Assembly (NCBI GenBank): GCA_964291315.2
Contig: OZ219750.1
Location: 192,001-256,000, forward strand
Length of the DNA stretch: 64,000 nt
Reading direction: 5' to 3'
Origin: Candidatus Poribacteria bacterium
Lineage (GTDB): Bacteria; Poribacteria; WGA-4E; WGA-3G
Positions 1 to 64,000 of this stretch are shown here, in pieces (within the stretch, counting starts at the first letter, position 1; each line of letters starts with the position of its first letter). Below the pieces are notes generated by a model. That model had not been told where the DNA came from, did no database searches, and was given only the letters and a program-made list of their open reading frames with translations. The position numbers were made by a program, and so were the translations under genes.

Positions 1-194
1 ATAGAGATGTATTCACCGCGTTGGATTTGGAAATTGACCCCGCGAAGTGCATCAACGGTTTGTGTCCCCATCTCATAGCGTTTGATAAGGTTCCGTACGC
101 GGACTGTGTTTTCTTTCGGCAGGATGCGTTGGAACTGTTCTGGTGTTTCGGTGAGAATTGGGTTAACATCGTTTATTTCTGTGGGTATATTCAT
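1..194 (-). CDS. ABC transporter ATP-binding protein, LolD/MacB type (N-terminal part, runs off window)
   Basis: Not in ORF track. Manual translation from ATG at 194: MNIPTEINDVNPILTETPEQFQRILPKENTVRVRNLIKRYEMGTQTVDALRGVNFQIQRGEYIS, the typical 'K.Y.MG...V.AL.GV...I..GE' start before Walker A. AGGGG RBS upstream. Confidence 0.85.
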   Translation of the reverse strand, partial: MNIPTEINDVNPILTETPEQFQRILPKENTVRVRNLIKRYEMGTQTVDALRGVNFQIQRGEYIS

Positions 195-232
195 TTTTCC
201 CCTTATGAGTAGTTAGCATTATTTTTTTTCGC

Positions 233-700
233 TTACCGTCTCTGTAAGAATCCAAAGATGCCCTGTTTTTTAGGTTCGGGTTCTGGTGTTACGGGTGCAT
301 TCTGGTGGTTGTCAGGGATAGCGAACCCGATGAAATTTCGTTTGCCGAGTTGCTGCATAAACGTAAAGAGGGATGTTTCTGCTTCTTTTCGAGTGAGTTG
401 GTACTGATTTTGGACTCCTTTGATAATCTGTGAAATGGTATGCTTACCATCACACATTTTCCAGACGTAAGTTCCGATAGAATCCAGCACGATGACTCTT
501 TTATTAGGGAGCATGAAGAATTTGCTAGCAAGTCGTACCCAAAGTTTGTCTTTCTGTGGAACGACAAGTGAGGCTTCTCCTTTGTCATCTATTTCCCATG
601 TAATCAATTGATTTCGCACCGGAAACGATTTCATAACCTGTGTGCGGTCTACATCAGGGCGTTTCTTAAGCTTGAGGGTGTATAGGAGCTTGTTGATCAT
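233..700 (-). CDS. PqqD-family protein (RiPP recognition element-like)
   Basis: 'LDSIGTYVWKMCDGKHTISQIIKGVQNQYQLTRKEAETSLFTFMQQLGKRNFI' fits the PqqD/RRE winged-helix pattern (LD..G..vW...DG..T...I...l...Y.......L..Fl..L). Confidence 0.8.
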   Translation of the reverse strand: MINKLLYTLKLKKRPDVDRTQVMKSFPVRNQLITWEIDDKGEASLVVPQKDKLWVRLASKFFMLPNKRVIVLDSIGTYVWKMCDGKHTISQIIKGVQNQYQLTRKEAETSLFTFMQQLGKRNFIGFAIPDNHQNAPVTPEPEPKKQGIFGFLQRR

Positions 701-749
701 TTCATTCGTTATGGGTTATTTTATCTGACGGTTATGATGATAATAAGCA

Positions 750-1790
750 TTAATGGCATTCGATGCTCTCGGCGACTTTTTGTACAGTTGGATATGCATC
801 GATATTACTGATGGACTGAATAACATAGATACGATTAGAATGGTTGCATCGCCATAGATGAAAGACAAGTGTTGTCCGTTTAGACAGTTTGTCAAGCACT
901 AACACCGGTGTAAGCGGAACACTATCATAGAGTCGTGTCTGTTGTCCACTAAGGGTGAGGTGTTCATCTCCTGTGTCTGTGTGTGATTCTACTTTGAATC
1001 CGTAGCCGCGAATAGCTTTCGCATATTTGGCTCGGAACCATGCTTCAAGCGGATTTGGAGCTTCTTGATAGTCATTGAGCATCACCTCTGCGGGTCCGTA
1101 TCGTTCGACGCTGAGACTGCCTTTGTCAGGTAGCCGGGTCTGCTTGTTTTGAGTTTGAGATGCCGCGTTGTTCTGTAGCCGGTTACTTGTCGATTTAGCA
1201 AGTTGCATAACCCTTTGAAAATGTTCTTTTTTTGCAACGAAGGCAAATAGGAGATAACCGCTGAGCAGTTTTTGGCGTTCCAATTTATATTCTCTGGGGA
1301 CGCTGAGTTTAAGTCCATAAGCACTCCAGAGCGTTTGTGGTGTGCCGGTGTTGTCTGTAATTGACTGAAAGATTCGTAGGACTGTGGGTCGCCAGTTCTC
1401 TTTGAGCCGTCCCATTACTTGTACAATTGTAATCCGTTTTCCGGCATGGAAGATCAATCCGTTGGCCCGAATGCTGCCCTTCCAACTAAAACCGAGGACG
1501 GTGCGTCCTTCGAAGAACATCGGGTCTTTGATGAGGTTAACATTCCGCCGAAAGGAGAGCTCGGTGCCTTTCTTGTAGGTTTTGCGAATCAGCTTGAAGT
1601 ATTCGTCAAGTGTTGCATGAAGGTCCGGTTTTTTACGTCGGGTGTTTGCCCATTTGAGTTCAAGACGCGGCATATCTCCATCGTCGAGTCGCAGGTAACC
1701 TGTTTTCTGATCTCCGCTGAGTCCGCTGAGTTCCCATGTTGTTGGGATTTCGAGTTGTATGCCTGCCCAGCCAAAAACAGTCCAATCCAT
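750..1790 (-). CDS. Hypothetical protein (346 aa) with two internally similar halves
   Basis: Long ORF in the operon. 'FGWAGIQLEIPTTWEL...GYLRL' resembles 'WSAYGLKLSVPREYKL...GYLLF'. Confidence 0.75.
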   Translation of the reverse strand: MDWTVFGWAGIQLEIPTTWELSGLSGDQKTGYLRLDDGDMPRLELKWANTRRKKPDLHATLDEYFKLIRKTYKKGTELSFRRNVNLIKDPMFFEGRTVLGFSWKGSIRANGLIFHAGKRITIVQVMGRLKENWRPTVLRIFQSITDNTGTPQTLWSAYGLKLSVPREYKLERQKLLSGYLLFAFVAKKEHFQRVMQLAKSTSNRLQNNAASQTQNKQTRLPDKGSLSVERYGPAEVMLNDYQEAPNPLEAWFRAKYAKAIRGYGFKVESHTDTGDEHLTLSGQQTRLYDSVPLTPVLVLDKLSKRTTLVFHLWRCNHSNRIYVIQSISNIDAYPTVQKVAESIECH

Positions 1791-1881
1791 TTTTTATTGG
1801 CGGTCGGCGATTAAAGGTTAGCGATTGGAAACCAATCTCTAACCCATAATTGCTGACTGTTAACCCCTATTTGTCATTTCT

Positions 1882-1916
1882 CTGACTGTTGACTGTTGAC
1901 CGCTGATAACTGTTAA
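1882..1916 (+). repeat. Heptamer tandem repeat (CTGACTG/TTGACTG/TTGACCG/CTGATAA/CTGTTAA)
   Basis: Five consecutive 7-nt units read directly. Confidence 0.7.
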
Positions 1917-3901
1917 AACGGTTTCACAATGACGGCTTTGGAAACAAGAGCAATTGCGACGGTTCCCATGCCTATGAGACCGACTCCACAGGCGAATCCT
2001 GCTGCAAGCACTGGATTAAACATGTACCAGCGCCGCATTCCGAATCTTTTGATCATATAGAACCGCCCGATGATTGCGCCGAGGAGCCGTGTAATCATAC
2101 TTCCTGGGTCTCCTCCGATACCGCCAACGATGCCGTAGTACCACATTGAAGGCAGTTTGAAGATCCAAAGCATACCGTAGATTGCCAGGCTTGAAGTGAG
2201 TCCAGCGGCAACATAGTCCCCGCGAATGGCTTGGAGCATTTCGCTATTCCCGTCTCGGAGAGATGTTTTCAGGAGACATTCGTTTGTGGCATTAATCGGC
2301 CACATCATCTGGGCAAATGGGTACTGTGCACTGGGAATGGGCGCTATTTTCCAGATAAAGTGGAGTACCACAATACCACTGACGAGCAAGATCGGCATTA
2401 TCAAGAGTGTGCCTGCAAGATTTGAGGTAAAGGTTGTCCCGGTCAGTTCGAGGACTCGCCATCCCTGTGTGCCTCGTCCATAATCCTCGTCCGGTAGTGG
2501 TGCAAACCAGATATCTACCTCTTCGTAGCGACTCAAAATAAACGTAATTTCGTGTAGGTAAGGTAGTTCAAAGAGGTCCCGTCCCAAGACACCGAAGGTC
2601 CGTGCAGTGATATATGAATTAATCGGTGTGTAGAGGAAAGCATAGCCGATCAGGAAGCTGATTGGGAAATTTGGAACCATCCAGTGAATAAGCCACACAA
2701 AGCCGCCCATCCCGAGGAGCCACATTAATCCCATTAACCAGATTGGAAAATCGCCGCGGTTTGGAGGGGTCGCGAGGGAACCTCGTTGACCTGCTTTTTT
2801 CTGAGTTTTCCGTAGTTTAACGACCATGGGAATTGAAGCGGCGAGTCCAACAAGCGCGAGGCTAAAGGATTTACCCATGCCATAACTAATCCAGAAGTCC
2901 AGGTTGTTGAACAAGGTGACGCCGCGGACATCCAACCCGGGTGTCCACTGGTTAAGGATCTCATAGCGGTATAAGATTTGCGGGTTCAAGATAAATTGAG
3001 ATGCCATTGCGGTGAGGAACTCTGTCATAACGACTGGGAACGGCAGCACGAACCCAATGAGCATCTGTCCAAAGTCAGTTCGGAAAGCGAAGACACCTGT
3101 TGGTGCGAAACCTTCAATACTTTGCGTGAAGTCTATCCACGGAATTTTCAGGATTTGGATGGGTTGGCTCATCATAACCCCAGTTAGTGAAGGCACCCCG
3201 ATATAGAGAAAGCCCCAGATTAATCCTGCCATAGAGCCGATGGAGAAGACTCGCCATCGCCATGTTTCTTCTTTCCCGGTGGTTTCTGCTAGTGCGGTTG
3301 CTCCCTGGGCGGCAATTGGGGCCATCGGGTATGGGAGTCGCTCTAGGTCAGCCGTGAGGCGAAATAAGATATATTGCCCGCTGACAAACCGCAAGGTGCC
3401 GAGCAGCTTCCCGGCGAGGTAGACGGCGATAGGCAGCAACCAGTCTGGATGCAACAGGCTTCGAGTGAGCACCCCGACGGAATCTCCTGCTGGCACGATC
3501 CATTCCGGGATTTTGTCTGCGATCTCATAAGAAGCGGCTTGTGGTGTATTGACAAAGTAGGCGTACCAGATAAAGTTCCGGTATTGTAGCCCGCTGCCGA
3601 CAGCCGCTCCTGTTAAGGAGAGGAGCATATAGAGCTCCTGCCGTCTTGCTGTTGTAAAGGAGCGCCGCGCGAGTTCGGTAAATAGAATAACGGCCACCCA
3701 AGGTGCTGCTTCAGCACCGGATTGACCGGATACGTAACTGAGATAAATGGCGCCTGGCATCATCAGCAAGCCAACGAAGAGTGCTCCGAGGAACACCTTG
3801 ACCGTTAAGCCCGACTCGAAGGTACGGATACCTCCTTCAATATCGTATCTTTGTGCCCAAGCTTGCCACTCATCTGCTTGTGATACTCTTTCTCTCGCCA
3901 A
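1913..3901 (-). CDS. OPT (oligopeptide transporter) superfamily-like polytopic membrane protein
   Basis: 662 aa with many hydrophobic helices, 'GLTVKVFLGALFVG' near the N-terminus and 'ERLPYPMAPIAA' (OPT-like LP[FY]P motif). TTG start with AGGAG RBS. Confidence 0.65.
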   Translation of the reverse strand: MARERVSQADEWQAWAQRYDIEGGIRTFESGLTVKVFLGALFVGLLMMPGAIYLSYVSGQSGAEAAPWVAVILFTELARRSFTTARRQELYMLLSLTGAAVGSGLQYRNFIWYAYFVNTPQAASYEIADKIPEWIVPAGDSVGVLTRSLLHPDWLLPIAVYLAGKLLGTLRFVSGQYILFRLTADLERLPYPMAPIAAQGATALAETTGKEETWRWRVFSIGSMAGLIWGFLYIGVPSLTGVMMSQPIQILKIPWIDFTQSIEGFAPTGVFAFRTDFGQMLIGFVLPFPVVMTEFLTAMASQFILNPQILYRYEILNQWTPGLDVRGVTLFNNLDFWISYGMGKSFSLALVGLAASIPMVVKLRKTQKKAGQRGSLATPPNRGDFPIWLMGLMWLLGMGGFVWLIHWMVPNFPISFLIGYAFLYTPINSYITARTFGVLGRDLFELPYLHEITFILSRYEEVDIWFAPLPDEDYGRGTQGWRVLELTGTTFTSNLAGTLLIMPILLVSGIVVLHFIWKIAPIPSAQYPFAQMMWPINATNECLLKTSLRDGNSEMLQAIRGDYVAAGLTSSLAIYGMLWIFKLPSMWYYGIVGGIGGDPGSMITRLLGAIIGRFYMIKRFGMRRWYMFNPVLAAGFACGVGLIGMGTVAIALVSKAVIVKPF

Positions 3902-3923
3902 ATTGAATGTTCTCCTTTTATTC

Positions 3924-3985
3924 GTTATCGGTTGTTGGTAAGAGATATTTCTTTTTGGGAACCAACAACTGATGCCCGATAACTA
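3924..3985. repeat. Imperfect inverted repeat built from heptamer units
   Basis: GTTATCGGTTGTTGGT ... ACCAACAACTGATGCCCGATAAC. Confidence 0.6.
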
Positions 3986-4001
3986 ATTCTTCTTGTCGTC
4001 T

Positions 4002-4178
4002 TCACTCTTCAGAGCCATCGGTATCTCGTAATTCTTCCCAGAAGTGTGCGGTGAAGATGCCAATTGTCAACACGAGTGCTGAGAGCATTTGCCACTGCCA
4101 CCGTCCTTCGAGAACGAGAATACTGAACAGCCATAAGAGGGTGCCAATAATGATGATAAAACCTGCTAATTTTTCCAT
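4002..4178 (-). CDS. Small two-TM membrane protein (58 aa), below ORF-track cutoff
   Basis: MEKLAGFIIIIGTLLWLFSILVLEGRWQWQMLSALVLTIGIFTAHFWEELRDTDGSEE; co-oriented inside the operon, with two clean hydrophobic helices. Confidence 0.7.
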   Translation of the reverse strand: MEKLAGFIIIIGTLLWLFSILVLEGRWQWQMLSALVLTIGIFTAHFWEELRDTDGSEE

Positions 4179-4305
4179 TTCTTATCGCTTTCGGTTCCTG
4201 AAGCGTTCGGCTGTGCTTCATTCGCAGCGTTTGGCAACCTGTCTGTATGTGTTGCGATACGATCTGCTGACAGCTGAAAGCGGGGTTCCGAGTGCTATTC
4301 CTCCT

Positions 4306-7300
4306 TTAATCTGCGGGTGCTAGGATGGGGTCGAGCTGTTCTGTTGCTGGTGCGTCGGTTCCTTCCGTTCTACCGCGTTCATGGAATTCTGCCCGGATAT
4401 CAACACTGAATGTCCGCCAAATTAGAAGTTGTTTCCGCAGTAGGTTGAGGAAACGTCGGTTTACACGTTTCCAAGAGGCGATCTCGCCACTCTCGCGATG
4501 CACATCGAGTGTAATTTTATAGAGGTCTTCCTCTTCGCCGCCTACAGGGGATGTAACGAATTGTATGGACTGGCTTACCCCTAAGTCATACGGTGCTAAC
4601 CATACCATCATGCCAATCTGGTAGGCATCTTCGCCTTCGGATTCTATAGTACTGAATGCGACCTGGTCGGTATAGAAATCGCTAGCGGACTCGTCTGAGT
4701 GTGCCTCGAAATAGTCGCGCATAAACACATTCAAACCGAGTGCTTCCTCTTCAAGGACGGTGAATGGGAGATTGAAATGCCATACATCCCCTTCGGGTTC
4801 TGGGAGTTTCCATTTGCGTTCGATGTCGGGTACCGCCATGCGTGAAGCCTTGAATGCCGGATACATGGTACTGAGTAAGACGACGAGCATGACGATAATT
4901 GTTGCGACGACAGTTGACATTGAGGAATAGTTGAGTGTTAATCCGGCAAGCCATCCGAAGCTTACGAGCGTTGTTGCGATTGCTTGCCCCATGAGGTAGC
5001 CTAGAACGGCCCCGACGATAGCATATACGCATGCCTCAGCAAAGAATAGGAAGGCGATGTGTATCGGGGCGAGTCCGACAGAGCTGTAGATACTGATCTC
5101 TCGAACACGTTCATAGACTGCGCCAAGCATCGTGTTGAGAACGATAAGTGCAGCGATGAGAATCGGAACGAATAGGTTACCCATGCCGCTGAAACTCGTC
5201 ATCCCGATACTGCTGTAAAGATATGTGTCTTTATCCCGTCCTACGAAGAAGTCGAGAGCGATCCGGTTCATGAGCGGTGCCATGATGAGGTCTAACTTAT
5301 CAATGGCGCTTAACAACTTCGGGTCATTTTCTTGTGGTTCCATGTTAACAGCGACGCTTCGGAGGGTGCCGCCTTGGTTCATAACCACATCATATGGAAG
5401 AATAGCGACGCTGTCCGGCGTGAGGTGGAGATATTTCTGTAATTCACCTTCGAGTGTTTCATCGCCGGTTGCCCCCCGGCTGCGTTGTTGTTGCATCAAC
5501 TGATAATCAACAGGCGTTAGTTCTTCGCCATCATTGTCTGTGAGGTCCTTGAAACCGATGCCGAGGACACCGACAACGGTGAAGTCTGCGCCGTAGACGG
5601 AGACAGTTGCTTTTCCCATGTCACTTTCCGTGATTTTCAGTAGTTCTGCCATTCCTTTGGGTAGCACGATAGCGTAGGGCCATTCTGTTGGCCAGTTCTG
5701 GGCATCTGCGGGCTCGAACCATTTTCCGTACTGCAGGTATCTGTTGATACTACTGACCTCGGGTTCTGCTTCGCTCATTCCGACTAGCATATTTGCTGCA
5801 AAAGTTAGTGCTTCCCCTGTGAGTGCATGTGTTGGTGGTGCTGGGTCTGCGGAATTTGCTGTCCGTGTAAGTTGAACGAAGGATTGGTCTCCAGTACCTG
5901 AAGATTGATACCATGCGCGTGGTGCGATGGAATTCCGAACGATTACGACGGCTTCCTCATCTACCTGTTCAATGAAGCCGCCTTGTTCTAAGGCTGCTCG
6001 GGTTTCTGCAATATCAACGGGCTGTTGTCCGTCCTTGATAAGGCGTTCATTTTTCCGTTCTAGGAGGCGTTCGAAGGCGGTAACGGTGATTTGCGTCTTT
6101 TGCAGGTCGTTCAATACGGAGGTAAGCACAGGTTCCTCTAGGGGTCGCCAGTATTGATCTCGTATGAGGAGACCTGTGTAGCGAGGGGTTACCTGCGGGA
6201 GGCTTGTTCTATTCGGATGCATAAACGTTCGAACAGAAGTAAAGGAAATGACAGTAAACGTGAGGATAACCAATGTACAGCAAGTTAGGATTGTTCTTCC
6301 TTTCCGTTTTCGCATGTTGGAAATTCCAAGGCTGAAGGCTGCAGCACTTGCGCTCAGTCTACCAACGTCTGCTTTGTAGACTTTGCTGCCCTCCTGTCGA
6401 ATCTTTTCGAGTTGTTCCTCGAATTTTCGGACAATGATAAAGATAACAATAACCGTCAAAGCAAGCACAACGAACGCTATTAGGATAATTACCGGGGTTG
6501 TTGTAATCTGGAATGCCGGATGGACCTGGCTTAGGAAGAAAAACACGAGTAAAAAGATTCCAAATGAGCCTAGAATCTGTTTATGGATGTTAGGGAAACC
6601 GAAGATGAGGCGTTCCATGAAGTAAGCAAAAGGCATCAACAAGGCGAGGTAGAACATTACACCGTTGACAACATCGTTGCCGGTCTGTTTGACATCGGGG
6701 TATGCGCGTGATTCGTAGCCCCAGGCGGCGCGTGCAAGTTTGAGTGCTTGCTGGTAATCATTTTGTAATAGCTCAGTCTCTGCGCGTGCGAGATAATCAT
6801 TCGCGAACTGGTGGAGTTTGTCTAGGCGGTCACTAGAGATACCGAAACGTTTATAGAGTTGTGATCGGTTTTCATCGAGCCACCACATGTCGCGAACGAC
6901 GACATAAGGCGTGAGGCGGATTCGTCCGTTCTCACGGACGACAAATCCTTCGCCGGTGTAAAGCGTTGGGTTTTTCATACCGCTCTTCGTGGCTTTAATA
7001 AGTAAGAGGCGTTTACCGATTTGTCCGTAAGCCATTCCGACTTTAATCCGGGTATTTGGTTCGCTATAAACGAGGGCAATTGGTTCGGCTGCTGAGACTC
7101 CTTCCTGCTGCCACGGTTTTGACATTCCAAATTTCTCTGGTGCACTATCGGTGAGGGCATCATAAATTTCAAGTTCGCGAAGAGTTCTCAAATACCGCTG
7201 ATCCACCAGATCATAGATAGTTGTGGAGACACATGGGAATGTGACGACCCTACAACCGCGTCTGCGCGTGTTGATTGGGATTTGGTTAGGGAGCAGTTTC

Positions 7301-10300
7301 GCGCCGTAATCCCCTAGATCGGGGGCATAGACTATGTCCCCGGAGTGTGGGTCAAGAATGTATGCTTCGACTTCTTGCACTCCGCCAAGACGGCGTGTAG
7401 CTCTGCCTTCCATGGCTAACCCGGCAACTTCGAAATTTCCTTTGTTATCTCCCATCACAAACAAGTCTCCGCGCACTCCCATCATGCTTTTATGCTTTCT
7501 TCGGAGTGTCAGGATAGGGTAAGGTACTGGTTTATTCGGTAGTGCGGACTCGCGGGCATCAAACTCAACAACATCGCCGAAGAGATTGCAATAGAAATTT
7601 CCGACGCGCGCGGCGGTCGGCATTTCTTCATCGCGGAGTGCTTGGATGAGTAATGATGCTAGGGTTTGTGCCTGTTGGTGGAGGTTGCCGCCTTCGCGCA
7701 GATCGACTCGTTCAATGGTGTCGAGGGGTGTATCGGTTAAAACGCGTGCATCCTCAATGGTTGCGAAAGCGATGCCAGTCTTTCCGACGAGTGTTGCGAC
7801 TTCGCTGTCGAAGGCAATCTTGCCGGGAATATAGGTTTTCCACGTTTTCCCGCCACTTGCTGAGATAGCATTCACAAAGTTTGAATCCCCGCCGAGCCCC
7901 GCGATTGAAATGAGGGTTTTAATGTCGTCGATTTCGTCATCAGAGAAGGTTTCAGGGTCCTCGTGTCGGAGGCGGAGCATTGCGTCCAGTTGTTCGCGCG
8001 TCCGAATGTTGTTTTTTCGATTCTTCTTTGCAGTGCGGACATCGTTTCGAATGAAGCGTTCAACCTCTTTTCGGATATAATCCATATCCTTGAGCATGTC
8101 CTCGGAGGGTTCGCCTTGGTTACGCCACTGCTCAAACTGCATTTTCATCAAGCGGCTCACCCCACTGAGCCCGGTGAGCTTCCCGAAGTGTGAGCTGAGC
8201 AAAGTTTCAAGGGTTTTTCCTTCGAGAGCCGATTTATCGGAGATTCCGTCTGCAACAGTCCATTGGCGTTCCATAACAGCTTGTCGAATCTGGTCATCTG
8301 TCCATTGCCAGAGTTTTCGGACGCGAACCCCGAAGTCAGCATCTTCTGCGTAGGAGGCGAGTTGATTGCCGATGCTTGCAAATTCACGACGTAGGACGAA
8401 TTCAGGTTGCTGGTCATAGAACCACCCTTTATTGAAGACCCCGAACTGATTGGACTGTGAAGAGAGATCAATGCTAACATAGAGAGAGGTATAGTAGCGA
8501 TTGAAGAGGTCTTGCAGAGCGATAGCGGCTTCGATTTGTCCAAGTTTCCGATTATATTCACCTGTATCAATGCGGAGCATCTTTTCAACGCGGCTTTGGA
8601 TGTTGCGAAATCGCGCGTTTCGGAGGGTTAGCAGGTTATCTCGCAAAAGCACCTTCGTTTCTGCATCGAGGTCGGTGTCGAGTGTAGGCAACCTTTCCCT
8701 GAGATTTTCAAGTGCTACGATGTCCGATTCTGCGCGTTTTTTGGCGGTTTCTAGTAGTTCTGTTTCGATAATGTGTGATGCGATCTGAGCGCGTAAGCTA
8801 AGTATTTGCTCCACTTCACTGTCTGAGAGGTAATTTTTCAAGATAAGTTTTTCTTCGGCGAGGTGTTCTCTTCCGAGCGTTCCGGCGGTTGCGATTAAGT
8901 TCTGAATACGCGTTCGCTCCAAGCGCGCGTTTCGAAGTCCGATTTCAAATATACTCTGCTTGTCTTTGAGCAGATCTGCGATTAAGACAGCAGCATCAGA
9001 AGAGTCATTGGATTCGGTTAAGCGTTGTCGGAGTTGTGCGTCGATAGAGTTCAACCGTTCGATACCGGCTTTGGAAATAAATTTCCCGCTGTAGAGTAGG
9101 GGGCTGTTGGTGTCTTGAGACGAGGGCGTTTCCTTGAGTTTGCGAATACTCGTCTTAATCTGGTCTTCAAAAGACTGGCTATCAGGGATTTTGACTAAGA
9201 CTTTTTCGAGGAGCTGGACTTCCGCTTGAATAGAGATCTGTTGGGATTGGTCGGATTTACGTAGAATGCTCCGAGCGTTTTTAGCTTCATCAAGCCCATG
9301 TAGATCAAGGTGCCTGTCCATTATTTTTTCAGGTGTCCACATTAGGGCAAATTTGCGTTTATCCGCCATCTCCCAGTCTGCAAGTGTCTGGTTTAGCATC
9401 TCAATGTCTGGGATGAGTTCTTTTGGGAGGTCCTGCGGAACTGGGATTTTCCATTCTGATCCTTGCTTTATAGGCATTAGATATGCTTCGTTTGGATGCG
9501 TAGCATATTTATCAGCAGTATTGGTTTTTATGGCATGAGTGAGTTTTCCTATAGCCCATGTGTCAAGTCGGGCGATCGGTAGTGCGACTGTTTCGATGAG
9601 TTCACGTTGTGCTATTCGGCTTGTGTTCAGGGCAACGGCGCGAACATCGGCCAACTCCTTGACAATATCCCGTAGGAAGTGCGTTGTTTGTAGTGTTTCC
9701 TTTTTTGACCGTGCAAGGTTCGCAAGTAATATGCTTTTTTCTTCATCAGTGAACTCTTGTTTTTCGCGTTTCCGGTTTCTATCGGCTTGTTTTTTCTGGC
9801 GTTCTGAAAAGTCGCGCTGTCGGTTTGTAAGGTCTTCGATCTCGGCGCGAGTTTCTGCCAAGCCGTCTAAGGTGGTCATCAGGGATTCTAGGTCAGATTT
9901 TACTCTATGTATGCCGTGGAAGAAATCAGAGGGGAGATCAACTAAGACGCTTCGATCGATTGAGAGCAAGAGTCTTCTGCCCAATTCTTCGAATTCGATA
10001 ACGTCTGTGGAGAGGCCGCGGCGTAGCCCGTGCATGGTCGGTGTTCCGGGAGAATCTGTGTCGCTGCCAACAATATCCTGGCCAATCCCTTCCATGAATG
10101 CGCGCATGCCAGCGAGTCCTTGAAAGTGTCCGTCGACTGCGACAAAAAGCACAGAATAACCCGGCCGGTATTGGGGAAGGCTGAAGAGTCTCGCTAGTTC
10201 CATGAGGGTGGCAATACCACAAGTCGGATCTGCTCCAGGGGCCATAGCAGGTACAATGGACATAGAATCATAGTAAGCAGTGAGGACGATGAGTTCATCG

Positions 10301-11664
10301 CGTAGGTTTGGGTTGCCGCCTTCCAAAAAACCGCGTATATTCTGACCGACGCGGCGTTCCCACGTCATCTTACCTCTGACACGAGCATTTACCTGATTTC
10401 CTGTGTTATGTTCTTGTTCAAGCAGATTCTCGAGGAAAGCAGCGTCATCTTTAGAGATCCAAAATCGCGGTATATTGGCGGGAACTGTGCCGAATTTGTT
10501 CTCTGCTTCTCCACGGATGGTTGTTTCGGGTTCAATGAAGATAATAGCGGTACCCCCGAGCATTGCTGCGTTGATATAGCGGGTACTGGAGTTAAAATCG
10601 AGAAGAACGATAGCGCCCTTTGGTATGAAGATATGTGCTTCGCTGGCAGCGACAAATTCGCCGTCTTCATCGGTTTCTCCGTTATTGTTATTGTCTATAC
10701 CGTCGGTGGCATCTCCAGAGATTTCGTCTGTCCATCCATCAGCGTCATTGTCAATGCCATCTGTTGCCCATCCGCGGATCTCGGAGAGCAATGGGATTTC
10801 CCCGTATTCATCGATAGTGCCGTCTTCATCATTGTCTATGCCGTCGGATGCTTTCTGCAGGTGTTCGTTGAGCACATCATCGGTAATACTTGCTTCGGTG
10901 ATGAGGTAACGTCGAGCGAGCGATGTAAGCGTATCTCCTTCTTGGAGTTTATACCAGAATCCGCCGATATTGGTGTTGTTAAAGTCTGCGAGTTCGCCAT
11001 CATCGCCGTAAAGGAGGGGCCCAGAGAGACCGCCTGTGGGAATGAATACGCTATTTCCTTCCACAACGGGAGATGGCAGAAATCTGTTTCGTTCATCAGT
11101 GAGAATTTCTTCCTCGGGGATGTCATAACTGGCTGCGATGATTTGGAGCGTCTCGCCTTCAAGAACGGTGTGCTTAATACTATCTGCTAATAAAGAAGTT
11201 CGGACGAGATTTGGCCAGAGAGGTGTGAGTTTGAAACTGTGTAAGACAGTCCCCTCAGGCGAGATTATCTCAATGATGCTATCCCCTTGATCAACTGGAA
11301 CAGTAACAGGAAACTCACGACTTTCCACGTTTTGCAAACCGATTTCGACGAATCTGTCAAAGATGTACTTGCTGCCGCTTGCGGCCTGTGGGTAACCTGT
11401 CACGCGGCTCTCTAAACTTGACAAGCGTGCGATGTCCTTCCGGATGTTGCCGATGGACATGTCATCTCGGATCTGAATGGCTGCTGCGGTTGACATCCCG
11501 GTGCTAGGAACCGTTTGCGGATATGTCTTGGGTACACTACTAGCGAGTAGAATAGAAAGGCTTAAAAATATTAAGACGTGTCTTGCCCGCGAGGATCGCA
11601 CGGTTGAGTCTGTTATGGTACTGAAACGTCGCGAATAATATTCACTCCTATTATGGATTCTCAT
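4306..11664 (-). CDS. Giant M28-peptidase-fold / LysM / Ca-binding repeat / FtsX-MacB permease fusion (2452 aa)
   Basis: Signal peptide; 'SRVTGYP'; two LysM-like units (HTVLEGETLQIIA, YKLQEGDTLTSLARRY); three DGIDND..G..DE-type repeats; M28-like 'IVLTAYYDS...PGAD'; TM cluster 'LGISNMRKRKGRT'; FtsX C-terminus 'VYERVREISIYSSVGL ... STMYPAFKAS'. Confidence 0.85.
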   Translation of the reverse strand: MRIHNRSEYYSRRFSTITDSTVRSSRARHVLIFLSLSILLASSVPKTYPQTVPSTGMSTAAAIQIRDDMSIGNIRKDIARLSSLESRVTGYPQAASGSKYIFDRFVEIGLQNVESREFPVTVPVDQGDSIIEIISPEGTVLHSFKLTPLWPNLVRTSLLADSIKHTVLEGETLQIIAASYDIPEEEILTDERNRFLPSPVVEGNSVFIPTGGLSGPLLYGDDGELADFNNTNIGGFWYKLQEGDTLTSLARRYLITEASITDDVLNEHLQKASDGIDNDEDGTIDEYGEIPLLSEIRGWATDGIDNDADGWTDEISGDATDGIDNNNNGETDEDGEFVAASEAHIFIPKGAIVLLDFNSSTRYINAAMLGGTAIIFIEPETTIRGEAENKFGTVPANIPRFWISKDDAAFLENLLEQEHNTGNQVNARVRGKMTWERRVGQNIRGFLEGGNPNLRDELIVLTAYYDSMSIVPAMAPGADPTCGIATLMELARLFSLPQYRPGYSVLFVAVDGHFQGLAGMRAFMEGIGQDIVGSDTDSPGTPTMHGLRRGLSTDVIEFEELGRRLLLSIDRSVLVDLPSDFFHGIHRVKSDLESLMTTLDGLAETRAEIEDLTNRQRDFSERQKKQADRNRKREKQEFTDEEKSILLANLARSKKETLQTTHFLRDIVKELADVRAVALNTSRIAQRELIETVALPIARLDTWAIGKLTHAIKTNTADKYATHPNEAYLMPIKQGSEWKIPVPQDLPKELIPDIEMLNQTLADWEMADKRKFALMWTPEKIMDRHLDLHGLDEAKNARSILRKSDQSQQISIQAEVQLLEKVLVKIPDSQSFEDQIKTSIRKLKETPSSQDTNSPLLYSGKFISKAGIERLNSIDAQLRQRLTESNDSSDAAVLIADLLKDKQSIFEIGLRNARLERTRIQNLIATAGTLGREHLAEEKLILKNYLSDSEVEQILSLRAQIASHIIETELLETAKKRAESDIVALENLRERLPTLDTDLDAETKVLLRDNLLTLRNARFRNIQSRVEKMLRIDTGEYNRKLGQIEAAIALQDLFNRYYTSLYVSIDLSSQSNQFGVFNKGWFYDQQPEFVLRREFASIGNQLASYAEDADFGVRVRKLWQWTDDQIRQAVMERQWTVADGISDKSALEGKTLETLLSSHFGKLTGLSGVSRLMKMQFEQWRNQGEPSEDMLKDMDYIRKEVERFIRNDVRTAKKNRKNNIRTREQLDAMLRLRHEDPETFSDDEIDDIKTLISIAGLGGDSNFVNAISASGGKTWKTYIPGKIAFDSEVATLVGKTGIAFATIEDARVLTDTPLDTIERVDLREGGNLHQQAQTLASLLIQALRDEEMPTAARVGNFYCNLFGDVVEFDARESALPNKPVPYPILTLRRKHKSMMGVRGDLFVMGDNKGNFEVAGLAMEGRATRRLGGVQEVEAYILDPHSGDIVYAPDLGDYGAKLLPNQIPINTRRRGCRVVTFPCVSTTIYDLVDQRYLRTLRELEIYDALTDSAPEKFGMSKPWQQEGVSAAEPIALVYSEPNTRIKVGMAYGQIGKRLLLIKATKSGMKNPTLYTGEGFVVRENGRIRLTPYVVVRDMWWLDENRSQLYKRFGISSDRLDKLHQFANDYLARAETELLQNDYQQALKLARAAWGYESRAYPDVKQTGNDVVNGVMFYLALLMPFAYFMERLIFGFPNIHKQILGSFGIFLLVFFFLSQVHPAFQITTTPVIILIAFVVLALTVIVIFIIVRKFEEQLEKIRQEGSKVYKADVGRLSASAAAFSLGISNMRKRKGRTILTCCTLVILTFTVISFTSVRTFMHPNRTSLPQVTPRYTGLLIRDQYWRPLEEPVLTSVLNDLQKTQITVTAFERLLERKNERLIKDGQQPVDIAETRAALEQGGFIEQVDEEAVVIVRNSIAPRAWYQSSGTGDQSFVQLTRTANSADPAPPTHALTGEALTFAANMLVGMSEAEPEVSSINRYLQYGKWFEPADAQNWPTEWPYAIVLPKGMAELLKITESDMGKATVSVYGADFTVVGVLGIGFKDLTDNDGEELTPVDYQLMQQQRSRGATGDETLEGELQKYLHLTPDSVAILPYDVVMNQGGTLRSVAVNMEPQENDPKLLSAIDKLDLIMAPLMNRIALDFFVGRDKDTYLYSSIGMTSFSGMGNLFVPILIAALIVLNTMLGAVYERVREISIYSSVGLAPIHIAFLFFAEACVYAIVGAVLGYLMGQAIATTLVSFGWLAGLTLNYSSMSTVVATIIVMLVVLLSTMYPAFKASRMAVPDIERKWKLPEPEGDVWHFNLPFTVLEEEALGLNVFMRDYFEAHSDESASDFYTDQVAFSTIESEGEDAYQIGMMVWLAPYDLGVSQSIQFVTSPVGGEEEDLYKITLDVHRESGEIASWKRVNRRFLNLLRKQLLIWRTFSVDIRAEFHERGRTEGTDAPATEQLDPILAPAD

Positions 11665-11861
11665 GTTGTAAAGTCTCCCACCTCTCTCATATTTATTGTT
11701 TTTTATCTTTGCTGCGCAAAAAACACGTATAAAAGGCTATGTCATGTGTGAAGGCACCACTAGCATACATATCACAGAATGAAGGGCGCTTTACCTGATT
11801 TTTGGCAATTTCTTTCTGATCAGCGGCCTACTGATACCGTATTAAAAAGCGTAATAGCGAT

Positions 11862-11891
11862 ATTTTATACTATTACGATAAATTTTGTCAA
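11862..11891 (-). promoter_or_regulatory. Sigma70-like promoter for the large operon
   Basis: Minus strand TTGACA-N18-TAAAAT. Confidence 0.55.
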
Positions 11892-11899
11892 ATTAAAAT

Positions 11900-11928
11900 T
11901 TGCATTTAAGGCATTTTTAGATTAAAAT
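11900..11928 (+). promoter_or_regulatory. Sigma70-like promoter for XRE regulator
   Basis: TTGCAT-N17-TAAAAT, back-to-back with the minus-strand promoter. Confidence 0.5.
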
Positions 11929-12049
11929 ACAATTCATGTTTTTCTCAATTAAAATGAAAGTCTCTATAAGCTTGTATATTGATCTTCTAAAATTAAAAAA
12001 ACAGCCGCAATAATACAGTGCCTCTTATAGACACATAGAAGGAGTCAAC

Positions 12050-12451
12050 GTGGACAAGGGATCGAAAGAATTAGAAAGAATTAGCAAAGTCGTCTCACGT
12101 ATAAAGTTGCGTCGTCGTGAATTAAATATGACGCAAACGGATCTTGCGAATGTAGCGAATTTAACGCCAGCTGCAATCTCACAATTTGAATCAGGAACCC
12201 GTAAACCTTCCTTTAATACGCTTTTAAGTCTTTCTGACGCTCTAAAAGTGACAACTGATTATCTACTTGGAAAGCAAGAGAGATGCTACGAGGATCTCTT
12301 AGCTGATCCGAAGATAAACATTATGCTTAGAGGTATGATGGAATTCACTGAGAAAGACAAAGAGACGCTCTATGAGTTCTATGAATTTCTCAAGACGAAA
12401 GCGGCCGCGGTAAAGGGGTCTGGAAAGGAAACATGCTCAGATTCAGAGTAA
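12050..12451 (+). CDS. XRE-family HTH transcriptional regulator
   Basis: 'MTQTDLANVANLTPAAISQFESGTRKPSFNTLLSLSDALKVTTDYLLG'; AGGAG RBS before GTG. Confidence 0.92.
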   Translation: MDKGSKELERISKVVSRIKLRRRELNMTQTDLANVANLTPAAISQFESGTRKPSFNTLLSLSDALKVTTDYLLGKQERCYEDLLADPKINIMLRGMMEFTEKDKETLYEFYEFLKTKAAAVKGSGKETCSDSE

Positions 12452-12515
12452 TGCGTTTAGTATCCAAGAGGTTCAGCTCCATAAATTTTGAGATTTACCA
12501 AAATCGTACTATTCC

Positions 12516-13571
12516 TTACGGACACAAACAGACTTTACCAAAATTCTGGCGGTTTTCCAACAACAGATGTGCTTTACGCGCTGCATGAAGTGGTAGGGCT
12601 TGGTCTACAATAGGTTTGAGTTTTCCTTGTCCGGCGAGATGGATAAGGGTTCGGAGTTCAGCGACTGTGCCGAGAGCGGATCCCATCAGCGTTAGCTGTT
12701 TTTGATACAGTTTTCGGATGTTAATTGTTCCGATATTGCCTGTCGTGACTCCACACGAAACCAGTCTCCCATTTTTGGCAAGACTTGCGATACTCTGCTC
12801 CCATGTTGTAGCGCCGATGTGTTCTAGGACGACATCCACGCCTCGTCCGTTTGTTGCGTCAAGGACGGCTTCCGAAAAATCAGTGTTATTGTAGTTGATT
12901 GCAATGTCTGCTCCCATCTGCTGTGCGCGTTCGGTTTTTGCGTTGCTGCTTGCTGTAGCAAAAATTCTGGCCCCGGTTAATTTTGCGATTTGTAATCCTG
13001 CGCTTCCAACCCCGCCTCCGACACCGAGTATTAGGACATCGTCCTCAGGGCGAAGTTGCGCGCGAGTCATTAGCATGTGCCAGGCTGTGAGATATGCAAT
13101 TGGCATGGCAGCGGCATTAACGAACGAAAGAGCTGCTGGTATTTGAATAGCATTTTGGGCCGGGACCTTTACATATTCTGCGTATCCTCCATTTGTTTGA
13201 AAGCCGATAATTTTTTGTGTGTCACACAAGTTTGCAGCATCTTGTTGGCAGTCGCTGCAGATACCGCAGGGAATATAGGGTACGATCACAACTTGGGCCC
13301 CAACAGCGACCCCGCGGGCTGCGTCACCAATCTCAGTGATTGTTCCAGCGATGTCGGATCCGAGTATGTGTGGTGTATCTCCTCTGCGAAGTTTTGCTTT
13401 TACTTCCGGTCGGTTCCGTCGGGCGTGAAGGTCAAGGTAGTTCACGGCACAGGCCTCGACTTTAATCAAGACCTCGTGAGAGTCGGGTGCTGGCTTCGGA
13501 ACCTCTGTATAGTGAAGTACCTCAGAGCTTCCTTGTTCTGAGAAGACGACTGCTTTCATATTCATTGTCAA
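12516..13571 (-). CDS. Zinc-binding alcohol dehydrogenase / quinone oxidoreductase (MDR family)
   Basis: PHILGSDIAG; CGICSDC...C structural Zn site; GVGGGVG; NFGKVCL C-terminus. Confidence 0.9.
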   Translation of the reverse strand: MTMNMKAVVFSEQGSSEVLHYTEVPKPAPDSHEVLIKVEACAVNYLDLHARRNRPEVKAKLRRGDTPHILGSDIAGTITEIGDAARGVAVGAQVVIVPYIPCGICSDCQQDAANLCDTQKIIGFQTNGGYAEYVKVPAQNAIQIPAALSFVNAAAMPIAYLTAWHMLMTRAQLRPEDDVLILGVGGGVGSAGLQIAKLTGARIFATASSNAKTERAQQMGADIAINYNNTDFSEAVLDATNGRGVDVVLEHIGATTWEQSIASLAKNGRLVSCGVTTGNIGTINIRKLYQKQLTLMGSALGTVAELRTLIHLAGQGKLKPIVDQALPLHAARKAHLLLENRQNFGKVCLCP

Positions 13572-13601
13572 TAGATATAGTACTTCAATGGGTCTGAAGG
13601 T

Positions 13602-14411
13602 TTAACCGTAGGCACCGTGATTGAGGAATCCAAGTAGTCGACGGAGGCGCGGATTTGCTTCCTTGTAGACAGAATCGGGCATACTGTAGTTCATAAATGG
13701 ATAGTATTTATGCCCGACGAGTCGCCGGGCGTAGGTTACTTGTGTGATATAACGGGTGCGCTGGCTCTGGTTCGGACCTCCGCGATGCCATACCTGATTG
13801 TTGAACATGATGACGCTTCCGGCTTTTCCAAGGTTGTACTGGATCTTTTCTTCCCATGCTGTGCCTTCTATCGGATTCGGCGGCGATGCGCCAAAGAGAT
13901 GGGAACCCGGGATAACTTCTGTACCACCATGTTCAACCTCGGTAACATCAGTGATGTAGTAATTCGCTGTAAAGAGCAGCACCGGTAACCGCACGTTCTT
14001 TGGCGGTTCACCTTGCGTTACAATGTAGTGCGGTGCATCGTCTTGGTGCCATGACGTGATTCCTCCTCCGGGAAAGGTTTGGAAAGAGTTATTATGAATG
14101 ACGTGACAGTTTTCCGCCACGAGTGCTTCGGCGAAGGAAACGATAGGTTCAAGATCGAACAATCGGCGGTTAGCTTCACTGTGTTCAAACATCCGATGAC
14201 TTAGGTGCATACGTCCTGCAGAACTTCTACTGTTTAGACCGTTCGGATTGTTTTCCAACGCCCACTCTAAATCTTGGCGGAGTTGTGCGCATAAATCGGG
14301 AGGTAAGACGTTTTTCAAGAACAGACAGCCCTTTTGGTGGAAGATTTCCACCCATTCCTGGATTTGTGCTTCACTGAAAACTTGATCTGCCAAATAGGTT
14401 GTTTGTTCCAT
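13602..14411 (-). CDS. Phytanoyl-CoA dioxygenase (PhyH) family 2OG-Fe(II) oxygenase
   Basis: WHQD, GGTEVIPGSH, WHRGGPNQS...R motifs. Confidence 0.9.
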   Translation of the reverse strand: MEQTTYLADQVFSEAQIQEWVEIFHQKGCLFLKNVLPPDLCAQLRQDLEWALENNPNGLNSRSSAGRMHLSHRMFEHSEANRRLFDLEPIVSFAEALVAENCHVIHNNSFQTFPGGGITSWHQDDAPHYIVTQGEPPKNVRLPVLLFTANYYITDVTEVEHGGTEVIPGSHLFGASPPNPIEGTAWEEKIQYNLGKAGSVIMFNNQVWHRGGPNQSQRTRYITQVTYARRLVGHKYYPFMNYSMPDSVYKEANPRLRRLLGFLNHGAYG

Positions 14412-14463
14412 TTTGCCCCTCTGCTATTTTTAAATTGTGTGGTTAAGGATAAAAGGCTCTGGT

Positions 14464-14490
14464 AGGCGCGATTGCAAACCGCGCCTTTTT
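14464..14490. terminator. GC-rich hairpin (terminator or REP-like palindrome)
   Basis: AGGCGCG-N9-CGCGCCT preceded by GT (GTAG start) and followed by a T run; lies between the DUF350 and PhyH genes. Confidence 0.45.
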
Positions 14491-14527
14491 ACTGTGCACT
14501 TTTAGTCTACCTACAGCCGTGATTTTA

Positions 14528-14866
14528 CTAACCCATTGCAGCAGCGACAATGATGCCGAGCGAAATGAGGACTCCGGCAACGGCGATACCGGCAGCGGTG
14601 TTGTTCTCTTCAGCGATCTGACGGTTGAGATCATAGGGGGTCGCGATATCGAAAACTTTGTAACCCACCATCAGAACTATTAAACCAACGATACTAAAAA
14701 CAACACCTTCAATAATAAACCCTCCCAGGACTTTGAAGTTTATCATAGGGGCCTCTGCGGATGTAGCCGCGTCTACTTGAGCACTCGCGTTATGTGAAAA
14801 CAAAACGAAAGCAACCATTGCTACGTTAGCCAGAATGAATGTCGTAAATACAATTTTTTTAGCCAT
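14528..14866 (-). CDS. DUF350 family membrane protein
   Basis: 'YKVFDIATPYDLNRQIAEENNTAAGIAVAGVLISLGIIVAAAM' fits the DUF350 pattern. Confidence 0.85.
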   Translation of the reverse strand: MAKKIVFTTFILANVAMVAFVLFSHNASAQVDAATSAEAPMINFKVLGGFIIEGVVFSIVGLIVLMVGYKVFDIATPYDLNRQIAEENNTAAGIAVAGVLISLGIIVAAAMG

Positions 14867-14889
14867 TTTGTACAGCCTCCTTATTCATA

Positions 14890-15012
14890 GCTGTCAGAAG
14901 TTAGTAGTCGGTGTCAGTTAATAATTTTTAACAACTCACACTTCTTGAGAGTGCTTCGAGTTTATGAGAATTGTTGTAAACAGACTTTTGACCGATAGCT
15001 GACGACTAATAC
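14890..15012. repeat. Long imperfect palindrome with heptamer arms (MITE/STRR-like)
   Basis: TTAGTAGTCGGTGTCAGTT ... ACCGATAGCTGACGACTAA outer arms; TTTAACAACTCA ... TGAGAATTGTTGTAAA inner arms. Confidence 0.55.
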
Positions 15013-15135
15013 CTATGGAACTTACGTATAAATTAAAACGAGATACCTGTCTTTATTGAACAGAAACACTTATCACATTAGGACAGGTGCGTTAACAAAC
15101 TTTACCTACTAGTCTTTTAGGGTGCAAGCCGTATA

Positions 15136-18100
15136 TTAAACGAGTTCAAACTGCACATCCGTGGCAGTATGCAGGTACTTTACCAATATGACCCCCTGAT
15201 CTTCGATATAAAGCCATCCAGATTCAACGTCTTCAAGTGTTTGTGCAGCCGGGACTTCAATTTCTGCGTATGTACTCCGTGCGTTAACTTGTTCGGGGGC
15301 ATCCGATGCTGCGTTCGATTCCGGATTTTGAGCAGGGCGGGTCGATGATGAGAGTTGATATCTTACACGAAGTGCTTTCGGGGTACTTTGGTACCCGACA
15401 ATAAGGGCATAGCTTGCCTCATTTGTTGCATAACTGAGCTGCCACTTCAGTCGGCCGGCATCAGTTAGGGTGAGTGCATTTATCTTTGCTCCTGAACTGA
15501 TATGTATTTCACCTGCGATAGCGGTTTTAATACCGGGATCAAGCCCTCGGAGTGTATAGATATTCACCATAATATTTTCAGGATTCAGATGAGGGCCCCT
15601 GCCTTCGGTACAGAAGCCATAAAATCCATCGGGATAGGTGCCTTTAAATTCACCATCCGCCCACTGTTGGTGCATCGCGCTGACGGTAATGCCTTCAGCG
15701 ATTTGGAGCCATCGTTCGTCCTTGGTATGTTGATTCAAACGTTGGAGATAGTAAGCGAGTACCAAACCGTTCCATTGAACGGGGACCCCGAACCATGGGT
15801 GTGTGTAGAAGGATGTCCCAAAAACAGGAATTGAAGCGAATTGCATACCGGGGCGGTCTGGGAGGTGCCAATGATACAGAAATGGCAAGGTTGTTTCTGC
15901 CCAGTAGTTTGCCCGCTTGAGGTATTCTTTTTCGGTTGTGAGTTCGTAAGCCTCCACATAAGCCGCGATTGCATGTGCTGCTGCGAGAACGTCGGGTTGA
16001 TACATTGGACATTCCCACATTTGTGCACCGCGAGGCAGCGAAAATTGCTTCATGAATTTGAGTGCCTTCACACCTGCTATTTGTGATGTTTTGTTTCCTG
16101 TGATTCGGGCGTGCTTCAGCAGTAGCAGAGCTGATTCCGCACAAGTGCCAAGTACTGCGTCCCCAGTCTTACCAAGGGAAGCGGTTTTCCCGTTTGTTTG
16201 CCACCGCCAACTACCATCGGATTGTTGGGTAGCGATACGTTGCTGGGCTTCTTTTTGCATGTAGGTTAATGCAGCATCTATATTACCTATATAGAATGGA
16301 AATTCCCAACTTAAAATGTGGCAAGAACCCCGTGCAGCCAAGCCTTCCTTACCGGATTCGGTTATAGTATTCTCTGCAATTTCTAATGCTCTTTCCTTGA
16401 CTTTTTTATTTTTTGTGGCAAGGTAATCATACCAGAGCAGCGTTCCGAAACCAGGTTCGTTATGAGCCTTCCAGCCTACGCAGTGGCGGGATTTTCGAGC
16501 GATTTTGTCCCATGTGACATGCATAAGTCCGTGCCGTGAAAGTAGGAGTTCTTCTTCATCAGTGCGGGGCGGTTCAAGCGGTTTAGGAGCACCGTAAGCA
16601 TCAGTCCAATGTGAGACAGCATCCAAAATAGAGGCGTTTCCATTAGCGATGATTTCGCATTTGATAGAGATCTCACGCGAGGCTGTCAACGGATAGGGCG
16701 TGGATGCCTCTGTCTCATTTTCTTGAACCCATTCTGGCGTAGTGGGCAGGAACAGTCCTAAAATGTGATTTTTCTGGTGTTGATGCCAATTCGGTGAAGC
16801 GAATATTGCAGAGAGCATATGGTTCTCGCTATCCCAAGTATCGAGCGGGTTCCAGATGATACCGACTACTGCTTTTTGCATCTCTACTGCCATGACGGGT
16901 ACTGTAATTTTATACGGATGTGGGACGAGACGGTTGTTAAGCGGTGGAAAGGCATCACGTGGGTTTGAGGAGTGTTCCTCATCTTCCAAAAATTCGAGGC
17001 CCGGGAATAGTGCAGCTGTTTTCTTTTCTGGGTTGTGTCCACATCCAGCGTAGAGTGTGGGGCCCCGGAAAGCAAGAAGTCCTCTATCTGCGTTGGTTTT
17101 CAATCGATATTCCGTTTTAACCCGGGTTGCCTCTTCGGTGAGAGTCCATTCCATCTCATAATCCCATTTTACACCGTCGGTATCCGTGTTCGTACCGCTT
17201 AACCGAACGATGGACTCATCATTGTTACCTGCAAGTTGGTATCTGGTTGGCACGAGTTGAAAGGTCTGACGGTTTTGTAATTCATCAAGGTAAACGACTT
17301 CGGAGAGTGCTGGACTGGTTGCTACCCGTTGGTAATTCCTGCCTTTTGCGACAAAAATCATGTAATATTGAAACCTGCTTTCATCCGGGTTTTCGTTGGA
17401 AGTCGTAGGCTGAATACTTCGAACAAAGACAATGCGGAGATGTTTGTTCCCTAGCACGACGCTGCCATTTTGCGAATAGGTGTGCAGTTCTTTTACTACT
17501 TTGGTGGTAAGTTTGGGGACGGACGGGAGTACAGTGACTTTACCTTGAGCAGTCTGACGTTTTTCACCAAGGGCGGTTTGGTATATAAGCAAAACTGAGA
17601 AAGGATGGACAGTCGGGCGTGGAAGACTACGGATGCTCCATTGGATATTAACTTTTTCCCCGGGCTCAATATGTTTGACGTTTTGCCTGGGTCTGCCACG
17701 TCTTAATCTTGCGCCGTTGATGGTAATCCGGGCAATGTTCCGTTTGTCTAATGGTGCATCGCCGCTATTTCGAAGGGTACATTGGATCTCAAAATCCTCA
17801 CCTGCTGAAACGACTGCCGCTGTTGATCCTATGCTCACAATTTCCAGTTTTGGTTGTAAAACATAAATAGATATTTTAGCGGGAGGTTCTTTTATATCTA
17901 GTGTTTGAATGCAAATATCTGTTAAAGCAGTAACGGGTGTGGAAACAGACTGATTGAATACCAGGGACTGTGTCTTTTCATCGTCGAAGTGTACGATAGC
18001 GATGCCGCATCGGGCTTCGGGTTCAGCACCTCTTTTCGCTTTTCGCAGAGGTTTCTCTTCGAGTTTGTAGAGTTCCGGTTTGCCCCACAATGCCCACGCG

Positions 18101-18933
18101 TAGTTGCTATTGCCTGGCGTGTTACATTCTGTCAAGAATGAGATAACAATGTTTTTACCGGCGTAGTCTGTGAGATTGACACTTTTTTCTTGCCAGCAGC
18201 ATTCGGTTGCTACTGATTCAAAGCGTCTCTCTGGCGGATCAGTTTCTCCGCTATTAGCAATTTCGAGAGCGAACTTTACGCCCCCAGGTTGTCGTTCCGT
18301 GTCGTCAAACGCGACCCCGTCCCGCAAACCGATAAAAAAGTGGAGAAGGAGTTGATCTTTGCTGTCTGTCTCTGGAAGCGAAAGGGTATAGTTAATTTTT
18401 GCGGTTTCTGTTGGTGCTGGGTGTTCAAAGATAGCTGGTTTTTGGATACCACCTGAACAGTCTATACCGTTGGCAGCCGCCTGCTCTGCCCCGGAGACAG
18501 TGCTATGTTCAAACATATCTACGAAGTCGTAGAGCTCCTGGGCAACACCAAGAATTAGGGGTATAGGTTCGAGTGTTCTTTCTGATTCTGCTTTGGTGTG
18601 GTCGCTCACTTCTGTTTCTTGTGCTTGTATTTTTGTAGATTCTAAGTTGTCGTTGCTATTTTCTGTAATAGGTGGTTCTGCCTCATCTTCAGTAAGTGCC
18701 CTTTCTGGTTCCAGAGGAGCTTTCTCCAAAGCAGATGAGGCATCGCTTTTTCTGATTTCCGTATCTGCAATAGATGATGCTATAGTTTCGGTGTCATCTG
18801 AGGAATTGGCATCAACTGTAAGTTTTAATTCTGTCTGCGGTTTGTCGCTATCTTGTGCGTCAGTAGGTTGATGCGCCTCTTCTTCTGTTTTCCCGATGCA
18901 TGTAGCTAAAAACTGTTGAAAACTAGTGAGCAT
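15136..18933 (-). CDS. Large multidomain hypothetical protein (1265 aa), possible carbohydrate-active enzyme
   Basis: Acidic disordered N-terminus; NPCBM-like beta-sandwich ('GGVKFALEI...WQEKSVNLTDYAGKNIVISF...YAWALWGKP'); CARDB-like segment; C-terminal alpha/alpha-toroid-like helices ('QQSDGSW', 'AYVEAYELTTEKEYLKRA'). Confidence 0.75.
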   Translation of the reverse strand: MLTSFQQFLATCIGKTEEEAHQPTDAQDSDKPQTELKLTVDANSSDDTETIASSIADTEIRKSDASSALEKAPLEPERALTEDEAEPPITENSNDNLESTKIQAQETEVSDHTKAESERTLEPIPLILGVAQELYDFVDMFEHSTVSGAEQAAANGIDCSGGIQKPAIFEHPAPTETAKINYTLSLPETDSKDQLLLHFFIGLRDGVAFDDTERQPGGVKFALEIANSGETDPPERRFESVATECCWQEKSVNLTDYAGKNIVISFLTECNTPGNSNYAWALWGKPELYKLEEKPLRKAKRGAEPEARCGIAIVHFDDEKTQSLVFNQSVSTPVTALTDICIQTLDIKEPPAKISIYVLQPKLEIVSIGSTAAVVSAGEDFEIQCTLRNSGDAPLDKRNIARITINGARLRRGRPRQNVKHIEPGEKVNIQWSIRSLPRPTVHPFSVLLIYQTALGEKRQTAQGKVTVLPSVPKLTTKVVKELHTYSQNGSVVLGNKHLRIVFVRSIQPTTSNENPDESRFQYYMIFVAKGRNYQRVATSPALSEVVYLDELQNRQTFQLVPTRYQLAGNNDESIVRLSGTNTDTDGVKWDYEMEWTLTEEATRVKTEYRLKTNADRGLLAFRGPTLYAGCGHNPEKKTAALFPGLEFLEDEEHSSNPRDAFPPLNNRLVPHPYKITVPVMAVEMQKAVVGIIWNPLDTWDSENHMLSAIFASPNWHQHQKNHILGLFLPTTPEWVQENETEASTPYPLTASREISIKCEIIANGNASILDAVSHWTDAYGAPKPLEPPRTDEEELLLSRHGLMHVTWDKIARKSRHCVGWKAHNEPGFGTLLWYDYLATKNKKVKERALEIAENTITESGKEGLAARGSCHILSWEFPFYIGNIDAALTYMQKEAQQRIATQQSDGSWRWQTNGKTASLGKTGDAVLGTCAESALLLLKHARITGNKTSQIAGVKALKFMKQFSLPRGAQMWECPMYQPDVLAAAHAIAAYVEAYELTTEKEYLKRANYWAETTLPFLYHWHLPDRPGMQFASIPVFGTSFYTHPWFGVPVQWNGLVLAYYLQRLNQHTKDERWLQIAEGITVSAMHQQWADGEFKGTYPDGFYGFCTEGRGPHLNPENIMVNIYTLRGLDPGIKTAIAGEIHISSGAKINALTLTDAGRLKWQLSYATNEASYALIVGYQSTPKALRVRYQLSSSTRPAQNPESNAASDAPEQVNARSTYAEIEVPAAQTLEDVESGWLYIEDQGVILVKYLHTATDVQFELV

Positions 18934-20082
18934 CTATTCTCTCTCACTCCATTTCTGTTTCATCTGTTTCATCTCATCGTTGAGAGCGGCCTCTGCTAAT
19001 GGAATCAGGGCAGAGGTTTCGATCTGCCATGTGCCAGCTTCGTCTTTTAGGACGGGTTTGCGTTGTGCGACAGGCAAGATGCTGAAGGGGGCGTGTGGTT
19101 CGATTTGATACCAATATGCCACGGAAGACATCTCGTTCCTGAGATGATTGCCGTGTCCGTGCTCTATCGTAACCCGTATTTCCTTCTCAAAACGAACAGG
19201 GTTTTCGAGGTGATAAACATAAGAGGTTTGGTAACCATCGGTATTATTTTCGTGGATAGCGGAACCATTATGTGCAAACGCATTCTCTTGCATGCCCCAC
19301 GCTTGGTTCAGATAATCTTCTGAACCGGTGCCGTGGAGGTCGGGCGGCCACTTGTAACCGTCTACCCAGATCATATCATCGCCTTCGCCCCACCATGTAC
19401 CTTGGAAATTGGTAATAGAGAGGTTACAACCGATGTAGTGCCCTCGTCCCTCGGCGGAAAGGATGCGATAATTGGTATTCCATGCGAGTCTTTCAGCGTT
19501 GATGATATTTGCTTCCGGTGTGTTGACTTGTATTTCGTGCCCCCAACCATCACAAGGGTTTTCACGATGGAATTGTGCATGAAAATAGGCGACATCGTCA
19601 GCATGTAGGTCCGAGTATACTTCGTAATCTATGTAGAAGTATTGACGGTGTGGCGTATTGCCTTCGTTGACAAGTTCTATTCGTGCGCTGCTGTTAAAAG
19701 GCATTTGAACGTAACTATTGAGTGCACACCCTGCATTAAACTGGTTGTTGCGATCTGTGGAAGCAGAAAATAAAATAGAATCGTACGAATTGACGATTTC
19801 ATTTCCGAGTCCGAAGAAATCGCCTAAGGGACAAAGGACGCTTGGATGCTCTTCATTATCCCAGAACATCCGGATTAAGACATTTCGGTAGCCGTTTGGC
19901 TGTGTCATCCAGATGTGATTAATGCATCCGGGTCCTTTGAGGTTTGCAATAACGCGAGTTTCGCCGGGTGCGATATCCCATGCGTCGTTATTTCTACCTG
20001 TTGTATCCCAAGAGGAGGCACGTAAAGAGCGAGCTTTTTTGACACGCGTCAACGATGACAATGATCCATCAATATAAGCCAT
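18934..20082 (-). CDS. DUF2961 / GH172-like glycoside hydrolase
   Basis: GPGCINHIWMT, PLGDFFG, WWGEGDDMIWVDG, GTGSEDY, IEHGHGN, SSVAYWYQ motifs. Confidence 0.9.
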   Translation of the reverse strand: MAYIDGSLSSLTRVKKARSLRASSWDTTGRNNDAWDIAPGETRVIANLKGPGCINHIWMTQPNGYRNVLIRMFWDNEEHPSVLCPLGDFFGLGNEIVNSYDSILFSASTDRNNQFNAGCALNSYVQMPFNSSARIELVNEGNTPHRQYFYIDYEVYSDLHADDVAYFHAQFHRENPCDGWGHEIQVNTPEANIINAERLAWNTNYRILSAEGRGHYIGCNLSITNFQGTWWGEGDDMIWVDGYKWPPDLHGTGSEDYLNQAWGMQENAFAHNGSAIHENNTDGYQTSYVYHLENPVRFEKEIRVTIEHGHGNHLRNEMSSVAYWYQIEPHAPFSILPVAQRKPVLKDEAGTWQIETSALIPLAEAALNDEMKQMKQKWSERE

Positions 20083-20299
20083 AACTTTGCTTCCTAATAT
20101 ACACCTCTATCCTGCACTTACGCACAGGATTGAAAAAATTGTTCCTTATGATGCAATTATAACATATATTGCTAAAAAATCAATAAAAAAATCTAATTTT
20201 CCGATTAATCTGTTTCTCCGGGGCAAAGGTTTTCTGAGGGGCCTCAAAGTTTTTTCTTTCACCCAACGCACTAGTGCTTTTTTCGCTATAGATCTTTTT

Positions 20300-21115
20300 T
20301 CAAACACCTGTTAGTACGGATTTCATTTTCTCTAAACCAATTCGGGCGACTTCTGCGGGATCTTGCTCCCAATAGTTTGGGTTGAACAACTCCAATGAGA
20401 TGACACCTGTATATTCTGCATCCTTTAGGATAGAGACCATATGTCCAAGATCAAGGATACCATCACCAGGGTAAACTCTGTCGGCATCCGTCTGTACCTC
20501 GCGTGCTGGCTCTGCAGGGGCATCGTTGAAGTGAAAAACTGCGATTTTCTCAGCGGGAATACTTTTCATATCACCTATTTCGCCACCACCGCGATAGATG
20601 TGGAAAGGGTCGAGAACGATCGTGCTGTCAGCATGATTAGCTATCTCTATTATTTCCCACGCGTGCTTGACTTTGTTGACCCCTTCAACAAATCCCAGAA
20701 ATTCCATGGCGGGTTTAACACCGAATTCGCGCCCAAGTTCTAGCAGTTCGTAATAGTTTTGGCCGCCTCGCTGTGAGTCTACCGCTTCACGCGGTGGACT
20801 TGAGATTATGTAAGTTGAACCGACGGCAGCGGCTTGTGCCATCCGCCGCTTTGCTTCTTCGATCGCCTCTTGATGTTCTGTGCCCGTAGTGTTGAGCCAA
20901 CCGTGCAAAGCAATGACAGTAGGGACCGAGAGCCCCTGGTCATCGAGTGCTTTTTTGACATCGGTGAGCGAGCCGCCCTGCTCCTCGTAAGCTGTTAAAT
21001 CGTCGTTCCATAACTCGATTGCTGAGTAGCCGGTTTCGGAAGCGATTCGAATTTTGTCCATTAACCCAGCGGGGCGGATTGTGCTTGTGTTTAAGCCTAA
21101 CTGAAATTGTGTCAT
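20300..21115 (-). CDS. Sugar phosphate isomerase/epimerase (xylose isomerase-like TIM barrel)
   Basis: EFLG, DPFH, HFND, DRVYPGDG, SLELFN motifs. Confidence 0.9.
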   Translation of the reverse strand: MTQFQLGLNTSTIRPAGLMDKIRIASETGYSAIELWNDDLTAYEEQGGSLTDVKKALDDQGLSVPTVIALHGWLNTTGTEHQEAIEEAKRRMAQAAAVGSTYIISSPPREAVDSQRGGQNYYELLELGREFGVKPAMEFLGFVEGVNKVKHAWEIIEIANHADSTIVLDPFHIYRGGGEIGDMKSIPAEKIAVFHFNDAPAEPAREVQTDADRVYPGDGILDLGHMVSILKDAEYTGVISLELFNPNYWEQDPAEVARIGLEKMKSVLTGV

Positions 21116-21182
21116 TTTTTTTAGTATGTCTAGGCAGGGCTTCTGTTGTCAACCCTGAAAAAAACGATTGAATTATAAGAAA

Positions 21183-21983
21183 CTATTTGTCCATCAAATC
21201 TCTGATGAAACGGACATCTATACGGGCCAGATCGATAACAGTATCCACGGGTTCTCCGCTGTATTCACTATGGAAACTCACGGGACCCGAGAAGCCAATG
21301 GTTTGTAATGTGTCTACTGCGGTTTTCCAGTCAACGAAGCCTTTTCCGATGCGAACGACTCTGCCGCCCCTCATACCGGGGGAACGCGCTAGGTCTTTAA
21401 ATGCCATGACAGCGAGATGCGATTTGACGATATCCAGGGCCATGTTGATCGGTTCCCCAACGATTGAGAGATGGCCTGTATCGGCAAAAACCCCGACATG
21501 TTCGGGATCAAAACCTGTTACAAGGTTCATCACTGCACATGAGTTTAGTCCCATGGAAGTGCCAGAATGGTTATGGATACAGGTCCGGGGGCCGTATTGT
21601 GCAGAAAGTTTGGCAAACCCTTCTAGTTGTGTTCGGATAAAATCGACCTGTGCCCAGTAGCCGCCATCTCCTGCGTGCCAGTGCCAATATCCCAATTTGA
21701 TGTTTTCTACACCGGCTTCGCCAGCGGCAGCGTAAACGCGGCGCGTTCCTTCTTGCGTCGGATCGAGAAAATCTCCCGGTGTTGTGACGAGCGGGATAGC
21801 TAGGCCTGCAGCAGCAAACTGCTTTGCGGCAGCCGGCAGCGCTGCAATAGCGTTTTCTGGATTTACGGGATAGCCCGGGCGAACACACAAATCAGCGCCA
21901 CTCACGCCGACTGATTGCAGAGCTTCAACAATATCTGGAATGTCTAAACCTTCCAGATGTTTTGTGAACATGATAAAAATCAT
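21183..21983 (-). CDS. Sugar phosphate isomerase/epimerase (TIM barrel)
   Basis: HNHSG, DTGH, FKD, G.G.VDW, SFHSEY motifs. Confidence 0.88.
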   Translation of the reverse strand: MIFIMFTKHLEGLDIPDIVEALQSVGVSGADLCVRPGYPVNPENAIAALPAAAKQFAAAGLAIPLVTTPGDFLDPTQEGTRRVYAAAGEAGVENIKLGYWHWHAGDGGYWAQVDFIRTQLEGFAKLSAQYGPRTCIHNHSGTSMGLNSCAVMNLVTGFDPEHVGVFADTGHLSIVGEPINMALDIVKSHLAVMAFKDLARSPGMRGGRVVRIGKGFVDWKTAVDTLQTIGFSGPVSFHSEYSGEPVDTVIDLARIDVRFIRDLMDK

Positions 21984-22088
21984 AATAGGAGTAGGTCTTA
22001 GTTGTTATTTGTCGCTTAGGGGAAACTTGAATGTTAACAACCCTCTTTAACCCATAATTGATAATTGCCGACGATCAACGGCCATTTT

Positions 22089-23192
22089 TTACCAATCGAC
22101 GACCGAACCGTCATCGGGGTGGTAAGTCACAGGGTTCTGCCAGTCGTGGTCGATTTTGTCTTCAAGGGCATCTTCATCGAGTTCTATACCGAGTCCGGGA
22201 CTGGTGGGGAGTTCGACGAATCCGTCTTTGAAAACGAATGGATTTTTAAGATAGCCCTCACCAAGCGTTGTATGCTCCTGCATCACAAAGTTCGGTATAG
22301 AGGCATCTAATTGGATGCATGCTGCTAAAGAAATAGGGCCCAGTGGATTGTGTGGTGCGATGCCGCCATAATAGGCTTCAGCCATACCTGCGATGATACG
22401 CACTTCATTGATGCCTCCAGCGTGGCAGAGGTCAGGTTGAAGGATAGAGGCAGCCTGCTTCTCTAAAATTTCACGAAACCCCCACTTTGTGAAGATACGT
22501 TCGCCGGTTGCAATGGGAAGATGTGTGCCTCGGGCGATTTCAACGAGAGTGTCCACATTTTGACATTGGATTGGCTCTTCTACAAACATCGGTTGGTACG
22601 GTTCGAGCGCCTTGATTAAGATCTTTGCGGTCTGTGGGCTGATTGCGCCGTGAAAGTCTATCGCGAGGTCAACTTCTGTGCCAGCAGCCTCGCGGAGCGC
22701 AGCGAAGTGATTTACGGCTCTGTCGATAAACGCTTTGTTCTCGATGATACGAGCCGGTCTGCCACCTGCAACGCCTGTTTTGAAAGCCGTGAATCCTTTG
22801 TCGATCCACTCCTTAATGCCCTCTGGATCGCCGCCGCCTTTGTAGAGCCGGATGCGGTCGCGCGTCGGGCCACCGAAGAGCTGATAGACGGGAACACCCA
22901 ACGCCTTCCCTGCAAGATCCCAGAGTGCCTGCTCTATACCGCTTAATGCACTTGTAAGAATCGGCCCTCCGCGGTAGAATGCATGACGATACATCGCTTG
23001 CCAGTGGTGCACAACGCGTCTCGGATCTTGACCGATGAGATAGGGCGCGAGTTCATCAACCGCTTGTGCACATGTCTTTGCACGCCCTTCTAAAATCGGT
23101 TCACCGAGCCCGACTAAGCCCTCGTCCGTATGGACCTTAAGAAAGAGCCAGCGCGGTTGCACCAGAAATGTCTCTAATTTTGTAATCTTCAT
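22089..23192 (-). CDS. dgoD: Galactonate dehydratase (enolase superfamily)
   Basis: MKITKLETFLVQPRWLFLKVHTDEG, FYRGGPILTSALSGIEQALWD, DFHG, APHNPLGP, DGSVVDW C-terminus. Confidence 0.85.
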   Translation of the reverse strand: MKITKLETFLVQPRWLFLKVHTDEGLVGLGEPILEGRAKTCAQAVDELAPYLIGQDPRRVVHHWQAMYRHAFYRGGPILTSALSGIEQALWDLAGKALGVPVYQLFGGPTRDRIRLYKGGGDPEGIKEWIDKGFTAFKTGVAGGRPARIIENKAFIDRAVNHFAALREAAGTEVDLAIDFHGAISPQTAKILIKALEPYQPMFVEEPIQCQNVDTLVEIARGTHLPIATGERIFTKWGFREILEKQAASILQPDLCHAGGINEVRIIAGMAEAYYGGIAPHNPLGPISLAACIQLDASIPNFVMQEHTTLGEGYLKNPFVFKDGFVELPTSPGLGIELDEDALEDKIDHDWQNPVTYHPDDGSVVDW

Positions 23193-23738
23193 AGAGATTC
23201 CTCAAGTGGGTATCGACTTGAAACGGAACGTTCTGTCTATTTTAATACTATGCTACCATTTTTTATGAATTTTTTCAATAATTAAATTGTGGGTGAGTAA
23301 ATGCGTTTGGTTCTCTTGTAGAGTTGTTTGTAGGCGAAAATCATCGGTAGCCTCGAAAAACAGGTTTCAAGTTCAGCACTTATTCTTATACTTGGTTTAT
23401 TGTGTTGACTTAGGCAAGGTAGGAGTGGAATCCTACCGTTATTAATGGTATGGTAATGAATAGGAGGAATTGTGTTTTGTTAAGTTTCTTTTCACATCGG
23501 ATAGCGACAGGTATCTTATTGAGTGTTGGATGTCACTAATTCTCGGATAACGTTAGAAAATCCCATACCTGAAGCCTCGAGAGTGGGTGGCGGCCCTCGT
23601 TCGATCAGATGTCTTATAGCGGCTTTTGTGTGTTAGATACCTATCCTCTACGCAGCGGGCATTTATCGCGCTTCCGTTATTAGGACTCACAGAAAGTAAC
23701 GTCCAAAAATTCAGATATTTTATTTTTTTTAGACAAGT

Positions 23739-23767
23739 TGCACGTTTTCTGTTTAAAAATTCGTCTT
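23739..23767 (+). promoter_or_regulatory. Candidate ECF-type promoter TGCAC-N18-CGTC
   Basis: Same spacing in copy 2 (33196-33222, TGCAC...CGGC), upstream of both ECF genes. Confidence 0.35.
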
Positions 23768-23884
23768 AAATAATATAGGACGATGTCTTTACAAATTGTT
23801 AACTTCCTTCCACAAAACTTCACAGTTGATTAAGCCTGTTATGTGTGCAGGCATAATTCAATGCTTCTATTAGGAGGTAGTTTC

Positions 23885-24469
23885 ATGGAGAGAAAAGACG
23901 ATGCCCAACTGATTAGCAGAACTCTATTGGGTGATGACAAGGCCTTTAGGTTCTTGGTCGATAAGTATTGGAAGCGTATTCACACCCTTGCCTATCGGAA
24001 GATAAATGATTTCCATTATGCGGAGGAGATCGCGCAAGACACTTTCCTTAAGGCACACCAAAAACTTTCGACCCTCAAGGATCCGAATAAATTTTCAGGA
24101 TGGATTCATATTATCGCTGGCCGGCTTTGTACTGATTGGATACGCAAGCAGAATCAGCTGCTAGATCAGAAACTTATGTTACAGGCGCTGCAGGACACAG
24201 GATTGGAAGACGTCGAGAGAGCTTCTTACGCTCATTACATATCGGAACAACGGACAGCAGAGAGATCTGAGTACAACCGTGAGCTTGTAGCGAAACTGTT
24301 GGCAAAACTGCCAGAAGATGAACAGACGGTTGTAACGCTCTATTATCTTGACGAGATGTCAACGAAAGAGATTGCGGAATTCATGGGGGTGTCGGTGAAT
24401 ACAATTACCAGCCGACTCCAACGAGCACGGAAACGCTTACAAACCGATCAGGAATTCTCCGATCATTGA
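23885..24469 (+). pseudogene. ECF sigma-70 factor, truncated paralogue of 33338-35041
   Basis: Regions 2 and 4 intact (AEEIAQDTFLKA; YYLDEMSTKEIAEFMGVSVNTITSRLQRARKRL). The paralogue's TTA CAA codons read TGA TAA here, and homology continues ~50 nt past the stop. It may still act as a stand-alone sigma factor. Confidence 0.7.
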
Positions 24470-24519
24470 TAACTGTCAGATAATCTGAAGGAGTATATTA
24501 ATAAGTCAATTATATCAAC

Positions 24520-24710
24520 GTCAACGTCGCAGCCGAGGCTCTGCGAGGTCATCCGGATCTCGCTATAGATGCCGAAATGTTGTGAGTGAAACCTTAACAG
24601 AGCGTTCGATAGGGAAAGACATCCAAGAACCCGAAGAGTTGGTAGGATGGTTGCGAACCGTCGCAAAAAACCTGATGCTCGATAGCATAAGCGTCTGGAA
24701 AAGATGAACG
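24520..24710 (+). pseudogene. Fragment of a second, unrelated ECF sigma factor (region 2)
   Basis: Frame at 24618 reads DIQEPEELVGWLRTVAKNLMLD, preceded by a broken 'DAE...RAF' segment. Confidence 0.55.
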
Positions 24711-25065
24711 AGCCCCCTATCAACTCGAACGCTTGACAACTTTTCTTGTATCAGTCAGTGATGATGGATAATAAAATCTGATGATTAACTTTTGATGTTC
24801 ACATGACAGAATTTCAGACGAGAGCTAATATTGCTGGGATATTTGATGCGTACTTTCAAGGTTTTCTCCTTATGAAGTTCTGTCGTTTTAGACGAGATGC
24901 TGTTATATTTGATAGTTTCTGGAGACTGTCTCCCAAGTTAGATGCCTGTTGTGAAACAATTAGGTTGTTAGCATCTTATACAAAATACAGAGGATTGCCA
25001 AATAATGCAATACCTTTGTGAGCTTACTTTCAGACAGCAATTTCTAAAAAATTAAGGAGAACGTT

Positions 25066-25416
25066 ATGTTTTTACAGCAAACGATGGGTCCTTGGTTCGC
25101 CATTCAACGGGCGAGTCAAGTTATAATGATTTTATTGGCAGTTGCGATGTTAGTTTTACCGCTCTTAACACAACCCGAAGAAGCAGAGGCCATAGGTCCT
25201 GTAGGGATCTGTATTATGAGCGGATGCTTTATTATAGTCGCAGCGATAGCAGGTGCTTGTGCACGCCATATACTCAAGGCCTGCAATAACTGTGGGGAAT
25301 GGGGGGTAGGGAACTCTCACCGACACGTCTGCCTACCTGGATGTGGCTACAATTTTTGGTCTTGTGTTCTGGATTACGGCGTATCCGAAGCTTGGCTGCA
25401 TGCCTGCTGTTCTTAA
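25066..25416 (+). CDS. Small secreted Cys-rich protein (116 aa)
   Basis: AAGGAG RBS; signal peptide ending EEAEA; 10 Cys in the mature part; hairpin terminator follows. Confidence 0.75.
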   Translation: MFLQQTMGPWFAIQRASQVIMILLAVAMLVLPLLTQPEEAEAIGPVGICIMSGCFIIVAAIAGACARHILKACNNCGEWGVGNSHRHVCLPGCGYNFWSCVLDYGVSEAWLHACCS

Positions 25417-25426
25417 ATCGCCGCTG

Positions 25427-25460
25427 TGAGAGGCGGAGAGTTTTTATCTGCCTCTCTTCT
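25427..25460 (+). terminator. Intrinsic terminator-like hairpin
   Basis: GAGAGGCGGA-loop-TCTGCCTCTC followed by TTCTT. Confidence 0.55.
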
Positions 25461-25517
25461 TACTCAACAGGAGGGAAATAACTTTCCTTACATGTCCTTC
25501 GGAAGGAGACAATCTCT

Positions 25518-25817
25518 ATGAAAGAAACAAAATCCCTCGGAAAAAGACTTGTTGCGGAGCATCGAGCAAAAGTACGGCGAGACATCAAACAATACGTACT
25601 TGCAGCACTTGTTGGAACTGTCGTCGGACTGAGTATCGGGTTTACCGTGAGTGATTTCTGGTCATTACTCATAGATAGGTGCTCCGCTTGTGGTGAACTC
25701 GGTTCAGAAAAAGAGCACAAGGAATTAGGTAGTCTTGTAGCTCCCAATTATTATGTGTGTCAACCGCGGCCTCCGATATATAGACCCGCACCCCCGAGCC
25801 CTTATCTTGACAGATAA
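25518..25817 (+). CDS. Small membrane-anchored CxxC/His protein (99 aa), copy 1
   Basis: AAGGAG RBS; TM helix; CSACG...H...NYYVC; Pro-rich tail. Differs from copy 2 by 5 synonymous and 2 non-synonymous changes. Confidence 0.75.
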   Translation: MKETKSLGKRLVAEHRAKVRRDIKQYVLAALVGTVVGLSIGFTVSDFWSLLIDRCSACGELGSEKEHKELGSLVAPNYYVCQPRPPIYRPAPPSPYLDR

Positions 25818-25905
25818 ACCTAACTTTTTGAGTGCAACTCAGGGAGATCCCCTCTAACTGAGGTATTCAGACTTATGCCAAGCCGTATAAAGATTGTTAC
25901 AGCAT
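25518..25905 (+). repeat. Near-identical direct repeat (copy 2 at 30350-30737)
   Basis: ~388 bp with 9 differences counted by eye; includes the first 10 codons of the next gene. Confidence 0.95.
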
Positions 25906-26552
25906 TGGGAATCCTTGTAATTCTAACGTTTGTTGGGCATTTTTTCATCACACAAAAAGTTGTAAAACCAGAGGTTCTTACAATTTACAAGGTTACACCG
26001 ATAGAGCTAAGGGGGGAGTCACACGGCGTTGATCCAAGGTCCAAGCCTCCCCTGGAAAAACAGGTTCCCCATTTCCCGTCTGTCTCCAGCGACCCTTTTC
26101 ATATTCATAAAACGCAGTCCTCTAAGAATATCCTTCACGATGAATTTGAAATCACATCCCACTTTGAGCAGAGACAGGCATTTCCCAAAGATACAGAATC
26201 TGCCGCTGACACAGTCCTTGCAGATGAAGATGTCAATTCGTCAGAGCATATCCACAGAAATATTGAAATGTTAAGTGCACAGATTGAAGACGAATTTTCC
26301 GATCTCATTTCCTTTTCACAGATGACCCGTGCCGAAATAACAGCGTTGCCGTATGAGGAAAGAGAAAGAATTAGGGAACTCTCTAACCAATTTATGGAAA
26401 AGTATATGAAAGAAATTCGTGAGTCTTTTTTGCTTTTGCCCCCCGATCATTTGGAAGGTATCCTCTCGGTTCTTCAGGAAGCATACAGAGAACAGTGGGG
26501 AAATGAATATGCTGATAAAGTTATAGCAGAATTACGTAACCAGCTCAAATGA
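25875..26552 (+). CDS. Hypothetical N-terminally anchored protein (225 aa)
   Basis: N-terminal TM helix, low-complexity linker, helical C-terminal domain; ATGA overlap with next gene. Confidence 0.75.
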   Translation: MPSRIKIVTALGILVILTFVGHFFITQKVVKPEVLTIYKVTPIELRGESHGVDPRSKPPLEKQVPHFPSVSSDPFHIHKTQSSKNILHDEFEITSHFEQRQAFPKDTESAADTVLADEDVNSSEHIHRNIEMLSAQIEDEFSDLISFSQMTRAEITALPYEERERIRELSNQFMEKYMKEIRESFLLLPPDHLEGILSVLQEAYREQWGNEYADKVIAELRNQLK

Positions 26553-28294
26553 TATGGTATCCACATATAAAACATTTTAGAACCAGTTCGACTAGTTTAC
26601 ACTACGTTTTTTTTCTCTGCATTTTTGTGATTGCAGCTGTGCCTCGCTTGTTATCTCTAGAGTCCCACTGGTCCAGTGATGAAGCGCGGTGGCTCAACCG
26701 AAGCGAAACGTTCATGTCCGCTGTTAAACACGGTGAGTTCTCTGAAACCTTCATTACGCACCACCCCGGTGTCATAACAATGTGGCTTGCGGGGCTCCGT
26801 ACCTTTTTTGCATCCGCTAACTTGGATGTGCGCAACCTCGCGCGGGCTCGTTTTTTTATAGGCATTGTTGTCTGGATAGGGATCGGTGCGGCCTGTCTTG
26901 CTCTATGCCGGCTTTTCGGACAGTGGATAGCCCTTGCTAGTTTCGTTTGTCTCGCGTTATCTCCGCTCTTTTTGGCGCAGACGCGTCGTGTTCACACGGA
27001 TGCCCTTGCCACTATTTTTATTTTGCTCACGATGTTGCTGTTTCTACTCTATTGTCAAAACCGGCACCGACACCGTTATATTGTCTTTTCAGGTATCACC
27101 TATGGGCTCGCTCTAATTGCTAAAAGTTACGCCCTCATTCTCGTACCATGGATACCGATGTGTTTATTTTTATTTCCAGATCCGTCCAAGTCCTCGTGGA
27201 ATAAGAAAAACCTCATTGTCCTTCTCTGCTTCGCGAGTTCTGCCGTTCTCTCGGTATTAATAGTGTGGCCCATTTTCTGGGCCCCTTCTTTCGCCATCCT
27301 GATTGCATGTTTATTAGGCAGCATCACATCAATGTTAAAGGTCCTCAAATCGGAAAAAACGGACCTAAAAAGCCTCCCCTTTTTTGCAGGGGCTATAGTT
27401 TTGTGTGCTGTGAGCATACGCACCCTACAAACCTTATGGGACGTTTTTGATAAAGTGGGATGGGCTGTCAGAACACCCCACGAGGTAGATCATTTCTTTT
27501 TGGGGAAGGTTGTGGATGATCCCGGTTGGCTTTTCTATCCATTTGTACTTATGATCAAAAGTACACCGCTAATGCTACCCTTGGCACTTGTCGGATGCGT
27601 CCTACTTTGGAAACAACGACAGTCCGAGAAGACGATCCGACAGCTTCGGATAGCACTTGCACTCGTTGCGGGCGTTATGCTTTTCACATTGTGCCTCTCA
27701 ATCACGAGCAAAAAGTTCAGTCGCTACCTCTTACCCGCCTTTGCGATGTTAGAGATACTCGCTGCGATCGGATTTGTAGAGGGGCTCAAATCGAGTTACG
27801 CTGCACTACGTTCCCGTTTTGGTACCGCGGTAGCTGCGAAATACAAGACAGTACTTGCTGTTATTGCCTGCTCTGTTTTCTGTTTTATTCAGGTTTTCCC
27901 CGTGATGTCGCTTCATCCGTATTACGGCACTTACTATAACCTCTGTTGGAAAGTGACCGACATTACCAAGTTTATCACGGTGGGGGAAGCCTCTGGGTTA
28001 GATATCGCAGCGAAATATCTGAACAAAACAGAATTGGAAAGACCCTTGCGCGTACAAGTCTCTCCATTATCGGCTCAATTTTTTATTCGCTATTTTAATG
28101 GATTGGTCAGAACTCCTGACAGAACAGGCGGCCCCGACCCAGATTATGAAGTCGTCTACATTCGAGACTCACAGATAGGACTGGTTCCGCAGTCCGGTAA
28201 CCTCAATGGTGAACTGGAAGCCGTCATCACTCTCAACGGCATTGACCATGTTTGGATTTACCGTATCCTGCCCCCCGAGGAAGTCCTCGATTGA
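26549..28294 (+). CDS. GT-C fold glycosyltransferase (GT39/ArnT/PMT-like)
   Basis: 'SDE' after TM1, HHPG, 'SPLFLAQTRRVHTDAL', 'ALIAKSYA', 'KKFSRYLLPA'; many TM helices. Confidence 0.85.
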   Translation: MIWYPHIKHFRTSSTSLHYVFFLCIFVIAAVPRLLSLESHWSSDEARWLNRSETFMSAVKHGEFSETFITHHPGVITMWLAGLRTFFASANLDVRNLARARFFIGIVVWIGIGAACLALCRLFGQWIALASFVCLALSPLFLAQTRRVHTDALATIFILLTMLLFLLYCQNRHRHRYIVFSGITYGLALIAKSYALILVPWIPMCLFLFPDPSKSSWNKKNLIVLLCFASSAVLSVLIVWPIFWAPSFAILIACLLGSITSMLKVLKSEKTDLKSLPFFAGAIVLCAVSIRTLQTLWDVFDKVGWAVRTPHEVDHFFLGKVVDDPGWLFYPFVLMIKSTPLMLPLALVGCVLLWKQRQSEKTIRQLRIALALVAGVMLFTLCLSITSKKFSRYLLPAFAMLEILAAIGFVEGLKSSYAALRSRFGTAVAAKYKTVLAVIACSVFCFIQVFPVMSLHPYYGTYYNLCWKVTDITKFITVGEASGLDIAAKYLNKTELERPLRVQVSPLSAQFFIRYFNGLVRTPDRTGGPDPDYEVVYIRDSQIGLVPQSGNLNGELEAVITLNGIDHVWIYRILPPEEVLD

Positions 28295-29244
28295 TACCGA
28301 AAATAAGGCAGCTTGCAGGCTACTTGGTTGCTGGGTTACTCTTGTGTTTTCTCATTAAACCCTTTGTGCAAACACAGACAACTCTAAAATATACCTCATT
28401 TCAGTTACATTGGCATTGGCTCATTCCGGCCTTTGGTCTCCATATCCTTTACAGGATCTACTATACCGTCCCGTTCGCAACTTTGCTGCGCTGTCTGATG
28501 CAAAAACCGGTCTCTTTTCGGGATGCCTTTACGCTTTTCCATCTTGCCAACATCACGCGTTATCTTCCCGGTCGGATCTGGGGCGTTGTGAGACTGTTGT
28601 CTTTAAGCGAACAGTTCAGGTTGAGCAAAACTGCAGTCGGCAGTAGCCTGACGCTACACGTTGGCGTGGAGACCGCACTCGGTGGACTGATTGCGCTGTC
28701 CCTGCTGTTTTCAAAACAGATGCAAGACACCGCAACACAAGTGCTTGATTCGTTTTCAGGACAGACAGTGTTTTTGATGGTCGCCGGAATAGGACTCATG
28801 ATGGGCATCCTGTTTTGCATCCCGAAACTTGCAGCCCGCGCCGGGCAGTTTCTAAAAAAATGCTCACTCCTTCTGAAAAATACTCTCCTATGGAGGATCG
28901 TGCTAACTAGCCACATCGGTCTCTGGATATGTCAGGGGCTCGCTTTTTTCTTATTCGTCCGAAGTTTCGCGCTTGTGCGCTGGGCGGATGTGTGGGGTCT
29001 TGCAGCTTGTTTTGCGTTTGCATGGATTATCGGTTTCTTCAGTTTTCTCACACCCGGGGGCTTAGGGGTCCGAGAGGGATTGTTAGGGTTGCTGTTGGCA
29101 AATTATCTGCCGACCTATCAGGCAACGCTTGTCGCTTTGCTCTGTCGTCTCTGCATGTTATCTGCCGAGGTTCTCTTGGCCGGCACGGCTTGGGGACTTC
29201 ACAAGCGACGTTATAAAAGAAACAATCAGGGGCAGGATTTCTGA
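28291..29244 (+). CDS. Lysylphosphatidylglycerol-synthase TM / flippase-like domain protein
   Basis: 'RYLPGRIWG', 'TPGGLGVREG', 'VALLCRL'; TTG start overlaps the GT stop. Confidence 0.85.
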   Translation: MIPKIRQLAGYLVAGLLLCFLIKPFVQTQTTLKYTSFQLHWHWLIPAFGLHILYRIYYTVPFATLLRCLMQKPVSFRDAFTLFHLANITRYLPGRIWGVVRLLSLSEQFRLSKTAVGSSLTLHVGVETALGGLIALSLLFSKQMQDTATQVLDSFSGQTVFLMVAGIGLMMGILFCIPKLAARAGQFLKKCSLLLKNTLLWRIVLTSHIGLWICQGLAFFLFVRSFALVRWADVWGLAACFAFAWIIGFFSFLTPGGLGVREGLLGLLLANYLPTYQATLVALLCRLCMLSAEVLLAGTAWGLHKRRYKRNNQGQDF

Positions 29245-29463
29245 TGGGTGCCGAGGTAATACAGAAAACATCTTTATATCAAATGGGTTCTCCTTTTGAA
29301 CCAAACGTTCGGGAGGAAGGAGACTTCTATAGACCCGTCAGTTATCAATACATCCTAACGTTCCAACCTTTCATTCGTTTGAGCAGTTTTTTCTAGGTAG
29401 ATTTATCTCTACGACCACACTCCCCTGTGATGCGTGTGTGAATTAAAATCAGATTGATTTTGC

Positions 29464-29492
29464 TTGACCTATTTTTCAAAACCGGTTAGATT
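29464..29492 (+). promoter_or_regulatory. Sigma70-like promoter
   Basis: TTGACC-N17-TAGATT, followed by a GATACACCT...AGGTGTATC hairpin at ~29514-29546. Confidence 0.45.
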
Positions 29493-29639
29493 GGTTATGA
29501 AATGCTGCAATCGGATACACCTGGGATTAGAAAACCGAGGTGTATCATTATTTTAGAAAAACTCGGAAAAAGTTTGGGACAGATTAGGGCGAGGCTTTCA
29601 TAAAACTGGCCCTCACAGACAAAGAGAAGGAAACTTGCT

Positions 29640-30191
29640 GTGTCAGGAAACCAATTCCCTGTTGACCGTTTTAAGAAAATCTACAAATTTTATTTCCTCA
29701 GGAAAATCATAGTCCAAGCCGTTCTTTACGCGTTCGGATTTACGGGGCATCTATTAACGAGTTTGATTATGGCAGGAACAATACAACTGGATCCTGATTC
29801 CAGTATCGGCAGGCTTCTCAGAAGTTGGATGCGCGAGTCTATCATCGTTTTTGGTTCAACAGTATCTGGCGGTTTATTTACCTTCGGCGCGATCTGTGCA
29901 GGCATTTTTTCTGTAGGGGCATTATCTCTTGGTATTATCGCAATAGGGGCATTATCTCTTGGTGTTATTGCTATGGGTGCTATGCCTCTTGGTGTTATTG
30001 CAATTGGTCCGGTTTCTGTTGGTATTATTGCTATTGGGGAGTGCCCCTATGGTCTCTATACCTTATCTATCACAGGAAAGGGCAAAGGCAAATATGTCTT
30101 CACCCCGGAGCGCCAAGATACCCGAGCAGTAGCCCTGTTTACACGCTTGCTTCCAAAGTTCAAGACGTTGTTTGTTGAGACAAAATCTTAG
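29640..30191 (+). CDS. Membrane protein with Gly-periodic hydrophobic repeats
   Basis: GIFSVGALSLGIIAIGALSLGVIAMGAMPLGVIAIGPVSVGIIAIG (Gly every 5 residues). Confidence 0.7.
   Translation: MSGNQFPVDRFKKIYKFYFLRKIIVQAVLYAFGFTGHLLTSLIMAGTIQLDPDSSIGRLLRSWMRESIIVFGSTVSGGLFTFGAICAGIFSVGALSLGIIAIGALSLGVIAMGAMPLGVIAIGPVSVGIIAIGECPYGLYTLSITGKGKGKYVFTPERQDTRAVALFTRLLPKFKTLFVETKS
29917..30039 (+). repeat. 30-bp coding tandem repeat (~4 units)
   Basis: GGGGCATTATCTCTTGGTATTATCGCAATA / GGGGCATTATCTCTTGGTGTTATTGCTATG / two more diverged units. Confidence 0.8.
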
Positions 30192-30349
30192 TGTTACTCC
30201 TTTTTTCTATATCTGTTCTATAAAGTAATTCGTTATAGTACGTATATGTGAGGTAGACGGTTTTTATTTCCCTATCTTCTTCTCCAACACGAGAGAAATA
30301 ACTTTCCTTACATGTTTTTTGTAAGTGGATAACTGAGGAGACAAGCTAT

Positions 30350-30649
30350 ATGAAAGAAACAAAATCCCTCGGAAAAAGACTTGTTGCGGAGCATCGAGCA
30401 AAAGTACGGCGAGACATCAAACAATACGTCCTTGCAGCACTTGTTAGAACTGTCGTCGGACTGAGTATCGGGTTCACCGTGAGCGATTTCTGGTCATTAC
30501 TCATAGACAAGTGTTCCGCTTGTGGTGAACTCGGTTCAGAAAAAGAGCACAAGGAATTAGGTAGTCTTGTAGCTCCCAATTATTATGTGTGTCAACCGCG
30601 GCCTCCGATATATAGACCCGCACCCCCGAGCCCTTATCTTGACAGATAA
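30350..30649 (+). CDS. Small membrane-anchored CxxC/His protein (99 aa), copy 2
   Basis: 97/99 aa identical to 25518-25817; GAGGAG RBS. Confidence 0.75.
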   Translation: MKETKSLGKRLVAEHRAKVRRDIKQYVLAALVRTVVGLSIGFTVSDFWSLLIDKCSACGELGSEKEHKELGSLVAPNYYVCQPRPPIYRPAPPSPYLDR

Positions 30650-30869
30650 ACCTAACTTTTTGAGTGCAACTCAGGGAGATCCCCTCTAACTGAGGTATTC
30701 AGGCTTATGTCAAGCCGTATAAAGATTGTTACAGCATGGCACAAATATAGGTATATGTGATGTGACAACTTGGTGGAGTTCCCTCCAAAATTTCATCCGG
30801 ATCGCGTTGTAGAAAACATTTAGTATGTTAATTCGCCAGAATTTAATTACATACGTGGGCAAGGAAACC

Positions 30870-31862
30870 ATGAAATTTAAACATTTACATCTATTGATTT
30901 TGTTAGGCATCAGTTTTGGGACACTATGTGCAAGCAGCCGCCTTACATCGGCTAAAGCTCCTGAAACGCCTAAAATTACGTTCGTATCGCACAAACAAAC
31001 GGATATCTATATTATGAACCCTGACGGAAGTGATAAGCTCAACCTAACCCGGCACGTTTCGCGTAATAGTGACCCTGTATGGTCCCCGGACGGAGAGCAC
31101 ATCCTATTCAGTTCCGATCGACGTGATCGCGTCTGGGATCTCTTTTTAATGGATGCAAGTGGCGAGAATATACAAAAAGTCTTCAAAGACACAGCAGTCA
31201 GAAGAAACCCTACCTGGTCCCCTAATGGGCGAAGGATTGCTTATTGGCGAGAAAACGAACAGGCCATCTACACTGCGACTATAAATGGAGCGGAAGAACA
31301 ACGCTTAGCACCTACTGGAGAAGACGGCGGCTATCCTAAGTGGTCCCCAAACGGCGTAGAGATAGCCTATATTTTTCACCGAAAAGCACCGGTAGGGACT
31401 CAGGAAATTCGTATCGTCAACTTACAAACTAATGTTCAGCGGACGTTTCTTCCGGAAAAACCATTACTGATGTATGCAGTTGCTTGGTCGCCAAGGGGAG
31501 ACGAACTCGCTTTTCACTGGATTAATTTGGATATATGGAAGAATCCAGCATTGCTTTTGGGTGGTTTCTGGCCCAAGTCTGCTATCTACATTGCTCGTCA
31601 CGACGGTAGCGATTTACGGAAAATTGTTTCAGGTCCTGGTCTAAGTTTAAGAACGCTGGCCTGGTCTCCCGACGCGGCGGAACTTCTTTATACCAGAACA
31701 GGACAACTCTTCAAAATCAATTTGAACACGCGATCAGAGATACAGCTCACAGCTAATGAGGGCATCAGCTCTAGTGCAGATTGGTTTGATCCTGAGGCGT
31801 TGTCTGTTCAGCTTCAAGCGGAATTGTTAACAACACTTTGGGGCGGAATCAAACAGCAATAG
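30870..31862 (+). CDS. Secreted TolB-like (PD40 repeat) beta-propeller protein
   Basis: Signal peptide; repeated P.WSPDG/WSPNG; C-terminal SVQLQAELLTTLWGGIKQQ; ATG 30870 follows AAGGA. Confidence 0.88.
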   Translation: MKFKHLHLLILLGISFGTLCASSRLTSAKAPETPKITFVSHKQTDIYIMNPDGSDKLNLTRHVSRNSDPVWSPDGEHILFSSDRRDRVWDLFLMDASGENIQKVFKDTAVRRNPTWSPNGRRIAYWRENEQAIYTATINGAEEQRLAPTGEDGGYPKWSPNGVEIAYIFHRKAPVGTQEIRIVNLQTNVQRTFLPEKPLLMYAVAWSPRGDELAFHWINLDIWKNPALLLGGFWPKSAIYIARHDGSDLRKIVSGPGLSLRTLAWSPDAAELLYTRTGQLFKINLNTRSEIQLTANEGISSSADWFDPEALSVQLQAELLTTLWGGIKQQ

Positions 31863-32141
31863 TATGCTTTTATGGAGACATCACCGGCGAGGCATCTGGT
31901 TTTATTTTTAATGGAGCCAATGAACGATCTTGGACCTCTCGTCGGTTTTAATGCGGGGCATCATATACCACAAAAAGAGTTATCAAGATTTCCACCTCTT
32001 TTGTATGTGTGTTTTGATAGTATATGAGCACAATGGTTGCAATCACTGTGATAACTAGCATACGATTCAGTTCAAATACAGTAACGGTTGGGAAAGTTAA
32101 CGAGCAGCGAAAGATCGTTATAGTGTTTGTAAGCATCCGTA

Positions 32142-32720
32142 TTATCTCCATTGTTCTGTTGAGTTGTTCTTTACCCCACATAACTCTTCAATTGCGTTAG
32201 TACCTGCTTTAAAGTTGGGATATGTAGACAACATCTCGCTGAAGGTATCCAAGTCTTCAGGGGCATCATTGAGTTGAATCAATTTCCGCAAGGCTTGCAG
32301 AAAGACAGGAAGCTCTCTTGTGAGCTCTACCGCATCCGCCTCAAACTCCATCCGATGCCAGACGCATCAGACCAAACTGCACAAAGAAAGCCATCACACC
32401 CACCAACACAAGCCAATACAGCTACAGCGGGATACCCGGGAAAACCTAAAAGAAACATATTCAGACGTGCCAACAACAAGTGACCGAACAATACAAGCAA
32501 CCTGCTTGAGCAGATGCCGATGCTTCAGATGGCCTAACTCATGCGCGAAAATCACCACTATCTCGTCTGAACGCAGATGATCCAACAGATAATCTGTCAC
32601 AAATACCGAATGCCACTGCGGGACAATACCGGTAACCTAGGCATTCGCCAACTTGTGGTTTCTGGTTTGTAGTCTAGTGATATTTCGGTAATCTATGTCT
32701 GCTTTTTCTGCAGGTTGGTA
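32142..32720 (-). pseudogene. M48 (HtpX/Ste24-type) metallopeptidase remnant
   Basis: ANA*VTGIVPQWHSVFVTDYLLDHLRSDEIVVIFAHELGHLKHRH (in-frame TAG), then frameshifted EFEADA...LQALRKL...STYP. Confidence 0.8.
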
Positions 32721-32730
32721 CAGTCATTTG

Positions 32731-32880
32731 CTGAGTGTGCTATATTTGCTGCCGCATTCTCCGGGTCTCAATCCGATTGAACACGCCTTCGGGAATATAA
32801 AGAGACATTGGCAATACAATCATAATCAAACTGTGGAAGATATGATACCGATGTATAAATAATTAAGGAATACACTATGT
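32731..32880 (+). mobile_element. IS630-family transposase C-terminal remnant
   Basis: LYLLPHSPGLNPIEHAFGNIK matches the IS630 LPPYSPDLNPIE motif; stop at 32862 followed by a probable right end. Confidence 0.75.
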
Positions 32881-32884
32881 GAGA

Positions 32885-33971
32885 GGAATTCTACAGTTAT
32901 TAATGGTATGGTAATGAATAGGAGGAATTGTGTTTTATTACGTTTCTTTTCACATCGGATAGCGCCTCGTATCTTATTGAGTGTTGGATGTCACCAATGC
33001 TCGGATAACGTTAGAAATCTCATACCTGAAGTCTTGAGGGTGGGCGGCGGCCCTCGTTCGATCAGATGTCTTATGGCGGCTTTTGTGTATTGAATACCTA
33101 TTCTCTACGCAGCAGGCATTTATCGGGCCTCCGTTATCGGGGATCACAGAAAATAACGTTCAAAAATTCAGATATTTTATTTTTTTAGACCGGAATGCAC
33201 GTTTTCTGCTTAAAACTTCGGCTTTAATAATAAAGGGTAAGAGCTTTACAAACGCTTAATTTTCATAAGGTTGCACGGTTGATTAAACCCAATACGAGTG
33301 CATGCATAATTTAATTCTTCTATTAGGAGGTAGTTTCGTGGAGAGAGAAGACGATGTTCAATTGATCTGCAGAACTCTATCGGGGGATGAGGCTGCGTTT
33401 GGTCTCTTGATCGAGAAGTATCGAAAACGTATTCACGCCCTTGCCTATCGGAAGATAAACGATTTCCACTATGCGGAAGAGATCGTGCAAGACAGCTTCC
33501 TTACGGCATACCAAAAACTGCCGACCCTCAAGGATCCGAGTAAATTTTCAGGGTGGATTCATACTATCGCCAATTGGCTTTGTATTGATTGGATACGAAA
33601 ACAGAATCGGCTGTCAGAGCAAAAACTTACGATACAGTCGCTAGAGGACACATGCATGGAAGAAATTGAGGAATCTTCTTATGCCGATTATATATCGGAA
33701 CGGCAGATAGCAGAGGAATCTGAGTATTGCTATCAACTTGTAGAGAAACTATTGGAAAAATTACCAGAAAAAGAACGGACGGTTGTAACGCTCTATTATC
33801 TTGACGAGATGTCAACGAAAGAGATTGGAAAATTCCTGGGGGTGTCGGTGAATACAATTACAAGCCGACTCCAACGAGCACGGAAACGCTTACAAAACGA
33901 TCAGGAGTTCTTCGGTCATTTACAACTATCAGATAATCTGAGGGAGGATATTATGAGTCAATTAGATCAAC
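32885..33971 (+). repeat. Diverged duplication, copy 2 (upstream element plus ECF sigma domain)
   Basis: Colinear with 23427-24519. Confidence 0.9.
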
Positions 33972-35041
33972 TTCGCAACACGTTCGATTCATTCATCGGA
34001 CAAGTAAAGACTGATCCCGCATCAAGAGAGGATATTCTTAAAGAGGCAGGCAAACAGATTGAAGGTGCACTTGAGGGTGAAATCACACCGGATTTGGTTC
34101 ATTTTGCTGTAGATGATATATACCCGTATATGGGCAAACTGGGAATGGAAAACAGCCTATCTCTACTCCATAAGTATATGAACGGTGTTTTAGATGATAA
34201 GGAGCGTTTTTGGACGCATAACAATTTAGTCAACACCCTTGCTTATCTTGGCAAAGATAGGGAGTCTATTGAGGAGCAGCTGCGCCTTTATTGTTGGGCA
34301 TGCAAGCAGTCAGAAAGATATGTGTTACGGGTTGTGTGCAACCTGAGCAATGCTGGTTGTTGGGCGGCGGAAGCTCGTGTTGATGATTGGATTCAAATTT
34401 ATGAGAAGGCTTCTGAACGTTTAGAGAGTCCTGAAGTGAGTCAGTACAGCCGTTGCGATTTTCTGCAAATCGGAGCAGAGATATTGCGAAGGAACGACCG
34501 GATAGACGCGGCGCTTCTCGAAATAGAAAAGTTAGAACGTGCTAATGGTGAGCCTGGTTGGAGGTCTTATTTTAGATTCTGGTTGGCTGTGAGAACGAAT
34601 CGACTTCTGTTGTATAGCAAGCACGAAGATCGGTTCCGTTTCGATCAAGTTTGGATGGACACAAGGACGTTTATCGAAGGGGAAGTACAAAAACGGAATG
34701 CTGGTTATCCGGTAAATGTTTCCGACCTTGTTTGGGCTGCTCACAATGTTGGCTGTTGTCTGGTATGGACGAAAAAGTATAGCGAAGCGAAACGTATGCT
34801 ACAAATCGCTGTCGATTTGGAAAATGACAATCACTATGGTTACTTCCAGCTTGCTGTGAGCATCTGGGCATCTGAGAAAGATCGAGAGAGAACCCTACAC
34901 TACTTAAAGGTGGCTCAGGACACTTATGTGGTTAGTTCCTATAATTATCGGGATTCGTACTATCCGTTTTTCCTTGAGACCACTGAATTTTCGGATGTAA
35001 AAGATGATCCAGAATTCCTGAGGGCCCTGGGACAGAAGTAA
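33338..35041 (+). CDS. ECF sigma-70 factor fused to a C-terminal helical/TPR-like domain
   Basis: AGGAGG RBS before GTG; sigma regions 2 and 4; TPR-like helices (HNVGCCLVWTKKYSEAKRMLQIAV) ending in FSDVKDDPEF. Confidence 0.88.
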   Translation: MEREDDVQLICRTLSGDEAAFGLLIEKYRKRIHALAYRKINDFHYAEEIVQDSFLTAYQKLPTLKDPSKFSGWIHTIANWLCIDWIRKQNRLSEQKLTIQSLEDTCMEEIEESSYADYISERQIAEESEYCYQLVEKLLEKLPEKERTVVTLYYLDEMSTKEIGKFLGVSVNTITSRLQRARKRLQNDQEFFGHLQLSDNLREDIMSQLDQLRNTFDSFIGQVKTDPASREDILKEAGKQIEGALEGEITPDLVHFAVDDIYPYMGKLGMENSLSLLHKYMNGVLDDKERFWTHNNLVNTLAYLGKDRESIEEQLRLYCWACKQSERYVLRVVCNLSNAGCWAAEARVDDWIQIYEKASERLESPEVSQYSRCDFLQIGAEILRRNDRIDAALLEIEKLERANGEPGWRSYFRFWLAVRTNRLLLYSKHEDRFRFDQVWMDTRTFIEGEVQKRNAGYPVNVSDLVWAAHNVGCCLVWTKKYSEAKRMLQIAVDLENDNHYGYFQLAVSIWASEKDRERTLHYLKVAQDTYVVSSYNYRDSYYPFFLETTEFSDVKDDPEFLRALGQK

Positions 35042-35084
35042 GTTGTGCTAATTCAGGTAATTGTAGCGTGATCTTGATAGAAAT

Positions 35085-35429
35085 TTAGGTTTTAGGGCTG
35101 CAGGGTCCTGTATGTCCGTGAGGCGCTCCCATCTGAAAAGTCGCGATGCGCTTGTTATCACCGCCGCGCCCTCTGGGGGCATCCACAAAGGAGATACCAA
35201 TACCTGCACTGAGCCTTGCAGAGAGGTTCTCTAACAATTCCAAGACTTCTTGTTGCAACCGTACAAAACGGGAATAACTCAGAAGTTCTAGAAATGCCGC
35301 AGCCCAATAGACCCAGACGTGCCGAAGATAGAAGTACTTAAATGTGCTATACCCGCTTTGATGGAAGGCGATGAGTATTGTCAGCGCCTCGCTCGGATGT
35401 AGTCTCCGCGGCCGCGCCTTTCTGAACAT
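35085..35429 (-). mobile_element. IS982-family transposase remnant
   Basis: RPRRLHPSEALTILIAFHQSGYSTFKYFY...LLSYSRFV...GISFVD...NKRI matches the IS982 N-terminal half; truncated. Confidence 0.8.
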
Positions 35430-35568
35430 ATGAGAAAACTCTTTTTCCGAAAAGTACAAGAGTATTATTATATCAAAAAGTTTCTCTTTAGACAAAGAAA
35501 ACACGAAGCTATTTATCAAGCTCACATTATTGTAAGTGGTTTTATCCAAAAAATAAAAGGGGCATTCT

Positions 35569-35856
35569 ATGTACCTTAACTATAGTATGTCACAACAAAC
35601 TGCCAACGTCATCGCATGTTGTATTCTTATCGTTGGTATTGCAGGTTGCTTCCTTTTAGACATGTATATAGGTCGTTGCAGGGGGCCATGCGGAAGACTC
35701 AGCATCAAAACGGCTCACGAAAGAGAGTGTAGGGCTGGACACAATTACTACTCATGTGCCCCTCCGGATCAAGTGCGACAACATGTGAACTGTTCACCGT
35801 GGCAGGATGACTTGGGAGGAAACAGCATTCTTAAACCGCCCATTAATGACAGATAG
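35569..35856 (+). CDS. Small membrane-anchored Cys/His protein (95 aa)
   Basis: TM helix then CRGPCG...H...C..GHNYYSC...H..C; similar to ORFs at 25066 and 25518. Confidence 0.7.
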   Translation: MYLNYSMSQQTANVIACCILIVGIAGCFLLDMYIGRCRGPCGRLSIKTAHERECRAGHNYYSCAPPDQVRQHVNCSPWQDDLGGNSILKPPINDR

Positions 35857-35862
35857 TCAGTC

Positions 35863-36072
35863 GAATACACGCTGTTTCAACGCTTCAAAAGGCTCACGCA
35901 AGGCGTGACGACGTTGTTAATCTCCCATAGGTTCTCTACGGTGCGCATGGCTGACCGGATACTCGTCTTGGAGAACGGGACCATTATCGAGGAAGGCAGC
36001 CACGAAGAACTCATGAACAAAGCAGGGCGATACGCCACATTATATCGACTGCAATCTGAAAAATACCAATAA
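35863..36072 (+). pseudogene. C-terminal fragment of an ABC exporter ATPase
   Basis: Manual translation [69 protein letters not shown]; no Walker A/B part upstream. Confidence 0.85.
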
Positions 36073-36194
36073 CAGGCGTTTGAAAACGTTTCCTATCGAA
36101 CGGACGCATGCGGCTCTTTTCTGTCTTTGTCTGCTGCGGTGTACAATAGGACCGACGCCGGGTTTCCAGCGTCTCCCCTTAACAGAGCGTGCTT

Positions 36195-37460
36195 ATGAAA
36201 CTGCGTGATGTTTGCATGAGCGGGGTGAAGCCCCTTTGGCAAAATAAACTCCGTTCCGGTTTGTCCATCCTCGGGATTGCCATCGGCATTGCGAGTGTGC
36301 TCTGCATGGTGGCTATCGGCGAGGGTGGCAAACGTATCATTGCGGACAACCTTGAAAAAATGGGCGGGGCCAACCAGATCGCCTTCTGGACCCGGATGAC
36401 GATTTGGAAGGGACCGCGGCTCGCCCGGCGGACGACGGAACGCTATACACTTCAAGACGCTGCTGCCATCGAGGCAGCTTGCCCCGAGGTGCTATATGTT
36501 TTGCCGAAAGTAGAAACCTTCCGTCTCTTTGTGAGCAGCCGAAACGGGAGTCAAGCGATCACGCGCTTAGAAGGTGTCACCGCGGACTACGCTACCGGGA
36601 TGGGGTGGGACGTTCACGCGGGCCGGTTCTTCTCCGATGGCGATATAGAAGCGCGCAAGCAGGTGTGCGTCTTGGGCAGCAACATCGCCCGTGAGCTGTT
36701 TGCGAACACATCGCCCCTCGGCCAAGAGGTGAAGGTTCGGTATCAGCGACTGCACTCACCGCTCCGGCTGCGCGTTATCGGAGTGATGGCAGCAAAAGGC
36801 AGCAGCCTCAGCGACTCGTATTCTTTAGATGATGCGATTTCCATGCCCGTGACGACCTATCAACAACGCGTCAAAGGATCTCGCCACGTGGACTACTTGA
36901 TCGTCTTTTTTCGAAAAGACGCAGAGAGCCAAGTGGTGATCGATTCGGTAAAAAACACGCTGCGGAAAAGACACCGAGGCAAAGACGATTTTATCGGCGT
37001 TTGGATGGCGACACTGACGGCTCACCGACTCTTCCACATTCAAAAAGTGATAACATTCACCTTGGGCAGCATCGCGGGGTTCTCGCTATTCGTCAGCGGT
37101 ATTGGGATCATGAATATCTGTCTCGTCTCTGTCGCGGAAAAGACGAGACAGATCGGTTTACGGAAAGCAGTAGGGGCGAAACGGATAGACATCTTCTATC
37201 AGTTCTTGGCGGAATCGATCGGACTCTGCCTCTGTGGCGGGCTGCCCGGCATCGGCGGCGGGTGGGCTGCAGCACACGGAATGACATGGATTGCCACGCG
37301 GATTCTGCCCGTTGTGGAGACGTGGCCCGTTGCGGTCTCCGTGCCGTGGATACTGACAACGGTTCTTTTCTTATTTCTCCTGGGGATAGGTTTCGGGGTC
37401 TATCCCGCAACGCAGGCAGCACAGATATCACCTATGGAGGCCCTCAGTACCGAGAATTAA
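36195..37460 (+). CDS. MacB/FtsX-family ABC transporter permease
   Basis: NKLRSGLSILGIAIGIASV; GIGIMNICLVSVAEKTRQIGLRKAVGAK; GVYPATQAAQISPMEAL. Confidence 0.92.
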   Translation: MKLRDVCMSGVKPLWQNKLRSGLSILGIAIGIASVLCMVAIGEGGKRIIADNLEKMGGANQIAFWTRMTIWKGPRLARRTTERYTLQDAAAIEAACPEVLYVLPKVETFRLFVSSRNGSQAITRLEGVTADYATGMGWDVHAGRFFSDGDIEARKQVCVLGSNIARELFANTSPLGQEVKVRYQRLHSPLRLRVIGVMAAKGSSLSDSYSLDDAISMPVTTYQQRVKGSRHVDYLIVFFRKDAESQVVIDSVKNTLRKRHRGKDDFIGVWMATLTAHRLFHIQKVITFTLGSIAGFSLFVSGIGIMNICLVSVAEKTRQIGLRKAVGAKRIDIFYQFLAESIGLCLCGGLPGIGGGWAAAHGMTWIATRILPVVETWPVAVSVPWILTTVLFLFLLGIGFGVYPATQAAQISPMEALSTEN

Positions 37461-37809
37461 ACGTTACAAAACGTCTCTGAGGTATCAAACTCACGTGAGT
37501 TTAGGTGGTAAGGGCGTTTTAGCAGGCATCCAAAAAACATTCAAGTTGTCGCAGACGAGTTGCCGGAAAAATCAAACTGAAAACTTGAAGTCAAGGGATG
37601 TGCAAAGGTTGCGCGGTTGATATGTAATTACGGGGGTGGGAAAGCTTGGCTCTTGTGTTATACGTCTGCTATGAGGTGCTAGGTCATACGTAAGTGAGAC
37701 ACGCTAGAACTATCACGTAACGTGATGGCCGTATATCTTACAAGCCTTGGGAGCACCGGATCAGACAGTGGGGATTTTTAAAGACGCAAATCCTGTACGA
37801 TACGGAAAT

Positions 37810-38907
37810 CTAATAATCAGCGATAGAACCGTCTGCTAATCTATTATCAGGCCAGGTGAAACGTCTCCCTGCTTCTTGGCCTACTTCAATCACCCGCGCC
37901 TCATCCACGGTAACTCCTAAGCCCGGTCCTTCTGGCAGCGAAACGTAGCCTTCGGCATCCATCTTCCATGTCTTGTGAGCAACTCCTTCTGGGAGAACGT
38001 TTTCATAACCCTCATGAATAAGGAAAAATGGTACTGCAGCGGATAACTGAAAACTTGCAGTCAAACCGAGATAGGACATCGTACAGTGGGGTGCGATCGG
38101 AACGTGATGGGCCTCTGCAAGTGTAGCGACCTTTTTAACCTGTGTGATTCCCCCGCCGTGTCCACAGTCAGGTTGAAGGATATCAATCACTTGTGCTTCA
38201 AGGATCTCACGGACCTCCCATATTGTGCGATCGCGCTCCCCTGTTGCCAGCGGGACGGGGACGACTTCTCGGATCTTGTGCATCACTTCAATATTGCCGG
38301 GTACCCATGCTTCCTCTAAGAAGAGTAAGTCGTCTGATTGTAGATAACTGGCGAACTGTTTAACGATAGGCGGCGGTAAACAGCTATGTGCATCAAACAT
38401 CACAGCCCCATCAGAACCGACTTTTTCTCGCGCTTTTTGCACGCGCTGCACTAAGTCAGCGATTTCATCGGGAGTACCAGCAAAGGGTTTGGAGCCGCCG
38501 GGCCCCGTTTTAATTGCTTTTGGACTCGGATACTTCCAAATTTTATCGCGGCAGGGACCGCCAAGTAAGCGATACACCGGCACGTCCCACAATTTTCCGG
38601 CTATGTCCCACAACGCCATATCAATTGCGGAGATAGTATGCAGCATCAAACCACCCCCTCGGATGTTACGATGTGCGCGGAACAAACGTTGCCAATGATG
38701 TTCAATCCGCGTCGGGTTTTCCCCGATAATCAGTTCTGATAAGGAACGCGCCAATGCACAGGTTACGGTTGTTTCCATGTTGTTGATCTCACCCCAACCT
38801 GTAACACCCATATTGGTTTCAATTTTGACGTAGGCCTTCATCCCCATTGGAAAAGCTTCAAGGTTTGTCACTCGAATTTGAGAACTTTTATCTTCATAGT
38901 CTACCAT
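37810..38907 (-). CDS. Mandelate racemase/galactonate dehydratase-like enolase superfamily enzyme
   Basis: SAIDMALWDIAGK, DAH, EE, ATGER, QPD, APH; ATG at 38907 follows AAGGAAG. Confidence 0.88.
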   Translation of the reverse strand: MVDYEDKSSQIRVTNLEAFPMGMKAYVKIETNMGVTGWGEINNMETTVTCALARSLSELIIGENPTRIEHHWQRLFRAHRNIRGGGLMLHTISAIDMALWDIAGKLWDVPVYRLLGGPCRDKIWKYPSPKAIKTGPGGSKPFAGTPDEIADLVQRVQKAREKVGSDGAVMFDAHSCLPPPIVKQFASYLQSDDLLFLEEAWVPGNIEVMHKIREVVPVPLATGERDRTIWEVREILEAQVIDILQPDCGHGGGITQVKKVATLAEAHHVPIAPHCTMSYLGLTASFQLSAAVPFFLIHEGYENVLPEGVAHKTWKMDAEGYVSLPEGPGLGVTVDEARVIEVGQEAGRRFTWPDNRLADGSIADY

Positions 38908-39009
38908 ACGGGCACTTCCTTTCGTTTCTTTTATGTTTACACATACCTCAAATTTTGTCAAGCTTCGGATAGAATTATTTAGCGATATTTAGGATGTCAC
39001 AGTTTTCTC

Positions 39010-39038
39010 TTGACAGAATGCACAAAAATTGATAAAAT
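39010..39038 (+). promoter_or_regulatory. Near-consensus sigma70 promoter
   Basis: TTGACA-N17-TAAAAT, then AAGGAGG RBS before 39069. Confidence 0.75.
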
Positions 39039-39068
39039 CCATACCCACTACAGAAGGAGGATCAAAAG

Positions 39069-40133
39069 ATGGCAAATCAGACATACCGAATCGGAATCAT
39101 CGGATGTGGTGGGATGGGCAGGTCCCACTCCAGAGCATGGAAAAAGAATTCTGATGTACAAGTTGTCGCGGCAATGGACATCTACACAGAATCCGCGAAA
39201 CGGGTCGCCGATGAATACGACATTCCAACTACCTATACCGATGTCGACGAAATGCTATCGAAAGAGGATCTCGACATCGTTAGCATCACAACGTGGCAGG
39301 GGCCCCGTGCAGAAGCCGCTGTTGCAGCAGCTAGAGCTGGCGTAAAAGGGATTATCGGAGAAAAACCGATGGCGGTTTCACTTGGGCAAGCGGATGCTAT
39401 GATTGCCGCCTGTGAAGAAAATAGTGTTAAACTGATCATTGGTCACCAAGGTAGGTACGCACCTACAAATATAGAGACACGCAGGCTCGTCTCAGCAGGA
39501 GCGATTGGCGAACCGACAACTGTTCATCACCGCGCAAAACAGCATGCCGGTCTGTTGAATACAGGGACACATGCTATCGACGGCTGGCGCTTCATTTTGT
39601 CGGATCCAGAAACATTATGGGTTATCGGGCAGACTTCTCGCACCACCGACCGTTGGGAGCGCCGTACGATTTGTGAAGACCTCTGTATGGGTTTGGTCTG
39701 TTTTGAAGGCGGTGCACGCGGCATCTACGAAGGCGATCTGCCGGAACCCTCTGTCTCGATGCCGAAAATTGTTGGAACAGAAGGGCAAATCCGCAATGGA
39801 CCCGACGGCACACTTCTGCTCCAAAACGGAGAAGCAAAGGGATGGCAGACCATCACCCCACCCCCAGAACCTAAGAACCAATTTCAGGAACTCATTGAGT
39901 GGATCGAGGGTGACATTTCTGACCACCGCGGGAGCGGTTACCAAGCACGTTATACGCTTGAAATTATGTTGGCTATCTACGAGTCGCTGCGGATTAAGAA
40001 CGTCGTCAATATGCCGATGGAAACCAAGGAACTACCGCTTGAACTTATGGTTAACGACGGCACGTTACCGGTCCTCGAAGAAGGGCAATACGATCTGCGT
40101 GCACCGTTTGAGGGGCAAACCCGGCAGCGGTGA
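39069..40133 (+). CDS. Gfo/Idh/MocA family oxidoreductase
   Basis: GIIGCGGMG, EKPMA, GTHAID. Confidence 0.92.
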   Translation: MANQTYRIGIIGCGGMGRSHSRAWKKNSDVQVVAAMDIYTESAKRVADEYDIPTTYTDVDEMLSKEDLDIVSITTWQGPRAEAAVAAARAGVKGIIGEKPMAVSLGQADAMIAACEENSVKLIIGHQGRYAPTNIETRRLVSAGAIGEPTTVHHRAKQHAGLLNTGTHAIDGWRFILSDPETLWVIGQTSRTTDRWERRTICEDLCMGLVCFEGGARGIYEGDLPEPSVSMPKIVGTEGQIRNGPDGTLLLQNGEAKGWQTITPPPEPKNQFQELIEWIEGDISDHRGSGYQARYTLEIMLAIYESLRIKNVVNMPMETKELPLELMVNDGTLPVLEEGQYDLRAPFEGQTRQR

Positions 40134-40136
40134 TCG

Positions 40137-40619
40137 ATGGAGATATCGATGGAGAAAAAAGAAAGCCGCCGCTCATTTTTAGAGATCGCGACGGCGTTCA
40201 TTGGTGGTACCCTGAGCGTTGTCGCCGGAATCCCACTTATTGGCTTTGCGATTTCACCCGCTTTTAAGAAGCCGGAGTCGAAATGGGTAGATTTGGGACT
40301 TGTCGCCCGGCTCAAAAACAGTCGTTTTAAAAAGGTAGATTACACCTTCACTGCAAAAGACGGTTGGGTCAAAGCAACGAAAAAACGTTCTGTTTATGTA
40401 ACCGACACCGGCAATGGAGAATGGAGGGTCTTTTCGCGAACTTGTCCGCACCTGGGTTGCCTTGTCCGGTGGGATGATCAGAAAGAATCTTTCCTCTGCC
40501 CGTGTCATGGCGCGATATTCGATAAAACAGGAGCCGTTATTGCTGGTCCACCGCCAGAGCCTTTGCAGAAGCTTGAAACCAAGGTAGAAGCAGGTGTCCT
40601 ATACGTAAAGGAGGCGTAG
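40137..40619 (+). CDS. qcrA: Rieske iron-sulfur subunit of a cytochrome bc-type complex
   Basis: Tat motif SRRSFL; CPHLGC and CPCHG boxes. Confidence 0.9.
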   Translation: MEISMEKKESRRSFLEIATAFIGGTLSVVAGIPLIGFAISPAFKKPESKWVDLGLVARLKNSRFKKVDYTFTAKDGWVKATKKRSVYVTDTGNGEWRVFSRTCPHLGCLVRWDDQKESFLCPCHGAIFDKTGAVIAGPPPEPLQKLETKVEAGVLYVKEA

Positions 40620-41765
40620 ATGCGGCGATTTCTCAAAGAACGTCTGCTGTTATCAGAACTTTCTGATCACTTACGCAAACCACTGCCGAAACATATCAAT
40701 CTGCTTTTCTCACTTGGCAGTTTGGCAATGTTCCTGCTCCTGCTCCAAGCCGCTACGGGTGCCTTTCTAGCGTTATACTATTCACCTTCACCCGAACACG
40801 CTCATAACGCAGTTACTTATATCAGTGAAGAGGTTCCGTTTGGTAAATTTGTGCGCGGCTTACATCATTGGGGTGCGAGTGCGATGGTCATCATCGTTTT
40901 TCTGCATTTGCTCCGTGTTGTGCTCTATGGTTCCTATAAAGCCCCGCGTGAACTTACTTGGATCGTCGGCGTTTTTTTGTTATTAGTCGTGCTCGGCTTT
41001 GGATTCACTGGCTACCTGCTTCCATGGGACGAGAAGGCATATTGGGCAACGGTTGTTGGTGTCGAGATCGCTAGCACTGCCCCCGTGTTAGGCGATTTTA
41101 TGGTGAAAGTGATGCGCGGTGGAACGGAAATAGGTGCAGTAACGCTGTCTAGGTTCTACGCGCTCCACACCATCTGGCTGCCGTGGTTAGCTTTCGGCTT
41201 GGTCGGTGTGCACCTTTTCTTTGTTCGATATTACGGTTCGTCAGGTACACCGCAGAACACCGCTAAAGAGATGAAAGCAGGAAAACCTTTCTATCCGGAT
41301 CAGGTATTCGAAGATGTCGTCGGCATGTTGATTCTGTTTGCTGTGCTGGCATCTGTGGCGCTGTCCGTGCCGGTTCCGCTTGAATCTGTGGCTGATCCAA
41401 CAAATGCGGACTACGATCCACGCCCGGAGTGGTACTTCCTGTTCTTGTTCCAACTCCTAAAGTACTTTCAAGGCCCCTTTGAAGTGATTGGAACATTCGT
41501 AATTCCAACAGTGGGTATGCTGCTTCTCCTCTTGCTTCCGTTCCTAGACAAAAGCGAGCGTGTCATCCTCTGGAAACGTCCAGTAGCATTCACAATCACA
41601 AGCGTTTGCGTTGCAGGGATCGTAACGCTTACAATCCTCGGCGCGAACTCGCCAAAACTTGAAACCCAAGAGATACCAAAATCTATAGAACAACCGCAAA
41701 CGCCTAAGCTACCAGAGACAGAAGATGTCTTCGACTTTCAGCTAACGGAAGAAGAGTTACAATAG
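40620..41765 (+). CDS. qcrB: Cytochrome b (b6 and subunit IV in one polypeptide)
   Basis: RGLHHWGAS, FLHLLRV, GYLLPWD, RFYALH, H ligands, PEWYFL. Confidence 0.92.
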   Translation: MRRFLKERLLLSELSDHLRKPLPKHINLLFSLGSLAMFLLLLQAATGAFLALYYSPSPEHAHNAVTYISEEVPFGKFVRGLHHWGASAMVIIVFLHLLRVVLYGSYKAPRELTWIVGVFLLLVVLGFGFTGYLLPWDEKAYWATVVGVEIASTAPVLGDFMVKVMRGGTEIGAVTLSRFYALHTIWLPWLAFGLVGVHLFFVRYYGSSGTPQNTAKEMKAGKPFYPDQVFEDVVGMLILFAVLASVALSVPVPLESVADPTNADYDPRPEWYFLFLFQLLKYFQGPFEVIGTFVIPTVGMLLLLLLPFLDKSERVILWKRPVAFTITSVCVAGIVTLTILGANSPKLETQEIPKSIEQPQTPKLPETEDVFDFQLTEEELQ

Positions 41766-42097
41766 TTTTCTTGTTAATCGTTCATCAGTACGCATCATAA
41801 AATTTATGAAATAAACATGATATATTCGCACGAATTCTTTCGTAGACTGTATTAACTTTCTGAAATCAATACAACGGAAAACATATCCTCATGAAAAACA
41901 TATATCCTGAGAGAAGATTTTTGCACCTAATGGACCTCAGTAAAGAAACAAGACTGATAAAGGATATTCTTGAAAATCCCCTCAAGCTCGCTTCAGCCAT
42001 AACGACATATCTTGTTGGACAGAAGATAGTATTCCATTGAAGACATTGTCAGAAAAAGCACAGTACATCAGAGATTTGCTATTTTTGAAAGCATATT

Positions 42098-43438
42098 ATG
42101 AAAAATCATGATTTGACAGAGCAATTCACATTTTTCGCTACAGATACCGAATCTGAACTTTCAATAGACGATATTGGGTCTGATAGGGTAGAATTGGTTT
42201 CATTCCGGGAACTCGTTCCTGAAATCAGTGATACAAGCTACTTGACACACGGTATTTTTGCTTATCCGGCGAAATTCATTCCGCAGGTTGTTCGATACGC
42301 TATTACGACCTATACAAAGGAAGGGGATTGGATCGTTGATCCGTTTTCTGGTTCAGGAACGGTGGGGGTCGAGGCGTATCTGTGCAAACGCAACGCCTAT
42401 CTTCTCGATCTCAACCTACTCTTGAATCACATGATGCCACTCAAGGTCTACGGTGGGAAGGAGCGGTTGCAGGAAGTGGAATTGTACAGATTGTTGGGGG
42501 ACATGAGAAAAAGTGAAGATCAATTTAGCCCGTCTTGGTCAAATGTCTATTACTGGTATCCGTCTGAGATCTTAGATATGTTATCTCGCTATTGGGGTTT
42601 CATCCACAACAGAGATAATGGAGTCTATTCGTCTATTATCAAATCAGCATTGTTGAAGGTTAGCAAACGTTTTTCCTATACGGAGGATAAGACCCCTAAA
42701 CTTGCCAGATCCAAGCGTAAATTGCGGGCTATAGAGGAGCTGCTTAAAGCAGATTGGCAAGCACAGTTAGATGAGATGGTTCACAAGCTCTGCTTGAAAA
42801 CATTAATAAGTCTGAACGATTTTGTGATGCACACAGAGCAGCAACAAAACAAGGTTGCCCCGGAGGTCCATTGGCATGGCGGTGTGGATTCCTCTTATGT
42901 GGTTGTCCCGCGGGCGTGTGATGCGCTTATCACATCGCCTCCGTATCTCCAAGCACAAGAATACATTCGTTCTACAAAAATGGAGCTGTTTTGGTTGGGA
43001 CACACTGAGGAAGAGATTAGAGAACTCTCACGGCTTGAAATTCCGTATCGAAAAGCAGATCGGATAATTGAGACAGAAAGCTTGAATAAAGTCAGAGAGC
43101 AACTTACCCGAGACGACCTCCGAAAACGGTTGGACTCCTATTTTTGTCATACGGTCAATGCCCTTGAAAGTTCCATGGCTCAGTTGAGACTAGATGCAGC
43201 TGCTTGTATCTTCGTCGGCAATCCGCGGATTGACGGCATAGTGGTCGAGTTGTGGCGAATATTGGCAGAATATTTTACGGAACGTGGATTTGTGTTTGAG
43301 AGGGTGTACGAGGATCGGATTCAGACCCGGCAACTTTTCGGGGCGCGAAAGAATAAGAACCCGGATGGAATGAAATCGGAATTCCTTCTGATCTTGAGGA
43401 AACATACTATTTGTCAAGTAGATCCTCAGCAATACTAA
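42098..43438 (+). CDS. DNA methyltransferase, probably N4-cytosine (alpha-type motif order)
   Basis: YPAKFIP, DPFSGSGT (motif I) preceding TSPPY (motif IV). Confidence 0.85.
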   Translation: MKNHDLTEQFTFFATDTESELSIDDIGSDRVELVSFRELVPEISDTSYLTHGIFAYPAKFIPQVVRYAITTYTKEGDWIVDPFSGSGTVGVEAYLCKRNAYLLDLNLLLNHMMPLKVYGGKERLQEVELYRLLGDMRKSEDQFSPSWSNVYYWYPSEILDMLSRYWGFIHNRDNGVYSSIIKSALLKVSKRFSYTEDKTPKLARSKRKLRAIEELLKADWQAQLDEMVHKLCLKTLISLNDFVMHTEQQQNKVAPEVHWHGGVDSSYVVVPRACDALITSPPYLQAQEYIRSTKMELFWLGHTEEEIRELSRLEIPYRKADRIIETESLNKVREQLTRDDLRKRLDSYFCHTVNALESSMAQLRLDAAACIFVGNPRIDGIVVELWRILAEYFTERGFVFERVYEDRIQTRQLFGARKNKNPDGMKSEFLLILRKHTICQVDPQQY

Positions 43439-44192
43439 CCTGTTTTCTGAGGTACGATATATCATTGGCGCGAGCTAAGAACGCTTCTAGATAACGACGC
43501 ATCATGAGCGTATCCCCATTTTTTTCGTATGTGCGGGCAAGACGATAATATGCTTCTGCATCGCTGTCATCAAGCGATAAACCTTTTTCGTAGGATTGGA
43601 TCGCGCGAAGGAAGTCTCCTGTTTCTTCGTAAGCAAGCCCGGTATTAAAATAGAGATTAGCGTCCCCGGCTTCCATTTCAAGTGCTGCCTCGTAATGTAG
43701 AATAGCTTCGTGATACATATCACGATAGAGGTATGCATCTCCGAGGTTGTGATAAGCATCAACGAATGTCGGTTCCGCTTCAACGGCGCTGCGAAAAGCG
43801 GTGAGAGCCTCCTCAAACCGGTTAGTCATATCGTAAGCATAGCCGAGGTTATTATAGAAGGCGGGATTTCCGGGGCCAAACTCGAGTGCGGCGTGAAACA
43901 TATCAATGGCGAGGGTAAATAGGTGGAGATCAATATAAATCAAACCGAGATTATTATAGGCGTGCGCGTGTTGGTCATCAAGTGCGATAGCACCTTGAAA
44001 GGCATCTATTGCTTTCTCATGTTCTCCTAATTCGTGATAGGCTTTTCCGAGCTGAATATATCCTTCTGCGTCTGTCGGGTTCAGTGCTTGTCCCATTTCA
44101 AGCTTTAAAACATCACGCTGAAGTTCCAGCTTCTGTTGCTGTGCCGGATCAGGGGTCCTGCAGCAGAGAAACAAAAGGCAAATGAGTAACAT
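43407..44192 (-). CDS. TPR-repeat (lipo)protein; start uncertain (44192-44228)
   Basis: Multiple TPRs (AYNNLG, FYNNLG, AYHNLG, YFNTG); lipobox-like LFLC-C. Confidence 0.85.
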   Translation of the reverse strand: MLLICLLFLCCRTPDPAQQQKLELQRDVLKLEMGQALNPTDAEGYIQLGKAYHELGEHEKAIDAFQGAIALDDQHAHAYNNLGLIYIDLHLFTLAIDMFHAALEFGPGNPAFYNNLGYAYDMTNRFEEALTAFRSAVEAEPTFVDAYHNLGDAYLYRDMYHEAILHYEAALEMEAGDANLYFNTGLAYEETGDFLRAIQSYEKGLSLDDSDAEAYYRLARTYEKNGDTLMMRRYLEAFLARANDISYLRKQVSIAEDLLDK

Positions 44193-44204
44193 GGAGAGAT
44201 ATTT

Positions 44205-45038
44205 ATGATTATAGATACACATACACATTTCTGCGATCCAACCCGCCTAGAAGGGGTGCCGTGGCCTAATCCCGGTGATGCGCTACTCTACCGACGCGTT
44301 ATGCCTGAAGATTACAAAACACTTGCAGTTCCCGAAGGCGTAACGGGCACAGTTGTCGTTGAGGCAAGCAAAAGGCTTGAGGATAACCAGTGGATTCTCG
44401 ACCTTGCTGCAGAAGATCCCTTCATTGTTGGGTTCGTCGGACATTTGGAACCGACGGCTGATTTCCAGGATAATTTGGATCGGTTCTCTGCGAATCCGCT
44501 TTTTCGAGGGATACGGCTCGGCGCGGGACATCTACGATCAGTTGGTGCCCCAACGTTCTTGGTAAATATTGAAAAATTAGCAGCGAAAGAACTCGCTTTG
44601 GACCTGCTAATTAACCCTAAAGCCCTATCACTTCTGCCAGCATTGGTTGAACACATCCCTAAGATTCACATTGTCATTAATCATATTGCTGGTGCGCGAA
44701 TATCAGATCAACCTCCTGATTCAGCTTGGGTCTCCGCAATCCGTGAAGTCGCTCGCTATCCGAGTATCTATTGTAAGGTGTCGGGCCTCACAGAACAAAC
44801 AGGGCAAATCCCCGCACCGACAGAAGTCACCTATTACACCTCAACAATAGATGTCTTATGGAATGCGTTTGGTGAAAACCGACTCATCTACGGGAGCAAT
44901 TGGCCTGTATCAGAGCGTTTTGCATCTTATGCAACTGTTCAACAGATTGTAAATGACTATTTTAGCACAAAAGGTGAGGCAGTCAAAATGAAGTTCTTCT
45001 GGCAAAATGCTGAGGCTGCCTACCGACTATCGTTGTAA
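44205..45038 (+). CDS. Amidohydrolase-2 family protein (L-fuconolactonase-like)
   Basis: IIDTHTHF, NHI, CKVSGL, FGENRLIYGSNWPV. Confidence 0.88.
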   Translation: MIIDTHTHFCDPTRLEGVPWPNPGDALLYRRVMPEDYKTLAVPEGVTGTVVVEASKRLEDNQWILDLAAEDPFIVGFVGHLEPTADFQDNLDRFSANPLFRGIRLGAGHLRSVGAPTFLVNIEKLAAKELALDLLINPKALSLLPALVEHIPKIHIVINHIAGARISDQPPDSAWVSAIREVARYPSIYCKVSGLTEQTGQIPAPTEVTYYTSTIDVLWNAFGENRLIYGSNWPVSERFASYATVQQIVNDYFSTKGEAVKMKFFWQNAEAAYRLSL

Positions 45039-45073
45039 AACTGTGGTAACTGTCACATGCTGATTGGTAGCTT

Positions 45074-45643
45074 TTATGCTATCCAGCGGATGAACTCGCC
45101 AGGCGGTTGCCGTTTCGGTTTGCCGATGTCAGCGGGGTAACCGGTGTAGAAGAAACCAATGATATATTCTTTTGAAGAATCAATAGCGAGCACTTGATAG
45201 GTGCTCTCTTCCATTGTGATTCTACCGGTGCTCCACTGCATTCCGACCCCGGCATCCCATGCAGCGAGTTGGACGTTTTGCATTGCACAGCACACAGCGG
45301 CATAATCTTCGCGTTTGCGTTGTTCATCACCTTTTTGTATGCAAGAAACTGCAATAATCGTCGGCTTAGACATGAACTTCTCGTAAGCTAGTTCACCGAT
45401 TTTCTTGAGATCTTCGGCATCAACGTGCCCGGGGGTATCCTCAATCTTAATTTCGCGGTAGCGGTCTGCAAGGATTCCCTTCGTCTTCTCACCAATCACG
45501 ATAAAACGCCAAGGCTCGGTGATGTGGTGATTGGGTGCCCATATTCCGTAGCTAAAAACTTGTTCAATGACATGGTTCGGTACTGGTTCCTGTTTGAACT
45601 TGAAAATGGTGCGTCGTGAAAGGATCACGTCTTTAACATCCAT
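45074..45643 (-). CDS. Nitroreductase family protein
   Basis: RRTIFKF, APNHHITEPWRF, CAMQNVQLAAW. Confidence 0.9.
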   Translation of the reverse strand: MDVKDVILSRRTIFKFKQEPVPNHVIEQVFSYGIWAPNHHITEPWRFIVIGEKTKGILADRYREIKIEDTPGHVDAEDLKKIGELAYEKFMSKPTIIAVSCIQKGDEQRKREDYAAVCCAMQNVQLAAWDAGVGMQWSTGRITMEESTYQVLAIDSSKEYIIGFFYTGYPADIGKPKRQPPGEFIRWIA

Positions 45644-45743
45644 CGTTCATATCCTCCCTATATAATTGAATTATATTGTATTAAGTGGTTAATTGCAAAC
45701 TGTGGCACTTTAGTCGGCACTCTATCGATTTTTGCTGAACCAT

Positions 45744-46532
45744 TTAATGCCACCCAACGAGTTGCAAATAAGTTTGCCAGAGGCTATCTCCACATAAAAG
45801 TACAAGCACAGCGGCCCCCGCGAGAAAGGGCCCATACGGGATGGGGCTCTGACGACTCTTTATGCCGTAGATAATTAAGACAGTTCCAACAATTGCCCCA
45901 CTAAAAGCAGAGAAGGCTATCACCATCGCTAGTTCTGGCCAGGCGCCGAGGAAGAGCCCATTGAGAGTCATCAACTTAATATCCCCGCCACCCATCGCCT
46001 TTTTACGTAAGACGGCGCTCCCAATCACCGCAATCAACCATAACATCGTACCACCGGCAAGTGTCCCAATTACTCGCGTCAGGAGATACCAAATATCGGC
46101 GCGTTGAAACGTAATTCCACAGACGATGCCGAAACCGAGAATCAATCCGGTCCCGATGAGAACATTCGGAATAATATAGTGCTGTGCGTCAATAACAGCA
46201 ATTGGAACAAGTAAAGAAATAAAAACGAGAGCAAGTAAACTTTCGAGGCTTACCCCGAAGCGAACGTACGTTGCTAGGAATAGGAGGGCAGTTACAAGTT
46301 CAACACATGGATATAATAGTGAAATGTCGGTGTTGCAGTGTCGACAGCGCCCACGTAGAAACAAGTAGCTCAAAATCGGGATGGTATCAAGAGATTTTAT
46401 CGTTTCTCCACACTCTGGGCAAAAGGAACGAAGTGGTGAATGAATTGACAAGCAGTCACGTGGGATCCGATAGATACAAACATTGAGAAAGCTTCCGATG
46501 GCTGTACCTAATAGAAAAACAAATACCCACAT
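45744..46532 (-). CDS. pilD: Prepilin peptidase
   Basis: GSFLNVCIYRIP, CPEC, CRHC, ID..H, MGGGDIKL, IPYGPFL. True start is ATG 46532; the ORF-track extension overlaps the upstream gene. Confidence 0.92.
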   Translation of the reverse strand: MWVFVFLLGTAIGSFLNVCIYRIPRDCLSIHSPLRSFCPECGETIKSLDTIPILSYLFLRGRCRHCNTDISLLYPCVELVTALLFLATYVRFGVSLESLLALVFISLLVPIAVIDAQHYIIPNVLIGTGLILGFGIVCGITFQRADIWYLLTRVIGTLAGGTMLWLIAVIGSAVLRKKAMGGGDIKLMTLNGLFLGAWPELAMVIAFSAFSGAIVGTVLIIYGIKSRQSPIPYGPFLAGAAVLVLLCGDSLWQTYLQLVGWH

Positions 46533-46533
46533 C

Positions 46534-46968
46534 TTACCACCAATATTTTTCCCCGAGTCGCGCATCGGCATGGTAGACTCTACTGATTTCAGCGATACCG
46601 CCGACCCGATACTTTTCCGGAACGCGTGAGTGCTTCTTTGCGATTCCAACCTTATAAGCGTTTCTAAGAAGGATATAACTGCCGCCCCACGGTGTTTCAG
46701 GGATAGACTCCATATAATTTCCACGCCATCCGTCGACCCCAGGGTCTGTAACCAGTGCGCCCAAAGTTGTGGGATAACTTTCTGTGTGTCTGAAGTACTT
46801 TTTAATAGCAACAGCGATAGTTTCGACATCTCTATCTGCTGTGCTCACCTTACGATACTCCAACCATGGTGGAAAAGAAGACGCGCCAATCCCCAGGAGG
46901 ATGATCACAAGGATAAGCAGTTGAGAGCGAGTCATTCCGCTGTCTTCACTTATGTTTTTTCGTAGCAT
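46534..46968 (-). CDS. GspG-like pseudopilin
   Basis: Leader MLRKNISEDSG|MTRSQLLILVIILLG; 'YPTTLGALV..PG..GWRGNYM...P.TPWG..Y' T2SSG-like core. Confidence 0.75.
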   Translation of the reverse strand: MLRKNISEDSGMTRSQLLILVIILLGIGASSFPPWLEYRKVSTADRDVETIAVAIKKYFRHTESYPTTLGALVTDPGVDGWRGNYMESIPETPWGGSYILLRNAYKVGIAKKHSRVPEKYRVGGIAEISRVYHADARLGEKYWW

Positions 46969-47023
46969 TTTTAGTTTTAAAAACACCGCTTGAGAGATAG
47001 GAACGTCATGTTTCCATCTTAGT

Positions 47024-48439
47024 TTAATTGCCAGAGCTTGGACGGGAAATACCATACTTGTTCATTTTTTTGTACAGGTTACTTCGCTCGACCTCTAATG
47101 CTTCCGAAGTTCGCCGGATATTCCAATTGTTTTCTTCTAAAGCAGCGAGGATGCATTGTGCCTCGGCATCATCTATCATCTGACTCAGAGCGATCCCAGG
47201 TTTGTAGATCGGTGTACTCGGAACAGCATCCCAGGATGCCCCCGGTCTGGGCGTGGGGGATACAGAGGGGTCGGATGTTAAAGACAAGGCTTCAACGACA
47301 TCAGGGGCCATCACGACCTCTCGGTTCACCATAATGAGAAGGCGTTCGACGATATTTTTCAACTCCCGGATGTTCCCGGGCCAATTATAACTCTTAAACA
47401 CAGCATAAGCTCCCGGATCGATAACTTTTGGTGTAGATGCCATGTCTAATTGCAGACGCTCAGCGAAGTACTGCACTAACAAGGGGATATCCTCCCTGCG
47501 CTCGCGCAGTGGAGGTACTCGAATAGGCACGACATTCAACCGGTAAAAGAGATCACGTCGGAAGCGTCCCTTCTCAATCTCTTCAGAAAGAGGCTTGTTC
47601 GTTGCCGCAATAATCCGGACGTCGACTATTCGAACCTGATTGCCGCCAAGACGCTCAACTTCGCCGGTTTCAATGACACGGAGTACCTTCGCTTGTGCTT
47701 TCGAGCTCATATCTCCAATTTCATCGAGAAAGAGGGTTCCACCGTGGGCAAGTTCAAAACGTCCTTTTCTTTGGGAATCAGCGCCCGTGAACGCCCCGCG
47801 TTCGTGCCCAAAGAGCTCACTTTCAATGAGTTCATCCGGTAGGGCTGCACAGTTGAGCGAAATAAAGGTTTTTCTGGAGCATTTGCTCTGTTGATGAATA
47901 GCATTAGCAACGAGCTGTTTACCTGTGCCGTTCTCACCAGAAATCAAGACACCAAGTTTACTTGAGGCGACTCGCTTGATTTGTGAGCGGAGGTAAGAAA
48001 TAGCAGTGCTCTTGCCTACCATCTCATCCGTTAGCGCAATTTGCGATTTCAGAATTTCATTTTCTTCCGATAAGCGTGCTATCTCTAGAAACGGTTGGAT
48101 ATTCGATAAAATCTTATCAATACTGATCGGTTTAGTGATGTACCGTTTCGCACCGAGTTCCATGGTCTTAACAGCGATTTCGATATCCTGTTGTGCAGAC
48201 ATCATGACTACATTCAACTCCGGATAGAACTCACGAAGTTTTACAAGCGTCTCAACACCATCCATACCGTTTTCCATACGGATATCTAATAGTACAATAT
48301 CTACATTGGATTTGGCACACTGCTGTAAAGCTTCCTCACCACTCGCAGCCGTCAGAGCTTGATACCCTCGCATCTTCAGCCCTTGGGACAACATCTTAAG
48401 CGTATTTTTTTCGTCATCTACAACTAGAATAGTTTCCAT
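47024..48439 (-). CDS. Sigma-54-dependent response regulator (NtrX/NtrC-like)
   Basis: Receiver (VVDDE, LLDIRM), GENGTGKQ, ESELFGHERGAFTGA, WPGNIREL, Fis HTH. Confidence 0.93.
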   Translation of the reverse strand: METILVVDDEKNTLKMLSQGLKMRGYQALTAASGEEALQQCAKSNVDIVLLDIRMENGMDGVETLVKLREFYPELNVVMMSAQQDIEIAVKTMELGAKRYITKPISIDKILSNIQPFLEIARLSEENEILKSQIALTDEMVGKSTAISYLRSQIKRVASSKLGVLISGENGTGKQLVANAIHQQSKCSRKTFISLNCAALPDELIESELFGHERGAFTGADSQRKGRFELAHGGTLFLDEIGDMSSKAQAKVLRVIETGEVERLGGNQVRIVDVRIIAATNKPLSEEIEKGRFRRDLFYRLNVVPIRVPPLRERREDIPLLVQYFAERLQLDMASTPKVIDPGAYAVFKSYNWPGNIRELKNIVERLLIMVNREVVMAPDVVEALSLTSDPSVSPTPRPGASWDAVPSTPIYKPGIALSQMIDDAEAQCILAALEENNWNIRRTSEALEVERSNLYKKMNKYGISRPSSGN

Positions 48440-48557
48440 GTTATTTACCCTAATCAAAACGTCCGAAGCGGGAATTCGTTTAAATTTCGCGAGCTATCAC
48501 CTGTTCTTCAGTTTCGGGTGACGTTATTTTTTCGTTCGCAGAAACCGGTTGGAAGAC

Positions 48558-50606
48558 CTATTCTGCGGCTAATTCTTCAGCGTCAATGCTTGAGTTATAC
48601 GGGAGGCGAATACGGACGGTTGTACCTACGTTCTCCGTGCTTTGACAATCCATTTCGGCACCGTGTTCCGTGATAATTCTTTTGACAATGGGCATCCCCA
48701 AACCGGTACCATTTGCTCCAGACTTTGTGGTGTAATAAGGAACGAAAAGATTCGCCATTGTTTCTTCGGACATACCGCGCCCGGTATCTCGGATTTCGAG
48801 TGAAACTATGCCTTTACTAGCTTTCGGATTCTTGCTTTTAGCTTCTAGTGTCTGGTAGCTGTTCCCTTTTTCTCCTACTACAGCACACTCTGACCGACTA
48901 CTGATTGCTAACCACTGATTGCCATTTGGTATGAAACAGGTTTTTACCTTAAGCAACCCACCATCAGGCATAGCCTCGATCGCGTTTTTCAAGAGATTAC
49001 CGAGTGCCCGGGCAGTCTGTTCGGGATCTAGCCAGAGCTGTGGCAGGGCACCTAAGTCAGTTTCAAGCTTAATCTTGGAGACCTTTTCAAGCCAAAACTT
49101 CTCATCAGAATCTTGTAGTGCGGCATCCTTGTATTTCAAATTAGCCGGTGCAGACTCGGCTTCCCGATCGGGTTCGTCGCGATGAACAGAGGGCGGGAGA
49201 TCTGAGTCTTGTTTACCCAGGTACAGGTTCAAAACGGATCGGATAATATTATTGAGTTGGGTTGGCTTTCTTTGCAGTTTCGGCATTCGAGCAAATTGAT
49301 GAAATTCATCTATTAATTTTCCGATCCGATCAACCTCCTCAATGACAGTGTCGGTGCATTCCCGAAATATTTGCTCAAAAATTTCTGGGTCCGATTTTGC
49401 TTGCTGTAGATTTTCGACAGAGAGTCGTATTGGAAAGAGCGGGTTTTTGATTTCATGTGCCACCTGCCTTGCGACATCGCGCCATGTTGCTGCACGTTCA
49501 GCTGCCATCTGTTCTTCCAAGCTCCGTTTTAACTCTCGCGCCATCTGATTGAAACCGTCGGCAAGCTGCCCTATTTCATTTCGAGAGCGGACTTTAACAC
49601 GGTGGTCCAGATCACCAGCAGCGATGTGCCCGACCCCTTCATGAAGAGTTTCGATAGGCTGGGTGATCCGACGACTGATGAGATAGCTGATGAGATAAAC
49701 GAGAGCAAGCCCACTAATACCACTTAGAAGGAGGGTGAGCATGAGTCTTTGCTGCCACTCCATCTGACGTCTATGTGAATATGCAACAATCAGATCAACA
49801 GCAGCTACTTCACTAGCTATGGCAAACGGCGAGTTGAAAGGTGTTATCCGAAAAGCTGTATATGTACTCCCCCCGTTTTCTTCCGTTCCGTGCAAAAGGA
49901 CCTCTCGATCGGATTGCGGACTAGAAAACGATTCTAACCATTCGCTCCTGCGTGTGGCTCGTGAGGCATTGTTTAACGGAAGCCAGTCTTCACCCGAAAC
50001 AGAGGGTACAGCATTAGATGTTTGAGGCTTTACTACAAGAAATATTGGATGATCGTCGGACTGGATGGTTGTTTGGGCTTCTAACCACTCTTGCAAACGG
50101 TGCCCACCTGTAATGAATCCCCATTCGCCTACTTCGGTTGCTTGAACCACGAACTGCGGGCCTATATCGCTCTGTTGTGGAATATTTCTGAGGTGTATAT
50201 GCCCTTCCTTGTTTTCTAACGAATTATATGTGTTATAGAGTCGAGAACTTCCGGCCCCCCTCAAGTCAGGATATAGAAGTTTTCCCTCTGGTGTCCCGTA
50301 CTCCAAGAAGTCAAACTCGGGAATAGGTAAATATGGAGAGGGTGGCTGTTTCTCTATAGCGCGGTGTAACTTCACATCGGTGGCTGCAGCGTGAACGTCC
50401 TTCTGAACGCTCTCAACGAAAACCCTATATTTGTTTGAAATCTGGGCTTGAAGCGTTTCAATATAGCTATAAATTTCCCGTTTAAAAGCAAGCCGAATCA
50501 GGAAATAGGTGCTCCCCAAAATAACACCGAACATCACGAGGAAGACTAAGCCGTAGGCGATAAATATTTTGTTCTGAAGCCGCAAGGCAGAGAGTCTATT
50601 CCTCAT
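48558..50606 (-). CDS. HAMP sensor histidine kinase (NtrY-like)
   Basis: Two TMs, HAMP, WRDVARQVAHEIKNPL, NLLKNA, DTGRG, GTGLG. Confidence 0.93.
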   Translation of the reverse strand: MRNRLSALRLQNKIFIAYGLVFLVMFGVILGSTYFLIRLAFKREIYSYIETLQAQISNKYRVFVESVQKDVHAAATDVKLHRAIEKQPPSPYLPIPEFDFLEYGTPEGKLLYPDLRGAGSSRLYNTYNSLENKEGHIHLRNIPQQSDIGPQFVVQATEVGEWGFITGGHRLQEWLEAQTTIQSDDHPIFLVVKPQTSNAVPSVSGEDWLPLNNASRATRRSEWLESFSSPQSDREVLLHGTEENGGSTYTAFRITPFNSPFAIASEVAAVDLIVAYSHRRQMEWQQRLMLTLLLSGISGLALVYLISYLISRRITQPIETLHEGVGHIAAGDLDHRVKVRSRNEIGQLADGFNQMARELKRSLEEQMAAERAATWRDVARQVAHEIKNPLFPIRLSVENLQQAKSDPEIFEQIFRECTDTVIEEVDRIGKLIDEFHQFARMPKLQRKPTQLNNIIRSVLNLYLGKQDSDLPPSVHRDEPDREAESAPANLKYKDAALQDSDEKFWLEKVSKIKLETDLGALPQLWLDPEQTARALGNLLKNAIEAMPDGGLLKVKTCFIPNGNQWLAISSRSECAVVGEKGNSYQTLEAKSKNPKASKGIVSLEIRDTGRGMSEETMANLFVPYYTTKSGANGTGLGMPIVKRIITEHGAEMDCQSTENVGTTVRIRLPYNSSIDAEELAAE

Positions 50607-50797
50607 TTTTGGTACTACCTGCTTTTAAATTCTAGAGATATTGTAATACGGTCGGTAGATTGTTCTTTAACGGCTTATTCAGGTTTTGGAACTCATCGGG
50701 TACTCTGCCTCGGTACTCCTTTCTAGTAAAGAGAAGCACCCCATATAGAAAGAAAACCTTGCTTCCGGTTCGAATCGAAGGGTGTTTCTATTTATTT

Positions 50798-52237
50798 TTA
50801 GGTTCCAACATGGTCAGGTCTTGATGCTAAGGCAAAAGATCGGAAATTCCGCTTATAACCTTCCACTCCATTTTGAAGGTATGTTAACTCTTTTTCACCA
50901 TTGTTGTTTAAGTGCAAACTTTGGAGTCGACCCTTTACGGCGATGGTGTCCATCAGGATACGCATAAGGTGGCAAACTGACCGGATGTCCCGTTTTAGAA
51001 CGGTTAGGGTTGCGTTAGGCACGCCATTCTTGCTGAAATCCAAAGCGGTGCCGTGGTAAGAGGCGGTCTGCATGTCTGTCATAGACATGCCTTCAAACGC
51101 GACTAATTTGTTATCCATGCCAATATCTGTCGGTATCGCTAAGTCCGGATCCAGTTCTTTCCAGTGAATAAATAGGATGACTTTATCTTTTGGCCCGGAG
51201 ATAATACCGTTAAGGATCGAATGGTTGCTAGTCGGGCCCTGGGCAGGTATGACGTTAGCTCCGCTGCTACGTTCCTGAATAGATTCCGTATAAAGCTGTA
51301 CAAACCAATCCCCGAGGCAGCTATTGTCAGCATAATTGTAAAAAATAACAGTGCTTTTTCCATAAACTTCTTCAGTCAGATGAATCCAGCGGGCGAGTTG
51401 ATAGGCAATGTTTTTTTGATGTTTGTAAGAGAGGTTAAAATCTTCATGTCCTTGTGCAACACCATTTAATGCGGACCGGATTCGAGCCTTGGGGGTTTCT
51501 CCTTTTCCGGCCGTCGCAGCGAGAAAGAACAGACCGACCGGCGAGAAAGCCGAGAATCGTCCACCAACGCCCTCCGGAACAGGAAGCAATGTTTTGCCAT
51601 AGAAAGGGGATTGCTCATGCATTCGGAACAGTGCGCTATCGCGGGCCAGCCTTGTAGTAGCAATTACCTGTTGCTGCCAATTTACATCTCCGAGTGCACC
51701 GCGGATAATCATTAGGGTAGCCATGGTCTCGGTGGTTGTGCCGGACTTACTGATGACATTAAAGAGCGTTTTGGAGAGGTGATTTCTCGATTTGAGCATT
51801 TCAAGCAAACCGAGGAGTTTGCGTGGATCAAATGTGTCCCCTGTAAAATATACTTCAGGAGCGCCACCACGTTCTTCAGATGATAGTAAGTTATGGTACG
51901 GATGGTTGAAAAAAGAGTGAAAGACACGCGCGCTCAAGTCAGACCCACCTATGCCGACAATGACAAGTACCGAAAATTCTTCGCGCGCGCGCGTCGCCAT
52001 ATCAGTAACTTGGGCAATATCCTTTTTTTGGAGATGGCTCCGGGTCCATGCGCGAAGTTGGCTTTCCAAGTCAGAGAGTGGGACTGATGCCTCTTCCTGA
52101 AATGAAGCGTGAATATCTTGCAAATCAGTGTCAATTTTCTGCTTTGCTGTTAGTGGAAACGTGCCTGCTGCCGCGTCGTCCACTGAAAAACAAATTTTTC
52201 TATCCAACAAAATATACCCCGAACTAAATTCTTCCAT
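50798..52237 (-). CDS. pgi: Glucose-6-phosphate isomerase
   Basis: GIGGS, ISKSGTTTET, VGGRFS, QL..ES, Q.GVE.YK; start at ATG 52237 overlapping the upstream stop. Confidence 0.88.
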   Translation of the reverse strand: MEEFSSGYILLDRKICFSVDDAAAGTFPLTAKQKIDTDLQDIHASFQEEASVPLSDLESQLRAWTRSHLQKKDIAQVTDMATRAREEFSVLVIVGIGGSDLSARVFHSFFNHPYHNLLSSEERGGAPEVYFTGDTFDPRKLLGLLEMLKSRNHLSKTLFNVISKSGTTTETMATLMIIRGALGDVNWQQQVIATTRLARDSALFRMHEQSPFYGKTLLPVPEGVGGRFSAFSPVGLFFLAATAGKGETPKARIRSALNGVAQGHEDFNLSYKHQKNIAYQLARWIHLTEEVYGKSTVIFYNYADNSCLGDWFVQLYTESIQERSSGANVIPAQGPTSNHSILNGIISGPKDKVILFIHWKELDPDLAIPTDIGMDNKLVAFEGMSMTDMQTASYHGTALDFSKNGVPNATLTVLKRDIRSVCHLMRILMDTIAVKGRLQSLHLNNNGEKELTYLQNGVEGYKRNFRSFALASRPDHVGT

Positions 52238-52589
52238 ACTTGTCCGAAAGGCGAATGATGTCTCCCTCGTCAAAGTGTCCGAACGCAATTTCAAGAATCC
52301 GGTAATCTTTGGATTCGCCGATGAGTTGATGCTTTGCGCCTTGTGGAATAAAAACAGGCTCCATTGGTTTAGGGCGATGAATCGTTCCATCCAACTTCAT
52401 GCAGGCCCCCTCATCAAGCGGAATCCACAACTCGCTCCGATGGAGATGATATTGGTAACTCACCTGCTCACCCACTCGAATTTCTAAAATTTTGACAGTA
52501 ACCTGCTGGTTGAGCACATACTGTATGAAACCACCCCAAGGTTTTTCAATTGTTAATATCTCCTGAATTTCTTTTGGTGGTAACTGCAT
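52224..52589 (-). CDS. Mannose-6-phosphate isomerase type II cupin domain protein
   Basis: KPWG, SYQYHLHRSELW, EIAFG..DEGDIIRLSDKYGR. Confidence 0.88.
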   Translation of the reverse strand: MQLPPKEIQEILTIEKPWGGFIQYVLNQQVTVKILEIRVGEQVSYQYHLHRSELWIPLDEGACMKLDGTIHRPKPMEPVFIPQGAKHQLIGESKDYRILEIAFGHFDEGDIIRLSDKYGRI

Positions 52590-52797
52590 GATTCCTCCCG
52601 CAAATTACCGGACGCATTTATCGAAAAACTACATTTAACCGACTCATGAGTTAAAAAACGCTTATAAAAATACGATAGATAGTGTATCATATTAACATGT
52701 CACAGGTCAACTAAAAACTATTTTTTCATACCGATAATAATTTGCACTTTCACCGAAAACTAGATCAACTGTGAGGTTAATCTGGAGGACAACCTGA

Positions 52798-53844
52798 TTG
52801 TTAGAAGAATCAATCTCAAAACTTGTTGAAAATAGCATTGCAGAAAAGGTTTTTCCTGGAGCTGTCGTCCATATCTTAACCAATGAAAAGACACTTTATC
52901 ACAAGGCATTTGGCTTCCGATGTGTAAAACCGAAACGACTCCCGATGCTGTGTACGACCTTCTTCGATTTGGCATCGCTTACTAAACCTATTGTTGTTGG
53001 GACGCTCTGCATGCAGTTCGTTGAAAGCGGTAAGCTTTCACTCAACACACCGGCAGAGAAATACTTGCCTGAGTTTAAACACCGGAACGTAACGCTTGCT
53101 CACCTGTTGACGCATACTTCGGGACTTCCTGCATGGCACCCTACCTATCTACGTGCTGCGTCTCATGAAGCAGTAATCCCTTATCTCTCTGAGGTTCCAT
53201 TGGGGTTCGAGCCGGGTGAGAAAGTGGTGTATAGTTGCTTGGGCTACATCGTGCTCGGGAAACTGTTGGAAAGAGTAGCTAGGCAATCATTAGACAAATT
53301 AGCGCAGAGGTGTATCTTCATGCCGCTCGGCATGGAATTAACACGGTTTAACCCGCCGCAAACGTGGCATGAATATTGTGCAGCGACAGAGGATTCCAAC
53401 AGTTTTGAACGCAGGATGGCGAACTACGAACGCTACGACTGGCGAGAAGGGGTGATTGTTGGGAGAGTCCACGATGAGAACGCGCATTTCCTCGGGGGCA
53501 TTTCAGGGAACGCCGGACTCTTTTCCACATCAAGAGACCTCGGGAAATTCTGTAGGATGTTGATGAATAACGGTGGCGATTTGCTCCGTTCGGAAAGTCT
53601 CCGGATTATGCGACAAGTTGCTTCAGCAGACGGGGGGCGTCGATGCATTGGATGGGCCGTAACAGACGATGAGTGTCTCTATCATACCGGCTTCACTGGC
53701 ACATCAATCCGGATATGCACGAAAAGAAAGCTTGCAGCGATTCTGCTGACGAATCGGGTACACCCTGATGCTAATCGACACGGCATTATAGAATTTCGGA
53801 AAATGTTTCACAATCTCATATACACAGACACGTGTGCCAATTAG
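52798..53844 (+). CDS. Beta-lactamase-family serine hydrolase (AmiE/NamA-like muramoyl-peptide amidase)
   Basis: FDLASLTK (SxxK), LLTHTSGL, YSCLGY, VHDENA, HTGFTG, LLTNRVHP; adjacent to namZ. Confidence 0.8.
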   Translation: MLEESISKLVENSIAEKVFPGAVVHILTNEKTLYHKAFGFRCVKPKRLPMLCTTFFDLASLTKPIVVGTLCMQFVESGKLSLNTPAEKYLPEFKHRNVTLAHLLTHTSGLPAWHPTYLRAASHEAVIPYLSEVPLGFEPGEKVVYSCLGYIVLGKLLERVARQSLDKLAQRCIFMPLGMELTRFNPPQTWHEYCAATEDSNSFERRMANYERYDWREGVIVGRVHDENAHFLGGISGNAGLFSTSRDLGKFCRMLMNNGGDLLRSESLRIMRQVASADGGRRCIGWAVTDDECLYHTGFTGTSIRICTKRKLAAILLTNRVHPDANRHGIIEFRKMFHNLIYTDTCAN

Positions 53845-53847
53845 TGA

Positions 53848-55038
53848 GTGAACCAAATGTCTTCTATGAAAATTGAATTGGGATTGACTGTCTTACTTAC
53901 AGAGAAGCGCGACTGGATTCGCGGTAAATCGATCGGACTTCTTACGAATCATACAGGTGTTGATGCTGCCTTACGGAGCAACTATCGACTTTTCGTAGAA
54001 GCTGCTAATTGCCAACTTGCAGCGATTTTCTCGCCGGAGCACGGGCTCTCGGGGGCAGTGCAAAATGGGATAACTATTAACAACATTAGTAAAAATCTAT
54101 CGCTTATGCCCCACGGAAACGTGCCTGTTTTCAGTCTGTATGGACAATCTATGCGTCTGCCCCCGGAGCAACTTGAAGGTATTGATACTCTTGTCTACGA
54201 CATACAGGATGTCGGGGTACGCTACTATACCTATATTTCAACATTACTTTATGCGATGGAAGCTGCAAGCAACTATGGTGTTGAATTTATTGTCGCTGAC
54301 CGACCTAATCCGATCACCTGCGCGGCTGTAGAGGGAAATGTGTTAGCAAGTGGTTTTGAATCCTTCGTTGGAATACATACGATACCTATCCGCTACGGTC
54401 TTACAGTCGGGGAACTGGCAATACTCTTGAAGTCGGAACGGGTGCCGTCATGTCGGTTAAAGGTCGTATGGATGCGCGGATACAAACGCCGGATGTGGTA
54501 TGATGATACTGGTTTTCACTGGGTACCGCCGTCTCCGAATATACCAACCCTCACAACGGCTGTGCTCTATCCGGGCTTATGCCTATTTGAAGGAACAAAT
54601 ATGAGTGAGGGACGTGGAACGACAAAGCCCTTTGAATATATTGGTGCCCCTTGGTGTGATGGTGAAAGATGGACACAAGTGCTGAATGCCTTGCATTTGC
54701 CCGGGGTCCAATTCCGACCTGTCGTTTTTACTCCGGCACCCATCACCAAGAGCACAAAACACGCCAAACAGACTTGCAACGGTGTTGCGATTCATATTAC
54801 CGACAGAGAGCATTTCCATCCGGTAGAAACCGCCCTCTATATGTTATCTACCCTTACGTTCGAATACAAGGATCGCTTCACCTTCTCAGCTCCGCATTTT
54901 GATAGGTTAGCAGGAAATAGTTGGCTTCGAGACACCTTGCTAAGTGGAAAATATGTGGATGAAATGCAGAAACAGTGGGTTGGCGAACTCCATCACTGGA
55001 CTGATAAGGCAAAACAGTATCACACATATAAAGAATAG
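53848..55038 (+). CDS. namZ: Exo-beta-N-acetylmuramidase NamZ (DUF1343)
   Basis: TNHTG, FSPEHG, DIQDVGVRYYTY, DRPNP, PPSPNIP, SEGRGT. Confidence 0.9.
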   Translation: MNQMSSMKIELGLTVLLTEKRDWIRGKSIGLLTNHTGVDAALRSNYRLFVEAANCQLAAIFSPEHGLSGAVQNGITINNISKNLSLMPHGNVPVFSLYGQSMRLPPEQLEGIDTLVYDIQDVGVRYYTYISTLLYAMEAASNYGVEFIVADRPNPITCAAVEGNVLASGFESFVGIHTIPIRYGLTVGELAILLKSERVPSCRLKVVWMRGYKRRMWYDDTGFHWVPPSPNIPTLTTAVLYPGLCLFEGTNMSEGRGTTKPFEYIGAPWCDGERWTQVLNALHLPGVQFRPVVFTPAPITKSTKHAKQTCNGVAIHITDREHFHPVETALYMLSTLTFEYKDRFTFSAPHFDRLAGNSWLRDTLLSGKYVDEMQKQWVGELHHWTDKAKQYHTYKE

Positions 55039-55163
55039 GGATCAGATAGCAGCCAAGTAGAAATTAGTATCAGCCAGAGTGTTTTATATTTCGCATTCCA
55101 CAACAGCTATGCACTAGTGTCTGAAAGGAGCACATAGCAACGTGTACTGAAAACTATAAAAAA

Positions 55164-56363
55164 ATGACAGAGTTCTACAAAATTCTCGAAAAGGATAAAA
55201 AATATATTCTTGGTTTAATGTCTGGGACTTCAGTTGACGGTATTGATGCAGCCATCGTCGAAATTAGCGGACATGGATTAAAAACTGTTGTAAACCTGAT
55301 TGCTTTTGAGATATTTCCGTTCCCGCCTGGGGTGCAGAAACGCATCCTCGCTCTCTGCTATCCCGATACCGGGCGCGTTGACGATATCTGCAGGATGAAC
55401 TTCTACATCGGACATCTCTTTGCAGAGGCTGCTAAACATGTCTTACAAAAAAGCGGAATGTCCGCTAGTGACATCGCTCTTATCGGTTCCCACGGTCAAA
55501 CAATTTATCACCTTCCGAGAGCTAGAAACGCCGACCCTAGTGTTTCTCGTTATCCTTCAACACTTCAGATTGGCGAGCCGGCGGTCATCGCACATGAAAC
55601 GGGGATTCCAACCATTGCTGATTTTCGGGTAGCGGATATGGCAGCAGACGGACAAGGTGCACCGTTAGTTGCATATCCAGATTACTTACTGTTCCGTAAT
55701 AGCGTTAAAACCGTGGGGCTTTTGAACATCGGAGGAATCTCAAATCTCACAGTACTTCCGGCGAACTGTACGCTCGACGCTGTTTCGGCTTCGGATACAG
55801 GCCCCGGGAACATGTGCATCGATGCGGTTGTGAGAGAGATCACGGAAGGAAGGGAATACTATGATATATCAGGTATGCGCGCTGCACAAGGCACCCCATA
55901 TCAACCTCTCATCAACGAGTGGTTAAAGCATTCATTCTTTCAATTGGGTCCACCGAAGACAACGGGACGTGAGGTGTTTGGAAACGCTTTTGCAATGGAA
56001 TGTTTGACAGCGTGCCGCAAACACGGACTCACAGATAATGACTGTATTGCGACACTAACCGAATTGACAGTCCGGACGATCACAGGCTACATCGCACAAT
56101 TTGTAGCAAACCAGAATCAGATAGATACACTCTACGTAAGCGGTGGCGGGGTCCACAACCAAACCATCATGCGGGGACTCAGTGAGATCTTGATGGATAC
56201 ATTGGTTGAACCCGTGGACAATTCTGGTATCTCGTCGTGTGCAAAGGAAGCAATCGCGTTCGCAATTCTGGCAAATGAAGCACTCCATGGAAAAGCTGGA
56301 AATCTTCCTTCCGCTACTGGTGCCTCTGCTCGAAAAATTCTAGGGAAGTTTGTGCATCCATAA
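55164..56363 (+). CDS. anmK: Anhydro-N-acetylmuramic acid kinase
   Basis: GLMSGTSVDGID, GSHGQT, DFR..D.A..GQGAPL, NIGGISN, DTGPGN, PKTTGRE, KEA.AFA. Confidence 0.95.
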   Translation: MTEFYKILEKDKKYILGLMSGTSVDGIDAAIVEISGHGLKTVVNLIAFEIFPFPPGVQKRILALCYPDTGRVDDICRMNFYIGHLFAEAAKHVLQKSGMSASDIALIGSHGQTIYHLPRARNADPSVSRYPSTLQIGEPAVIAHETGIPTIADFRVADMAADGQGAPLVAYPDYLLFRNSVKTVGLLNIGGISNLTVLPANCTLDAVSASDTGPGNMCIDAVVREITEGREYYDISGMRAAQGTPYQPLINEWLKHSFFQLGPPKTTGREVFGNAFAMECLTACRKHGLTDNDCIATLTELTVRTITGYIAQFVANQNQIDTLYVSGGGVHNQTIMRGLSEILMDTLVEPVDNSGISSCAKEAIAFAILANEALHGKAGNLPSATGASARKILGKFVHP

Positions 56364-56430
56364 TAGCTTTTGGATACCGGTTGTCGGGGAAAATTTCATT
56401 TTTCTTTCACTGTTAACCGCCGATTGCTAT

Positions 56431-57462
56431 CTAAAACCGAATCCTAAGGGATATCCGATGGCTGCCGCCTAATGCTGGATGGTTCGCAAATGCATAATCT
56501 AGACCTGCCCCTGCCCCTGTGACGAACCGAAGATTCAACCCAGCACCGGTGGTTAATTGATAGATACTCTCAAGGCTGCCATGCAGCTCAGCGAGGCCAA
56601 TCCGTAGGGCAATCAAGTCAAACAGCGTCCATTCAGCCCCGGTGTGCATCTCAACACCGTCTTTAATATAGGTATCTAACGCAAGGATAAATACACTTCG
56701 GAACACGCTGAGCTTATGCGTTGTTGCAATGCTGATTTTGAGATGAGGTGGTATTGTTTCAGTGTAGGATGTCTGATCTGCTGACGGTGGCGGTGTGTTC
56801 CAATAAAGCTTTGTCTGGAAGGCATCGCTTGCTTGCAGACCGAGCGTCAGCTGATGTGGCTTTTCTGGGTTTGTCATTCCAATGAAACCGATGTCCACAC
56901 CGCCACCAACGGCGTTTGTCCTCCGATAGCCGCTCATGTAAAGAAGTTTGAGCGTGCCCCCACCCTGAAAATCTATACCGTAGAAAGATGGCAAACGCCA
57001 GCCCGACCCAAAAAGGAAAGCGTTGTCTGTATTGTTAAAAGTACCTACAACCTCAGGGCGATTTGTCGCTCCGACGGGACGACTAGCAACTGGCAGCCCA
57101 GTAATCGGAATATCATCAACGCCGACGCGCAGCCAACTCACCCCGATCGCTCCTCGGTTTTTGAATGGGTATATACAACTGACAAAATCGTAAGCATCCT
57201 CTCTGTTGAGCGTAGAGTGCATAAAACTGACTTCGCGTAGGGTTAGTCCTCCTAACGCAGCAGAATTCCAGTATGGTGCGTAAGCGTCAGCACTCAAAGC
57301 AGTTCCTGCTCCTCCCATGGCAAGAACACGTCCACCAACCCCAAGAGTCAGGAAATCAGCTGTGTATTTCGCGTCTGCGGTTAAGAGTCCAACACAACAT
57401 GCAATTATAGACGCGATAGAGCAGAAAATATGTTTTTTAGGGTGTTTCATCTTTGTCGCCAT
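56431..57462 (-). CDS. PorV/PorQ (UPF0164)-like outer-membrane barrel
   Basis: Signal peptide; 'ADFLTLGVGGRVLAMGGA...DAYAPYWNSAAL'; 'LDYAF..HP.LG.SHRISLRIRF' C-terminus. Confidence 0.82.
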   Translation of the reverse strand: MATKMKHPKKHIFCSIASIIACCVGLLTADAKYTADFLTLGVGGRVLAMGGAGTALSADAYAPYWNSAALGGLTLREVSFMHSTLNREDAYDFVSCIYPFKNRGAIGVSWLRVGVDDIPITGLPVASRPVGATNRPEVVGTFNNTDNAFLFGSGWRLPSFYGIDFQGGGTLKLLYMSGYRRTNAVGGGVDIGFIGMTNPEKPHQLTLGLQASDAFQTKLYWNTPPPSADQTSYTETIPPHLKISIATTHKLSVFRSVFILALDTYIKDGVEMHTGAEWTLFDLIALRIGLAELHGSLESIYQLTTGAGLNLRFVTGAGAGLDYAFANHPALGGSHRISLRIRF

Positions 57463-57557
57463 CGTCTCTCAGTAGAATGGCTCTCAGTTGTAGGCTTTCG
57501 TTCACCAAGATCTTCTTGCGGACTGTTGCCGGTTATTTCGTCGCCCCCTGATAACCA

Positions 57558-60500
57558 TTATCGCAATTTCATCATTTTGAGTATTTCTGTGATGTCTTTT
57601 TCACCGTTTCGCTTGATCTGGAGTTTCGCGTAGTAAACACCATTCGCTACCTCAATACCGTTGGCATCCGTACCATCCCATTCCACCATGAGGAAGCCAG
57701 GGGTGGCTGGCATCGATAACTCGCGGATGAGTCGTCCACCTAGCGTATAAATTTTTACAACTAGAGAATCTGCAGGGGCGGTTAATTCACAAGTGAGCGT
57801 AGTTTTGCGGGGAAACGGATTTGGGTAGTTCAAAAACGATAAGAGTTGTAGCGTGGCGTGAACCCGGAATGTACTGCTCTCTGTGTCAGTATTTCCATGT
57901 ACATCGCTGGCCGTTAGTCGAATTTCATACTCTCGCGGTTCCAGTTCAGGAGATAGATATGTTAAAATAAGCTGATTTGATCCGGGGTGATGGGTCAACT
58001 CATATGCTTCCGGATCGATTGCTTCATAAGAAAAACCATTTCCAAGTTCTAACAAGAGCGGATGGGTGAGATAATCGATTCCACTCGGATCGGTTAGCGT
58101 TGCTCCAATGAGCGGTTCAGCATCTACTGCATCCCCTGGGACAAAATGTTGCTGATTGCCAATTGTCAACTGTATGTCAGGTGCCACAGTATCGTCACTG
58201 TGTAAAAGTGTAACCGTCCCGAGCTGGCCCGTCGTAGCTCTAACGGTACCGACAGACCGGGTTTCAAATCGAAACCGATCGCCAGAGGTAAAGGAACGCT
58301 TTCCTTGTGTGATCTGAAAACGCAAACCGTAAGGCTCATAAAAGAAGGGTTGTTCGACAGTTCCGCGGTGTGGTTCATTTTCATCTTGCGATCGCAGAAC
58401 ACCGGTTTTTTCGCCTTCAACCTGAAACTCCTCGTTGGAAAGAAAAAAGATAACCCATCGATCTTCGGGCATCGTAGTGTCTGTTGGAAGTTGAATGTAA
58501 CTGACTGTTCCGGACCCTCGATTAAGATCCCCGAATCCAGATGCATACCAACGCAGTTCACGCTGTGAAGTGCCCTTGAGCCCCTGATCAGTATCCAGAG
58601 GCTGCTCAAGAGAAGTTATGTTGAAAGTCCAAATATCACCGAAACGGAAAGGCTCTTCGGAATCAGTTTCCATATTAATCGCAAATCCGTATCTAAAATT
58701 AGGATAATCCGTACTGAAACCTATCAATTGCTCACTCGGTGCAATCACTGCTAATTCTTCCAGTACCTGTGTGTTTTCCCTGTATGGTGCGTGAAGTAAT
58801 CGATAGGTTTGAGGGCCTGTAAAAAGTAGAACGTATTTTCCAATCGGGGCGCCATCGGGATGGATGCGGATATTTCGGAGCTTGCCCTGCCCAACGTTTT
58901 CTGCTTCTATATCGGTTACCTGTAACCTTTGCTGTAAGTTTCCTGTTGTATCGGTCAATACTTGAGAGGGGAGCCGGATCCAGTTGCTGAGCGTTGAACT
59001 CCACTGGTAAACACCTATCTCACGGGATCGGGATTCGACTGCGGTCTCAATCGTCGCGGCTGTATCCGAGCCGTCAGTAACCTCCTCTGCACTTCCTAAT
59101 AATTCTTTAGCAAGCTGCGTGCCAAGTGCCCCAAGATCGAAACTGAAGTCAATTGCCATTGGAGAAGTTAACTGGATCGAACCTTGGGCATTACGATCAA
59201 CAATATCATCATATGTCTGAGTGCCCTCTCCTGTACCTGTATCAATGAGGAGCTCGTAGCCGTAGGTGTTACCGGGGAGTGGGACACGCTTGGTGGAGGT
59301 GTTGTCGGAAACCGTCCTGCCGTCTGGCTGCATCTCACCCATAACAGTAAACATGTTGTTCCCCGTTGGTAGCTGGTAGCTGGTAGCTGAGAGCGTAGCA
59401 ACCTGAAGCACAGTTCGGTTTTGAAGTACGCCAGGCGGCACGGTAACAACACAGTTTCCATCCAAACTGGTAATCTGATTTGAGAAGTCCGTTCCTATCA
59501 CCCCCATATCAACGGAGATTCGTCGATAGGCAATATTATCATCCTCTTCGTTTTCAAGGACTTTGCCTGGTTGATCCGATTCACTGAAGTTTGGATCTAC
59601 ATAGACAAATATGTCGTGGATGCCGAGAGGCAGCCCGCTAAGATACTCCGAATGTCTATCCACAAATGGTAAATTCGTCGTTAGTGGGAGTGTGGCCGTC
59701 GCAATTGGCAGCGTATTCAACGGATCAGATTCGTAGACCTCTCTCTCCGCAGATTCACTTTCGGAATTTGCCAATGGAGTGCGTTGTACCCAATCTTCAG
59801 GTTGAATTTGAGCTATTCCAAGAAAATTAGCATCGTTATTGGCGATTGTATCGCCGTCAACATCCGGATTTCCATAAAAAAAAGCAACTTCAACAGGTAT
59901 TTGTATTTCTTCTCCTTCCGTCTGTACGTCTGCAGAGAGATACCAGTGTTGCGCTTCGGTGTTGTAGCCATATCTAATAGCATCAACTCTGTCTACTTGT
60001 ACAACGGAGAGATTGGGATATGCATACGGATAGTAGCGTAACGCCTGACTCTTAACCGTATTACCATCTATGTCCGTGACTTGAATGTCATATCGGATGA
60101 CAGAACCATCTGTTGGGGCATCAAAAGGCTCAGGCACTGTCCACCATCCCTCTGCTGCTAAAGGTGGTGGTGCTTGGATGAGATTCACATTTTCCCACTG
60201 TCGGAGTGTGGGGTTCCGCCAATTCAAGAGTGCTGAGGCTACTTGTTCTTTTTCATCGGAAACCTGAACAGAGATACGAAATTTGTTTTTGTCGACTAAT
60301 TCTGTCCGAATATCAAGTATCTTTGGAATGTTGACTGTGAAGCTATCACCACCAACAGCGACTGTTGTGGGACTCTGTGCATAGTACTCAACATGGGCGT
60401 CGCCGCTAGCAATGTTTTGTGGGACAGCAAAGGTTACCTCCGGGTAGGTGCCGTTGCTGATGTTAAGCGTTTTAGTTAAAATTACATCACCCGTATAGTA

Positions 60501-63500
60501 ATTCACAGGGCCTGAGATACCTTGTGCTACCACCGTTTTTCCAGGAAATAAAGCTTTAACGGTGAGTGCTCCGTTAAAAACGGTGTTCTTAACAAACCGT
60601 TTCGTACGGTGCAGAACATCGTAAGTGGCGGTATGAACGTATCCTGGAGCTATTCGGAGTGTATCTCCCGGCGCGACCGTTTTTGTCTCGATACTAGGTA
60701 GAATCTCGCCGTCAGCGAGAGCGAGTTGTAAAGCTGGGTCTCCGAAGAGCGTATACTCCATCATGACATCAATCTGCCCCGTGCCCTCTGTCATTAGAAG
60801 TTCCAGCTTTGAATCAAAACTTAGGGGTCCCAGTTGGCGAATATTCCGTTTAAAAAGCATATCAAAGATAATGCGATTCAAGGCATCATTTCCGCTGCCA
60901 TAGGTGAGCCGTGTGGCACTCAGCATACCGATAATGCCGCCCCTCTTTTTGCGTAACAATTTTTCCGCCATGCTCGGTTCACCGGGCTTATCAAAATAGC
61001 CATTATAGCAGCTGAGCACCAACATGAAAGGGATTTTGGCCGTTTCTTCGACCTCTTCAACATCAGCGTTGTCGAAAATAGATTCGTGTGTCCAAACGGT
61101 CCTGCCGCCGTGGCCGGCGTATTGTGCTAAGACTGCGCCTTTCCCGAGCGCGTTGATAATCCTATCTCGGGCGACGTAGCGGGGCAAGATGTTTGAATAA
61201 TCGGTTGGACGTGCCTCAACTTCATCAATAACATCTTCAAGGAAGACTTCAATGGTTTCATAACCCAATCGGGTGTGGTCCTTAGCGATTTCGTTGAGAC
61301 TCTTTTTGAAGATAAAATCCCCAGAATTGCTAACTTCGTCGTCAGCGACGGAAATAATCTTTCGCCGCCAATCTCCACTTGGTGGGTTCTGTTCATAAGC
61401 CAAGATTTTATCAACAATAGTATCGGCTTGATCGATAGTTTCAACGCTGAGTCTTCCGATGTAGAAATCCGTGAACTCATCGTGCCCAGAAACGGTGGCA
61501 TACCAGTGATCGGACGCAGTTCGACCAAAGGAATCGGTTCGAATGTAGTGTGTTGGAATATAGCCATCGAGTTCAGGAGGATCCAGGTGAATTTCCGTGT
61601 CAACGCCGCGAAAATCGAAGGTCCCGTCGCCAAAAAGGACAACATAAGTCAGGGCAGGTGGTGCCCAAGATTGATAAGCATGGGTTAGAAACGCCTTAAT
61701 TGCCTTCGGACTGACCGCTCCACCGCCAAATGTATTATATATATCGTCAGTTGTAACGATCTTTGTGCGGTATCCGCCTCCCCCAGGTGTTGCGCGCCAT
61801 GCTGCTAATCTCTGTGCTGCTGATAGGAATTTCGCGTGCGTTATAATTAAATAATCCACGCCGTGATTTATAGCTGCTAAGTCTGTAGGTGTGATAGTCT
61901 CAACACGTTCTGGTTGGCGCAAAGCAGCATCGGAAACGGCGATAAACTGAGCGTTTCGGGTATCTGACATCTGAAAAAGTGCTTTAGCTTTATACGAACT
62001 GCGGTTTTCTATGTCCGTTTCTATGGTGATACCTTGCATCCGAGCAGTGAGAATATTACCATCTGTCTCAAATATATGTATTCTTGGGTCTCGGAATGCT
62101 TTAATTTCATATTGGAGTTTGCGTCCACCAGTCGGTTTCGCTTGGGGATCCGCATCAGAAGTAGGTGAGGTGAACCACAATTCATCTGCCACAGCTCGGA
62201 AAAGACGGGTGTACTCAACAGAAAAACGGTTGAGATAGACATGATACGGATACCGGGTGGTGTCCTCATCGATATTGTCGTCAACACGCGCAAGAGACAA
62301 GACGTTCAGCTCGCCTCTACTGCTGTCTTTAAGCGTATCCCAAGCACGCAAGGTGCGTTCGACTGTCAGTGTATCTTGCTGCTCCCATTTTGCAAATTCT
62401 ATTCGGACACCATTGATAGCGACTAAGATTTCATGTGATACCGGTGTGCCCCCCTGCAGGTCCACCGAAACATGTATCGGATCAAAACTTTTGGCAATAT
62501 CATAAAGCGGAAATTCAAGGATCATTTCACCGACATTGCTTCCATTTTTGATACCATCCCAGTACCAGAAATCCAGTGCTTCGAACCATCCATGTTTATC
62601 ACCCGGCGAAACGACATCTGTATACACGAATTCAAGGTTGTTCGTAAGGTAATTCTCTTCAAAGGTCACTTTAGAGCGAAAGGTGGGAACCTGTGTTGCA
62701 GTCGGGTCGGTCGGACTAGCGGTGATCTGTGGGACCCGCGCTGGAATACGCCCTGTATTGTCAAGCGTGAGCCAATAGATATTCCAACGGCTATAGGGGT
62801 TTTTCGGTTTATGTCCGAGGAAAAAAATCGTGTCCTGCACATCAAAACTGCCATCGTTTGCTCCACTGATGTAGACAGGGATTTCTCTGTTTTCATGTGA
62901 GAGTCGAAGCTTCGATGGATCTGTTCCGACAAGTCTCACGCCCCAATTCTGCTGTAGGGCACCTCCTGTTAGTGAGTAGATGCCGGTTTCTTTGACGAAC
63001 AGCTTATAACGAACTTCCCCGGTGTCCTCGATAGGAACGGGTGCTGGTGCAGCAGGGATCGACGAACGAGGTAATCGGAAGCTGCGCGCCTGCTCAGCGT
63101 TGAGAAGTTGATGGGATAAGGCACGTTCAAAGGCTTCTGATTCTGGCACAGCTATGCTTGTATTATATGCCTTAGTCTGAAATTGCGATTCCAACCCTTG
63201 ATATGCTAATGAAGTTCCCTGTTTTGGCTTGGAGAAACGGATGGTGACCGTGAATTGCGAATAAAGACGCAATTGGTGGGATTTCGGTAAATATTGCACC
63301 GGATATAACGCCAATGCAATGACGCGTTGATTCCGAATATAGCCTTCCCGTACGACGCGGGCAAGAGGGAGCCCCGGATATGAAAGAGTCGCAGTATTTG
63401 ACTGATAGGCACTCCCACTTTCTGTCCAGCGTTGTGTTGCTGAGTATTGTGTGCGCCTGTGTGCGTCGAAAACAGAGACCGGCATGAGACGGACACCAGA

Positions 63501-63860
63501 GCGTGTCTCAGCGGGGGCTGCGGAAATATCAACTGCTTCTATTTCAACCGACGCGGGGAGACCTAACATCAACCGTGTGACAGGAACTTTCGGATTGCCT
63601 GGTTCATCAGTGAAGCGACAATCGGCGTAACCAACCTGTTGGTAACGGACATTGTCTCGAATTACCTCAGAGATGGATAGTTCTGGTAAAGTGAATTGAA
63701 CCGTAATTCCGTTGTCTGATGTAACCTGCGTGATGTATGCGGACGCGCTACATATCGTGAAAAAGAAGAGTATCTGGATGCTGAGTATGACACCAAGCCT
63801 AAGCTGTGTAAGCAATGACTTGTGCTTTGTTTTCATCTGTTGTAGGAATGCTTGCGTCAT
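57558..63860 (-). CDS. C25-family cysteine peptidase (PorU/gingipain-like) with C-terminal FlgD-Ig/CTD
   Basis: Propeptide 'PGNPKVP'; 'YKLFVKETGIY'; DYLIIT; YVVLFGDG; SDHWY; IGRL; catalytic YAGHG and LSCYNGYFD; LFGDPA; NYPNPF...WDG.D..G..VANGVY. Confidence 0.88.
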   Translation of the reverse strand: MTQAFLQQMKTKHKSLLTQLRLGVILSIQILFFFTICSASAYITQVTSDNGITVQFTLPELSISEVIRDNVRYQQVGYADCRFTDEPGNPKVPVTRLMLGLPASVEIEAVDISAAPAETRSGVRLMPVSVFDAHRRTQYSATQRWTESGSAYQSNTATLSYPGLPLARVVREGYIRNQRVIALALYPVQYLPKSHQLRLYSQFTVTIRFSKPKQGTSLAYQGLESQFQTKAYNTSIAVPESEAFERALSHQLLNAEQARSFRLPRSSIPAAPAPVPIEDTGEVRYKLFVKETGIYSLTGGALQQNWGVRLVGTDPSKLRLSHENREIPVYISGANDGSFDVQDTIFFLGHKPKNPYSRWNIYWLTLDNTGRIPARVPQITASPTDPTATQVPTFRSKVTFEENYLTNNLEFVYTDVVSPGDKHGWFEALDFWYWDGIKNGSNVGEMILEFPLYDIAKSFDPIHVSVDLQGGTPVSHEILVAINGVRIEFAKWEQQDTLTVERTLRAWDTLKDSSRGELNVLSLARVDDNIDEDTTRYPYHVYLNRFSVEYTRLFRAVADELWFTSPTSDADPQAKPTGGRKLQYEIKAFRDPRIHIFETDGNILTARMQGITIETDIENRSSYKAKALFQMSDTRNAQFIAVSDAALRQPERVETITPTDLAAINHGVDYLIITHAKFLSAAQRLAAWRATPGGGGYRTKIVTTDDIYNTFGGGAVSPKAIKAFLTHAYQSWAPPALTYVVLFGDGTFDFRGVDTEIHLDPPELDGYIPTHYIRTDSFGRTASDHWYATVSGHDEFTDFYIGRLSVETIDQADTIVDKILAYEQNPPSGDWRRKIISVADDEVSNSGDFIFKKSLNEIAKDHTRLGYETIEVFLEDVIDEVEARPTDYSNILPRYVARDRIINALGKGAVLAQYAGHGGRTVWTHESIFDNADVEEVEETAKIPFMLVLSCYNGYFDKPGEPSMAEKLLRKKRGGIIGMLSATRLTYGSGNDALNRIIFDMLFKRNIRQLGPLSFDSKLELLMTEGTGQIDVMMEYTLFGDPALQLALADGEILPSIETKTVAPGDTLRIAPGYVHTATYDVLHRTKRFVKNTVFNGALTVKALFPGKTVVAQGISGPVNYYTGDVILTKTLNISNGTYPEVTFAVPQNIASGDAHVEYYAQSPTTVAVGGDSFTVNIPKILDIRTELVDKNKFRISVQVSDEKEQVASALLNWRNPTLRQWENVNLIQAPPPLAAEGWWTVPEPFDAPTDGSVIRYDIQVTDIDGNTVKSQALRYYPYAYPNLSVVQVDRVDAIRYGYNTEAQHWYLSADVQTEGEEIQIPVEVAFFYGNPDVDGDTIANNDANFLGIAQIQPEDWVQRTPLANSESESAEREVYESDPLNTLPIATATLPLTTNLPFVDRHSEYLSGLPLGIHDIFVYVDPNFSESDQPGKVLENEEDDNIAYRRISVDMGVIGTDFSNQITSLDGNCVVTVPPGVLQNRTVLQVATLSATSYQLPTGNNMFTVMGEMQPDGRTVSDNTSTKRVPLPGNTYGYELLIDTGTGEGTQTYDDIVDRNAQGSIQLTSPMAIDFSFDLGALGTQLAKELLGSAEEVTDGSDTAATIETAVESRSREIGVYQWSSTLSNWIRLPSQVLTDTTGNLQQRLQVTDIEAENVGQGKLRNIRIHPDGAPIGKYVLLFTGPQTYRLLHAPYRENTQVLEELAVIAPSEQLIGFSTDYPNFRYGFAINMETDSEEPFRFGDIWTFNITSLEQPLDTDQGLKGTSQRELRWYASGFGDLNRGSGTVSYIQLPTDTTMPEDRWVIFFLSNEEFQVEGEKTGVLRSQDENEPHRGTVEQPFFYEPYGLRFQITQGKRSFTSGDRFRFETRSVGTVRATTGQLGTVTLLHSDDTVAPDIQLTIGNQQHFVPGDAVDAEPLIGATLTDPSGIDYLTHPLLLELGNGFSYEAIDPEAYELTHHPGSNQLILTYLSPELEPREYEIRLTASDVHGNTDTESSTFRVHATLQLLSFLNYPNPFPRKTTLTCELTAPADSLVVKIYTLGGRLIRELSMPATPGFLMVEWDGTDANGIEVANGVYYAKLQIKRNGEKDITEILKMMKLR

Positions 63861-63901
63861 TTTTCGTGTTGGTCTTCAACTCTTGGTTATCAGAGGAACA
63901 A

Positions 63902-64000
63902 TTATCTTACTTTCAAAAGGATTTTACCGAAATTGCGATTCGCTTCCATGTATTCATGGGCATGTTGTGCTTGTGCTAGCGGAAAAACAGCGTCGATAAT
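63902..64000 (-). CDS. C-terminus of NAD(P)H-quinone oxidoreductase (MDR family), partial
   Basis: Manual translation IIDAVFPLAQAQHAHEYMEANRNFGKILLKVR*. Confidence 0.8.
   Translation of the reverse strand: MIDAVFPLAQAQHAHEYMEANRNFGKILLKVR

What the first reader, a model, noticed from the sequence alone, without database searches (positions are those of the whole stretch)
1..11664. Uncharacterised envelope-spanning peptide-handling operon: M28-FtsX giant, OPT-like transporter, RRE/PqqD and ABC ATPase
Seen: six co-oriented genes, in order the 2452-aa fusion, a 58-aa two-TM protein, a 662-aa OPT-like protein, a 346-aa two-repeat protein, PqqD and a LolD-type ATPase, behind one promoter. Known: FtsX/MacB permeases with LolD-type ATPases are type VII mechanotransmission ABC systems, OPT proteins move peptides or metal-peptide complexes, and PqqD/RRE domains bind leader peptides. 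Inference: the ATPase could drive an extracytoplasmic peptidase-fold domain that captures or processes a peptide or wall-derived ligand, hands it to the OPT-like channel, and passes it to a cytoplasmic RRE. I know of no characterised pathway combining these parts.
Basis: partly seen in the sequence, partly recalled or inferred. Interest (0 to 1): 0.88.

Follow-up and report, generated by a model that had tools for sequence, protein, structure and literature searches.

The report
Uncharacterised FtsX-type ABC plus OPT-fold transporter system
A Poribacteria operon encodes a giant membrane protein (a peptidase-like outer domain fused to an FtsX/MacB-type permease) together with an OPT-fold transporter, two cytoplasmic binding proteins and an ABC ATPase; the set recurs across several bacterial phyla and has no known function.

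Summary
On the minus strand lie genes of 2452, 58, 662, 346 and 155 aa, then an ABC ATPase cut by the window edge (270 aa in the genome). The 662-aa protein has no Pfam hit, but its model matches barley Yellow Stripe 1, an OPT-family carrier. The 346-aa protein is two PsbP/Mog1-like domains. The 155-aa protein is PqqD-like.

The set is conserved. The giant lies directly upstream of the OPT-like gene in 70 of 77 assessable loci, from Poribacteria, Armatimonadota, WS1, Brocadiia and others. It is present in 147 of 151 genomes searched in the window's phylum.

- The PA–M28 domain lacks the canonical zinc/catalytic residues family-wide, so it is probably a binding module rather than a standard peptidase.
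- No RiPP genes lie nearby.
- Other phyla encode a second, minimal FtsX permease beside the ATPase, once fused to the PqqD domain. In this genome it sits at another locus.
- Some giants pair with, or are fused to, DUF6785/DUF6784 membrane proteins instead.

Best reading: a type VII ABC mechanotransmission module coupled to a secondary carrier. The substrate is unknown. This is a new variant of a known kind, and no report was found in the four full-text searches run.

The parts
4306..11664 (-). Giant 2452-aa fusion protein: signal/anchor, PA–M28-like ectodomain, three extra TM helices, MacB/FtsX-type permease, cytoplasmic C-terminal domain
   Evidence: ORF; translation; Pfam; PDB sequence hits to LolC, MacB, YtrF, Nicalin and aminopeptidase; colinear with a 1529-aa Armatimonadota homologue
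11530..11580 (-). N-terminal hydrophobic stretch (residues about 29-45) after a basic N-terminus: signal peptide or anchor, no lipobox Cys
   Evidence: read from the translation; below the threshold of my hydropathy scan
10882..10953 (-). LysM match (residues 238-261). It lies in a Poribacteria-specific N-terminal insert that also carries three Asp-rich DGIDN-type repeats
   Evidence: Pfam LysM E 4.1e-08; PF01476 precomputed on most Poribacteria homologues; repeats read
10090..10341 (-). First half of the M28-like domain (residues 442-525) with altered catalytic positions (AYYDS, GADP, DGHF)
   Evidence: Pfam; alignments to aminopeptidase 2anp/1amp and to Nicalin; family alignment
7915..9987 (-). 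Insert of about 690 aa (residues about 560-1250), rich in E/K/R/Q/L and poor in Gly/Pro. It splits the M28-like domain and is present only in Poribacteria giants
   Evidence: composition; missing from 1500-1800-aa homologues
6685..7917 (-). Most conserved part of the ectodomain (residues 1250-1660): probable second half of the M28-like domain plus a helical domain
   Evidence: 83-98% identity in 40 of the 47 Poribacteria loci (64-79% in the six most divergent; not matched in L003) and 30-59% in other phyla; 613 homologues
6433..6672 (-). Three extra TM helices (residues 1665-1744) with invariant charged or polar residues in the family
   Evidence: hydropathy; invariant columns (E, R, H, P)
4825..6294 (-). 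MacB/FtsX-type permease: TM1 (1791-1809), periplasmic core domain, TM2-4 (2165-2267)
   Evidence: Pfam FtsX E 5.1e-12 and MacB_PCD E 0.0017; FtsX 11 of 11 and MacB_PCD 6 of 11 homologues; PDB LolC/MacB
4309..4812 (-). Conserved C-terminal domain (residues 2285-2452), predicted cytoplasmic, no known family
   Evidence: conserved in all phyla (33-49% identity); Atlas search uninformative
4002..4178 (-). 58-aa small membrane protein, Poribacteria only
   Evidence: ORF; one strong and one weaker hydrophobic segment; found in 43 of 47 Poribacteria loci and 0 of 32 others
1913..3901 (-). 662-aa OPT/YSL-fold polytopic membrane protein
   Evidence: model; Foldseek 7wst_A E 6e-10; 2 of 12 homologues hit PF03169; 595 relatives in genome contigs
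750..1790 (-). 346-aa cytoplasmic protein made of two PsbP/Mog1-like domains. This copy lacks the CxxC that most homologues carry
   Evidence: model; fold search; alignment; no TM segment
233..700 (-). 155-aa PqqD-like protein with a conserved N-terminal extension
   Evidence: Pfam PqqD E 1.5e-11; NCBIfam PqqD-type models all below cut-off; alignments
1..194 (-). First 64 codons of the LolD/MacB-type ABC ATPase; the rest lies left of the window (G000:C1:191382-192194, 270 aa)
11862..11891 (-). Promoter-like site (TTGACA, 18 nt, TAAAAT) about 200 nt upstream of the giant gene
   Evidence: consensus match only
12050..12451 (+). Divergent HTH_3 (Xre-type) regulator gene, kept at this position in related Poribacteria
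   Evidence: Pfam; tblastn hit upstream of the giant in 19 of 47 Poribacteria loci

Best explanation
The genes encode one conserved inner-membrane machine of unknown substrate.

Shown:
- The giant protein has a large extracytoplasmic PA–M28-like domain, three extra TM helices, a MacB/FtsX-type four-helix permease with a periplasmic core domain, and a conserved C-terminal domain of about 165 aa that is predicted to be cytoplasmic.
- It is encoded with a LolD/MacB-type ATPase.
- Outside Poribacteria a minimal FtsX permease without a periplasmic domain sits beside that ATPase. In this genome the minimal permease sits elsewhere, next to an ATPase paralogue.
- An OPT/YSL-fold carrier gene directly follows the giant gene.
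- Two proteins without TM segments, a tandem PsbP/Mog1-like protein and a PqqD-like protein, travel with the set.

Inferred:
- As in other type VII ABC systems (MacB, LolCDE, FtsEX), ATP hydrolysis in the cytoplasm does not carry substrate through the permease. It moves the periplasmic domains instead.
- The ectodomain has lost the canonical M28 zinc/catalytic set but keeps an invariant replacement set. It would act as a receptor or clamp that captures a periplasmic ligand, most simply a peptide-like or metal-chelate-like molecule.
- The ectodomain would present the ligand to the OPT-fold carrier, which brings it across the membrane.
- The PsbP-like and PqqD-like proteins are binding modules. 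They would dock on the cytoplasmic face (C-terminal domain, small FtsX or ATPase) as regulators or receivers.

I put about 0.9 on 'one conserved system built on a type VII ABC module plus an OPT-fold carrier'. I put about 0.4 on the capture-and-import mechanism, and that is the confidence given.
For: Co-localisation:
- The giant lies directly upstream of the OPT-like gene in 46 of 46 assessable Poribacteria loci and 24 of 31 assessable loci of other phyla. The 79 loci are the best of 595 relatives; L003 and L057 are cut upstream.
- Gaps between the two genes are mostly 15-120 nt.
- In the 32 other-phylum loci the ATPase occurs in 11, always beside a 220-280-aa FtsX permease. p346 occurs in 10 and the PqqD-like gene in 6.
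- In L069 the PqqD domain is fused to the small FtsX.
- Five genomes have a giant/OPT pair without these genes nearby. p346 is found elsewhere in 4 of the 5, and the PqqD-like gene in 5 of the 5 (four at E 1e-23 or better). In one genome the two lie side by side.

Spread:
- The giant is present in 147 of 151 genomes searched in the phylum, and in 129 of 131 high-quality ones.
- The ectodomain profile finds 1,467 clusters at E 1e-30 or better among 1.84 billion representatives.
- 140 of the best 150 representatives carry the FtsX part.

Folds and families.

A fusion of a giant with another polytopic membrane protein family (P0357, DUF6785/DUF6784) supports physical coupling of the giant to a carrier-like partner.

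That MacB-type permeases act by mechanotransmission, and that OPT/YSL proteins are importers, is recalled knowledge, not a result of any call here.
Against: - No substrate, direction of transport or contact between the proteins has been shown.
- No RNA data are available.
- This genome's operon lacks the small FtsX partner. Its only homologue lies on contig C4 beside a 61%-identical ATPase paralogue. The composition of the complex here is therefore uncertain.
- Near-universal, mostly single-copy presence in the phylum fits a housekeeping envelope role at least as well as nutrient uptake.
- The invariant Tyr/His/Asp-type residues at former catalytic positions could mean a new catalytic site rather than a binding site.
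- In 7 of 31 assessable other-phylum loci the OPT-like gene stands alone. Five of those seven genomes were searched and all five hold giants elsewhere.
- The equivalence of the second-half M28 ligands could not be tested.
Confidence: 0.4

Rival explanations
1. Envelope or peptidoglycan remodelling module. As in FtsEX with the degenerate M23 protein EnvC, the ATPase would switch a degenerate peptidase-fold ectodomain that binds the wall and controls a hydrolase. The wall-binding part would be LysM in Poribacteria. The OPT-fold carrier would recycle the released peptides.
For: - Core-gene behaviour: 147 of 151 genomes, mostly single copy, with very high conservation.
- LysM in the Poribacteria ectodomain.
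- Degenerate catalytic set.
- An FtsW/RodA gene lies between the OPT-like gene and p346 in one WS1 locus, L054.
- The FtsEX–EnvC parallel is recalled knowledge.
Against: - LysM is confined to the Poribacteria insert and is absent from the 1500-1800-aa homologues.
- No hydrolase gene is conserved with the set.
- The genome has a separate canonical-looking FtsE/FtsX pair (C4:297900-299453) and a LolCE-like gene.
- Families with 3-4 giant paralogues per genome are unusual for a divisome part.
Confidence: 0.2
2. Peptide maturation or export system. The PqqD-like protein would act as an RRE that binds a precursor peptide, p346 would modify or chaperone it, and the OPT-like protein and the ABC module would export it.
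For: - PqqD domain above the Pfam threshold. The best NCBIfam similarities are to ScmD, PqqD and lasso-type chaperones.
- Most p346 homologues carry CxxC...C...CH.
- p346 and the PqqD-like gene overlap or abut in several loci.
Against: - All NCBIfam PqqD-type models score below cut-off.
- No radical SAM, cyclodehydratase, protease or other maturase appears among the 17 flanking ORFs scanned or among recurrent neighbours in other phyla.
- The only candidate small gene (58 aa, membrane protein) is Poribacteria-specific.
- p346 has a PsbP/Mog1 binding fold, and this genome's copy lacks the CxxC.
- OPT proteins are known as importers (recalled).
- Core-gene distribution is atypical for RiPP clusters.
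Confidence: 0.07
3. The adjacency carries no functional meaning. Unrelated membrane and cytoplasmic genes merely happen to sit together in this lineage.
For: - The last two genes of the run (DgaE-type lyase, MBL hydrolase) do look like passengers.
- The ATPase, p346 and PqqD-like genes are absent from many non-Poribacteria loci.
Against: - The giant/OPT-like pairing is kept at 40-45% identity across several phyla.
- The gene order of the accessory genes is kept in Armatimonadota-type loci.
- PqqD–FtsX and giant–DUF6785 fusions exist.
- The missing parts are found elsewhere in the same genomes.
Confidence: 0.03

Closest known systems
MacB / LolCDE / FtsEX (type VII, mechanotransmission ABC systems)
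   Same: - Four-helix FtsX-type permease with a periplasmic domain between TM1 and TM2.
- A separate LolD/MacB/FtsE-like ATPase.
- In other phyla, a two-permease arrangement reminiscent of LolC/LolE.
   Different: - The permease is fused behind an ectodomain of about 900-1650 aa plus three extra TM helices, and it carries a conserved cytoplasmic C-terminal domain.
- The partner permease has almost no periplasmic domain.
- No membrane-fusion protein, TolC-type, LolA/B-type or EnvC-type partner is conserved.
- The conserved partner is instead an OPT-fold carrier.
- Canonical FtsX-like and LolCE-like genes exist elsewhere in the genome.
PA-domain M28 aminopeptidases (2ek8, YwaD 6hc6) and their inactive relatives (Nicalin, nicastrin, transferrin receptor)
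   Same: The profile of the ectodomain matches 2ek8 (E 9e-23), YwaD, keratinase KP1, transferrin receptor, Nicalin and nicastrin. A PA domain is detected in 1 of 11 homologues.
   Different: - The canonical His and Glu-Glu positions are Tyr, His and a variable residue in all 20 sequences aligned.
- The domain is split by an insert (about 690 aa in Poribacteria).
- It is covalently joined to an ABC permease.
- Unlike in decayed pseudoenzymes, the replacement residues are invariant.
OPT family (TC 2.A.67; barley Yellow Stripe 1, PDB 7wst/7wsr)
   Same: Full-length fold match (E 6e-10, TM 0.59/0.64, 15% identity). 2 of 12 homologues reach PF03169.
   Different: - The window's protein has no Pfam or NCBIfam hit.
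- The family profile has no PDB hit by sequence.
- It forms a distinct subfamily that is genetically tied to the giant permease.
PqqD / RRE peptide-binding domains of RiPP pathways
   Same: PqqD domain of about 60 residues, above the Pfam threshold.
   Different: - No RiPP enzymes nearby.
- A family-specific N-terminal extension.
- Fused to a small FtsX permease in one lineage.
- All curated PqqD-type NCBIfam models score below cut-off.
PsbP / Mog1 / DUF1795 (Eag chaperone, Tsi3) fold proteins
   Same: Each half of the 346-aa protein matches PsbP (E 3e-05 to 1e-03, TM to target 0.55-0.66). Mog1, Tsi3 and EagT6 match more weakly.
   Different: - Tandem duplication.
- Cytoplasmic by sequence (no signal peptide or TM).
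- A Cys/His cluster in most homologues.
- No Pfam hit.

Membership tests
Type VII ABC (MacB/FtsX-type) permease | FtsX four-helix C-terminal module | tested here: met
   PF02687 E 5.1e-12, 46.4 bits against a 25.5-bit cut-off; 11 of 11 homologues; PDB LolC, MacB, YtrF and LolF
Type VII ABC (MacB/FtsX-type) permease | Periplasmic core domain between TM1 and TM2 | tested here: inconclusive
   MacB_PCD in the window's protein scores E 0.0017, 19.1 bits, below the 27-bit cut-off. 6 of 11 homologues match, best E 3.2e-08. About 350 residues lie between TM1 and TM2.
Type VII ABC (MacB/FtsX-type) permease | Cognate LolD/MacB/FtsE-type nucleotide-binding protein | tested here: met
   The adjacent 270-aa ATPase has LolD, DevA, MacB, YbbA and FtsE as best NCBIfam models, all below equivalog cut-offs. 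Motifs are intact.
FtsEX or LolCDE orthologue | Being the genome's FtsX or LolC/E equivalent | tested here: not met
   NCBIfam FtsX/LolCE scores are far below cut-off. A full-length FtsX-like ORF (C4:298608-299453, E 6e-26) and a LolCE-like ORF (C4:1490490-1491941, E 1.4e-69) lie elsewhere.
Peptidase family M28 (active enzyme) | M28 fold or sequence homology | tested here: met
   PF04389 E 4.1e-07, 30.4 bits against a 21.3-bit cut-off, first 78 of 193 profile positions only. Profile against PDB 2ek8, E 9.3e-23.
Peptidase family M28 (active enzyme) | Co-catalytic zinc ligands and catalytic Glu (His97, Asp117, Glu151, Glu152, Asp179, His256 of the Vibrio enzyme; that these are the ligands is recalled) | tested here: not met
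   In alignments to 2anp/1amp, position 97 is Tyr, 151 is His and 152 is Phe. In the window's protein plus 19 homologues the pattern is Tyr invariant, His invariant, and position 152 variable. Asp/Glu is kept near position 117. The equivalents of 179 and 256 could not be aligned.
OPT oligopeptide transporter family (PF03169 / TC 2.A.67) | Sequence match to the family model | tested here: not met
   The window's protein has no hit at E up to 1. 2 of 12 homologues match, best E 7.2e-08.
OPT oligopeptide transporter family (PF03169 / TC 2.A.67) | OPT/YSL fold | tested here: met
   Foldseek 7wst_A/7wsr_A, E 6e-10, probability 1.00, TM 0.59/0.64 over about 680 columns. The next hit has E 0.035.
OPT oligopeptide transporter family (PF03169 / TC 2.A.67) | Transport of peptides or metal chelates | not testable with these tools
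   Needs uptake assays.
PqqD / RiPP recognition element | PqqD domain | tested here: met
   PF05402 E 1.5e-11, 44.9 bits against a 23.4-bit cut-off.
PqqD / RiPP recognition element | RiPP context (precursor peptide plus RRE-dependent maturase) | tested here: not met
   No maturase family among 8 downstream and 9 upstream ORFs. None among recurrent neighbours in 32 other-phylum loci. NCBIfam PqqD-type models are all below cut-off.
PsbP/Mog1-like fold | Alpha-beta sandwich matching PsbP | tested here: met
   14 PDB chains at E 0.001 or better, all of them PsbP or PsbP-like subunits of photosystem II and NDH–PSI entries. Each covers about half of the query, TM to target 0.47-0.66.

The most novel reading that the evidence does not exclude
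The giant permease with its ATPase would be a new kind of transport coupling device. It would be an ATP-driven periplasmic receptor (a remodelled PA–M28 domain with an invariant Tyr/His/Asp site, possibly binding a metal or metal chelate) that serves secondary carriers, not an ABC channel. It could work not only with the OPT-fold carrier but also with DUF6785/DUF6784 membrane proteins. Those proteins lie next to giants or are fused to one, and this genome has 19 paralogues set among sulfatase, glycosidase and sugar-kinase genes. That would make it a shared energising module for many substrate-specific carriers, loosely comparable in logic to ECF transporters or to TonB.
Probability: 0.13. Interest if true: 0.9.

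Novelty: new variant of a known kind. Interest (0 to 1): 0.72.

Why it matters
Type VII ABC systems are known to expel antibiotics and toxins (MacB), release lipoproteins (LolCDE) and switch wall hydrolases (FtsEX).

This is a large uncharacterised branch of that class:
- 1,467 clusters at 50% identity.
- Near-universal in Poribacteria.
- Widespread in Armatimonadota, WS1, Planctomycetota and related uncultured phyla.

Its permease is welded to a transferrin-receptor/nicastrin-like ectodomain and is genetically locked to an OPT-fold secondary carrier. If the two work together, that would be a new way of coupling ATP to secondary transport.

Bacterial OPT-fold carriers have, as far as I recall, few assigned substrates. 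This system would give them a testable functional context. It would also explain a core gene set of major sponge-symbiont and soil lineages.

The family also offers a natural case of an M28 active site rebuilt with a different invariant residue set.

Tried and rejected
- Complex prediction on p346 (alignment A2) with the PqqD-like protein (A5) gave no verdict: runs 0.38, 0.04 and 0.16, median 0.16 against a mark of 0.32. It is not used as evidence either way.
- The look-up of sequencing runs, kind rna, listed no RNA holder: four rows from one study, none on record as RNA. Read laying was not used, so co-transcription is untested.
- The family profile of the 662-aa protein has no PDB hit by sequence.
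- The second half of the M28-like domain could not be aligned to any solved M28 enzyme by sequence. My motif-based guess that Asp179 is kept and His256 is Asp stays an untested inference.
- Atlas searches gave only 'hypothetical protein' clusters for p346 and nothing usable for the giant's C-terminal domain.
- I tested whether the OPT-like family and DUF6785 are related. hhalign found no similarity (probability 1.1 and 0.3).
- Iterated HMM searches for p346, PqqD, the 58-aa protein, ATPase, lyase and MBL within the fetched loci did not grow beyond the first round.
- Clustering 209 neighbouring ORFs of the 32 other-phylum loci gave no conserved enzyme partner. The only recurrent family outside close kin was DUF1559/N_methyl pilin-like proteins, in 8 loci.
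- I rejected the DgaE-type lyase and the MBL hydrolase as parts of the system.
- Paper searches returned nothing relevant. 'FtsX, M28, OPT' gave one unrelated hit, seen as a listing only. 'DUF6785' gave none. 'MacB, FtsX, peptidase M28' gave none. 'PqqD, FtsX' gave none. No paper was read, and supplements were not consulted.

Full report
**Observation**

The window is G000:C1:192001-256000 of a 4.4-Mb, four-contig genome. Names attached to near-identical homologues place it in Candidatus Poribacteria.

The minus strand carries, in order:

| Window coordinates | Length | Note |
|---|---|---|
| 4306-11664 | 2452 aa | giant fusion protein |
| 4002-4178 | 58 aa | small membrane protein |
| 1913-3901 | 662 aa | TTG start |
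| 750-1790 | 346 aa | |
| 233-700 | 155 aa | |
| 3-194 | cut by the window edge | 270-aa ABC ATPase in the genome |

The ATPase was completed from the genome. Its Walker A, signature and H-loop motifs are intact. Gaps between the genes are 38-127 nt. No terminator-like site on that strand falls in a gap. A promoter-like site lies about 200 nt upstream of the giant gene, but such matches are no rarer in shuffled sequence. No RNA run was listed, so 'one promoter' remains unshown.

Two further co-oriented genes lie beyond the window: a DgaE-type PLP lyase and an MBL-fold hydrolase. They accompany the set in only 27 and 28 of 47 Poribacteria loci and in none of 32 other loci. I treat them as passengers.

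**The giant protein**

Pfam finds LysM (238-261), Peptidase_M28 (442-525, first 78 of 193 profile positions), a weak MacB periplasmic core domain (1956-2058) and FtsX (2166-2276). PDB sequence searches hit LolC, MacB, YtrF and LolF for the C-terminal part. For the M28 part they hit Nicalin and the Vibrio aminopeptidase.

A profile of eleven shorter homologues matches several PDB entries:
- the PA-domain aminopeptidases 2ek8 (E 9e-23) and YwaD
- keratinase KP1
- transferrin receptor
- Nicalin
- nicastrin

The hydropathy scan finds three TM helices at 1665-1744, the first permease helix at 1791-1809 and further helices at 2165-2267. A hydrophobic N-terminal stretch read from the translation scored below the scan's threshold. 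From these I infer the following topology:
1. A signal peptide or anchor.
2. An extracytoplasmic region of about 1600 residues.
3. Three TM helices (1665-1744).
4. A short cytoplasmic linker.
5. The four-helix permease, with about 350 periplasmic residues between TM1 and TM2.
6. A cytoplasmic C-terminal domain of about 165 residues with no known family.

Comparison with a 1529-aa Armatimonadota homologue shows colinearity throughout. The Poribacteria proteins carry three inserts: one with the LysM matches and three Asp-rich repeats, a Gly/Pro-poor insert of about 690 residues that splits the M28-like domain, and a smaller one in the periplasmic core domain.

**The peptidase-fold domain**

In the alignments to 2anp/1amp, chain position 97 (His) faces Tyr. 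Positions 151 and 152 (Glu-Glu) face His and Phe. That these positions are zinc ligands and the catalytic base is recalled knowledge. In an alignment of the window's protein with 19 homologues from several phyla, the Tyr and the His are invariant, position 152 varies, and Asp or Glu is kept in the PGA(D/E) motif.

The canonical active site is therefore absent family-wide. The replacements are conserved, however, which argues for a remodelled site (binding, or a different chemistry) rather than simple decay. The second-half ligands could not be aligned.

**The other proteins**

- **662-aa protein.** It has no Pfam or NCBIfam hit. Two of 12 homologues reach PF03169. Its model (pLDDT 75.5, pTM 0.74) matches barley Yellow Stripe 1 over the full length (7wst_A, E 6e-10, TM 0.59/0.64), and nothing else scores below E 0.03. 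It is an OPT/YSL-fold carrier.
- **346-aa protein.** It has no family hit. Its model (pLDDT 87.1) shows two PsbP/Mog1-like domains. All 14 PDB chains at E 0.001 or better are PsbP or PsbP-like subunits of photosystem II and NDH–PSI entries, and Mog1, Tsi3 and EagT6 follow more weakly. It has no signal peptide or TM segment. Most homologues carry CxxC...C...CH, but this genome's copy lacks the CxxC.
- **155-aa protein.** It carries a PqqD domain above the Pfam threshold. All curated PqqD-type NCBIfam models score below cut-off, and the family has its own conserved N-terminal extension.
- **ATPase.** Its best models are LolD, DevA, MacB, YbbA and FtsE.

**Conservation of the set**

A scan of 185,579 species genomes with the OPT-like alignment found 595 relatives, and the best 79 loci were kept. 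These were 47 Poribacteria loci and 32 from MAGs labelled Armatimonadota, WS1, Zipacnadia, Abditibacterium, Brocadiia, Hebobacterum, Gemmatimonadota, Latescibacterota and others. One 'Janthinobacterium' and one 'Nitrospiraceae' MAG among them may be binning errors.

Counts per group:

| Component | Poribacteria (of 47) | Other phyla (of 32) |
|---|---|---|
| Giant | 46 | 24 |
| 58-aa gene | 43 | 0 |
| p346 | 46 | 10 |
| PqqD-like | 46 | 6 |
| ATPase | 45 | 11 |
| Small FtsX | 0 | 11 |

Two loci are cut upstream of the OPT-like gene: L003 among the Poribacteria and L057 among the others. The giant therefore precedes the OPT-like gene in 70 of 77 assessable loci.

In seven other-phylum loci the OPT-like gene stands alone. 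Five of those seven genomes were searched. They hold one to four full-length giants elsewhere and one to four OPT-like paralogues, and five of those pairs are adjacent.

In all 11 other-phylum loci that have the ATPase, a 220-280-aa FtsX-type permease with almost no periplasmic domain sits beside it. In L069 the PqqD-like domain is fused to its N-terminus. Poribacteria operons lack this gene. In the window's genome its only homologue (40-44% identity) lies on contig C4, next to an ATPase 61% identical to the operon's. A heterodimeric permease pair, as in LolC/LolE, is thus the likely ancestral arrangement.

Five genomes have a giant/OPT pair without p346 or PqqD nearby. p346 is found elsewhere in 4 of the 5, and the PqqD-like gene in all 5. 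In one genome the two are adjacent to each other.

**Spread**

- The giant is present in 147 of 151 genomes searched in the phylum, and in 129 of 131 high-quality ones. It is mostly single copy, with three to five matches in one family.
- The four genomes without it also lack the OPT-like gene and p346. Because the genes are adjacent, this joint absence is not independent evidence.
- A profile of the ectodomain plus the three extra helices finds 1,467 clusters at E 1e-30 or better among 1.84 billion representatives.
- Of the best 150 representatives, 140 carry the FtsX part (median length 1533 aa). Ten do not (574-1090 aa) and may be fragments.

**A second partner family**

One representative, P0357 (2120 aa), is a giant fused at its C-terminus to DUF6785 plus DUF6784. 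Free DUF6785/DUF6784 proteins of about 660 aa lie directly upstream of the giant in L060 and L072. They also lie divergently near giant paralogues in four related genomes. hhalign finds no similarity between this family and the OPT-like family.

The window's genome has 19 DUF6785 paralogues, and none of the 14 control genomes has any. The paralogues are scattered among genes such as a sulfatase, a GHL10 glycosidase-like protein, an enolase-superfamily enzyme and a GHMP sugar kinase.

**Mechanism**

What is shown is a conserved gene set and its folds. What I infer rests on recalled knowledge of MacB, LolCDE and FtsEX. These permeases do not conduct substrate. They transmit ATP-driven movements to their periplasmic domains.

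I propose the following:
- The ATPase, with the giant and the small FtsX where present, moves the receptor-like PA–M28 ectodomain.
- The ectodomain captures a periplasmic ligand and presents it to the OPT-fold carrier for import.
- The PsbP-like and PqqD-like proteins are cytoplasmic binding modules on the transporter.

The main rival is a wall-remodelling role on the FtsEX–EnvC pattern. Core-gene behaviour and LysM favour it. Against it, LysM is limited to Poribacteria, no hydrolase partner is conserved, and a separate FtsE/FtsX-like pair and a LolCE-like gene exist in the genome.

A RiPP-type reading is weak. No maturase appears among the 17 flanking ORFs or among recurrent neighbours in other phyla.

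**Novelty**

Sources name these proteins 'hypothetical', 'M28 family peptidase', 'LysM ... protein' or 'peptide transporter'. Four full-text searches found nothing on the combination. I saw search listings only and read no paper.

The parts belong to known kinds. The architecture and the conserved pairing appear undescribed within those searches.

Noticed in passing
G000:C4, 19 places (for example 394148-395623, 2779768-2781246, 1080231-1081718); L098-L100: The genome holds 19 paralogues of DUF6785/DUF6784 polytopic membrane proteins (630-695 aa), and none occurs in 14 well-known control genomes. They are scattered beside a sulfatase, a GHL10 glycosidase-like protein, an enolase-superfamily enzyme, a GHMP sugar kinase and a PGA_cap protein. 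This suggests an expanded family of substrate-specific carriers.
   Followed up: partly
P0357 (representative protein, 2120 aa); L060:3383-5410, L072:2874-4871: DUF6785/DUF6784 is fused to the C-terminus of a giant M28–FtsX protein in one representative. It also lies directly upstream of the giant in a Brocadiia locus and an Armatimonadota locus.
   Followed up: partly
G000:C4:1035138-1036634 (L081:7135-8631, minus strand): A two-gene unit: a minimal FtsX permease (225 aa) and an ATPase 61% identical to the operon's. It is the only homologue in this genome of the small permease that sits inside the operon in other phyla.
   Followed up: partly
window 750-1790: This genome's 346-aa protein lacks the CxxC motif that 13 of the other 14 aligned homologues carry, among them the Poribacteria copy from L026 (the exception is L039, also Poribacteria). 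The later Cys and Cys-His positions are kept.
   Followed up: no
L054:12150-13925, L049, L057, L065-L067, L078 (directly downstream of the OPT-like gene): DUF1559/N_methyl (pilin-like, prepilin-type N-terminus) genes follow the OPT-like gene in 8 loci of WS1, Zipacnadia and Armatimonadia MAGs. The family may be very abundant in such genomes, so this could be chance.
   Followed up: partly
L054:14099-15253: An FtsW/RodA/SpoVE (SEDS) gene lies between the OPT-like gene and p346 in one WS1 locus.
   Followed up: no
P0274, P0287 (2769 and 3053 aa): Some giants carry an extra 1000-1200 N-terminal residues with Big_5 Ig-like domains ahead of the M28-like domain.
   Followed up: no
window 15136-18933 (minus strand): A 1265-aa ORF with no Pfam hit lies upstream, next to a DUF2961 protein and two xylose-isomerase-like TIM-barrel proteins.
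   Followed up: no
L001:5921-8794 (G000:C1:185921-188794): A 957-aa Eco57I/N6_Mtase-type restriction-modification methylase lies just beyond the operon's downstream end.
   Followed up: no

Follow-up and report, generated by a model that had tools for sequence, protein, structure and literature searches.

The window analysed here, a 64,000-nt stretch of a Candidatus Poribacteria genome (contig OZ219750.1, positions 192,001–256,000 of the forward strand), contains four short ORFs, each coding for a hydrophobic helix followed by a Cys/His-rich motif, and it also carries genes for ECF sigma factors. The locus raises the question of whether these ORFs are real genes with a common domain, and whether their products act as anti-sigma factors or metal sensors for the neighbouring ECF factors, as the original prediction had proposed. 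The four ORFs are as follows:

25066–25416, + strand: A, 116 aa; conserved N-terminal region, two hydrophobic segments and one full module (residues 71–116, 25276–25413)
25518–25817, + strand: B, 99 aa; basic N-terminus, one transmembrane (TM) helix, degenerate module (residues 53–81, 25674–25760), Pro-rich tail and C-terminal ...LDR
30350–30649, + strand: B', 99 aa; lies within the segmental duplicate 30247–30737
35569–35856, + strand: C, 95 aa; one TM helix, one full module (residues 35–75, 35671–35793) and C-terminal ...INDR

Coding evidence for A, B, B' and C

All four ORFs, together with the peptides quoted for them in the original prediction, were found on the + strand at these coordinates, each with a ribosome-binding site of the AGGAG or AAGGGG type located 6–9 nt upstream and with a hydrophobic helix ahead of the motif. 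In each of the four, the motif begins 4–10 residues past the predicted TM helix, and the stretch N-terminal to the helix comprises 13–26 residues in B and C, and 18 residues in A. In the A-type proteins, the first ~45 residues are far better conserved than the Cys-rich part. B and B' belong to a segmental duplication (25427–25905 and 30247–30737; 479 and 491 nt), the copies of which are 92% identical over 491 blastn columns, including one 12-nt indel. The two ORFs differ at seven positions, five of them synonymous and two non-synonymous (G33R and R54K), which reproduces the count reported earlier.

A loose consensus of the motif, C-x2-3-C-G-x5-9-H-x6-13-[YFW][YWF]-x-C, was scanned against the stop-to-stop six-frame ORFs of at least 40 aa from the whole genome. 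Just five of the 53,628 ORFs matched, namely A, B, B' and C plus a single paralogue of A from a different contig, and therefore the motif is not a chance pattern. The region is rearranged, with a pseudogenised sigma gene, a truncated copy of the p225 gene, an IS-like fragment and an ABC fragment, as would be expected if the four ORFs were chance frames in intergenic or decaying DNA. Nevertheless, the ribosome-binding sites, the synonymous excess between B and B', the rarity of the motif, and the existence of relatives in other genomes that conserve the ligand positions down to 44% identity all speak against this reading, which is close to excluded. The four ORFs are real genes for small, presumably membrane-anchored proteins.

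A Cys/His module without a database match

Single-sequence searches did not link the four proteins significantly: no phmmer match was obtained from A to C, and the reciprocal matches between B and C were of low rank (E-values, 0.06–0.15). On the other hand, C matched a 1292-aa repeat protein of the same genome (E-value, 7 × 10−21) and paralogue D (E-value, 8 × 10−8). Profile comparisons were more informative. The A-type sequences aligned with a core module profile built without them at an hhalign probability of 96.8% (E-value, 2.9 × 10−10), and, in searches with a profile that left out the A-types, A alone scored an E-value of 0.27 and A2 an E-value of 0.005. The B-type aligned with the core module in the correct register (hhalign probability, 36%; P, 3.8 × 10−4), while a leave-out HMM gave B an E-value of about 20; one C-type and one B-type copy of the module occur together in the fusion protein P0090. 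A, B and C are linked by profiles and not by single-sequence searches. A and C can with confidence be considered homologous, whereas B and B' are probable degenerate relatives, for which the homology is only suggestive. The proposed family of four with a shared motif stands for A and C, and is only suggested for the B/B' pair.

In A and C, the module spans ~40 residues and contains eight conserved Cys/His positions in the order L1 C, L2 C, L3 H, L4 C, L5 H (or C two residues earlier), L6 C, L7 H and L8 H/C. Ligands were counted in 206 unique module instances from 106 proteins. With gaps included, the Cys or His share is 75–98% for seven columns and 46% for L8; among non-gap cells, it is 92–99.5% for seven columns and about 79% for L5. 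In at least 98% of the non-gap cells, L1, L2 and L6 are Cys, and L3 and L7 are His. The other three positions tolerate Cys/His interchange, as expected of a zinc-binding mini-domain: L4 is C in 186 instances, H in 4 and G in 9; L8 is H in 80, C in 14, R in 5 and gapped in 107; L5 is H in 162 of the 206. The change at L5 appears compensated, as C occurs two residues earlier in 25 of the 44 copies without this His, compared to 5 of the 162 with it. The module of C contains five Cys, an odd number. The short repeats of P0058, P0088 and P0095 retain L4–L7, and B and B' retain four of the eight positions (L1, L2, L3 and L6). Such exchanges between Cys and His at the ligands speak for metal binding rather than disulfides, and the module is probably zinc-binding. 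Eight ligands would be enough for two tetrahedral metal sites, with zinc as the most likely metal, while the reduced module of B and B' may hold one.

As the original prediction had recommended, the genome and metagenome proteins were searched with an HMM, and further members were found. A profile of the four ORFs retrieved seven further small paralogues from this genome and the 1292-aa secreted protein mentioned above, which contains 14 module repeats (as defined by a regular expression). In a library without taxon names, the module profile matched 85 of 1,835,955,588 representatives at E-values ≤ 1 × 10−3, 32 of them at ≤ 1 × 10−10, and 34 proteins in other assemblies are related at E-values ≤ 0.01. 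The relatives of A among metagenome proteins share 44–75% identity (75% for P0007), those of C reach 79% over the aligned columns (P0010) and 68% (P0081), and B has 178-aa relatives elsewhere. Larger proteins, 350 to 1292 aa in length, contain the module as well. Of the 176 genomes of the phylum, 55 have it (53 out of 111 in one family), and, as far as could be seen, it does not extend beyond a single family of this phylum, with related loci titled Candidatus Poribacteria. The A-type was found in 11 of 112 genomes, and several of its copies are broken by stops. Because of this rarity and these interruptions, the genes are considered dispensable.

The earlier statement that no named domain could be recognised was borne out. 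A, B, B' and C matched no Pfam family at E-values ≤ 0.01, no Pfam match above the cut-off was obtained for the four ORFs and six relatives, NCBIfam contains no match to the module, and 43 of the 47 longer module proteins lack a Pfam family at E-values ≤ 1 × 10−3. The AlphaFold2 model of a canonical module copy is compact and confident (pLDDT, 92.3), with a hairpin (19–21/27–29) and a helix (33–39). The model of the soluble part of C is weaker (pLDDT, 61 overall and 70–76 in the module); its hairpin and helix nevertheless follow each other in a comparable order, with an extra N-terminal hairpin in place of the short helix of the canonical model. Based on these models, the module would fold as an N-terminal knuckle followed by a β-hairpin and a short helix. 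With its interchangeable ligands and confident canonical model, the module agrees with the predicted zinc-finger or disulfide mini-domain.

VIA-align found no PDB chain at Z ≥ 2 for the module model, which, given the small size of the module, is weak evidence of a new fold. Foldseek returned nothing significant, and its weak hits were mostly RING domains (best E-value, 3.4; TM, 0.39 over 23 columns). Like the cross-braced, two-zinc RING domains, the module has eight Cys/His ligands in about 40 residues, but the ligand spacing differs. C2H2 and TRAF-type C2HC fingers share the predicted hairpin-then-helix order, and the first half of the module, C-x2-C-G-x7-H-x3-C, aligns weakly with them. The best alignments among the 22 PDB sequences matched by the module profile at E-values ≤ 10 were to such fingers (2i13, 5 × 10−5 as the sum of six fingers at 6–9 bits; 2d9k, 0.2), at 6–10 bits per finger overall. 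No single finger was significant, and neither structural search places the module among them; moreover, in contrast to classical C2H2 (ββα) and TRAF-type fingers, the module has eight ligands instead of four and is found in bacterial proteins that are membrane-anchored or secreted. The module is previously undescribed, with no Pfam or NCBIfam model and no PDB neighbour.

Membrane topology is not uniform across the module types, as judged from K/R counts. Signal peptides begin the 1292-aa protein and P0037, and basic N-termini precede the helix in B, the E-types and the fusion protein P0090; the B and E types are likely exported. In the A- and C-types, the flank past the helix is the more basic one, which would place the module in the cytoplasm. 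As to a secreted effector, the other role put forward in the original prediction, large proteins with signal peptides do contain the module.

A partly decayed cassette and the neighbouring sigma factors

The features surrounding the four ORFs in the window are the following:

23843–24469, + strand: ECF sigma factor, 208 aa; Pfam Sigma70_r2/r4_2/ECF
24549–24746, + strand: remnant of the cognate cassette sigma factor (sigma2-sigma4-sigma4' type); pseudogene with an in-frame stop
24952–25065, + strand: promoter-like region and 5' leader of A; −35/−10-like pair, invariant AGAGGATTGC and distal GCAAT arm
25875–26552, + strand: p225, 225 aa; N-terminal TM helix and helical C-terminal domain, no known family
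26549–28294, + strand: GT-C glycosyltransferase of the PMT_2/ArnT type, 581 aa; Pfam PMT_2, E-value 1.6 × 10−12
28252–29244, + strand: LPG_synthase_TM-type membrane protein, 330 aa; Pfam PF03706, E-value 5 × 10−14
29640–30191, + strand: Gly/Ile-rich membrane protein, 183 aa; no Pfam or NCBIfam match
30247–30737, + strand: segmental duplicate of 25427–25905; contains B' and 31 nt from the start of a p225 copy that ends after 17 codons
33302–35041, + strand: ECF sigma factor, 579 aa; identified by Pfam, with a 370-residue C-terminal extension
35085–35549, − strand: IS-like ORF fragment between the 579-aa sigma factor and C; no Pfam match

A, B and p225 make up the leading end of a cassette paralogue that has partly decayed; the cassette has the order sigma(sigma2-sigma4-sigma4')–A–B/E–p225–GT-C–GT2–LPG_synthase_TM. 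A second, fuller copy is located on another contig, and both copies in this genome preserve the order of A, a second module gene and p225. The GT2 gene is absent from the copy in the window; its product in the fuller cassette, as judged from the sequence, would be akin to polyprenyl-phosphate sugar synthases and have membrane helices. p225 has a homologue in the paralogous cassette (E-value, 7 × 10−9), and follows the module genes in six of nine A-type loci of other genomes. A 26-residue Pfam match of p225 to CSTF_C lies just under the cut-off (24.1 vs. 24.3 bits) and was taken as chance. Within this genome, the promoter-like region precedes A, A2, E1 and E2, giving four copies; across the family, 17 of the 112 genomes contain it, there ahead of other small exported proteins. 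It has no Rfam match, and no compensatory change was seen in its 7-bp stem. The IS-like fragment, which we take to be transposase-like, has relatives at about four other places in the genome (seven tblastn segments).

The sigma gene next to A does not belong to the cassette. According to tblastn, the sigma factor encoded at 23843–24469 is 72% identical to residues 2–217 of the 579-aa sigma factor and lacks the C-terminal extension, of which no second copy was found in the genome; it is a shortened paralogue that corresponds to the N-terminal portion of that protein. The cassette's own sigma gene is represented by the remnant at 24549–24746, which, with its stop, shares 51% identity with residues 63–123 of the paralogue's sigma factor (tblastn). 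In blastn alignments, positions 3630–3831 of L020 correspond to 24549–24746 of the window (78%), and positions 4266–4686 to 24755–25167 (80%); about 430 bp are missing from the remnant in comparison with the paralogous cassette. The intact relatives of the cassette sigma factor comprise about 265 aa and possess an extra sigma-4-like C-terminal domain. The adjacency of the module genes to an intact sigma gene in the window is a product of duplication and pseudogenisation.

Alternative readings and the proposed role

According to the original prediction, the Cys/His module could hold an ECF sigma factor at the membrane, to be freed by a metal or redox change. In each of the two cassettes of this genome, the A-type gene does come immediately after a sigma gene or what remains of one, a sigma gene precedes the A-type in three of nine loci elsewhere (two of them as fragments only), and the cytoplasmic module location suggested by K/R counts for the A- and C-types would be compatible with such a role. 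The zinc anti-sigma (ZAS) proteins RsrA, ChrR and RslA (Pfam zf-HC2) likewise have Cys/His ligands and genes beside ECF sigma genes, and the spacing of the ZAS motif, H-x3-C-x2-C, is found exactly in the E-type paralogues encoded on another contig. However, this spacing occurs in none of the four window proteins (A, H-x3-C-x3-C; C, H-x3-C-x3-H; B, H without a following Cys), and no match to zf-HC2 or any other Pfam family was obtained. ZAS proteins carry an N-terminal cytoplasmic helical domain of about 80–90 residues ahead of the membrane helix. In the window proteins, by contrast, no known anti-sigma domain would fit into the short stretch ahead of the helix, and a 40-residue module with a predicted hairpin plus helix, instead of a four-helix anti-sigma domain, follows the helix; a protein with a signal peptide contains 14 copies of this module. 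Small zinc-finger anti-sigma factors do exist: CsfB (Gin) of Bacillus subtilis is a very small, zinc-dependent protein acting on sigma factors (PMC5890618). In contrast to the membrane-anchored module proteins, CsfB is soluble, cytoplasmic and sporulation-linked, and no CsfB chain was among the 22 PDB sequences matched by the module profile. The cognate sigma gene is pseudogenised in the window, yet A and B are intact; the sigma family has a sigma-4-like domain of its own; cassette-type sigma genes occur in 53 of 112 genomes vs. 11 of 112 for the A-type; and, around cassette-type sigma genes in other genomes, a module gene follows within 1.5 kb at only one of 19 loci. Because the module is C-terminal to the helix, the cassette sigma gene is a pseudogene, its relatives carry the extra domain, and C is parted from the 579-aa sigma gene by the IS-like fragment, the anti-sigma reading is unsupported, and we consider it improbable.

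Another possibility is that the genes encode exported, disulfide-knotted peptides without metal, similar to bacteriocins or RiPPs, with the A-type N-terminus as a leader, a Cys-rich core and, possibly, glycosylation by the neighbouring transferases. It would agree with the far stronger conservation of the A-type N-terminus, with genes that are small, variable, duplicated and often decayed, with the likely export of the B and E types, and with the glycosyltransferase genes in the same cassette. Nevertheless, the way in which Cys and His replace each other at L4, L5 and L8, with a shift at L5 that compensates, is that of metal ligands and not of disulfide partners, and disulfides would offer no explanation for four His that are invariant or nearly so. 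Furthermore, a Pfam scan of the cassette ORFs recognised no maturase, peptidase-transporter or immunity gene, the cassette GT2, as read from its sequence, is of the polyprenyl-phosphate sugar synthase kind, and the module also resides in much larger proteins. A disulfide peptide is an unlikely alternative.

The explanation that we favour, and consider reasonably probable, is that A, B, B' and C are real small membrane-anchored proteins with an undescribed, probably metal-binding module, complete in A and C and reduced in B and B'. The module may serve as a metal-stabilised binding unit, and not as an enzyme, exposed at the membrane or the cell surface; large signal-peptide proteins carry it in tandem arrays of up to 14 copies. 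The small proteins would be products of an envelope cassette and not its anti-sigma factors. A far-reaching and quite speculative extension would be a new extracytoplasmic two-zinc fold that Poribacteria array on surface proteins to adhere or to capture metal, with up to 14 copies and 28 metal sites, while single membrane-tethered copies (A, B, C and E) would inform a non-canonical ECF sigma factor (sigma2-sigma4-sigma4'), one that lacks a classical anti-sigma factor, about zinc or redox conditions in the periplasm and thereby switch on an ArnT-like envelope glycosylation cassette.

For the annotation of such loci, a tempting assignment is corrected: Cys/His richness and adjacency to an ECF sigma gene do not make an anti-sigma factor. 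The module, absent from the curated libraries and modelled confidently without a solved neighbour, is a candidate for a new Pfam family and a small target for structural and metal-binding work. Should it bind zinc extracytoplasmically, the module would join the small number of bacterial extracellular zinc-finger-like repeats and provide a handle on the surface proteins of an uncultured lineage.

Four small genes and the relationship of their products

All four ORFs of the original prediction are present in the window, with an AGGAG-like site ahead of every one:

25066–25416, + strand, gene A, 116 aa
25518–25817, + strand, gene B, 99 aa
30350–30649, + strand, gene B′, 99 aa
35569–35856, + strand, gene C, 95 aa

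B and B′ are held by a segmental duplication (25427–25905 and 30247–30737, 92% identity), which extends into the next gene and copies its first 31 nt. A recount inside the ORF gave seven differences, five synonymous and two non-synonymous, as originally reported. In all four proteins, a predicted membrane helix ends a few residues upstream of the Cys/His motif. When a loose version of the proposed consensus was applied to the whole 4.4-Mb genome, it matched 5 of 53,628 six-frame ORFs of at least 40 aa, namely A, B, B′, C and one paralogue of A. All four ORFs are genuine genes, two of which (A and C) encode a new Cys/His module of about 40 residues. The five sequencing runs listed as containing the organism, from two studies, include no RNA run.

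Single-sequence comparison does not link A, B and C to each other; in such a search C matches a 1292-aa repeat protein at 7e-21 and the paralogue D at 8e-8. With an HMM built without any A-type sequence, and E-values scaled to the 53,628 ORFs of the genome, A2 (a paralogue of A) scored 0.005, A 0.27, B2 and B3 (paralogues of B) 0.1–0.3, and B/B′ about 20. Profile-profile comparison with the core module gave 96.8% probability (E-value, 2.9e-10) for the A-type family, and 36% (P, 3.8e-4), in the correct register, for the B family. The 225-aa protein P0090 is a natural fusion consisting of a helix, a C-type module, two more helices and a B-type module ending in DDR. On these sequence comparisons, A and C are considered homologues, and B/B′ are probably relatives in reduced form.

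The HMM search suggested originally recovers further members in the same genome and outside it. Within the genome, the profile of the four ORFs found a degenerate member of 124 aa and the following paralogues, of which all but D share a single locus:

A2, contig 4 locus, 127 aa
B2, contig 4 locus, 99 aa
E1 and E2, contig 4 locus, 153 and 152 aa, with an extended motif
B3, contig 4 locus, 97 aa
D, contig 3, 88 aa

The profile also picked up the 1292-aa protein, in which a signal peptide is followed by a tandem array of 14 module copies separated by Pro-rich linkers, with the repeat pattern C..C..(A)H-x3-C-xAGH-xY[WY]xCN-x6-H-x2-H. The region of its gene corresponds to L018 92–7650 (G000 contig 3, 304000–312000). 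On each side of it lie two full copies of a gene whose 234-aa product has a membrane helix at the N-terminus and a coiled-coil-like C-terminus, and a 153-aa ORF nearby repeats the C-terminal part of one copy. By BLASTP, these flanking proteins are unrelated (E-value, 0.15) to p225, the 225-aa protein encoded near A and B.

Outside the genome, a word-indexed search returned 34 proteins at E ≤ 0.01, all of them unnamed and lacking Pfam domains. The 40-position module profile, run against 1.84 billion representatives, retrieved 85 proteins with E ≤ 1e-3, of which 32 reached ≤ 1e-10; the majority of the 85 are 350–1000 aa long and have 2–8 module copies near the C-terminus. A Pfam scan of 47 longer module proteins left 43 without a family; it gave a below-threshold Peptidase_M15_3 match in P0036, LRR and Big_1 in P0112, Arylsulfotran_N in P0049, and F-box plus other domains in a 2504-aa protein. 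P0036 (L099 5349–6392) and P0040 have a weak N-terminal Peptidase_M15/MepK-like region with HVHA[DQ]W (Pfam E-value 2e-4, below the cut-off; NCBIfam E-value 0.003), a hint that the repeats might serve in targeting a cell-wall hydrolase. P0036 had no match in viral contigs. In the long proteins P0038, P0039, P0040, P0046 and P0052, the canonical copies come after another type of Cys/His repeat that reads roughly ACGH-x-Y...H-x4-CP-x3-G-x2-C-x-(G)SYY-x-C-x2-H-x-H-x-Y. A search of the protein atlas with C and P0038 yielded nothing usable.

Pfam and NCBIfam scans returned nothing for the small proteins, as the original prediction had anticipated in recognising no named domain, nor for the 1292-aa protein, p225 and the 183-aa membrane protein p183. 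Among the abstracts listed in literature searches, none describes proteins of this kind from Poribacteria. In the genome collection, the titles of three related loci read Candidatus or uncultured Poribacteria. In a survey within this phylum, which in its first round scored up to 42 candidates per genome, the module occurred in at least 55 of 176 species genomes, a count that may be too low: 53 of 111 in the family of the window, 1 of 29 in a second family and 0 of 35 across the other nine. The A-type was found less often, in 11 of 112 genomes.

Ligand pattern, predicted fold and topology of the module

Alignment of 206 unique instances from 106 proteins to the module profile revealed eight columns occupied by Cys or His:

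L1, C 180/180 non-gap
L2, C 181/181
L3, H 193/196
L4, C 186, G 9, H 4
L5, H 162
L6, C 202/203
L7, H 154/156
L8, H 80, C 14, R 5

Also conserved are a Tyr and a Tyr/Trp before L6 and a Gly before L5. L5 displays a compensating shift: a Cys is found two residues before L5 in 25 of 44 copies that lack the His versus 5 of 162 that have it, the copies not being phylogenetically independent. The original prediction left the choice between a zinc finger and a disulfide mini-domain. Since Cys and His interchange at three positions and the module of C has five Cys, metal ligands fit better than disulfide partners, and the module is, judging by its residue pattern, very probably metal-binding. The B-types, which form two separate subfamilies, retain L1, L2, L3 and L6, the other four having been lost together; the short repeats of P0058, P0088 and P0095 retain L4–L7.

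AlphaFold2 modelling, run on two sequences, was confident for a canonical copy (42 aa, 61-row alignment; mean pLDDT, 92.3) and weaker for the soluble part of C (61 overall, 70–76 within the module). The canonical model has a short helix (7–10), a hairpin (19–21/27–29) and a second helix (33–39). In the model of C, a hairpin is again followed by a helix in a comparable arrangement, and an additional N-terminal hairpin takes the place of the canonical short helix. A wide VIA-align search of both models against 48,161 PDB chains gave no hit at Z ≥ 2, and Foldseek gave no row at E ≤ 0.001 (best E-value, 3.4; the weak rows were mainly RING domains). For a 42-residue model, such absence of a PDB neighbour is weak evidence of a new fold. 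In a PDB sequence search, C2H2 arrays and a TRAF-type finger received low per-finger scores only.

A basic segment precedes the helix in B, E, P0090 and P0110, and the repeat proteins carry signal peptides; the modules of these proteins are therefore predicted to lie outside. The charge pattern of P0090 places both of its modules on the outer side. A-type proteins begin with a signal-like segment; an acidic loop, a second helix and a more basic flank follow. In C and its closest relatives, the N-tail is uncharged and the flank downstream of the helix is basic. By the positive-inside rule, A- and C-type modules would thus face the cytoplasm.

The B, C and E types terminate in [ILVN]-[DN]-R followed by a stop codon:

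25806–25817, end of B
30638–30649, end of B′
35845–35856, end of C
L020 (the contig-4 locus) 5272–5283, 10442–10453, 11171–11182 and 11503–11514, further ends

The codons of these ends vary synonymously (GAC/GAT, AGA/AGG, TAA/TAG), which argues that the constraint acts on the peptide. A PDZ-type or tail-specific protease is one candidate reader of this conserved C-terminal tripeptide.

Cassette, sigma genes and 5′ leader

The window row A–B–p225–PMT_2–LPG_synthase_TM parallels the contig-4 locus, where the order is sigma, A2, B2, a p225 homologue, PMT_2 (split), GT2, LPG_synthase_TM, E1, E2 and B3. The contig-4 PMT_2 glycosyltransferase is divided into frames of 137 and 459 aa (L020 6030–7819); in the window, PMT_2 is intact (581 aa) and the GT2 gene is missing, so a different part has been lost from each cassette. 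The contig-4 sigma is split into overlapping frames of 204 and 85 aa (L020 3466–4080 and 4035–4292), owing perhaps to a frameshift or to an error in the assembly.

C has an IS-like fragment upstream and an ABC ATPase fragment downstream, and D, its paralogue, has no sigma nearby. The downstream fragment (35905–36072), directly 3′ of C, encodes 55 C-terminal residues of an ABC-type ATPase, and beyond it lies an intact gene for a 423-aa permease-like protein (36189–37460). This arrangement suggests that the segment with C and the IS fragment disrupted an ABC transporter operon.

The original prediction assigned the small proteins an anti-sigma role towards the neighbouring ECF factors, and a small zinc-finger anti-sigma factor, CsfB, is described in the literature (PMC5890618). 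The adjacency of A to a sigma gene, from which the idea arose, is secondary: the adjoining intact sigma (23843–24469) is a truncated copy, 72% identical, of the N-terminal part of a 579-aa sigma (33302–35041), with the upstream region duplicated along with the gene. Between it and A lies the decayed cognate sigma, a remnant of the contig-4 type that has lost about 430 bp and is interrupted by an in-frame stop. Members of the cassette sigma family usually have a length of about 265 aa and end in an additional sigma-4-like helix-turn-helix domain (sigma2-sigma4-sigma4′); they are present in 53 of 112 genomes from the bacterial family of the window and were also seen at L081, L086, L088, L092, L095 and L096. 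At 19 cassette-sigma loci of other genomes, other small exported proteins or nothing recognisable is found downstream, with a module gene at one of the 19. At nine A-type loci of other genomes, p225 follows in six, a sigma or sigma fragment precedes in three, and the three glycosylation-type genes follow in one. Co-folding of the 204-aa cassette sigma (9-row alignment) and the 127-aa A2 (16 rows) scored 0.00 in both of two runs, which is evidence neither way. An anti-sigma function is not supported.

A promoter-like region with a 5′ leader precedes A, and only four copies occur in this genome, upstream of A, A2, E1 and E2:

24952–25065, about 110 nt, upstream of A
L020 ~4470–4584, 9870–9991 and 10600–10723, other copies

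The layout comprises −35/−10-like boxes, the invariant AGAGGATTGC, a variable stretch of 35–45 nt, GCAAT(C/T)C and the RBS. The 7-bp leader stem has no compensatory change, so an RNA structure is not shown; an Rfam search of 23000–36500 was negative at E ≤ 1. Related copies in 16 further genomes of the family lie ahead of genes for unrelated small exported Cys/His/Tyr-rich proteins. The leader was first considered a mark of the cassette-sigma regulon; its strict core occurs at none of the 19 sigma loci of other genomes and at none of the nine A-type loci examined, so this idea was dropped.

The module is likely a structural binding unit on membrane-anchored and secreted envelope proteins, and the small proteins are likely products of the cassette rather than its regulators.
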